46,052 bases of DNA. Origin: Nemertoderma westbladi. Lineage: Eukaryota > Animalia > Xenacoelomorpha. How positions within the stretch are numbered: position 1 is the stretch's first letter; each line of letters opens with the position of its first letter. The notes beneath the pieces were generated by a model, which did no database searches, had not been told where the DNA came from, and worked only from the letters and a program-made list of their open reading frames with translations. The position numbers and the translations under genes are program-made. This document shows, one piece after another, positions 1 through 46,052 of this stretch. Where the stretch lies: NCBI GenBank assembly GCA_032718475.1, contig JAUCBJ010001028.1, positions 1-46,052 of the forward strand, given 5' to 3'.

Positions 1-178
1 ATTCCAAATCAACTCGATTTATATCGATCTTAATTCAATGCAATCTAATTATATCTTAACCTACCGTCATACTGCTTTTACTGTTTGTAATTTTGTATCA
101 GTATAATTGGATGTTATTAGTTGAAGAATATCAATAATCAACCCACGTTTTCCCAATATCCTTGATACACTACAGGTT

Positions 179-780
179 AGAGAGAAGGGTTATGTACAAC
201 AATTGCGACTTTATTATTGTGTTTGTAGTGAATCTAATGTTGTTTGACAGACACTACCTGAGTCCAGTGCATATCTCTTTATACCTGATCAAAGTCAGTA
301 ACTGTCGGCATATCAGTGAGCAGTGTTGTGCGTTACCGGTAGCGTGCGTGATTGTAAAGTGATTTGGATCTGATAATAAAGCATTCCTAAAGAATGCGCC
401 CTATGCTTGAAATTTAAGCCATATCGTTGTGTGTAGTATCAGTCATAACTCTGTTTACATAGGTAGAGCGCCACGTCCTAAAAGGAACTGCTAATATTTC
501 CCGAAAGTGAATAATATTTGTCAGAGATTATATATTAGTAATCAATCGAATAATACAGTAGGCTTGACCGCAAATAAATTTAAGCCCACGAATCCAGTCT
601 CCCGGTGTTATAAACGGGTCATTTGGACGCGCATGGACTGGCTTCGGCTAATGTTTTGGTTTGTTTTGTATTAAATCTTATTATCTTAAAAAAGGCAGAT
701 TATCAATAAAGACATATAAATTTCGGCAGGTTAAACTGCTGAAGGTCTATAAAAGCGCGTACAATCTGCAAGCTCTCTTA
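179..780 (+). ncRNA. Putative large structured RNA or structured repeat, copy 1 (unknown family)
   Basis: Diverged homolog of 41511-42103. Stems with compensatory changes: ccagtc 594-599/gactgg 636-641, ttcggcag 722-729/ctgctgaa 736-743, pseudoknot acgcgc 627-632/gcgcgt 755-760, closing agagag 179-184/ctctct 773-778. G-U pairs favour the + strand. Confidence 0.6.
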
Positions 781-964
781 TCACTGCGGGGGGGGGGGGG
801 GGGGGTGTAAAATGATTGATAGAAAGGCTTTTTATAAATTACAGTACTACTATTATATTATAAGCTTTCACTATACTCATTGTACTTTTTTAGTACATTT
901 TTCTCATTCTATTTCGATACTAACATTAGAGAATATAGCGATGGGTAGATGAGGGTATTGAAGG

Positions 965-1922
965 TAGGCGGCGCACTTAAACATAACAAAAATTTATGTA
1001 ATTTTCGAAGTGTCTAGGAATCAAAACACAAAAAAGTGGCTAAAATAAGGTCGAAATTTTCGACTAATATTTTTTCCCCAAACCATAAATATATATATCA
1101 TTTTAAAGCTTTTGATTGGGAGATGTAATTTTAGGTGTATGTGTCCCCCGCTGTAATCGATTGTCTCCCATCAGTAATGGTTATTTTATTGTAGCTTTCC
1201 CCCATTGTTATCGATTGTCCCCCATCTGTAATGGTTATTTTATTGTATTTGTCCCCGCTTGTGACGCTAATTTTAGTGGAGACTTTCCTGTCTGTAATCA
1301 ATAATAATCAATAAGCTCGGATATTACATTATTAAATGTACTTTATTTGACAATCCACAAAGCTAAATTTCCCCTTTATTACCTTATCCTGCTCTTTATT
1401 TCCCCTTTATTTTGGTTAAAAATAATAATTTATTTACATCAGATCTGCTAAAATATTACCTACTGTACAAGTAGAAATCTTAAAAACGGTATAACCAGTT
1501 GCTTATGGCTGCTTCATATGTTTCATATGTATTAGATTAGGGTAGGTGTAATTCGATACCTAATGAAATATGGCAATAGCCTACCCACCTACTGTATGTA
1601 CCGGTACAGTCTTTAAAACTGAAAGTTACAGGGGGGACATTACCATTACAGGAGGTGACATGTCCAGCATCAGTTTTGGCTTCAAATCAATGTTTGGAGT
1701 ATTGGACCGTCTCATGTTTTGATGATGGTTGAATCAAATATTATGGAACTGAAAATTGACAATTTTACCTTCATTTTGAGGGTGAATGTAGGATAAATGG
1801 TCAAATAGGTCAAGAGTTATGGGGCCGCCAAATTTTTATAAACGATCTGGCCACTTTTTTGAGTTTTGACTCGTAGGCCTATGTGAATACCATGAAAATG
1901 TCCTAATTTAGCGTTAGCGCTA
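965..1922. mobile_element. Non-autonomous DNA element with imperfect long inverted ends and internal gtcccc...tgtaat repeats
   Basis: ctaggaatcaaaacacaaaaaagtggc (1014-1040) is a near-perfect reverse complement of 1850-1876. Tandem gtcccc-containing units at ~1140-1300. Ends approximate. Confidence 0.5.
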
Positions 1923-2161
1923 ATAACCCATAATAATGTTTATTCATGCTTACTTACAAGTGTGAACCGAAATTTAGTCTGGCGGAGATTTTCAACAAAT
2001 ATTAAATCTCTTTTAAATCCTTTAATATTAAACAGAAGATTATGTTATTATTGCTTTGGCGTGAGTTGGCTAAATAAGAACTTCTGAACTTAATAGGCCT
2101 CGTCGTTTGTTATGTTTTACAAGTTTTACAGTCTAGTCTAGGTTTTACACCATCAACTCAC

Positions 2162-2845
2162 CTCGGCTTCCAGACTTTCGGGACGGCTCAACAGATGACC
2201 TTCCGGCCCAGTTATTCCGGCATCCAATACACTTTTCTGCAGATCATCTATGACGTCACCATTCTCAGCATGGACCATAGCCAGCGCCCCGATATCGCGA
2301 CAATGTTGAAACACCTCAATAGTCTCGCTGTCTGTCAACATCAAATCATTTTTGTATGCCATATATATCTTGAACGAATTAACTCCCTTTTCTTTGACTA
2401 AAACCTCCATATCTTCTTTGACCTGCTGGTTCCACGAGGTAATAGCGACGTGCAAAGAGTAATCGCAGCAGACCTTGGGGTCCGCCCAGTCGCGCCATCT
2501 CTCGTACGCCACCAGCGGGGACTCGCGTTTCGAGGGAATAGCGAAATCAATGATAGTGGTAGTTCCACCACAGAGCGCAGCTCGTGTTCCAATGAAGAAA
2601 TCATCCACACTAACCGTGCCCATAAAGGGTAGTTGGAAGTGGGTGTGGACATCCAGACCACCAGGCATTACTAACTTATCAGTCGCGTCTATAATAGTAG
2701 CACCTCCAGGTATCTGTAAATCCTTCCCGACCTGTTTAATAACTCCATTCTCGATGTAAACATCAGCCTTCTCGGAGTAATCATCGTTTACAACCCGTCC
2801 ACCTTTTATGAGGATACGCTTCTGTGATCCCGCTGTGAGTACCAT
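2162..2845 (-). CDS. DPYS: Dihydropyrimidinase copy C, exon 1 (228 codons); exon 2 not in window
   Basis: GGLDVHTH metal motif, SFKIYMAYK (carbamylated Lys), VHAENG. Ends GAG|GTGAGT (donor 2156-2161), the same 684-nt exon as copies A and B. Confidence 0.92.
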
Positions 2846-3029
2846 TGTGTCGATATGGATTGTTTATAATTATTAAATATATTTATACGCTTTTTCAACT
2901 AGACTTTGATTGCTACTAGGTCTACGTACATAATTTACTGTACAATATAATTATTATTATTATTATTTAACATTATTCAACACTCATGCATAACAAACGC
3001 CAAGATTTATTGCAATACCACCCACCTAC

Positions 3030-3210
3030 TGTATATCAACCACCCTCCGTGAACGCAGATAGAGATTCAGTGGGCACTGCTGGCGAAGTAAACAGGTCTA
3101 CTTCTCTGGAAACCAACACAAGGAAAGCGCAGCCGTAGAAGAGACTGATTTCAAAGGGATACTGGACTTGAGAGACACGAAATTGGGACAACTATGGAGA
3201 ATCGGGAAGA
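3030..3210 (+). pseudogene. Degenerate 3' fragment of an RTE-like non-LTR retrotransposon ORF
   Basis: Translates with a stop and frameshifts to ISTTLRERR*RFSGHCWRSK...LLWKPTQGKR...DTGLE...MENR, resembling the C-terminus of the RT at 22560-24160. Confidence 0.6.
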
Positions 3211-3762
3211 ATTTCCACTTTTCGAGGTCGATATGTAGACCTACAGTACACGATAATTATACATGATATTGGGTACGCAGCAGTCGAGCATTCACTACCC
3301 TATGGAGTATGGAGACAGGGGGGGGGGGGGGGGTGGGGGGGGTGGCTGGACGTAAATTCCATTTCGGCGAATTAATATTTCGTCTCAATGTTAAATTCTA
3401 AGTTTAGGGAAAGGTGCAGGTTGCAGTGACGCGTGTTATTCTAACCAAAACAATAAATGAAACTCAATAGTACACGTTACAGTTTTATTTTTTAGAGTAG
3501 GCTAATGAGATGTTTACTTGCGTCGAATTTCCCATGGAGGGGGATTTGATAGCGTCAAAACACCCCGCTTTCTGACGTTATGATGACGACAAATTCACAA
3601 TAGTTGTCAACATCTGTTCCGACTTCATTGATATGGTTCGTTTCAAATTGGAACACAATTAATTATTTTAGTTTAAGAAAACATTTACGATATTTTAGTT
3701 AACGTAATATATCACCCACGTTCATATTCTTATATTTTAAAATATATCTTGCAATACTTATT

Positions 3763-3832
3763 ATTGTTATGTATATTCCGTTGCTTTGATTGTGCATGCA
3801 CGTACTGTGCTACGTTGGTAGTGCTACTCTTC
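3763..3832. repeat. Dispersed ~70-bp repeat with an inverted copy at ~7953-8026
   Basis: attgttatgtatattccgttgctttgattgtgcatg...tgtgctacgttggtagtgctactctt matches the reverse complement of the 7953-8026 region. Confidence 0.75.
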
Positions 3833-4091
3833 ATTTTTATTTTTATATTTTTTACATTCAATATAAATAAATAAGTGCTGGATGCCAGATACAATACATT
3901 CTATGACGTACTATTAATGTTAATTAAATCGTGTATTTTGGTATATATCATGTATTTAAAAATGTTCATTTTTGGTAATATAAATAAAAAAGATTACAAA
4001 AATAATGATTTAAGTTCTGGAATTCAATATTGTTTGTTCTAGCATACATAATTAACTAGTTCTAGAACACTATATTTCTTAGTGCAAGATG

Positions 4092-4925
4092 TCACTGTTG
4101 CGGGTAGGTGGTCGTTTTTTCCATTACAGGACCCGTGTAAGGCTCGCGATCGACTCCCTGCGGACGAGCAGCCCTTCGGCGCAACGTTGAGTAAATAAAC
4201 TCGCAATTCGCGTGCCGAGACAAGAACTTACCGGAGCCTTTAACCATCAACAGCTTGGATTCGTCCACCACGAGCTCCCCACGACATATTACGTAGATCG
4301 GTTGGCCTTGAACCTCGAGGCCTTCAAAAATGTTGAAATCGCAAGCGTGATGGTGAGTCGCCGCAGATAGGGTTCGCTTTACTTCCGGGTCCCACACAAT
4401 GACGTCCCCATCGGATCCAACGGCAACACGACCTTTCTGGGGGTACAAGTTGAATATCTTGGCGCTGTTGGTAGAGGTAACAGCAACGAACTGGTTCTCC
4501 GACAATACTCCTGGGACGACGCCTTTAGTCCAGACCACAGCTAGTCTGTCTTCTACGCCATTGATACCGCTGGGGATTTTAGTGAAGTCGTCCTTCCCCA
4601 TGGCCTTCTGGTCCGCATTGAATGTGCAGTTATCGGTTGACACGGTAGACAGCGATCCGTTACCAAGACAGTCCATTAGATACCCGGGAGTTTTTGGATC
4701 GGCGCGCAGCGGGGGACTAATTACGAACGCGGCTGCGTGGCGCCAGCACCCGTTGTAGTAATGGGTCCCGTCGGCCCCCAGACTGGCCGCTATTGGCTCC
4801 CCGAAGCAGACCTTCCCCGCAGCTCGCGCTGCCGCTATCACGTCGGCGCAGGATTTACTCATCACGTGGACAATGTAGACCGGACAGCTGTAGATGTCGC
4901 CTATTGTTATGGCTCTCCCGGCAGC
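4092..4925 (-). CDS. DPYS: Dihydropyrimidinase copy B, exon 2 (spliced protein 505 aa)
   Basis: Acceptor ccacag|GCT GCC GGG AGA (AAGRAITIGDIYSCPVYIVHVMSK), phase 0 and in frame with ORF 4092-4865. STDNCTF catalytic Asp, YPQKG, GSDGD. Confidence 0.93.
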   Translation of the reverse strand, partial: AAGRAITIGDIYSCPVYIVHVMSKSCADVIAAARAAGKVCFGEPIAASLGADGTHYYNGCWRHAAAFVISPPLRADPKTPGYLMDCLGNGSLSTVSTDNCTFNADQKAMGKDDFTKIPSGINGVEDRLAVVWTKGVVPGVLSENQFVAVTSTNSAKIFNLYPQKGRVAVGSDGDVIVWDPEVKRTLSAATHHHACDFNIFEGLEVQGQPIYVICRGELVVDESKLLMVKGSGKFLSRHANCEFIYSTLRRRAARPQGVDREPYTGPVMEKTTTYPQQ

Positions 4926-5894
4926 CTGTGGAAAATAAGAACTTATTTAATATCAACATTCACTAATGATAATTCAGTTCAAAGCAAAAACGAAATTAAT
5001 TTAAAAAGAAATTGGATCTCTCAATACGAACTACAACTACTAACCATAAAACCAACAGGTTTTACAAAGTATTTAAGTATTTAAAACATTAAATAATATT
5101 TAACTACAAAATTTAACCTTCAATTATTTTATACTTTGTCTACTTTCAGCCGTTTCTTGACACCATCCAACCATAAGGAACTAGACTAACTCCTGTTCAA
5201 TTGGTCTACATAATGCGCTTTATCAACCTTTTTAGCTCTTCACTAGGTTTGTGAAGCGGAGACACTCTAATAGAACCAGTTCTAGAATGACATCCGGTCA
5301 TATGTAATTCTGAAGTTATCAACCACTACAGACTATAATAGGCCTATTATTGAACAGAACGAGAGACAAACCTACATAACAAGATTATGCACGGGGACCC
5401 GCCTTCGCAAATTATACTTGAGTACAGTACTTTCCACCGACGGTAGACAATTCCACAAGACCACCCTGCACAGTTGATATAAACAAACACTGCAGTAATC
5501 TGTGTCACCACTACTATGTTCTTATACATACATGCCTTGTCCCTTTCCCTTCTCGACTACCACAGCTAGACCGAAACTAAATGGACTCAATAATGCTACA
5601 CAACATAAAACACTACAACTTGAACTTCTATGTTACAAATTAGGTTGCTCTTGGGCATTCAATACTCAAGAAGACTATTATTGATTGAATGGGGGAATCT
5701 TTCAGGCTCGTTAACCCAAGGAATGCCTTCACCACCATATGGGCAATCTTTCCACAGTAAACCGTTCCACTCTACAAGTAGACTAGTGATAGGTTTATAA
5801 GTTTTCTCGTCCTTCTTTTGAGTTATTGCTGCTACAATAAATGGTTCCATAGTATTACATACCGCTACTATATTAATTAAGATAACCAACTCAC

Positions 5895-6578
5895 CTCGGC
5901 TTCCAAGCTTTCCGGACGGCTCAACAGATGACCTTCTGGTCCAGTTATTCCCGCCTCCAATACACTTTTCTGTAGATCAGCTATGACGTCACCATTCTCA
6001 GCATGGACCATAGCCAGCGCACCGAGATCGCGACAATGCTGAAACACCTCAATAGTCTCGCTGTCTGACAACATCATAACGTCTTTGTAGGCCATGAATA
6101 TCTTGAACGAATTAACCCCCTTTTCTTTGACTAAAACCTCCATATCTTCTTTGACCTGCTGGTTCCACGAGGTAATAGCAACGTGCAGAGAGTAATCGCA
6201 GCATACCTTGGGGTCCGCCCAGTCGCGCCATCTCTCGTACGCCACCAGCGGGGACTCGCGTTTCGAGGGAATAGCGAAATCAATGATAGTGGTAGTTCCC
6301 CCACAGAGCGCAGCTCGTGTACCAATGAAGAAATCATCCACACTAACCGTGCCCATAAAGGGCAGTTGGAAGTGGGTGTGGGCATCCAGACCCCCGGGCA
6401 TTACTAACTTATCAGTCGCGTCTATAATAGTAGCACCTCCAGGTATCTGTAAATCCTTCCCGACCTGTTTAATAACTCCATTCTCGATGTAAACATCAGC
6501 CATCTCCGAGTAATCATCGTTTACAACCCGTCCACCTTTTATGAGGATACGCTTCTGTGATCCCGCTGTGAATACCAT
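5895..6578 (-). CDS. DPYS: Dihydropyrimidinase copy B, exon 1
   Basis: [20 protein letters not shown]. Donor GAG|GTGAGT at 5889-5894; intron 4926-5894 (969 bp). Confidence 0.93.
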
Positions 6579-7202
6579 TGTGTCGATGTTTGGGTTATTA
6601 AATATTAAAGAAATATTAAACTCTTTTGTAATTTGTAACTATGATTTTCTCTATAGTATTTATGTAGCTATTGGCTTTTTACAGCCGTAGTATATAGGCG
6701 ACTTCCATGATCCGTAATTCTGTCCCGCAATTTCCAGTCGCATTTCTCCGTGGGTGTAATTTATTGCCCTGCCAAAATTGGTCGATAGAGCGTAGTATTA
6801 ATTATATACTATTATAGAAACTGTTCTAGGGTTCTGCGAACACCACAAAACAAACACCTGGAAAACACAGCTTGCCAACACATTGTTACTATAATTAATT
6901 ATAATGACCGTGATTGATGGTTAACGGATAATATATACACTACCTTACAATTGTAGCGAGAGGATAATTACATTACAGGGTTCATCACAGTACAGTGGCT
7001 GCAGATATATTGGTATCGACAGATGGGAGGCCTTTTGACGACGTAGATTGAGGACATTGCCAGAGTTCTATCATGGAGAACACTCGTTCTGTCCCATGTG
7101 GAGGTAGCATTACCGATTTTGTAGAGCTCTGCCCAACAGAAATTATAATGAAAAGGAACTGACGGTTTGTCACACTGACTATTCACTCGTGTTACGTTTT
7201 AT

Positions 7203-7340
7203 TCTTACTTACAAGTGTGAATCGAAATTGAGTTATTCACAACTCACTCAACAGCTTATAACAAGATATTATTTATTAATCTTATTACAAGATATTTTAT
7301 TTTGTATTGCTTTGTGGCGAGTCGGCTAAATAAGAACTCA
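7203..7340. repeat. Dispersed repeat shared with ~1948-2085
   Basis: Both loci have ttacttacaagtgtgaa(c/t)cgaaatt ... tattgcttt...gagt(t/c)ggctaaataagaact. Confidence 0.6.
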
Positions 7341-9109
7341 AGTATGTTTGATAGATTTAAGAAGTTTCCACGTCTTGTACGGTAAGTAACAAGACTTCAT
7401 CCATTGATTATAGTTTCACACAATATAGGAGGGGGGTCTTTGTTTGTTTTCTTACATAAATATTTCCCTAAGAAGAAGTTTGATATACGACGTCCCCCTG
7501 TTGACTTTAACATTGTAGAATCCCACTGGTTCACTTCAGTTTCAGTAGCAAGTTAAATTAATTCGGAGAAAAAAACTTTTCTAAAAAAATACATGTGAAA
7601 GATACTATTGTCTTGGGAGAGAGGTGGACAACGGATTTGCGTAAAATTGTTAATAAAACATTTGTTTTTCCACTTAAATATAATCAGTTCTAGGCCTAGT
7701 AATTATTTAATTATTCAATATTAACGAAATATGGGACTAATTAATACAAGGTATTGATTGTGTTCATTCTTGCGTTGTTTTAAATAAAATGTTAGAAGTA
7801 CACGAACTTGAATTAATAAATTCACAATTATAATTTGCTTTTTAAACGGTTAACAAACATTAAAATGAATAATAGGCCTACTTTATTGGTAAGAAACGTA
7901 AACACGATAAATATATAATCAAACTCACCAGAAATACATTAAAAATGCAAAAAAGAGTAGCACTACCAACGTAGCACAGCACGGTACGTACATGCACAAT
8001 CAAAGCAACGGAATATACATAACAATTACAATAACTAAGATATGATTTTATGTTCTATAAAGGAATATAATACTAATGAATTGAACACCATGTTGTTATA
8101 GATACTAATTACGAGCTGTGATTGGTTACGTAAAGGTCAATAAGTTGATTGGTTACGTAAATGAGGTAATTAAGATACTTTGTTGAGTCTATGGTAAACA
8201 ATCGCGAAGGCATAAATAAATACAACATGAATAACTACTGACTTATAATATGATAATGATATAATATCTAACCGATAAATATTAACTCAGAAAATATAAC
8301 TAATCTACGAATCGATAATAAATAGTATAATATAACTATGATTTATAATACATATAAGTTCTTAAACATTTCCGTGATAATTTAGGTCAAAAAATTGTTG
8401 TTAAATGTTTTGTTAAAAATTGACGGAAGCTTCAATATTGGGGTGGTATTTTTTCAGAAACTTGTAGCTAAAGAATGAAAGCGAAAATAAAAATGCTGAC
8501 ACACCCAACAAGGAGGAGGGATCCCTGTTTCAAATTTAATGCAATATAATTAAGATTCATATAAAATTTGAGGGGTGGGGCAAGCCACTTAATTACAACA
8601 CTATATTCCAGGGGTGTATTAGTAATGGCAGAACTACACAAAGCAAACATTTTCAGTTAAATATTATGTGGGTTAAAATTACATGGCGCTGTAACCTGCT
8701 CCCTTCCTATAATTGATAATAAACATTTTTATTCGCTGAGATGGGATTTTTATCAACAAGGCTACCTACCTGTTTTCCAGACACCTTTGATACTAACTGA
8801 TAGTAATCGATGCTCAGTAAATATAACAACAATAAATATACTAACTAACTATACAGTATATATAATCTCTGACAACCAATTGAACTACTGGAATATAATA
8901 ATAATGGATAGGACTTCTACAACGTACTAAAATTATTAATCATGACAATGTGTGAAGTGATCAGTAAACACGTCTCTATGTGCAATATACCATTGTGGCT
9001 CAAAAAAGAAGGGTTGTATTTATGATTAAAATAATTTCACACAGCAATCTCACATGCTGAAATAAATATTCAATAAAAATGCAGCCTAAGGCAACCTCTT
9101 AGGGGCGGG

Positions 9110-9260
9110 AGAGGGGGTGGGAGTGAAATATATGACTTTTTGTGACAAGGGGGGGGGGGGGTGGGAGTGAAATATATGACTTTTTGTGACAAGGGAGGGG
9201 GGGGGGGAGTGAAATATATGACTTTTTGTGACAAGGGGGGGGGGGGGGGGGGGGGGGGGG
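9110..9260. repeat. Three tandem units of gggagtgaaatatatgactttttgtgacaag plus G-runs
   Basis: Unit visible three times, separated by poly-G. Confidence 0.85.
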
Positions 9261-10549
9261 CTCACGAATTTTGTGATAGATAATGTGACCAGTAGGAAGG
9301 AAGGCCCAGTTGTTATGATAGAAGGAACAAGAGTGGGAGTGGGAATAAAAATATCCGGAACTTAGTGCTTACTTACTTTATGAAAGGCCGCTACACACTG
9401 ACACTAGGTTATTATAAATAGAGGGAATGGTTGGGTCACCTTGGCAGGAGCGATAGAACGAATACTAATAATCTACTTAGAATTCGAGATACGTTTGCTG
9501 AGGTTAATACGAGCTAAGTAGTAAGTACAGATTTTATTGACGCAAAATGGAACATCTCATACGATTATCTAGACTCTTAAACGCATTCCATGTTTAATTT
9601 GAATTTAAGGGGGATTGTATTGTATCAAAGACTTAGTTATAATTGGCAGATATAACCGTGTACTGTGTGTACTGAACTGTAACAGATTTGGTAGGACAGA
9701 CATTAAAGATTAAAATGAGGATTAAAAATTATCAAAATCATGATAACATTGAAAAGAATTGTATGTCCGGACGTATCTGTATGAAGGATGTAATATTACT
9801 TTACTTTCTGATGGTAAGAAAGAATTATATGAGCCGAGGAGAAGTCAATAAGAGGAGAGGGTGGTTATATCATTGTGTGGGAATGGATAAATAAAATGTA
9901 TGGATGGAAAAATAAAGCACGGATGTATAAAGATAAAGCAGCAATGTATAGAACACAGCGGATTAAAACTAGAATTTATGTGCAATTTGTTTAAACTTGG
10001 TGCTGCAAACTAATAACTAAAAACTTAATAATAAGGGTGGGCTGGGTTTATAAGATATACTGCAAATTAAACGCCCAATTATTAGGGTTCAAACACTAAA
10101 CACGTTTGGTAATTAATTAATCATTGCAGCGAGTTAATTAAACGTAACGAAATGAACTGGCAGCTACAATGGGAACAACCTTGTTTAGGTGTCTATAATT
10201 TGGTATAATTACCTTAAATAACAATTAATACTCGATTGATGTTGATCTTGCCTAGATAATAATTCAGTTAATTTTACATAGAAATGGATCTTAAAGTGTA
10301 AAGAAAGAGAAAGACTATAAGAAAGAAATTAAATATTGAGAAAATGGAACGTTATTGTAATTATCAACTAGAATAGAATCACCAGAGTGAAGTTTAGGTT
10401 ATTTTAATATGTGGCTCTTGGATCACTTTTAACTTGCAAAAACGAAAGAAAAGACTAGTAAACACCAAAACAAGGTTGCTTAAATACAGTTTGGCACAAA
10501 TCTGGAAATTGACGATTAGATGATAAATTATTTATATAAACAAAAAGGC

Positions 10550-10941
10550 TGAGTTCTAGAAGATAATAATATTGAATCTAGAAAATTGGCGAAAAAATTA
10601 CAAGTTCTAAAACTAAGTATTTTCGGTTCAAGAACGCACCCAATATTGTCAACAACATAATAGATACAGAGTTCTAGAACGTAAAAATACTGAGTATTAC
10701 AACGCAATGTTGGCGACTTCTAGAACACAATGTGATAAGTTCTAGAAAGTATAATAATTAAGAAGTTCTATAAAACGATATTGTTAAGTTATAGAACGTA
10801 AATTATCGAGTTATAGACATATATAATATATTTACACATATAGAGTTCTAGAACACAATATTGTCACGTTCTAGAACTGAAAAATATAGAGTGTTAGAAC
10901 ACAATAATTCCTTGACTACAGGGGTGGTGTCGGTTCTAGAA
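10550..10941. repeat. Degenerate ~25-30-bp tandem array built on the palindrome TTCTAGAA, 3' of the DPYS-A stop
   Basis: About 14 exact or variant gttctagaac cores between 10552 and 10941. Confidence 0.7.
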
Positions 10942-11931
10942 GGTGATGCTGGACTTCCCACCGGGAGGTTCGTTGACCTGTCTGCCCGGCCGGAATGACT
11001 TCTTATCGTCGACTTGGACGCCGCTGAGAGCGAACCCGGAGGAGTGGAGGTCCCGGGCGCCGCTCTTGGTGAGGCCGCCGTGGAAGTCTCCGTTGTGGAC
11101 CGGCGGCTGGGCGGCGGCCGACGTGTCTACGACGGGGCCCCGGTACGGCTCGCGATCGACGCCCTTGGGAGGGGAGGCCCGGTGGCGCAACTTAGAGTAA
11201 ACGTAGCCGCAATTCGCGTGCCGAGACAAGAACTTACCGGTGCCTTTAACCATCAACAGCTTCGATTCGTCCACCACGAGCTCCCCACGACACATTACGT
11301 AGATCGGTTGGCCTTGAACCTCGAGGCCTTCAAAAATGTTGAAATCACAAGCGTGATGGTGAGTCGCCGCAGATAGGGTGCGCTTTACTTCCGGGTCCCA
11401 CACAATGACGTCACCATCGGATCCAACGGCAACACGACCTTTCTGGGGGTACAAGTTGAATATCTTGGCGCTGTTGGTAGAGGTAACAGCAACAAACTGG
11501 TTCTCAGACAATACTCCTGGGACGACGCCTTTAGTCCAGACCACAGCGAGTCTGTCTTCTACGCCGTTAACTCCGTTTGGTATCTTCGTAAAGTCGTCCT
11601 TCCCCATGGCTTTCTGGTCAGCGTTGAAAGTGCAGTTATCGGTTGACACGGTGGACAGCGATCCGTTAGCTAGACCGGCCATTAGGTAGGCTGGAGTCGT
11701 TGGATCGGCGCGCAGCGGGGGACTCAGTACGAACCCGGCGGCGTGTCGCCAGCACCCGTTGTAGTAATGGGTCCCGTCGGCCCCCAGACTGGCCGCTATT
11801 GGCTCCCCGAAGCAGACCTTCCCCGCAGCTCGCGCTGCCGCTACCACGTCTGCGCAAGATTTACTCATCACGTGGACAATGTATACCGGACAGCCGTAGA
11901 TATCGCCTATTGTAATGGCTCTCCCAGCAGC
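10936..11931 (-). CDS. DPYS: Dihydropyrimidinase copy A, exon 2 (spliced protein 559 aa, CRMP-like C-terminal tail)
   Basis: Acceptor ccgcag|GCT GCT GGG AGA, in frame with ORF 10936-11871. VHVMS, STDNCTF, KIPNGVNG; tail RDLHSSGFALSGVQVDD...PPGGKSSITF. Confidence 0.94.
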   Translation of the reverse strand, partial: AAGRAITIGDIYGCPVYIVHVMSKSCADVVAAARAAGKVCFGEPIAASLGADGTHYYNGCWRHAAGFVLSPPLRADPTTPAYLMAGLANGSLSTVSTDNCTFNADQKAMGKDDFTKIPNGVNGVEDRLAVVWTKGVVPGVLSENQFVAVTSTNSAKIFNLYPQKGRVAVGSDGDVIVWDPEVKRTLSAATHHHACDFNIFEGLEVQGQPIYVMCRGELVVDESKLLMVKGTGKFLSRHANCGYVYSKLRHRASPPKGVDREPYRGPVVDTSAAAQPPVHNGDFHGGLTKSGARDLHSSGFALSGVQVDDKKSFRPGRQVNEPPGGKSSITF

Positions 11932-12666
11932 CTGCGGACATTAAGGGTTTCTATTAATATCAATATTCAGTCATTCAAATTTCATTTAATATGTAAAATG
12001 TGTGACTGTTTGCTTTTAACCTTTCTGTATTCCAAAACAGAAACAAAACAGGTATATAACCAAACCATTTGTGCCAAGAACACAACCTACCATCCCCCCC
12101 AGACCCCCCCCCCCCCCCCCCCAATGTATTAGCTAATTTGAGAGCCAAGTAAACCGGAACTGTAACATGAATAGGTCATATTATTTATTATTATTAATAG
12201 GCCTTTCAATTTCACACAATTAAATTACAAACATTCAGTTTTATAGTATTCTTTGACATTTAATTACAATTTACGAAAAATCAAAATATATTATATACCC
12301 ACCCAACGCACCCAGTCGTAGTCGTTAGTCTCAGAATAATTTCCGAGGGTGAAAATAAAAGACGAACATTCAAACAACTTTGTCTCAATTTAATAAACAA
12401 TCACACATTAAATATTTTATATATACCGGTATTATTAGGTTGTTCAGGAGTGGAATCTGCGGCATACCACATAGGCCAGATGTTCTCAAGCACGATTCAA
12501 TAGTACAAACTTGCTATGGTCGCGTGGGCGTTTGTGAAACAGATTTACGAAAGATATTTCTGAGGTTTTACTAATAATTACTAATATTATTAGGATAATG
12601 GCATGTATTCGGAAACACAACATAACAACGTCAGGAAGGAGCTACGGACCAGACAAATGTATTCAA

Positions 12667-13206
12667 TTATATTTCATTTATATTTCACGTCAATAAGCTA
12701 CTAATAGTAAAAAACCGTACAGGTAGGTATGTACAACAAGTAAATAAAAAATCAACTGGAGACCCAGACATGCATGTAATCAGTGATCAGCTGACTGCAG
12801 ACAGCTGATCGGTAGGTTTCGCCCCAATACAGCAGGCTTTCTCAGGATGCTCAAGCTAGCAGGACGACAGTAGAGTGAAGTTCCCAAAGGAGAAGAACAG
12901 GCAAAGTGTGGTGGGGCTGATACATACTAACTAACCACTGGGAAGCAGCACTACAAACTTTTTCTTTGTAAAACTTTTTTGTTTGAAAAAATTTTATTTA
13001 CCGTACTTGTTTGTTGTACATACCTACCGGTACGGTTTAATACTATTAGTAGCTTATTGACGTGAAATATAAATAAAATATAATAATCATTCTAGATCAT
13101 TATTATTATTAATAGGCCTTTCAATTTCACACAATTACATACCTACTGTACCGGTACGGTTTTTTACTATTAGTAGCTTGACGTGAAATATAAATAAAAT
13201 ATAATT
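12667..13206. mobile_element. MITE-like inverted repeat with a duplicated right arm
   Basis: tatttcacgtcaataagctactaatagta...ccgtac..gtaggtatgt (~12667-12750) recurs inverted at ~12992-13084 and again at ~13136-13206. Confidence 0.6.
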
Positions 13207-13479
13207 AGCAACTTTTCAAGCTTTCCTTACTACTGCTAAATGTATTAAAGTTCAGGTAATCCATATAACTGCTATCGTGTTAGCTAAACAAAAAAACGTG
13301 GAACCCTAGGTAGCGGCTGGGAATACACCACCGTGAAAGCTTATTAATTGAGAGCCGCTTGGACGCCTGTGAGGGAATTACCCTATATTGCATCATCTGC
13401 ATAATAATATACCTATTATATATATAGAGCAAGAATAGGGCCTAGTATATAATATTCAAGACAAGTGGGTGGTCTGTAC

Positions 13480-14310
13480 TGTACCGAATAAACGGTTTTA
13501 TCACTCTGTAGGCCTATAGAGACAACATTACATGCCAAAAAGGCCCAGATTGGCATCAACGTTTTGCTAACTCTGATATTAGACAGTTTTACCTATAACT
13601 TTTTCTTTATTAAACTCAGTCCAATGCCTATGTGAAGTCTACAATTACGCCGTATAGTTTTCCACCAGTTTTGCTAAAATAAATGCGGCGCGCAGTATTT
13701 AATTTGCCACGATAGTTTATCTAACTATTTTGAATCCATATCGTGAGTTTAGAATTTACGTACCGGTATTTTGTTTAACAGCACATTTGTACAAACACCG
13801 TGATGGTGGCGTTAATATTCACGAGGCAGAAGAACAGTACGCTGTAGGTATTTGATGAATATTATTCTTATTTGCTTTTATCCAGATGTATTACAACATG
13901 GGTTAACTAAACAAGCGAAATAGATGCGAAATAATGTAGGTTGGCCCATGGAGGATCCTTATAATATTACTCCAAAGCTTACACTTTAAAAACCTTTTGC
14001 AATACCGTCTGGCCTGACCTGGCGACAATAAACTTTATATCTGACCAAAAAGATTATAGGCCGAGTTTAATGCCTATCAACATTTCCTATTTTAAAATAG
14101 GAGAAATTTAAAATTGAACTAGTTACAGCATAGTTATTACACCTATCATCTACCACTTTTCAAAACTTATTCGCCAGAATTCCATAACATATAAACCTCC
14201 TCTATTGGAATAATATTATTGGAATGAACTACCTACTGAAATTCGAAGAATCCCGATACTCTCTAAATTTAAATTAAAACTTAAGGAATTTATCTTATTT
14301 ATATACCCAT
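13480..14310 (+). pseudogene. Highly decayed L2/CR1-group LINE 3' fragment
   Basis: 3' end translates to WNELPTEIRRIPILSKFKLKLKEFILF, the typical W-N-x-L-P...F-K-x-x-L-K terminus. Upstream sequence is badly eroded; left boundary approximate. Confidence 0.5.
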
Positions 14311-15210
14311 ACCCACTAACCTGCAATCTTAACTCATATTTGGTAAATCTTTATCAGCTAGCATAAAATTTGAAACTGATCTTTAACGAATCTTTAGCTA
14401 CAAGCCTTTAAAAAAGTGTCTCAGTCGAAATTGTACCAGCTACATAGTATATACCGGTAGTTATTTTTCAAACGGTGCTAATGCACCGTAGGCCAGCTAC
14501 TTATGATCAAAACAAAATGTTCCAGAATAAATGCCAGTAGTATTTCAGATAATTTCCAAATATAACATTTTACAAAAGTTACATTACATCCATAAAATCA
14601 ATAAAAACAGCCGTTCTGTCAGGTCTTGGGGGCCTTCAGTACCTCCTGCCATTTTGGAGTTGAATTTACAACTTAAAAGTTGAATTAAAAAAAAAGTTTT
14701 AAATTGCAACTCAGTTGAAATGTGAACTTCTCCCCGACTGATATTAAGCTATAAGCAAATTCAATAGACGAAACTTGTCTCGGTATTGGGATTGAAATAA
14801 CGAAAACAAATATTAAGGAAATAATTTAAAGCTGCTATGATAGTCAACTGTGAACCTGGGTATGATTGAAACAGGGATTACGATTGAATAGGCCAATATT
14901 AGGGTGGCCTTATAATTGTATTTTGCAATCTATTGATTGATTTGATTGATTGATTTATCTTATCCCCTAAAAGTGTTCCTTTGGATAAAATATAACGTAG
15001 TAGTTGTTGCGGTTTATACCGTTACCGCGGTTATCGTGATAGACCAAAAAAGGCTGCCTTCTCCATTACTAGACTTCTGCATCTGCTTGTCTCATTAGGA
15101 TTACAAATATCGCTTTAGACAACATCAAATTTAGAAATACTGGAAATAGTTATTGAGATATTGGTTAAAAGGTGAACTACAGATCTCACATAATCTATTG
15201 GATCAATGCG

Positions 15211-15385
15211 ATATCCCTCTTGTGTAATATCAATATCATATCTCTCTTGTGTAATATCAATATCATATCTCTCTTGTGTAATATCAATATCATATCCCTC
15301 TTGTGTAATATCAATATCATATCCCTCTTGTGTAATATCAATATCATATCCCTCTTGTGTAATATCAATATCATATCCCTCTTGT
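15211..15385. repeat. 27-bp minisatellite, ~6.5 copies
   Basis: Unit atatccctcttgtgtaatatcaatatc; explains ORFs 15172-15396 and 15206-15427. Confidence 0.95.
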
Positions 15386-15949
15386 TTATTATCTAACCTA
15401 CTTTATACTCTTTGCTATCCCCGCTAAAAAGATGTTTGCCATGAATCAATGAGACAAACATGAGAAGATTCATAAGATCTGCAGAAGTCTAGTAAAGGGA
15501 GAAAGGCAGTAAAGTATGATGAAAAAAACTAATTTATAATTAGTTTAATAATAATAATAAATTTAATAAATAATATAATTTTAAATGAGATTTAGTCATT
15601 CAGTCATTATTATTTACATTAGTTAGCTATAGGCCTAATTTAAACACAGGGCTAGACACAAAGAGATTATAAACTTATGATTAGAGCAAATTAGTACATC
15701 ATCGTTTTTGTTCATAAAAAAGAGCTAAATTGCTTGTTTTTTGAAAATTTCTGATGACAAAAATATTTTGGTTTCATGCATGAAACCCACAGACTAAAGT
15801 CTTTGAGTTTCTGTCTTTAACTAAGCCGACAATAAAACCTCACTGCTGGCAGCTGGAATGACTAATATTACCTTATCCCTTTTTAAAACAGAAATCAAAT
15901 CGATTATTTTAATATATTGTAGGCTTACAGGTATCTACTGAACTACCAG

Positions 15950-16234
15950 TGCTATATAAAATATAATCCTGTAATCTTGAACAATCAACAATTGCGGCCC
16001 CATATAATTTATCTAACCATAAAGAATGAACTGATGAACTAATCTGCCAATCAAGCTCAGACAGTCAGGTCAATCTAATCAATCAATATACAGATATACA
16101 AATACACAGCCTGACAGAAATACTACAAAAACCTAGCGATAACATTCAAAAACCTTCCAAAAACCTGCAAAAACCTAACAAAAACCTAAAATCTAATTTT
16201 TGTTTTGAAAAACCTAAGGTTTTTGCCAGCCCTG
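15950..16234. mobile_element. Solo right end of the hAT family at 17360-19987, inside the DPYS-A intron
   Basis: Similar to 19710-19987, including aaaacct subterminal repeats and the TIR tttgccagccctg. No matching left end seen. Confidence 0.75.
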
Positions 16235-16340
16235 GTAGGCTGTATGAAATGGCATTGGCATTGGTGCTGAATGATCATGTAGATTGTAGAGAGATGCATT
16301 AGATTAGGCCCAAGCCCAACATAAAATCAAATCAACTCAC

Positions 16341-17024
16341 CTCGGCTTCCAGACTTTCTGGTCGGCTTATCAGGTGGCCTTCCGGCCCACTGATTCCGGC
16401 CTTCAATACACTTTTCTGTAGATCATCTATGACGTCACCATTCTCAGCATGGACCATAGCCAGCGCACCGAGATCGCGACAATGCTGAAACACCTCAATA
16501 GTCTCGCTGTCTGACAACATCATAACGTCTTTGTAGGCCATGAATATCTTGAACGAATTAACCCCCTTTTCTTTGACTAAAACCTCCATATCTTCTTTGA
16601 CCTGCTGGTTCCACGAGGTAATAGCGACGTGCAGAGAGTAATCGCAGCATACCTTGGGGTCCGCCCAGTCGCGCCATCTCTCGTACGCCACCAGCGGGGA
16701 CTCGCGTTTCGAGGGAATAGCGAAATCAATGATAGTGGTAGTTCCCCCACAGAGCGCAGCTCGTGTACCAATGAAGAAATCATCCACACTAACCGTGCCC
16801 ATAAAGGGCAGTTGGAAGTGGGTGTGGGCATCCAGACCCCCGGGCATTACTAACTTATCAGTCGCGTCTATAATAGTAGCACCTCCAGGTATCTGTAAAT
16901 CCTTCCCAACCTGTTTAATTACTCCATTCTCGATGTAAACATCAGCCTTCTCCGAGTAATCATCGTTTACAACCCGTCCACCTTTTATGAGGATACGCTT
17001 CTGTGAACCCGCTGTGAGTACCAT
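16341..17024 (-). CDS. DPYS: Dihydropyrimidinase copy A, exon 1
   Basis: [20 protein letters not shown]. Donor GAG|GTGAGT at 16335-16340; intron 11932-16340. Confidence 0.94.
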
Positions 17025-17665
17025 TGTGTCGATTGTTACCGGTAATTATTAAATATACTTATAATCCTTGGAACGGATATTGATTGACGGAACAAGTTGT
17101 AGTGTAGCTAGGTATTGCACTACCGGTAGTGAATTTGCTTAGGTCAAAAAACCTAATTTGCACCTAGCTGCCTAGGCCTACACCAGTTTGAGGAATTTTA
17201 TAGAAGGTTCTGAGATTACAGCAATAATTCGCTTGGGGAAGCATTTAAGCAGTACCGGTAGTAGGAGTGGAGTGGTGGCCCCAAATGAGGCTCTTAAATC
17301 AAAGTAATTTTTAGAAAACCGATAAGTACTGAAGTAAGAAAATGTTGGTTAGGCCTACCCAGGGCTGGCAAAGTAGGTTTTTGTAAACCTAGGTTTTTGT
17401 AGGTTTTTGTCAAAAACCTAAAATTTGAAAAAAGCCTAAAACTAGGTTTTTAGGTTTTTGATTTTTCATCTTTAATTTGCCTTTTAATTTCATTTGTACA
17501 CTCAAAACAACTGAACAAGTCAACTTGCATTGTCAGCTGATGAGTTCCAGTCCAGTCCAGTTCCCAGTTGTCTTGTCACTGCTGACAAGCTGACTGATGC
17601 AAGTTAGCTGATGCAAGTTACCGTAGCAGTCAGATGGTCCGGTACCGGCTGACCGGGAGGTAGAA

Positions 17666-19208
17666 TAAAACGTCTGTCCTTATCTGATCTGATCTGATCT
17701 GACAGCATCTGATCCTACAACCAATCAGGAGAAAGAGATATAATAATTTACCTAATTGTCTGTTAGGTAAATAGCCAGTAGCTGAATAGGGGATCACGTT
17801 TCACGTTGCCCTGTTAAGTATCAGTATCATCATATGAAGTAGCAGTACAGGCATACCGGTATGCATCTAAATGCACAAAGGCATGTAATTATATTTATAT
17901 ATTATATTAAAAATGCGATATAGGATGAAGGTTTGTTACGCTAAAGGCAGAAAGGGAAGGCAGGGAGGGGTATCTCTAAGCCTACTGGGTAGGCCTAGTG
18001 TGTATATGAAGAAACACTTAACATGCCCCATATTGCCAGCTGATACAGTGGTGTTTACAGTATGCCTAGACGATGAAGGAATATCTGAATACGGGAAGGT
18101 GGATGGGGATGTGGGAATTAATAAACGCTGTTGTTACCTTCCAATTGAAGGAAAAGAGCAGGTTACAGCGGCTGTAATTTCTAACCAAAACAATAAACGA
18201 CAATTGTTACCTACCAATTGAGGGAAAGGAACAGGTTACAGAGACAGGGTTTTCTAACCAAAACAATAAACGATTTTGATACCTACCAATTGAGAGAAAG
18301 GAGAATGTTACCGCGGCTGACTTTTCTAACCAAAACAATAAACAACCAGCGGGCACCTTCCCACATTCCCATCCACCCACACACCCATGTGGCAATAATA
18401 TGCTGATAAATAATTAGCATAAACATAATTAGTTAAGTACTATCAGACTATTATGTAGTAGTAAGGTATTCTGGTATTCTTCACATGGGCTAAGACAGTA
18501 AGAATACCAGACTTTGCCGTTATATTTCACTTTGCAGTTACCCCCATGTGAAGAATACCAGGTTTTCACCAAAAACACAGGTTACAGAAGGGCTGAATAT
18601 AACCAAAACAATAAACGAATTAGTATATGTCTGTATGTACAGATGTACAGGTTATAAGCCATAAATAAGCTCTCTATAATACACTTAATAAAGATCTGAA
18701 GATAAACAAAAAAAATTAAAATCTGCATACCGTATATAAAATTCCAATAAAAGTCGACCGAAAAGGTAAATCCTGGGCCGGCATCAAAATTTGGCTCCAG
18801 CCGCTAAAAACAAGTTTAAAATTTCTAGCTTATTTTATTTGAATTCCTTTTAGTTCGTTTCAGTTAGTATCGTTGTTTCAGAGGGGGAGGTGTTATATTG
18901 ACCCCCCCCCCCCCCCCCGTGTTTAAGGGGAATACCGGGGAAACTTCACATGCTGACATGGGCAGAAACTCCAGTACTCATTTAGCTATCATTTAAGGAT
19001 GCAAGGCAGAGATTCCTCGTTAAACCCTTAAAAACATTCGTGCCGAAACGAAAACTACCTTGGCCCCCATGCCGGGATTGAACCCACAACCTCCACGAGA
19101 CGTGAATTCAATATAACCACTACACCAAGGTGGACTCTGAACCAAGGCTGCAAGGTGGAACAAGTGTCAGATACCGTCAGATCAGATCAGATAAGGACAG
19201 ACGTTTTA
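17666..19208. repeat. Internal inverted repeat pair (possible nested element) enclosing ~70-bp ctaaccaaaacaataaac tandem units
   Basis: taaaacgtctgtccttatctgatctgatctga (from 17666) is the reverse complement of 19167-19208. Units at ~18120-18345 recur at ~18580, ~38405 and ~3440. Confidence 0.6.
18930..19133 (-). mobile_element. tRNA-derived SINE
   Basis: Minus strand: A box TGGTGTAGTGG, B box GGTTCAATCCC, then ctctgccttgcatcctt...aaatgagtac, similar to 30479-30507. Confidence 0.7.
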
Positions 19209-21766
19209 GCCATCCTAGTATAACTGTAACATAACTGTACACGTACAGCAGTACAGTGCAGCAGTCAGCAGTGGTCCAGGCAGCCAGGTGGCTGGGTCAG
19301 CGTCAGTGGGTGGTCTCTGCAGCTCTGGCTCTGCACTCTGGTCAACTGCCTGGTGGTCACAGGCAGTCAGGGAGTCTGGTGGTTATCGGGTTATGGTTTA
19401 CGTTATGCTTTTATGGTCCAGTATGGGACTGTGGGATGGGGTGGCATTCTGCATTCGCTGAATCGCGTGCCTGCATTCTGCATGCATTGATTGATGCTAA
19501 TGATACTAATAGACTACGGAACTAATACACTATGCACTAATAGTGTAATAAATAGTTGCACCTACCAGCCTACTGTCTGAATTTAAGACTGTAGTCTGTA
19601 CTGCTACTGCTGTAAGCCTACTTTCAGACATTGTACAGGTTTATATAAATGTAACTAATATGACAATGAAACCTGATGGACTCATTCTTTCAAACAATTT
19701 TGTATCATAGTGCTGTAGTGTATCTATAAAATATAATCTTGACCAGTTGACAGGTTGACCAAATGTCGCCCCATATAATTTATCTAATCATTTACCAACC
19801 AGGTCAATCTAATCAATCAATACCGGTATACAAATACAGAAATACTACAAAAACCTAGCGAAATACTACAAAAACCTAGCGAAAACCTTCAAAAACCTGC
19901 AAAAACCTTCCAAAAACCTACAAAAACCTTGCAAAAACCTAAAACCTAAAAATTTTTCTGAAAAACCTATGGTTTTTGCCAGCCCTGGGCCTACCGCGCT
20001 ACCGGTAGGCCTACACCAAAATAATAAATCAATTAACCAGTCCAATGATCAAGCTTTCAGACCATTACCGGTACTGAATGGCGAATAGTACCTGCAGTAA
20101 CTAAACAAAAAAAACAACTGGTGGTGACTGGTAATGCCTACAGCACCCTACTGCCCTACAGGTTTCTGGGCTACAGAGAGGAGGGCGTACCGGAACGGTA
20201 GCTAATACTGTGTACTACACTGTTGTGAAAAGGCAATACAGCAGTACAACTAAACACCAATTAATAGGATACTGATACTACTGGCAGGCTGTAACGATTA
20301 CATTGTAATGCCAAACATCCCCATCACACAAATGCCAAATGTAAACTTGGGGAACTTTGATAAATATGAAAAATAAATATACCAGATTATTGTAATGACA
20401 CATTCTGTCAATTTTAACATAATACCAAATAGATGACTATCATTTTAATATATCCACAAGTACCAGTGGATGATACTTATGAAAGGGGGTGGCCTGGAAC
20501 CCAAAAATAAAAAATTATTGTTTTGATTGGTACATTACAAATGTTATCCATAGAATCGCCAGTTGCATTAAAATTGATGATTTTTTCAGTTTCCATTCAG
20601 ATATAGTATATATAAGTTGAGTCAAAAAGTTGTTGCAATCCACATTCAGGAAGTGCCTCTAAAGGTACACATGCCAAATCTCCCTACGTGCCAAATCTCC
20701 CTAGTATCCCCTACAGGGCAGCGAAATTGGCAAATGTTAATAACCCTGTGAACCACAAACTCTACTGGAATATTCATGAACTCGAGAACTCGTGGAAGTT
20801 ATGAGATGAGCTGTAATAACCCCCTCCCCCTCAACCCATGCATAAATAAATACTGTGTAAAAAAATAAATACATTTTTTTAAATATTTGACTCTGATTTG
20901 AATTTCCATGATTGGGGCGTGGGCGTACACTACAGTATGTATAATAATAAATTCAATAATACAATTGATACATTGATAGAATATGACATAAATAAATTAC
21001 ACTGTATAATTCTTACATATTTAAAATCTACGGTTAATTAATCTGCAACGGTTGTGATATATATATTATTAATTAATATATATATTCAAATATTTTAATC
21101 GTCAAATCAGAGACTTATTGAGATTATGATGTTCTAACGCCGCCTCAATACCGCTGCCAATTATTTACAATGCGTAACTGACAGACTGACAGTACTAATA
21201 TCAATCAATAAATTAGCTGTACAGTTCGCCCTACTCAGCTACTATCAGCTATTGTCATTACATCATTATCCCTACATGCGAGTTTATTAAACTCATTGTT
21301 TATTATAATACTACAGTTTACGTATCTGCGTATTGAATGTCACCCCCCACCATGAGAAACACAAGGGGAGCTGTAGAATACAAAATGGTCACAATCCACT
21401 CAATAACTGTCCCCTGAAATTATTATAGCCACAGACTGACAGAGTAACTCAAATATCTAACACAAAATGACAAAACCGCTGGACTTCTCGATCAGCACAA
21501 CAGATTTAAAAATTATGCCAGAAAACTACAATACATGTATGTATACTGCACTAAATCATATAATTGATAAAATTATCGACAGATATATATTTATTGTCCA
21601 TAGTATTATAGGATAAACATTGCAATTAATAAATATTGCCAAACACTAACAGTAATACACTGTATTGCTGGGATTACGCCAGGAAACCACTTTAATACAG
21701 TTGAGGGATAAACAAACAATTTGGGTCAGTACTGTAACTACAGTACAGTAGGGTACAAAGACAGAA

Positions 21767-22094
21767 ATATTGATTGTTAAGAAGAGATTGTTAAGAACGA
21801 CCAAACTCGCGGTGACAAATTGATAATATTAATAACAAATTAATTAATTCAATTAAATTAAACTGTGTGCAAATTTTCGACCAACAGGTCTCTCCAGTTT
21901 CTCGTAATACGGTTTATCCTTTATACCAGTAATCATACACCATTCATTTATTTATTTTGTGCTCGTAAAAGACCTGTTGGTCGAAAATTTGCACACAGTT
22001 TAATTTAATTGAATTAATTAATTTGTTATTAATATTATCAATTTGTCACCGCGAGTTTGGTCGTTCTTAACAATCTCTTCTTAACAATCAATAT
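21767..22094. repeat. Perfect 125-bp inverted repeat with a 78-bp spacer (foldback/MITE-like)
   Basis: 21767-21891 is the reverse complement of 21970-22094. Confidence 0.92.
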
Positions 22095-22559
22095 GATACC
22101 CCCGGTGACGTGGGCGAAAGAATACCTTAAAAGACAGAAATAGGTGACAGTGCTGCGCCAGAGTGCGATGAATAAATACCACGATAAAGAGTACGGTATA
22201 CTGTATGTGAACCGGGCTCAAAGAACTCGATAAAATAAAATGTCGTTTTGTAAAATGAATGTTAAGTTTTTCATACTTCTGCCTCCACTACAATACTGGC
22301 ACTAAATTTAGTCGGCGAACAAACCTTGTCAGAATTAATTATTGCGAAATCTCCAAATCTTTTCAAACCTGCATAAAACTACAGATCTTACAGAGAGGAT
22401 CGACAATCAAATTATATAAACAAACAAACAGTACTCAACCGGACCAGCTTTTACGGAAATTTTTATTTGGAAAGTTTTTATGGAAATGACCTGGGGCGGT
22501 ATCCATAAATGTGACTAACTAGGAACTTAGTCCTAGTCACATCAAGTTAGTACAGTACT

Positions 22560-24160
22560 ACTACTAGGATCGGCATGCTGCATTGCAGCTGCATTTTTAA
22601 GAATGCTGTGCCGGCTTATCGACAAAATTGCACCGCCACCGCCACCGCCAGTGTCCTTTAATATGCGTCTCAAGAAAGTTATGGGCTGTCCACCATGCTT
22701 ATTCACTCCATGAGGCTGACAAAGTACAAGATTATGCACTGGCTCGTCCTCACGGCGAAAGCCGTGAAATGTCCTGCAAAGCAGAGGCGATTTTGTTCTA
22801 GTGTCAAGCTTGGGGGAACCAATCAATGAGACACCTCCAATGTTATATAGTGTTTGGTTGGAGATGTGTGCATTGAACTTGACACAATGAACCCGGCGTA
22901 GCATTCTTGTGAATGTGCCGTCCAGAGATTTGGTGTCCTCAGCAGTTAGAGCCCAGCATGGACTCCCATAGAGGAGTACTGGAACTACTGCTGCTCTAAA
23001 TAACCGGACCTTAAGTTTCCGATTAATTATCGGTGACTTCCAAATCCTGGAAAGTCTATTCAAGGCTGCCCATGCCTTTCCCTTACGTATTCGAAGGTCA
23101 TCACCTGACTTCCGGATCCATGATCCCAGGTAACAGAAGTCGTCCACATGCTCAAGCATACCATCTTTTGAGCTTATGCTCATCCGATCAGAGACTTGCT
23201 GAGGACTTTCAAAGTTAACTGTCAAAATTTTGGTCTTTCTGGAGTTAATAAAAAGACCAACACTAGAAGCAGCATGTTCTAATGAGCTGAGGAGCCTTTG
23301 GGCTCCCTCTGGTGATTCTGAGAGTACTCCTAAGTCATCAGCAAAGTCTAGATCAGTTAGGTACTTGGCAGGATTACCTCGACTTCTGGAGCCAGTAGGT
23401 GGAGTTATCATCACCCCATCATCATTATGATGATCTAAGGACATGCGTAGAACATAGTCAACCACAATTATGAACAAGAATGGTGCAAGTGTGTCTCCTG
23501 GAGGACGCCCCATAACACTTCAAATGGTTCTGTGTCACCGTCAACAGTAGACACAAATGTTGTCGAACCATCGTATACTGATCTGATTGCTGCAATAATT
23601 TCATCAGGAATCCCATATAATGAAAGTATGCTGAACATACGTGAGCGAGAGACTGAATCAAAGGCCTTGAAGAAGTCAACAAAGATAACAGCCAGATGCC
23701 TGTCTTTCTTTTTTGATAACTCTTCAATTATCCTTCTAAGTGCCAAAATGGGCTCCATGGTCCCACGACCTTTACGGAACCCATTCTGATTTCCACGGAG
23801 CAGTCTCTCATTATAATAGATTTAGCATTTAATAGAATTCTATTGTATAGCTTTGTAGCAATCGAGATCAATGAGATTCCCCGAAAAGAACCATAGAGTG
23901 TTAGGTTGCCCTTATTGGGAACTGGCACCAACTATTTGTTTTCATTTCTTGTGGGACTCTTGTTGTACGGTACATGTCTACTATGATGGGATAGATGAGC
24001 TTTAAACACTCAGGTATTTTAAAGACCTCAGGGGGAACACCATCTACTCCATTGGCACGATTGGTCTTAATGCTCTTTGCAGCAGCCTTCACTTCTGCAA
24101 AGGAGATATCACCAATGGGAATATCTGGGAGTACAGACTCAGACACTTTTACTTCTATAA
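22560..24160 (-). mobile_element. 5'-truncated, frameshifted RTE-like non-LTR retrotransposon (RT domain)
   Basis: Overlapping ORFs give ANGVDGVPPE, FRGISL, FVDFFKAFDSV, GDTLAPFLF, DLDFADD, FCYLGS. AGTACAGTA on both flanks is a possible TSD; short (TAG)n-like tail. Confidence 0.88.
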
Positions 24161-24442
24161 AGTACAGTAAGTACAGTAAGTGCTTGTACTAATTCAGTAT
24201 TCAGAGAAGTTGGTGATACTTATTACTAACGTATTTAGTACTAGTTGTTGCTAAACTCGTATTCATAGAATTTAGTCTTACTTAAGTTAGTATTAGCTGT
24301 AACTTAAATTTCTAGTCACATGAAGATGTGACTAAGTTGGTAAGAACGCTTACTTATTCTATGTTGGCCTTCATACATACAGTATAGTTATTATGTTACT
24401 GACGACTCCGGCCACATTATACTCTCTCTTGTTTTTCTAGCA

Positions 24443-25300
24443 TTAGTAAGACGATGTTCGTGTTAGTAAGACGAAGTTCGTGTTAGTAAGACGATGTTCG
24501 TGTTAGTAAGACGAAGTTCATGTTAGTAAGACCGTGTTCGTGATAGTAAGACGACGTTCGTGTTAGTAAGACGAAGAGTTCGTGTTAGTAAGACGATGTT
24601 CGTGTTAGTAAGACCGTGTTCGTGATAGTAAGACGAAGTTCGTGATAGTCAGACGAAGTTCGTGTTAGTAAGACGAAGTTCGTGTTACTAAGACGATGTT
24701 TGTGTTAGTAAGACGATTTTCGTGTTAGTAAGACGATGTTGGTGTTACTAAGACGATGTTCGTGTTAGTAAGACGATGTTCGTGTTAGTAAGACGAAGTT
24801 CGTGTTAGTAAGGCGAAGTTCGTGTTAGACAAAGTTCGTGTTAGTAAGACGAAGTTCGTGTTAGACAAAGTTCGTGTTAGTAAGACGAAGTTCGTGTTAG
24901 TAAGACGATGTTCGTGTTAGTAAGATCGTGTTCGTGATAGTTAGACAAAGTTCGTGTTAGTAAGATCGTGTTCGTGATAGTAAGACGAAGTTCGTGTTAG
25001 TAAGACGAAGTTCGTGTTAGTAAGACGAAAGTTCGTGTTAGTAAGACAATGTTCGTGTTAGTAAGACGATGTTAGTGTTAGTAAGACGAAGTTCGTGTTA
25101 GTAAGACGATGTTCGTGTTAGTAAGACGATGTTCGTGTTAGTAAGACGAAGTTCGTGTTAGTAAGACGAAGTTCGTGTTAGTAAGACGATGTTCGTGTTA
25201 GTAAGACGATGTTCGTGTTAGTAAGACGAAGTTCATGTTAGTAAGACCGTGTTCGTGATAGTAAGGCGACGTTCGTGTTAGTAAGAAGAAGTTCGTGTTA
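24443..25300. repeat. 20-bp minisatellite, ~43 copies
   Basis: Unit gttagtaagacga(a/t)gttcgt, with no unique spacers. Confidence 0.97.
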
Positions 25301-25329
25301 TAATTCTATCGTGCTATAATTCTGTTATA

Positions 25330-26615
25330 ATTCGTGTTTATTTTTCATGTCCCCTTAGGGGCTCCGTACTGATGGCATGTTCAGCGACGGGTTTTTTATT
25401 TGGATTCTTCCATGAGCCAACTTCAAGAAGAGTGTGGTGGGCTTTCAGTTGCCGACAAATTCGTGTTAAGTTGGGGGCAGGATCGGTGCGAAAAACAGCT
25501 GGGGTGCCGCTGAGGGGACACAACCCACAGACTAGGTGATTAGGACATCTCAAAGGGTGTCTCGTTGTTCATTAGGGACAATGGCTGCGTTAGTGAAGGA
25601 AGAGACAGTTTCACGGAGGAGAAGAATGCGTTGGGAGTGGTACCGGAGCAAGTCGGCAGCAAAGGATTGGCCAATAATGGGTGGAGCATCGATGGGAGAC
25701 TGAGAGAGGATGTGATGAGGGGTAGTGAAGAGGGCGACGCACTGATGGTATTTAGGAAGTTGAGAGCATGGTCGAGATCGAGAGCATGAAATAGCGGGAG
25801 GATGGGTCCTCAGTTGTGAACAAGATGGGTGCTGAAGTTAAATATGGAGGGATGTGAGGAGGCCGGACAAGGACTGATGGGGGGTGACGATGATGTCATA
25901 GGGAGACGTAAATGGGCGTTGGCGCCGGACGACAACGAGCCCGGATGGGGAGAGGGAACAATCTCCCAGGTACCGCAAACATCGCGACTTTTGGTGTCGC
26001 GATTAGATGGGCGTGTACTGTACCTGGCATTAGGTATTCAGCAACGTGACATAGGTCAGGACACTCACGTTGGGTGGCGAGCCAGATGGGACGAGAAGCG
26101 TACAGGGGCCGCGGGACAGGAAGGTTGGAAGATGCAAGGTACCGAGGCGAGGTTGTCGGCGGATGAGTGTGAGGAGCATGCGGAATGAAGAACTACTGGT
26201 TCATCAGCGGTGGATGAGACAAATGGACATACTTGGAAGGATTGATTGTAGGGGACAAGGGGTGACAATGCGGGCTCTGGAAGTTGGCAGGGAGGTTCAT
26301 GGCCCTCTTATACGTGAAACGGTAACCCGGGCTTGGCTGGCACTGGAGAGGAAAGTTGATAGGCGGAGACTCGAAGAGTATGCACTGCGGACTAACTTCC
26401 GGTAAGCTTCGACACATGGTTTAATGTCGGTCATCACATGGGGTTGGTGGGTCGAGGAAATTAAGTAAGGAAGGAAATGCTGGATAGCGGAGGCTAGGGC
26501 AAGGGCTTCCAATTCACACCGAAGCCAAGTGTGAGACTTCAACTTGGCGGAGAAGAATCCGGGAAGGGGGAGGACTGCGTTTGGTGTACAACACCGCACC
26601 GAGACCATCTGTCGA
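25330..26615 (-). mobile_element. Decayed Ty3/Gypsy pol remnant (RNase H followed by integrase)
   Basis: GFFSAKL...WLRCELEALALASAIQHFLPY...TDIKPCV (RNase H-like), then FRTDPAP...KNPNKKPVAEHAI (integrase core-like). Stops and frameshifts. Confidence 0.75.
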
Positions 26616-27127
26616 TGAGTATCTACTCCTCCGCCATTTTAACAATTTGTTGCAATTTTTGCTTTATATGAAAGGTAATTTCATAAGCTTCAATCAATTT
26701 TATGCAGGTATTTACAAAAAACATGGATTTTTTTTTACAAAATTGCCAATTAACAGAAATAGAAAATACAAAAAGTGGCTGAAAAATATGATGAAAATTA
26801 ACATGCTGGTTCCAAGAGACGTGGTATCCGAAAATAAAATTGGAAAATAACGGATGAGTCTTTTTAGTGAAATTATTTAAATGTCACGCAAGCGGCTAAG
26901 GCACGCTTGACCCTTTCCCATTCATTATAGTGGTGCTCATAATCGTGGCAGGGAATATCTTTCGGCAAACAAAATATGTGTTCGGCATTCATGATCATAA
27001 TATTTGTTATGCAATAACCAATGATACAAATATAAAAGAACAATACTAATAAAAAAATAAATTAAAAATGAAAAATAGTAGGTTTAATAAAATAATTTGT
27101 CAATTAAAAAATCAGAGTTAGTTTTAG

Positions 27128-27361
27128 TTACAACTGGCCAGGTAGAGAAACATTATCCTCTGAGACTGCTGAGTATGGAGTCGCTGTTAGTTCAGCCAAT
27201 AAGCGATCAGTTTGGTAACCAGTGTGATCGTATTGGTTGTAGTGACTAGGGTCCCGCTGTTGAGAGAGTTTCTCAGTGTCTGCGACGGTGGGTCGTTTAC
27301 ATTGTGTGGCCCATGACGAGTTCTGCTTGGGAGCCGTTGTAGGCTTACCGCTCATCGCAAA
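27128..27361 (-). CDS. DUF4476/PROSER1-like gene, putative last exon
   Basis: Acceptor ttatattcctcag|TTT GCG ATG, phase 0, compatible with the donor at 29749; 77 codons plus stop. Confidence 0.55.
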   Translation of the reverse strand, partial: FAMSGKPTTAPKQNSSWATQCKRPTVADTEKLSQQRDPSHYNQYDHTGYQTDRLLAELTATPYSAVSEDNVSLPGQL

Positions 27362-28384
27362 CTGAGGAATATAAAGTGAAATATAGTATAAAATAAATTG
27401 TTTGAAGTGAAATATTGAAAAGTTTAGTTGAAGTATTTTTTGAAACTTGAAATATTATGTATACTAACTCAGCAAATTGAACAAAATAAATAAAAACAAT
27501 ACTTCTTCCTGTAAACAGCCGCTAAGAATCAACTAGACCATTTTAATCAACTATAATAAGTTATAAGTTAACCGTGTTTACAAAATTGTGCAGGTTAGTG
27601 AATGAGAAGGTCATAGATCAAATACACAAATTTCAATTTCAATAATATATAAAATGTTATTTACAATTTAAAGTGTAACAATATAATTTTTCTCGCAAAA
27701 ACTAACTGAGAATCCCTGTGTTGCTCCGATATAAAATAGTTCTGAACTATTAAATTTATTGGAATCGCAAACAAAAACACAGGAAAAAAACAATTTTATA
27801 TTTTTTAGGGGAACAGATATAGTGCAAAAATATTTATTTATTACATGAGAAAAGAATATAACTTTTTTTCACCATTCTCGAGGCATTTTATTTACCGAGC
27901 ACCTGCGAGGTTAATATAGGATCGAGAGAATATCGAAAAAAAGTATTTTTTTCCCAAACGATGTAATACGTAATTTTATTCTTAAATTTGAACTTTTTTG
28001 CTTAAAGCAAAATGAATAAAAGATAGAGCGATACTGTATATTGTTACAAAATAAATTGAACTGTAGTATTTTACTATATTGCTTCCATAGTTACTGCAAT
28101 TCAAATTACTGTACTCTTCAACTCCCGATGCTGCCTTACTCAATGTTAAATAATTTAGTGTTCTCGAATATTTATTACGTAACTAGAGAGCCGCTTAACT
28201 AAATATACCAATATTGGATATTGAGTTCCGTTTTGGAGTTCGCCTTGCAGACACAAAAGTGGCAAAACTTTTGTGTGTGTGCACTGTGCATGTGTAAGAT
28301 TAAAAATAATTATAAATTATAAAAAAATAGTTATAAAATAAATAATAGTTCCGTTTTTATCTAAACAAAAATTGATTGTACTTA

Positions 28385-28605
28385 TCAATGGTGGACGACG
28401 ATGTTGACACAAACCCAGCTGTACAATGAGAACCTGGGCCTGGGAGTGTCAAAGAAAGGGTTGGATAATTATTGAGTCTTCAACCTTGGGAGTTAGTGTG
28501 GCACCCTCCCTGCTCCCTGCATTACAGGTAATAGCCAAGAGAGAGGAGCCTTGGGGCGGGTTGCAGCCGGAGTTTCAGGTTTCACACTCACCGATCACAT
28601 TTTTT
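28385..28605 (+). mobile_element. SINE-like fragment sharing its 3' part with 36610-36890
   Basis: Shared cttgggagttagtgtggca, gagag(g/a)agcctt...cgggttgc and tcaccgat. Confidence 0.55.
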
Positions 28606-29073
28606 TAAAGTTGTTTACAAAAACAGCAAAAACAATTTACCAAAATATCAAACTCAAAATCTAAAATGAAAGTGACAAATTCAATCTACTAACAAATGAA
28701 AAGTGCTAAATTTTTAACTGTAGACCGAAATAAAAAAAAACAAAGCAAAAATATTAACCAAAACATTTTTTGGCAAAGCTGTTTTGTTTCGAAAATCATT
28801 TCCGTATTGAAAATTGTTTCAAAATATAGGAGGTAGGCTGGCAGGCTATATATAATAGGTGTTTTTTATGTCACTATTTCGAAATTCAGTTTGTGTTCAG
28901 TTTCCTTCCAAATTATTTAAATATCCCATTTCCAGTGAAATTTGCCTTAATTTTTAGAGAATAAGTTTTATAGGTAGCAGTTTTCATACGACCTGACCTA
29001 AAAATCGTTTTACAGACTCTAATGTATTTCAATGGGAGGCAACTTTATGGTTGGGGCATTTCTCTTAGTCGTT

Positions 29074-29530
29074 TGAGGCTGATATTAGGCTCAATTGAAC
29101 TGCAATGGTCGATATAGTGGGGGGAGGGGAGTTGTGGGTTTTGTGATCTATTTCCAAATATTTTGGAATTAACTGCCTCAAGTTATATTTTTAGAAAAAA
29201 AGCGCCGGATAACTAACGGTAAGCGATTTAGGTTGGAAGGCCAGCCATATCATATAATACGTGGCTTTATATGAGGCTGATTATAGACATAGGCTCATTC
29301 AAACCGCAATTGTCAATACAGTTGGGGTAGCTGACGGTATTTTGATCACTTACCAAATATTTTGGAAACTGCATGATTCATAATTTATTTTCAGTTTCAT
29401 TTCACTTCAGTTCAATAACACATAACATTTAAAGAAAAACATAATTGAGCAATGTGATAAAAATACCACCAGCTACACCCACTATATCGACAATTGCGGT
29501 TTGAATGAGCCTAGGCCTATAATCAGCCTT
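29074..29530. repeat. Direct plus inverted ~60-80-bp repeats (DNA-element subterminal type)
   Basis: tgaggctgat...taggctca...gcaat.gtc at ~29074 and ~29272; inverted copy at ~29453-29529. Confidence 0.65.
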
Positions 29531-29749
29531 CTGTGATGTCTGAAAGTTGGGTTAGTTACACCTTTTGGAAGACAATCTGGGTGAGTGGGTGGGTATAAAA
29601 TCCAAATTTTGAGACTTGACCCTAAATAGCCTACCTCTAAATTGTTGAAAATTGTAATAATACTTATTTTTGAGATTGAATTGGGTCAAATTGGGATTTT
29701 TGACGGAGAAAACATATCAATGTAACACCATTAATTCTTTCACACAAAC

Positions 29750-29935
29750 CTTGTCCATAACCTTCGCCACAACCTCTCTGTCCTCTGTGAATGCAACGGC
29801 ATCGAACATCGTCTCGTGGTTGATAGGGTCCGTTACTATGGGCGCCAACGCCGTGACAACGTCTATCTTACTGCGTCGCGAAGTGACCTCGTACAAAATC
29901 GCCGTCGCCTCAACGCAACTGATAGCGAACATTTT
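29750..29935 (-). CDS. DUF4476/PROSER1-like gene, internal exon (62 codons)
   Basis: ctttacag|AAA ATG...GAC AAG|gtttgt. KMFAISCVEATAILYEVTSRRSKIDVVTALAPIVTDPINHETMFDAVAFTEDREVVAKVMDK resembles the second half of the PROSER1 N-terminal domain (recalled similarity). Confidence 0.72.
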
Positions 29936-30377
29936 CTGTAAAGAAGTTCAAAAAAAATATCGCATATAATTGAATTTGCACCGCAATATTCTGCAACCCA
30001 ATAACTGTTAATATATCCAGTATTTCACGTCCATATCGATAGGTTTTGAATTATTAAATCACCCAACTCAGTAGCAACTAAGATAACGGGGATCCTGATA
30101 GATGCTACATTTACAGGTCCCGGTTGCATTTGGGGCGAGTCAAAACTGCGAGCCATCAGCGAGCAGTTTGATAAAATTAATATGTTTATTATGTTAAAAT
30201 TATGTTCAAAAATTATTATAAAATACATTTTCTTGCCACATTTATACCATTCAAACTTAACTTTGATTAAGTTTTGACATATATCTCAGCTGGCACAAAT
30301 AAAATTAAAAAGTAGTCATATGGGGAGTTAAGCATCACCCTGTGATCAGTAATGCAAAATTTGATCGGAATATTAAG

Positions 30378-30510
30378 CAGCAGCTTGGTCTAGTGGTGAG
30401 AAGCCCAGGTTCGATCCCTAGATGGGGGACAACACTGTTTGGGCACAGTGCTTTAAATGCGCAGCCTCGCCCAACCATGGCTTTCATCCTTCAGTGGTCA
30501 ATAAATTAGG
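30378..30510 (+). mobile_element. tRNA-derived SINE, degenerate
   Basis: A box tggtctagtgg 30386-30396, B box ggttcgatccc 30408-30418, central ggctttcatccttcagtggtcaataaatt. Confidence 0.65.
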
Positions 30511-31332
30511 TTATATTAATTAAGTCTGTCTGTTGAAATGTTAAAATACCATTGTCGGTGATTGCTGTCAGTTTTCTGATTTGACGGATTTTTCTTATGT
30601 TTGCAGACATACCTTCAGAGACACAATACGAGAGAGTTTTCACAAACTCTTAAACAACAGAGCGAGGTTATCTATCACCCAAAACTATTGAACTACATTT
30701 GATAGCTATTAAATGGTTTCAAGCAGGCAGGGATCCTCATAAAAATCTTCTCCATTGAAACTGAAAAGGCGATTATTTTTCGGAATTAGTGAAAGGTATT
30801 CCAGGTTACAGTGGTAAGTTATTCTAATCAAAACAAGAAACGAAAAGTTAAACAGGAAACAGTTAAATTTTTAAGACCAATCAGTTGTTATTTACGCCGA
30901 TTTTCCCCTGAATTGTGATTGTGTAGTCACCCCCCCCCCCCCCCCATCTGAAAGAATGAATGAAATTAAAAAGCATTATATAGAAAGCATTAAAGTATTA
31001 CATGACATCCCTCAATCTTTACATTAATTATCAAATTTAGCCAATTATAATTATTAGTATAGTCGATATGAATGTGCGTGCATACTTGATTAATAAATAT
31101 ATTATGTGACGATAAAATAAATATAATCGTTTAGTTTAACAATATTTACGGAATGATACAAAGACTGAGTAAAAAATTAAATTGAACGTAGGCGAACCTC
31201 CTTCTTTTTCCCTAAACTCATTTAAGATTTGTAGCAATTCCATCCCTTCAAATTTATCTACGGTATTCTAGACATGTCCCAAATATCTTTTACCTAATCT
31301 TGCAGCGATGTATATTTATTACTATTTTGTTA

Positions 31333-32820
31333 CTATTGTTTATTCATTAAGTTTTGAATAGCTTTACCCATCACATCTATAGCAAATTCGGCATCTTTCT
31401 TAGTAATACACATTGGGGGCTTAAGTCGAAAAACATTGCCGTATAACCCGCCTTTACCGAGAAGAATCCCTAAGTCCTTGGTATCCTCCCAGATATCGGC
31501 CATTTTCTCCGGAGCGATCGGAGTTCGAGATAATTTATCTTCCACCATCTCCACGCCAATCATTAGTCCTTTACCTCTGACGTCGCCAACAATCTCGAAA
31601 CGATCCCTCAACTTAGCGAGACCATTCAACAGATACGTACCAACTTCCTCACAATTCTTCTGCAAGTTCTCATCTTCGATCACGTCTAGAGTAGCGGAAC
31701 CAACGGTGCACGCTAAAGGATTGCCTCCGAACGTGTTAAACCAAAGCCCTCTCGACAGCGTATTGGCAATCTCGTGTCGGGTAACGACGGCGGCCATAGG
31801 GAAACCGTTCCCGATCCCTTTCGCCATGGTGACGATATCCGGGGTCAAGCCGTGACTCTCAAAGCCCCAAAAATGACTCCCTAAACGCCCGAATCCAGTC
31901 TGAACTTCATCCATTACGAATAATCCTCCTCTCTCGTGCGTTAAATCGCAGACTTCTTTAAGGAAACCCTTAGGGAATTGGACGGTACCGCCCACACCTT
32001 GTATACCTTCCGCGAAAAACGCAGCAATTTTAGGAGGGACAGAATAAGTCAGCGTATCTCTGTACTGATCCACGTACATATCTTTAGCGTGGCAACTCCC
32101 CTCAGCGCAGTCGCAACTCCGTAAGGTCTGGCAGGGGGAATCCCGACAACGGCTGCCACCCCACGGACCCCGGTAAGGGTCCGCGTTCATGGTGCCCACG
32201 TGACCAAACCCGTGGGGCATGGGCATCCGCCACGTGCCTAACTGCGTCATACCGGAAGTCTGAACACCGACGCCATGGTAACCGTTTCTTAGACTTATCA
32301 CATCCCATGCTCCAGTGTACATTCTAGAAATAGCGATAGCTAAATCGTTAGCTTCGGTGCCGCTATTAACGAAAGTGACCACATCCAAATCTTTGGGTAA
32401 CTTAGCAACTAGCTTCCTAGCGTATTCTTGTTTAGTTGGATTCACGTATATAGACGTTGTGTGCCAAAGTTTCTTAATTTGCTTTTCTATAGCGGCGTTT
32501 AGTTTCGGATGGCAATGACCTACGCTTACAGTAACAATACCCCCGAAGAAATCGAGATACCTGCGCCCATCCACGTCGAATAACCACTGCATGTGTCCCT
32601 GGTGGACCATCACAGGATCTCTGTAGTACTTGACGTAACCAGGGTTGAGATTCTTCTTTCGATATTGCAGCGCCTCCTCGCGGCTCATGGAGGTATAGGG
32701 TTCCGGAACGAAGTCACACGGCGGCATCGGAACGTCTCCGTAACTTGACGAGTTCCTCACTGCTGCATTCAATGTGCCGCATTGTTTCCGCACAACGTTA
32801 AGTAATTTACGGCCAAACAT
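31333..32820 (-). CDS. AGXT2: Alanine-glyoxylate aminotransferase 2 / beta-alanine(BAIB)-pyruvate aminotransferase, mitochondrial-type, intronless CDS, 495 aa
   Basis: Class-III PLP motifs YLDFFGGIVTVSVGHCHP, NSGTEAND, DEVQTGFGR, DIVTMAKGIGNG (PLP Lys), FNTFGGNP. Arg/Lys-rich, acid-free N-terminus. Confidence 0.93.
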   Translation of the reverse strand: MFGRKLLNVVRKQCGTLNAAVRNSSSYGDVPMPPCDFVPEPYTSMSREEALQYRKKNLNPGYVKYYRDPVMVHQGHMQWLFDVDGRRYLDFFGGIVTVSVGHCHPKLNAAIEKQIKKLWHTTSIYVNPTKQEYARKLVAKLPKDLDVVTFVNSGTEANDLAIAISRMYTGAWDVISLRNGYHGVGVQTSGMTQLGTWRMPMPHGFGHVGTMNADPYRGPWGGSRCRDSPCQTLRSCDCAEGSCHAKDMYVDQYRDTLTYSVPPKIAAFFAEGIQGVGGTVQFPKGFLKEVCDLTHERGGLFVMDEVQTGFGRLGSHFWGFESHGLTPDIVTMAKGIGNGFPMAAVVTRHEIANTLSRGLWFNTFGGNPLACTVGSATLDVIEDENLQKNCEEVGTYLLNGLAKLRDRFEIVGDVRGKGLMIGVEMVEDKLSRTPIAPEKMADIWEDTKDLGILLGKGGLYGNVFRLKPPMCITKKDAEFAIDVMGKAIQNLMNKQ

Positions 32821-35800
32821 TGTGCAAATGTAATAATATTAAATTTAATATATAATACATATAAATATTGAGTTATAATTCCAGTCAGAATATGAATCGT
32901 ATAAAATCTATTTACTATTAGTTGGAGTAATAGAATTTACAGAGTACAAGTAGAGTTGGCAACACCACTCCAATGCCAAATACAACCTAATTAAACGTAA
33001 TTATTGCATGTCGCATCCTTCACATAATTATATATATGCGATACGTTGTGTAAAAAAGCTTGAGATATATAATATTCGTCAGCGCCTGCCTATATTAACA
33101 AGCAGAATCGTGATTGGCGCATGTTTGTGGTGCTGCTTCCCTGTGGTTAGGTGGTTGGCCTCACTACATCCATTACACTTTGAGACTGGGTTTGGGTTGG
33201 GGGTGGGGGGCTTGATGAAAATCCCATCTCGGCAAATTAGTATCTGGTATCAATGTTATATTATCAATTCAAAAAAGGAGCAGGTGTCAGCAACACGTAA
33301 TTTTAACCAAAATAATAAACTAAAGTCAATAGACAGGTTCAAATTATTATTTTTAATCTCAAATAAACCAAATTCACATTAACTAATTTACATTTTAATA
33401 TCCATCCAATACCACTAGGATACACCGCAGTTCGCTATCAGCCTTAAATCAACAATTCCCCAAGGCTGCCATCGAAACAGGCCCCACAGGCTGATCAGTT
33501 CTACGATGAGAGTGATGGATAATACTTATCTGTTGTGCCTGCAGGGTGCTTCTGGGTTTTGGCAATAGTTCGTAATAATTAATGAGTCAGGTAGTAAGTA
33601 CTATGCTAATTTGAACATTGTGTGAACATGTGTAACCTCCTGGTGTTTGTACCCTTCAAGGGCTCTGGTCTCTCTGTAATAAGATCACATCACTGGCTGC
33701 CATAATATAACAGTATAGGATCTACTGGGCTCCTTCATAAATAGGTCTGCACTCGGAATACTTAGTGGAAATACAATTATTAAGTATTAATATAGATCTA
33801 ATAATAGTTAATTACTTATTACTAGTTGCGCACATGTGAAGAATACTACTATTTATATACTTAAACCTGTACAGATACTATTAGCAATAATCAATCATAT
33901 GCATATCGCCCCGCAAATTAATTAATCTTATCAGTAACCTATGGGCGTAAGACACAATATAGGGACAATTAATTATATTTACGAATAATAGCATAACTAG
34001 TGGTCTAGCACTAAATGAACCCTCAAAATGTTATTCATTTAAATATAAATTGTAGTAAATTTGAGTACTACAAGGTGGTAACTATTGTTATTATAAGTAT
34101 TATATTAATACTAACTATCAAGTACTCAATGGTCTGTAGTGTAAAATACGTATCGTTATATTAACTTAACTATTATATATCAATGGACTGCAAGCAGTAC
34201 TGTAGGTAATCGTGTCGTGTAACATATTCTGTGCATACTACTTGCAATTGTTGCAAAGAACTAAAATACATCTAGATTTTGTGATAATACAGTATAATCG
34301 TCAGCTGTTTGACCTTGACCTACTAATGAAATAGCCTATAATTTGTAGTGTAGAAACAAATGACCAATAACTGAGAAAGTCTAATCAATAACTAGAAAGC
34401 CAGCAAGCTGACTATAAGAAGACCGTCTATAAGACAACAAAACGAAAAAACTAAATCTGAATTCCGTTTCTGAAGGGAAAAGATGAACAAATATTTAACC
34501 ATATCCAATCCCGGCATCACTATGAAGCAACCAATTTAATATAAGCATACAATATGAATGTATCCTAATAATAATATTCTACGAAACCAGAACAATAAGC
34601 GATTTCTCTCAATAATGGTTAGGTTAATAATATAATGGAGGTAGAGAGTGGGGGTGTCAATATAATCGTCCAGTATCAATATTAGTCTGCCCCACAGCTG
34701 TTGGGATTATAGGCTAATAAAACAAACTTCGAGTAGTTGCGTCCCTCCCCATTAAACAGCTTTGCGTACGTAGAGAGTAATCCCAGCCCATAAATGTCAT
34801 TATTATTAACCTATAAAACATTTGAACGGACCAGAGCTTATAATTCAATCAGCTGGCCTCCCATCTATCATAGCAGTGAGTAGTAAGTAACCTTATAGAT
34901 ATTCCCATAGGATTAACTTGGAAGAGCTATTCAGCTGGCGGGGTAATACATTACAATGTTTGCTTTCTGTCTGGGTTAGAGTGAGATAGTAATAAAATTG
35001 GCAAGTAATGTACTTCTCTGCAGCTGGGCCTATCCATTCAATAAATAGTAGTAGCTTAGTAGGCCCTCATGAGTACCAGCAGCTGGTGTTTCTATCGTTG
35101 AGTTGATGGCAATTTTCGTGTTATGGGGCTATTTTTCGAGAAAAAGTCTTTCGAAAAAAGACACTTTAATAATTCTTTTAGAAACTTTTTTCCACATATT
35201 CTGGGGTTGAGCTGCGTCGAAAACTATAACTTTCATTGACGGACGAGCTATAGTTTCGGAGGAGTTCACCCGATATACATACATACATACATACATACAT
35301 AGTGAATACTTTTACAGTAAGAAGTCCTAACGGTATTCTAACAACTGACAAAGATGCTTTGCTGCTAAAAAAGGGCGGGAGGGGGAGGGATTATCCGAGT
35401 GTATCAGCGTTTTACACGTACTGTACACACCCACTTTGAGTAAATAAAAAGGAGCACACAAAGCGCAGTATATTTTAGTATTCATGTTGTTAACTTTAGT
35501 TAACAAGAAACCCTAATCCAAAGTTAAATTGAAAACTAACCACAAAATATATAACATTTTATGGGTCACGGCTTCATTAGTTTGGTCGCCTTGATAAACC
35601 CCATCAACACATTTAAAAATATTAAGAACCCTTAACTATTTGCGGGTAACATTAATTATCGCAGGACTATCAGGCGGTCTATCATACATGTACACTGTAC
35701 TTTAGAAAAATATTATGCAGTTAGGGGGGGGGGGGGGGGGGGGGGGGATTCGACGCCATAATAATCCATTCCTCTCCAGGGGAGAATCAACGCAAATAAC

Positions 35801-36609
35801 AGCTGATTACCCTCAAAAATAAAATTGTAACCTGTTCTATGGAATACGACAACTAGTTTGTAGTTTGGGTTGTAGTTTTGGAATGTGCCACTGTAACCTA
35901 ATGATTTACCTTAGTAATTAATTTAACATTGAGACGAGATATTAATTCGTAATCTTATTTCATTTAGATACGGTAAATAAATAATAGAATTAATGAATAT
36001 ATTAAATAAAATCAAAGACGCATAATATTCAATTATTAGTTATTGACCGATTGGAGAATAATTTTTAGAATCCAAAGTACAGATTCACGCAGCCCCCGTC
36101 AGCATAAAGGTTTGGCAGGCGTTGAAACAACGAACAAATACTGTGGCCTTACTATGTAGGTAGGTAGATAGAGATATAACTAGGAAGGAACAACTCAATC
36201 AAACTATGTTAGAATGCGATTAGCTGGACTTCGACCACATTATATTATCATGATTAGACAAGGTCGCGTGAACTCGTAACTATATTATCATACAGTTCAT
36301 ACTATTGAGCCAAATAGGGTAACACAATAGGAAATACAATTTTAGAATTTTATATCGAATTTCTTTCGTATCTTAGAAATTGTCTTCGTTGCTCGCCTAT
36401 GTTAAATAATTCAGATATGGTTGGCGAAGAGTTCTCGATGGAGAATGAATGGGTAAGTCTAGATTTAGCCATTTATTATAAGAAGGGATCTAGAAGGGAT
36501 TTAGCCAAGTGTAACTTGCTATTTAATAAAGTGCTAATGTTATTTAAATCCAAATAAAAATTATAAATTGAAATATAAAAACACAATCAATAATATAATC
36601 TTTTGTTAC

Positions 36610-36890
36610 GCCAGCTCGACGGTAAAGGGTTAGTCGTTTCGGCACCAGCCGGGTTCAATTCCGTACCGAGTCAGTAACAATTTCGTAAATGGATCACTGT
36701 TTGGCACTAGAGAAACGGGAACGAGAACTCTGATGAGGGGAGTAAATAGAGTACGTGATAGTTAGTTTCAGCTTTCAGACTTGGGAGTTAGTGTGGCATC
36801 TTTCCTTAAAATACAGGGAACACAGGGGAGAGAAGCCTTCGGGTTGCCCGGGGTGTCTCAAGTTCACCGATAAATCTATTCTACACAACG
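36610..36890 (+). mobile_element. Degenerate tRNA-headed SINE
   Basis: B box ggttcaattcc 36652-36662; 3' region shared with 28485-28600. Confidence 0.55.
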
Positions 36891-36975
36891 TAATTTAGTT
36901 AGCGAATAGAAAGAAACACACAAAATTAAAACACATTATTATAAACATAAAAAATGTATTTACTATTTTTATTAC

Positions 36976-37116
36976 CTTTGCTAAAATCTTTAGAACGCTG
37001 ACTTTGTTTTCTTCCTTGCTTATCGCCCCCAATATCTCCAACACTTGAATGGTTGTAAATGTTGACTTAACTTTCCCAACAGGCCTTCTCACTCCTTCAC
37101 CTTGGGCGCACGCGTC
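36976..37116 (-). CDS. DUF4476/PROSER1-like gene, internal exon (47 codons)
   Basis: tatttatttcccag|GAC...GCA AAG|gtaata. ...FTTIQVLEILGAISKEENKVSVLKILAK joins KMFAIS... in phase 0, paralleling PROSER1 FSSEQVVDLL...KALQHKMVAV. Confidence 0.72.
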
Positions 37117-37338
37117 CTGGGAAATAAATAAATGGTTGTTGAAATTAATTGATCTTAACCGGTTAAGAAATTACTGAAGTTTGGAGATTTCAGGACACAG
37201 GGTGGAAAGAGTCAAAGAACAGAAGGGTCCGAAAAGTGAGACAATGGGTCCAGGTCCATGTGAGTCAAAGGTTCGAAAACGGTTATACAGTACCTACAGT
37301 ACTGTATTACAATTCCCATTACTGAAAAACAATAACAT

Positions 37339-38392
37339 TAGGGGTGCACCGGATAGCATTTCTTGAATCCGGTCCGGATATCCGGACGGATTTTCCAGGT
37401 TGTACTTAATGACATATTTATAGACCCATTTTGCCTTGTCACCAGAGCTTAATTGAATATATCTGAATTGCGATATCTGTTTGCACCCTAATTCTGTAGG
37501 TTTAATCATTGCCATTCTCTTTGGAATATAAATCGAAGCTTTGCTTCTCAAATTTTCGTAAAGTACCGGTAATGGTACAGCGGTACATTGGGATTGGCAC
37601 CACCTAACTTCAGGATTCAGTTATCTTCTCGGTAGCTCGGTTCTCCAAGTTCGGAGACCTTCTAAATGAGTCTTCTTCCCCCCAAGAGGGGGGAAGAGGT
37701 CCTCTTTATTTAACATAACTTGATAAAGTTTGAAATAAATTTCAATTGATAAGAGTTTCAGTTGATATGATATCTTGATTTGAATTGAGTTATTATATGT
37801 TGGTTGATTTGAGCTGACCTTGATAGTATAATATAAAAAAATATATAATTCAGATTCCATTTTTGACTCTTTCGTAAAATTTATTAAATTAAATTAAATT
37901 AATTTTTATTATTTATTATTTTTTATTAAAGTAAAATTATCAAAAGAAAAACTGAGTATTAAAAATAAAAGCTATACAAAACATTGACATCAAAACAGAT
38001 CAGCCAGCAGTGAGTAGATGAAAATTTGCAGCATAAAACCAAAACTCTACAATTACATTATCACGTAAAAATGGCAAATGAAGGCAAAACTAGCTATGCT
38101 ACAGCTACTGCCGCCATTTGCCACATAAATATAAAAATAAATCAATACCATACAATAATTATAATAAAATTAAAACAAATTCAAATTCCTAAATAAACGT
38201 TTCACGTGATATACTGTATATATATATATATATGATAAAGAATTAAACGAGCTCTTTGAGCTCCATTGATTGATTGATTGACTTTACAAATTATCCGGGG
38301 TATCACCGCATGTTTCAACTATCTGCCCGGATTACCAAATAACATATATCTGGATATTGTCCAAAATCCGCCGGATATCCGGTGCACCCCTA
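37339..38392. mobile_element. Non-autonomous hAT-type element (1054 bp)
   Basis: TIR TAGGGGTGCACCGGATA...TATCCGGTGCACCCCTA; 8-bp TSD AATAACAT (37331-37338, 38393-38400); ccggat subterminal motifs. Confidence 0.9.
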
Positions 38393-38841
38393 AATAACAT
38401 ATTTATCTAACCAAAACAATAAACTACCGATATGTTGTTACCGATTGTTGGAAAGGAGCAGGTTACAGATACGGTTTTTTATAGGGCCTACACGATGTTG
38501 TTACCAATTCCAATTAAGGAAAAGGAGTAACTATAAATGAGGGGATAACTCGACCTTTTGGGAAGCCATTTAGATTCTTAGACTCGTTCGCCCCTTTGAG
38601 CTGAAACGAATTACAGAATTATAGGTAGGCCTATTCCATATTCAGCTAGTACTGTATTAGGCCTATACGTAAACTTACTAAACATGGCCAAGCTTTTGGC
38701 AAAGGCTACTTTAGCCTTTGCCCGATTAACAGTTTTTCTCCTGTAATATTTCACTGTTAAATAATAATAATAATAATAGGCCTAAACCAGTTGCCAGTAA
38801 AGTAAACCCACTAAAAATGTCCTGTTTAGCTGTTTACAACG

Positions 38842-38953
38842 AATTACAACGATCACGAATTTGTCTATTTTGATACTTTTCGACACGCAATAAAATTACA
38901 ACGATAACGAATTTGTCTATTTTGATACTTTTCGACACGCAATAAAATTACAA
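38842..38953. repeat. Tandem ~52-bp duplication
   Basis: aattacaacgat(c/a)acgaatttgtctattttgatacttttcgacacgcaataa occurs twice. Confidence 0.85.
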
Positions 38954-39241
38954 ACTGCATTGTCAATTTGTAGTAATTAATTTAAGTATTTGTAATTGTA
39001 TCACTGAACCTATGATGATCGTTGTCCTGTTGTCGTGTCACATATCTGCCTGTTTTTAATGCCCCAATTGTGTAACGTTATCAAAATTTGCCGGTTTTAT
39101 TTTAATGCTCTAAATATTTTACATATTTTTTATGATATATATTTATCATATATTTTACATATCTGCAAATCGCTTACTTGTCCGTTTTAATATCCAAAAT
39201 ATTTTACTTTATCACTAATTTGTCTGTATTTGGTGCATTAA

Positions 39242-41504
39242 CCTTCGTGTTATCCTCGGGTCATATTGACCCATTTCAATTTTCAATCGCAAAATATCAA
39301 TAGAAAAAATTTCTATTTTTGGCTAGAATTAATTGACTTTTATAAATTGTTTACGGTGAATCCAAATCTGATGTCGAATTGGGGGGGTCACTATTGGTTC
39401 ATGAAAAAATATACATTTACCTATTTATTATCCTTGGGTCATAATGACCCACACCCCTTGTCACTGTATTTTATAGGAAAATTCAAACAATACTGCTACC
39501 GGTATCGTTTAGACCAGACTGTTATGCCAATATTCTACTGCGAAAAATATTTTGCTATATATTTCTTATACTGAACTGAGCATTACGGTACTACAGTACT
39601 AACAACTAATATCTAGTAAATGTTAAATGGCGGATGGTGAATCTGGATGGAGTGATCTGGATGTGGAAGACAATGTATCTTCGTGTTCGGAAGAGTCAGG
39701 CAGCAGTGTATCCAGCAACTTTCTTGAATTTGAAATGTCAGATGTTGGGGACCAAGACAGCGATGACGAGATCAGTGATTGCGATACCATACCTGCCACT
39801 GACAGTACCATACCTGCCACTGTTAGTGCTATACCTGCCACTGTTAGTGCCATACCTGCCAACGTTGATGAATACTACACGTCGAAGAATGGCTCCATCA
39901 AGTGGAAGAAGACACCAGTGGCGATAGCTGGAAGAACACCTGACCGGAATATTATTCATGAAAGGCCCGGACCAACAAGGTATGCTACTTCACGATGCCA
40001 CGACATAGTTAGCTCATTCAGCGTGTTCTTTCATCCGTCAATGGATAAACTGGTCATTGATATGACAAACAAGAATGGCCTATATGTATTTGGGGATGCA
40101 TGGAAGCCGGTTGATCTTGTTGAATGGCAAGCATACATTGGAATCCTTTTGCTTGCTGGAGTATACCGGTCAAATGGTGAAGCCCTGCCATCCCTATGGG
40201 CAACTTCAACTGGGCGTTCCATATTTCGAGCAACAATGTCGCTCAAGCGTTTTTATCAGTTGAATCGTGTTGTCCGATATGATGATAAAGCGACCAGAAC
40301 AGCAAGAAGAGAACTCGATAAATTCGCTCCAATTCGGGAACTATGGGATAAGTTCATTGCTGTTTTGCCCTTAGCATATACACCATCCACCGATGTTTGT
40401 GTTGACGAGCAGCTAGTTGGTTTCCGTGGCCGATGTCCATTTCGGCAATATATTCCATCGAAACCAGTGAAATATGGTATCAAGTTCTGGGCAGTAACTG
40501 CGGGATCTTATGTTTACGGGATTCAGCCATATCTAGGAAAGCCAGAAGGAGCTCCCTCTGAAGTAAATCAGGGGAAGAGAGTCGTTCTTGAGCTCACACA
40601 AGGACTCAGGGGTCGCAATATCACCTGCGATAACTTTTTGACTTCCTACAATCTCTGTCAGGAACTCAAAAGGCGTCGGCAAACTCTCGTCGGAACGGTG
40701 AAAAAAAATAAAACTGAGCTACCTAAGGAATTTGTGACGCACAAAGGAAGAACTCCGCTGACAACGTTGTTTGGCCATACAGATGATACGACCATTGTCT
40801 CATATTGTCCTAAGAAGCGCAAGGTTGTGACTCTAATGAGTACAATGCACATGAATGCCGAGGTAATCGAAACTCGTAAAGATAAGAAGCCCGAAATTAT
40901 TCTCCATTATAATCGCGAGAAAGGAGGTGTTGACACTGCAGACAAGTGCACAGTTACTTATACAAGCAAGCGAATGACCAAGCGATGGCCAGTCGTGGTA
41001 TTCGCAAACATCCTTGATATAGCTGCGTACAATGCCTACATCATTTGGTCCGAGATAAATCCAAGCTGGTGCAAAGATATCAAGTTTCGTCGTCGTCTTT
41101 TTCTTGAACAACTCGGGAAGGATCTCATCAAAAGCCACATCGAGCGCCGGGAGGTCATGCCCCGAGATGAAGTGGCCACTCAAGTTGTTAGATCCATACA
41201 AGGCAGTGAATCTGGGCCTACAGTTTCTCAACCACGAGCTAAGTCTATCTCTGAGACGTCGAAGCGATCTCGATGTCATCTATGCTCAAAAAATGACAAT
41301 AAATATAACTTACAGTGCTGCAAATGCTCTAAATATGTTTGCAAGGCACATGCATTTGTTTTATGCAGTGATTGTAAATGATTGCGATAAGTGATTGTAA
41401 TGTAAATTTAGGTTAATTCTATATAATTTAAGGTAAATTGAAATTGGGTCACATATTGACCCAGAGGATCAAACATGATAATTTTTTTGAGGATAACACA
41501 AAGG
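39242..41504 (+). mobile_element. Full-length piggyBac transposon (2263 bp)
   Basis: TTAA at 39238-39241 and 41505-41508. 16-bp TIRs CCTTCGTGTTATCCTC / GAGGATAACACAAAGG (1 mismatch). Internal gggtca..tgaccc palindromes at both ends and at ~39436. Confidence 0.96.
39627..41381 (+). CDS. piggyBac transposase, 584 aa
   Basis: Acidic N-terminus; catalytic DDD (CVDEQ, TCDNF, GGVD); PSKPVKYGIK; C-terminal Cys-rich domain RCHLC...CCKCSKYVCKAH...CSDC. Confidence 0.96.
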   Translation: MADGESGWSDLDVEDNVSSCSEESGSSVSSNFLEFEMSDVGDQDSDDEISDCDTIPATDSTIPATVSAIPATVSAIPANVDEYYTSKNGSIKWKKTPVAIAGRTPDRNIIHERPGPTRYATSRCHDIVSSFSVFFHPSMDKLVIDMTNKNGLYVFGDAWKPVDLVEWQAYIGILLLAGVYRSNGEALPSLWATSTGRSIFRATMSLKRFYQLNRVVRYDDKATRTARRELDKFAPIRELWDKFIAVLPLAYTPSTDVCVDEQLVGFRGRCPFRQYIPSKPVKYGIKFWAVTAGSYVYGIQPYLGKPEGAPSEVNQGKRVVLELTQGLRGRNITCDNFLTSYNLCQELKRRRQTLVGTVKKNKTELPKEFVTHKGRTPLTTLFGHTDDTTIVSYCPKKRKVVTLMSTMHMNAEVIETRKDKKPEIILHYNREKGGVDTADKCTVTYTSKRMTKRWPVVVFANILDIAAYNAYIIWSEINPSWCKDIKFRRRLFLEQLGKDLIKSHIERREVMPRDEVATQVVRSIQGSESGPTVSQPRAKSISETSKRSRCHLCSKNDNKYNLQCCKCSKYVCKAHAFVLCSDCK

Positions 41505-41510
41505 TTAATT

Positions 41511-42103
41511 ATAAAGGGCATATATCCTTTAACCAGATAAACGATTGTGACTTATGTTAAAGTGGTTTGAAGTGAATCTAATGTTATTTGATAGACCCTA
41601 CATGAGTCAGCCTGTGTTCCTTTATATGTGACTAAAATCAGTGAAGATTGTCAGATTAGTGTGCAGTATTGTGCAGCATTGTGTATGAGTGAGTCTGTTA
41701 AAGAAGCAATTCCTAAAGAATGCGCCATATATGTGAATTATAATTAAGCCATATCGTTGTGAGTAGTTTAAGTCATAACTCTGTTTATATAGATAAAGCG
41801 CCACGTCCTAAAGGAACTGTTAATATTACCGAAGGTGAATAATATTGTCAGAGATTATATAATACTGTCAGTCGAATAATACATTAGGCTTACATAGCAA
41901 TAAAAATTAAACCGTCGAACCCAATCTCCCGGGAATATCCAGCGGGTGAATGGTCGCGCACGGATTGGTTTCGACTAGTGTAGTGAATCAAATACTTGTC
42001 ATAGACTAAAAAGCAGATTTATTATCTAGAAGACATCTCTAATTTGGCGGGTTAAACTGCCAAAGGTCTGAAAGCGCGAACATTAAAGGATATAGCTTCT
42101 TTA
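41511..42103 (+). ncRNA. Putative large structured RNA or structured repeat, copy 2
   Basis: Closing helix tatatcctttaa 41521-41532/ttaaaggatata 42083-42094; ccaatc/gattgg; gtcgaa/ttcgac; tttggcgg/ctgccaaa; pseudoknot tcgcgc 41954-41959/gcgcga 42074-42079. Confidence 0.6.
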
Positions 42104-42346
42104 TTGCAGTAAGCAATAAAGTCGAAAGTACCGGTCGACCGGTAACCAGTAGGCCTGACTGCCTGATCATCCGGACCGGTACCTACAGCAGTATTATTCG
42201 ATTTTGATAGTTATATACCGGTAGGCCTTAATAATTAATCAGGGAGGGCCCGCCCTGGTTTTTTATTGAGATTTTTACTTATTTCTGTCAAGTTTTATTT
42301 ATTTGTAGGCCAGTATTGAACAGAAGGCGTGTAAGCCTGATCAGAT

Positions 42347-42920
42347 TGTACAGACGATTTGTAGGCTGAGCTGTTGTCTGATTGCTGTTAAGTCCGAACG
42401 AGTTGCAGTGTGTGTAGAGCACTTGTCCGATTAAGTACGGTTAGGAAGTAGGGGCAGCCAATGCGGTAAGGTAATCCCCCAGCTAAAGAATAAGTCGCAC
42501 TACTGGGTTAGAGCGCATACTCCCTAATCATTTCGGAGTCTGCATGTCCTGTAATTTATTTAGGCTTGAGAGTAGTCTGCCATCGTTTGGTCTGTACTTT
42601 GTTTGTGTAGTCTGTACAGGTAGCGTATAATATCATTTAGATAATTTGTAGGCTGGATAGTTGTCTGTCTGTTATTAGGTCTGAACGGATTGCAGTGTGT
42701 GTAGAGCCCTTGTCCGATAAAGAACGGTTGGGAAGTTGGGGTAGCCATTGCTGTAAAGTAAACCCCCAATTAAAGAATAAGTCGTACTACTGGGTTAGAA
42801 CGCATACTACCTAACTATTTCGGAGTCTGCATGTCCTGTAGTTTATTTAGGCTTGATAGTAGTCTGTCAGTATTTAGTCTGCATTTTTGTTTGAGTGGTT
42901 TGTACGCGTAGCGTAATATT
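42347..42920 (+). repeat. Two diverged ~287-bp tandem units sharing motifs with the large structured repeat
   Basis: Units start at ~42357 and ~42644. Ordered motifs tttgtag, tgttgtctg, gcagtgt, taaagaat, aagtc, taga(g/a)cgc...gga..ctgc. Confidence 0.8.
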
Positions 42921-43854
42921 TATTATTCAGAGTTTATGCGATTATTCGCAACATTCATTCCCCAAGTTTGTTCCTACAGTAATTGTGTTTGTTATACATA
43001 CCGCTATAGTTAAATTAACCTCGGTACTACACGGGCTGCTTGGCGTAGGTAAAGACTGGTGATTTTGTGCATCGGTCACTCCAGCAGATGCCGTGGTTCT
43101 TTTAGCTGTTCAAGTATATTTAACTACTGATTATCTGTTATATAAGTACTCGTACCTAATTTAGGGTTTAGTGTACAGTACTTTCCGAAGTAATTATTGT
43201 AGACATTATATCTGTGTTGTAAAGTGGTTGATAGGCACATTCGATTAGCTCTATTAACTTCTAGGTAGGAACACTCCGTGATACATAACGTAGAACCTAC
43301 AGCGATACGGCTATAGGTCGTCAGGCGGTGGTATTTTCCTATCTGGACAACGCAGTGTATTTACTACTACTTATTATTTCAAATACCGTAGTACCCTGTC
43401 CGCTGTAATAACCAGTTTTCTAACCCTTTGTTAGGCTGGTTTGTAGACTTCTTGTAAAATTACCCTAAAAATTCGTATTTTGTGTTTTTTGTAAATTTTT
43501 GTGTTTATTTAGAGATTGTAATCTCACCCGAATTGTACGTAATTTGTAGTATTAAGTAACTTAGGTAAATTAGTATTATTTGTTTTAGTGTCCTGTACGT
43601 AACACTTCACTGAAAGCGCACCGCTTTGTGTAGTGATTACTCCCCAGAAATAATAACATTTATTTCAAACATTGACAAAACCCATTAAAACGGGTATATA
43701 TATATTATAAATCAAATCTAACGATTTATAAATCGTAGGCCTACCATACAACCATTAGGCCTCAATATCAGTTGGATTACTGCTCAAATAACGGTAATAA
43801 AGTAAGTAAAGTAACCAAGTAACCCTAAAGTAACAGAAATTCAATTATTTGAAA

Positions 43855-44110
43855 TAATTGATATACCGGTATTTACGATAGGCCTATTATCTTTATTTCT
43901 ATAAATCTAGGCTGAAATTATACCGGTACTTGTAATTAATTCTATTTCAGAATTATATATCCTACAAACTGTAAGCTGTATACCGGTATTCAGATAGGCC
44001 TATTATATATTTATATATATTTGTGCTAAAACTATACCGGTATTCTGTAATAAACCTAGTCTGTAATAATAGTTATATATACTATAAGCATACCGGTATT
44101 CTAATATATT
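43855..44110. repeat. Degenerate ~58-bp tandem repeat centred on ataccggta
   Basis: taccggta at ~43864, 43921, 43981, 44035 and 44091. Confidence 0.7.
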
Positions 44111-44234
44111 ATATATATCACGCTACACTGAGTAGCAGTAACGGTAATTAATTACTAGGCTAACAGGTAATACTGAGTTATTAGACTTACTCAGACTGTA
44201 ATACAGCAGTAGACATTCAACGGTATACATAGTC

Positions 44235-45956
44235 ATGTCTGATACTAAGCAGAACCTGTCAGACAGTTTATTAGATGTAACTATCTGCGACTCAGATAGA
44301 GACGTACAACCGTCTGGTCGTAAATCCAGTTCACCTCCCACTGTGAGGAAGGTCATCCCTCCAGTAGTAATAACAGAACCTAGGCTAGTCCAACATCGTA
44401 GGTCTATCATAGGCACTCGAGCTCAGGTCAAGCGGGACCAAAAGGCAGCGGAACAGCAACAACCCGCTAGTCAAGAACTTATTCCTCAGCGGCCCAGCAG
44501 CTCCAGTAGTGAGGATACTGTAGAGCTGACACCCGAGAGCGGAGCAGAGATGACGGATGCGGTTTATACGGATCCCCTTCTCATCCTTCCTGCAGCCGTG
44601 CTCGCTGGGTTATTGATCGCGGTGGAAGAACACCAGATCGATTGGGCGAGAAGTCAACGGTCAACTAGAGATAGCTACGCGGGCTACACTAGTGAAGAAC
44701 TGAAGTCTATTGTCGAGTCGCAATGGAACTTCCCCGGACCCGGACTCCCGTTTGATTTATCAGAAGCTGCCTGGGAAGACATACACAGGATGGGAGTAGC
44801 CAAGGAAACCATCGATCCAGCTGTGTGGAAGAGGTCCGCAGCCGGATACGCACAGGGATTCTTCAGCTCTATGGAGCGAATAGAAAAGCAACTTTTTCAA
44901 CAACCTCAAGGACCTCAAGAGCAGGGATCGCTGCTTTATCAAGTTAGAGAAAGAGTTCTGCGGATTAGGCTAATCTTATCCGCCTTTGAGGAGGCTTCTA
45001 AAAGAAAACAAGACACGTCGTTGCAAGTTGCCGTAAAGACTTGGTTTCAACGGGTGAGTCGCCAGGTTCAAGGAGCAGCTCAGTGGAAGGCTCAGTTGGA
45101 GGAGCGCTCAACCCATGGAGAATCAACAGACGCTACTTTTTCCCAAGTGGAAAGTGAAGCGACGGCAGAGAAACCGCATAAGAAGGATGCCATTGATATC
45201 TATCTGTCAGACTATCAGCGTTTTGTGGGAGATGAAGAGTTGAGGAGAAGGCTAGAGGGACTTAGCCCTAATAGCGAAGGAGCCAAACTTGTGTTAGATG
45301 CGATTGATGTGGATAGGTTAGCGGCGAACCAAGCTAAATTCGATGAACAACTCCGCATCGCTAGAGAAAGGGAAGAACAAGTAAGGAAAAAGCGTATAGA
45401 AGACAGAAAGATAGCAGCAGTGGCAGAGGCAGAAAGAAAAGCGGCAGCGGCAGAGGCAGAGGCAAAAGCGGCAGCGGCAGCGGCAAAAGCGGCAGCAGTG
45501 GCGGAAGCAGAACGAACAGCGGCAGCGGCAGAGGCAAAAGCGGCAGCGGCAGCGGCAAAAGCGGCAGCAGTGGCGGAAGCAGAACGAACAGCGGCAGCGG
45601 CAGAGGCAAAAGCGGCAGCAGCAGAGGCAAAAGCGGCAGCAGTGGCGGAAGTAGAACGAAAAGCGGCTGAAGAGATCATCCAACTGGAGTTGGAAAATCT
45701 TCAAGAGAAGCAAGACGACTTCAGTAAACAGTTAGCAGCTAGTAATATGCAGATGATGAGTCGATCTACTCCCAAAAGACAAGGGTATACCTCATCTGAG
45801 GAAGGCGATACCACCGACACTGAAGGCGGAAGAAATCGATCTCGCCTAAGCAGACGTAAAAGAACATTCCACCGGCAGAAATTACCTGATTTGCCTCCAG
45901 CTGTTAGAAGGCAACTAAATAACACTAACTTAGGTAGTACAGAGCCCACAGACTGA
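44235..45956 (+). CDS. Uninterrupted 573-aa hypothetical protein with Ala/Glu/Lys coiled-coil repeats, possibly a mobile-element ORF
   Basis: Long GC-richer ORF in an AT-rich context; repeated AAAVAEAERTAAAAEAK units; basic C-terminal patch; no catalytic or CCHC motif recognised. Confidence 0.7.
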   Translation: MSDTKQNLSDSLLDVTICDSDRDVQPSGRKSSSPPTVRKVIPPVVITEPRLVQHRRSIIGTRAQVKRDQKAAEQQQPASQELIPQRPSSSSSEDTVELTPESGAEMTDAVYTDPLLILPAAVLAGLLIAVEEHQIDWARSQRSTRDSYAGYTSEELKSIVESQWNFPGPGLPFDLSEAAWEDIHRMGVAKETIDPAVWKRSAAGYAQGFFSSMERIEKQLFQQPQGPQEQGSLLYQVRERVLRIRLILSAFEEASKRKQDTSLQVAVKTWFQRVSRQVQGAAQWKAQLEERSTHGESTDATFSQVESEATAEKPHKKDAIDIYLSDYQRFVGDEELRRRLEGLSPNSEGAKLVLDAIDVDRLAANQAKFDEQLRIAREREEQVRKKRIEDRKIAAVAEAERKAAAAEAEAKAAAAAAKAAAVAEAERTAAAAEAKAAAAAAKAAAVAEAERTAAAAEAKAAAAEAKAAAVAEVERKAAEEIIQLELENLQEKQDDFSKQLAASNMQMMSRSTPKRQGYTSSEEGDTTDTEGGRNRSRLSRRKRTFHRQKLPDLPPAVRRQLNNTNLGSTEPTD

Positions 45957-46052
45957 CAGACCAAATAATTAAAATAGAAAGACTCCCTACTATAGTAGAC
46001 GAGCCTGAAATAATTAGGCCTGTTCTTGAAATCACCCCTTCGGTGATAGACA

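Follow-up and report, generated by a model that had tools for sequence, protein, structure and literature searches.

Introduction

Self-priming has been described for the Tf1/sushi chromoviruses and predicted in two plant groups, and the accessible accounts of it present a small three-duplex fold. In Tf1, the 11 nt of the 5' end are paired with the primer site, and RNase H cuts behind them (PMC7175516, PMC4600332); the side duplexes of the three-duplex fold link primer-site-adjacent sequence with LTR sequence, according to a preprint (bioRxiv 10.1101/2022.12.06.519325). A published screen for self-priming looked for a complement of at least 10 bp beginning 0-5 bp past the 5' LTR (PMC6317226).

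Here we analysed a locus of Nemertoderma westbladi; "the window" means the whole stretch of 46,052 nucleotides of contig JAUCBJ010001028.1. We give a probability of about one half to the reading that a sequence present twice in this window is the 3' ~570 nt of the terminal repeat of an abundant element, likely an LTR retrotransposon, whose RNA folds for tRNA-free self-priming. As in the Tf1/sushi chromoviruses (Tf1, Tf2, Tj1, Tosmo1-3, sushi-ichi), the locus has no tRNA primer site, the sequence just past the CA of the LTR is complementary to an upstream segment of the same LTR, and a candidate second duplex ties LTR sequence to the bases immediately 5' of the primer site. Unlike in those elements, primer and site are separated by ~550 nt of conserved multi-domain structure, for which pseudoknots or a switch are candidates, a 2.15-kb leader carries tandem structured repeats, the ORF is an orphan and the host is an invertebrate. 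Pol lies outside the window.

Results and discussion

Two copies of the structured region

The copies were aligned by blastn at 198-763 and 41540-42082 with 73.1% identity over 579 columns (E 2.5e-79), which bears out the two non-coding copies placed here by an earlier, sequence-only reading of this DNA; a third copy was not found in the window. The following features are used below:

1..196, plus strand: U3-like high-copy sequence upstream of copy 1, running off the window start
197..763, plus strand: copy 1, structured region (presumed R-U5), ending ...GCGCGTACA, with low-depth sequence next
207..264, plus strand: domain A, GACTT/GAGTC plus 220-225/248-253, closing a nearly invariant 22-nt loop
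238..555, plus strand: candidate second pseudoknot, a 10-bp helix (238-247/546-555) that crosses AAGCC/GGCTT
416..565, plus strand: domain C, AAGCC/GGCTT, ATAACTCTG/CAGAGATTAT and three small hairpins
573..578, plus strand: AATAAA, candidate poly(A) signal, aligned with 41899 of copy 2
584..760, plus strand: 3' module, ACGCGC/GCGCGT and hairpin 722-743, plus a pseudoknot or nested option
41539..42082, plus strand: copy 2, structured region, ending ...GCGCGAACA, with high-copy internal sequence next

All helices named in the sequence-only reading were present in both copies with the base swaps it described. The stem CCAGTC/GACTGG of copy 1 is kept as CCAATC/GATTGG in copy 2, the 8-bp hairpin lies at 722-743 in copy 1 and at 42043-42064 in copy 2, and the AAGCC/GGCTT, GACTT/GAGTC, AGAC/GTCT and ATAACTCTG/CAGAGATTAT helices were found in both. 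In domain A, the helix 220-225/248-253 shows a U-A versus G-C swap between copies; domain C is the most conserved part and holds the depth peak (441-528). The helix 238-247/546-555, absent from the earlier reading, has a single G-U/A-U change and zero double changes, and the pairing 231-235/697-701 is invariant in the presence of a competing local hairpin in both copies, and is only a candidate for a long-range helix. Elsewhere in the window, 8853-8875 on the minus strand matches the CAGAGATTATA part of the repeat over 24 nt; this is not significant by profile and is possibly a decayed repeat fragment.

Abundance and ends of the repeat

Depth was taken from contigs of four public runs (X1, X3, X4, X5). 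Summed depth in X1, which does not equal copy number, was 1.6e5-1.4e6 on 45-748 against 0-54 on the flank 793-1300, 2e4-4e5 on the U3-like stretch 1..196, and 2.8e5-1.6e6 over 41562-42500, with 2.8e5-8.0e5 from the end of copy 2 to 42500. In X3, single contigs had depths of 16,588 (the contig at 80-265) and 20,191 against ~22 on the flank, which implies at least hundreds of near-identical copies. The depth of the copies is thus thousands-fold that of the flanks and stays high both 5' of copy 1 and 3' of copy 2, so that the fold is part of a longer element with its body 3' of copy 2. The idea that the fold itself is the unit does not survive this result, because high depth begins at ~45 or earlier at copy 1 and continues past 42500 at copy 2.

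Homology between the copies ends at ...ACA (763/42082). A contig of depth 340 in X5 terminates at 42082, three X5 contigs diverge at 42083 and 42086 into long unrelated sequence, and contigs of X1, X4 and X5 pass from 763-765 into sequence resembling the hairpin 3' of copy 2; after the ACA end there is either internal sequence or unique flank, depending on the contig. The two downstream contexts, together with the ACA end and the aligned AATAAA, indicate an LTR-like repeat, by comparison with LTRs that end in ...ACA, for example CGTNACA in rGmr1, with a mean LTR length of 695 (PMC3601003). Like the LTRs of rGmr1, an animal Metaviridae element, the repeat is long, ends in ACA after GCG and has an internal AATAAA; unlike them, it is not followed by a TGG site and fits CGTNACA partially, each copy being short of one base. 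The 3' end carries the integrase motif CA, and the fit to YNYAACA is partial. The sequence-only reading had allowed that an ordinary LTR would take away the novelty, and this largely applies, the RNA being the 3' part of a high-copy terminal direct repeat; the repeat ends at ACA and a non-tRNA primer-site position follows.

Copy 1 is probably a 3' or solo repeat, since low-depth sequence follows its end, and copy 2 is probably a 5' repeat, since high-copy internal sequence follows; the two are parts of different insertions. The window begins inside the repeat that holds copy 1; copy 2 breaks off at a piggyBac transposon, on whose side its U3-like part is absent. Within the window we found neither a 5' TG end nor a target-site duplication, a polypurine tract, an RT or an integrase of this element. 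A possible splice donor (CAG/GTTAGA) lies at 175/176, just 5' of the structured region, and one read variant is closer to the consensus donor there.

Self-complementarity at the primer-site position

The features around the ACA end of copy 2 are:

41521..41532, plus strand: candidate self-primer, TATATCCTTTAA, complementary to the 12 nt from 42083
42083..42094, plus strand: primer-site position, TTAAAGGATATA, without TGG, perfect complement of 41521-41532
42099..42121, plus strand: 9-bp hairpin in the predicted fold, at the start of the internal region

No TGG of a tRNA primer site was found in 42083-42200. The 12-bp complement starts at offset 0 after the ACA, in copy 2 only, and a comparable 12-mer within 600 nt occurred at 34 of 5000 random window positions; a length of 12 bp at offset 0, in this one copy, lies inside the range of the self-priming screen as its published definition gives it (PMC6317226). 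The pairing extends imperfectly over 41510-41532/42083-42103. When its energy was compared with 3000 random segments of the window, copy 2 gave -20.3 kcal/mol, matched by 2 of them, and copy 1 gave -11.7 kcal/mol, matched by 206, so the closing helix proposed earlier stands out from chance in copy 2 and is not confirmed in copy 1. This chance-like level suggests that the sequence of copy 1 past 763 is possibly flank, despite the resemblance of 771-781 to 42093-42103. The helix had been taken as a mere stem; the same pairing is self-complementarity at the primer-site position, and we consider it the best new clue. Among other post-ACA read variants, judged by eye, pairing of 6-7 nt was seen with 5' variants on separate unlinked contigs, and one variant pairs better locally, with 744-752 over 9 bp.

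In our reading the region is likely the R-U5 leader of an LTR retrotransposon that primes itself, and as such a leader it is unusually long and elaborate. Transcription would start near 41510-41521, the first 12-23 nt of the transcript would be paired with 42083 onward, and the duplex 627-639/744-760 beside the primer site would correspond to the flanking duplex of the Tf1 'pretzel'; the RNase H of the element would cut behind the paired 5' segment to give a 3'-OH primer, and the whole folded region would then be copied into minus-strand strong-stop DNA. Since the primer site would be recopied from the primer in each cycle, arms that change together between subfamilies would be explained. The duplex 627-639/744-760 is present and covaries where one side duplex of the pretzel is expected (5' side), and for the 3'-side duplex there is just a 5-bp candidate by eye with a competing local hairpin. 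Two other sources of a primer were considered by eye. A primer made at the splice joint was rejected, as the bases 5' of the donor 175/176 are unpaired with the post-ACA segment of copy 2; pairing of the post-ACA segment with the AATAAA segment was not seen in copy 2, though one read variant would do so over 8 nt, with 702-709.

Several observations count against self-priming, the short pairings of the other post-ACA variants among them. The perfect complement is known from one copy, and another way to see the 12-bp arms is as one palindrome, split where a TTAA was duplicated; copy 2 starts at the TTAA of the piggyBac transposon, and the LTR reading then requires an adjacent deletion. Also, TATAAA occurs at 41510, and if this were a TATA box the start site would fall 3' of the candidate primer.

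Retroviral dimer signals kiss between molecules, and two GC-rich hexamers of the repeat might do so as well. On such grounds the repeat could be LTR-like with a fold that serves packaging, dimerisation, 3'-end processing or export, the 12-bp helix being accidental or a closing stem, an explanation that we regard as unlikely. The AATAAA directly 5' of the hairpin domain, the further long G-U-rich rods downstream in the leader and the TTAA at the inner end of both 12-bp arms agree with it, but it leaves the absence of a TGG primer site unexplained, and it has to accommodate a complement that begins at the first base past the ACA with an energy equalled in 2 of 3000 random segments. The RNA may in itself have a part in packaging or dimer formation.

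The surroundings of copy 2 and elements without an integrase

Three features adjoin or follow copy 2:

39242..41504, plus strand: piggyBac transposon with 16-bp terminal repeats and TTAA on both sides (PF13843, E 1.3e-68)
42357..42915, plus strand: a tandem pair of 287-bp repeats, 84% alike, within the long leader, predicted to form G-U-rich rods
44235..45956, plus strand: orphan 573-aa ORF, whose product has coiled-coil repeats rich in alanine and ends in basic sequence

The piggyBac transposon encodes a transposase of 584 aa (39627-41381), has a low-copy depth of 46-108 in X1 and abuts copy 2. It was rejected as the carrier of copy 2, having its own ends and a depth ~10,000-fold lower. It is apparently intact. 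Its left flank is a moderately repeated sequence with another continuation in its other copies, so the two flanks of the transposon may stem from different original sites. Each 287-bp repeat is predicted to fold into a rod of ~270 nt, with 91 consensus pairs, 4 double changes and a z-score of -2.0, and these rods are candidate packaging or export signals. The 573-aa ORF probably belongs to the element, which the reads trace as far as 42500, and would then be in gag position. It matched no Pfam family, and no homologue, near or longer, was found, with 0 matches among 1.84 billion representatives, no Atlas match and no viral locus; a single-sequence structure model (pLDDT 47, uninformative) gave no Foldseek match. 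A 38-codon open stretch in the -1 frame (45938-46052) shares its first part with the end of the ORF and stays open to the window edge, and no canonical slippery heptamer was seen at the overlap.

Traits described for Penelope-like elements include partial tandems, inverted truncated copies, 30-40-bp tails, introns whose start lies in the pLTR, and clades that lack canonical hammerheads (PMC8557442). As in Penelope pseudo-LTRs, copy 2 is truncated at its 5' side and has a short inverted segment ahead of it, and the possible splice donor at 175/176 would suit such an intron. The repeat might accordingly belong to an element that lacks an integrase, either as a Penelope-like pseudo-LTR or as a split direct repeat of a tyrosine-recombinase element of the Ngaro/PAT type, and the fold would then act where the unit ends. 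The Ngaro/PAT-type architecture has split direct repeats (A1..B1-A2-B2) and a tyrosine recombinase, and split direct repeats would account for a first repeat with nothing upstream. We find this explanation rather improbable, because the first ORF is without an RT or GIY-YIG domain, the repeat ends sharply in an integrase-type ACA and has no hammerhead core, the internal depth is about that of the repeat where heavy 5' truncation would leave it far lower, and low-depth DNA rather than a second repeat follows copy 1.

The rest of the window, in keeping with an intron-poor invertebrate, holds the following. Dihydropyrimidinase-like genes lie in tandem at 2153-17045 on the minus strand in copies 91-96% alike, with the first exon present three times (2153-2863, 5877-6638, 16332-17045) and the second exon twice (4092-4946, 10936-11940). 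An intronless AGXT2 of 495 aa is found at 31333-32820 (minus strand), with ~60% identity to many animal orthologues, and its best named matches, also at ~60% identity, are from marine animals. A truncated non-LTR reverse transcriptase fragment occupies 22542-23519 on the minus strand (RVT_1, E 3.3e-9; DUF6451), a 43-copy array of a 20-bp unit spans 24443-25300, and the long inverted repeats 21767-22094 (125 nt, 100%) and 29274-29529 (76 nt, 88%) are probably MITE-like or foldback elements.

Tests of the RNA structure

A model built by hand has 20 helices with 98 pairs, of which 84 were identical, 8 had one-sided changes, 6 had double changes and 0 were broken, a count that is circular, the helices having been picked because both copies hold them. 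Shared strong helices numbered 16 against null means of 8.7-13.6, and this number was reached by 2, 5, 7 and 29 nulls per 150; double changes in shared helices numbered 4 against 1.6-2.7, with 14-45 of 150 nulls reaching 4. The covariation claimed by the sequence-only reading thus stands as far as the swaps themselves are present, and falls short of formal proof with two copies and double changes that are not significant. Of 16 population variants in the contigs, three lay inside helices of the first helix table and all three kept the pair, these being copy-2 alleles and hence not independent.

Blind tests were made in two ways. When one copy was folded and its pairs were scored in the other through a MAFFT alignment, no signal was obtained. 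In the second, an affine alignment made without knowledge of the structure was used, with pairs at p>0.9 and substitutions moved locally: on the plus strand, 8 pairs were broken versus 15.5 expected (5/1000 nulls) and, in a second comparison, 11 versus 17.7 (17/1000 nulls), and the minus strand showed no pair retention. With letters redrawn at fixed sites over the whole region the result was not significant (129/1000, 512/1000). The signal peaks in the 3' part, a sub-region picked post hoc. The blind-test support is moderate, confined to the plus strand and dependent on the alignment, and it agrees with the plus-strand polarity proposed earlier. Folding z-scores were -3.9 for the 3' part of copy 2 (41890-42130, 0/200 shuffles as low), -1.6 for that of copy 1, -1.4 and -2.4 for the whole copies, and near zero locally along copy 1; the RNAalifold consensus of the two sequences was implausible.

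It is quite improbable, in our estimate, that no structure is selected, that is, that the copies are two AT-rich repeat subfamilies with helices picked by eye, or a Helentron-like DNA element with single-stranded DNA hairpins. The weak z-scores of the whole copies, the near-zero local values in copy 1, the null MAFFT test and the non-significant double changes speak for it, and the inverted pair with the hairpin 42099-42121 recalls Helentron ends, which consist of an inverted pair plus a 3' hairpin. Against this, the blind-test signal is strand-specific, the stretch 41890-42130 reaches z -3.9 with 0/200 shuffles as low, all 14 changed pairs are kept in the (circular) hand model, and depth does not drop past the hairpin. 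We consider a selected structure on the plus strand likely but not proven, and the description as a structured plus-strand RNA, borne by a mobile element and outside known families, holds.

Alternative folds of the 3' module

The ACGCGC/GCGCGT helix of copy 1 is TCGCGC/GCGCGA in copy 2 and crosses the CCAGTC stem. The pseudoknot option combines CCAGTC/GACTGG and AGAC/GTCT with this helix, and a covarying alternative, 634-639/744-749 (U-A versus C-G swap between copies), extends the ACGCGC helix without crossing and is incompatible with the CCAGTC stem; each of the two folds has one double change. Constrained energies for copy 1 were -41.9 kcal/mol for the pseudoknot (plus -9.2 for the duplex, loop cost excluded) and -47.6 for the nested fold, and for copy 2 -44.2 (plus -9.4 for the duplex) and -53.2 kcal/mol. 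The helices, the crossing and the swap of the pseudoknot read earlier are thus present, but its claim to be the fold is weakened by a near-isoenergetic nested alternative that covaries too, which makes the 3' module a possible switch. The module may toggle between the two predicted folds, and these near-equal states may represent priming on the one hand and packaging, dimerisation or translation on the other.

Searches for relatives and catalytic RNAs

The whole window had 0 Rfam matches at the gathering threshold and chance matches only at E<10, the best scores of the copies (E 0.12 and 1.9) being far below threshold, so that the novelty put forward earlier stands with respect to Rfam; the families considered included group I/II introns, RNase P/MRP, IRESs, small ribozymes and OLE/GOLLD/ROOL. 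For the hammerhead, Rfam gave no match and the sole CTGATGA..GAAA match of the window, at 15751, is at chance level. The collections searched were viral, metagenome, prokaryote, phage and plasmid, none of them a collection of animal genomes. Two patterns found 0 relatives in metagenome contigs and one pattern 0 in prokaryote genomes, blastn found no match to the copies in plasmids and phages, and in viral contigs one pattern had 0 loci and three others 3, at least 120 and at least 120; a profile of the two copies scored none of those 243 listed viral loci better than E 0.66. The literature covered, in which subscription journals are thinly represented, yielded no account of an LTR that folds in this way.

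Telomerase RNA carries a template, and RNase P has a bulged U and GGAAAG. By eye, telomerase RNA was rejected as the copies have no template, and RNase P as they have a similar helix order with no bulged U and no GGAAAG; group I introns, group II introns and U6 were also dropped by eye, and a tRNA- or rRNA-derived SINE was rejected as no tRNA was found. The IRES suggested earlier is unlikely for the ORF, which begins 2.15 kb downstream. The ribozyme suggested earlier is unsupported, with no Rfam match and no hammerhead core in or near the RNA. On this view the ~570-nt R-U5 region would be a large RNA of a new kind, catalytic or switching, that places its 5' end on the primer site and cleaves itself, making the 3'-OH primer in place of RNase H in a group I/II- or RNase P-like manner. 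The idea would suit a fold that spans exactly primer to primer site, is far longer and more conserved than the Tf1 three-duplex fold requires and has invariant unpaired motifs and candidate pseudoknots, but it is very improbable, as no Rfam ribozyme model scores even weakly and group I P7, group II domain V and the bulged-U P4 of RNase P misfit by eye.

Implications

Retroviral 5' leaders (the HIV-1 leader with its dimer signal, the HTLV-1 R region) have long folded R-U5 regions and use tRNA primers. The present RNA resembles them in its alternative conformations and in the GC-rich hexamers beside the primer site, a likeness of architecture; none of sequence was seen. The self-priming mechanism is known, and the size, architecture and host found here appear not to have been described previously. 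Self-priming by this RNA, if true, would broaden both the host range of the mechanism and the architectures known for it, here a ~570-nt, multi-domain and possibly two-state RNA in an abundant invertebrate element; a catalytic fold would amount to a new class of large ribozymes. A single genome that carries hundreds to thousands of diverged copies would allow the structure to be solved by covariation alone, which is rare for retroelement leaders.
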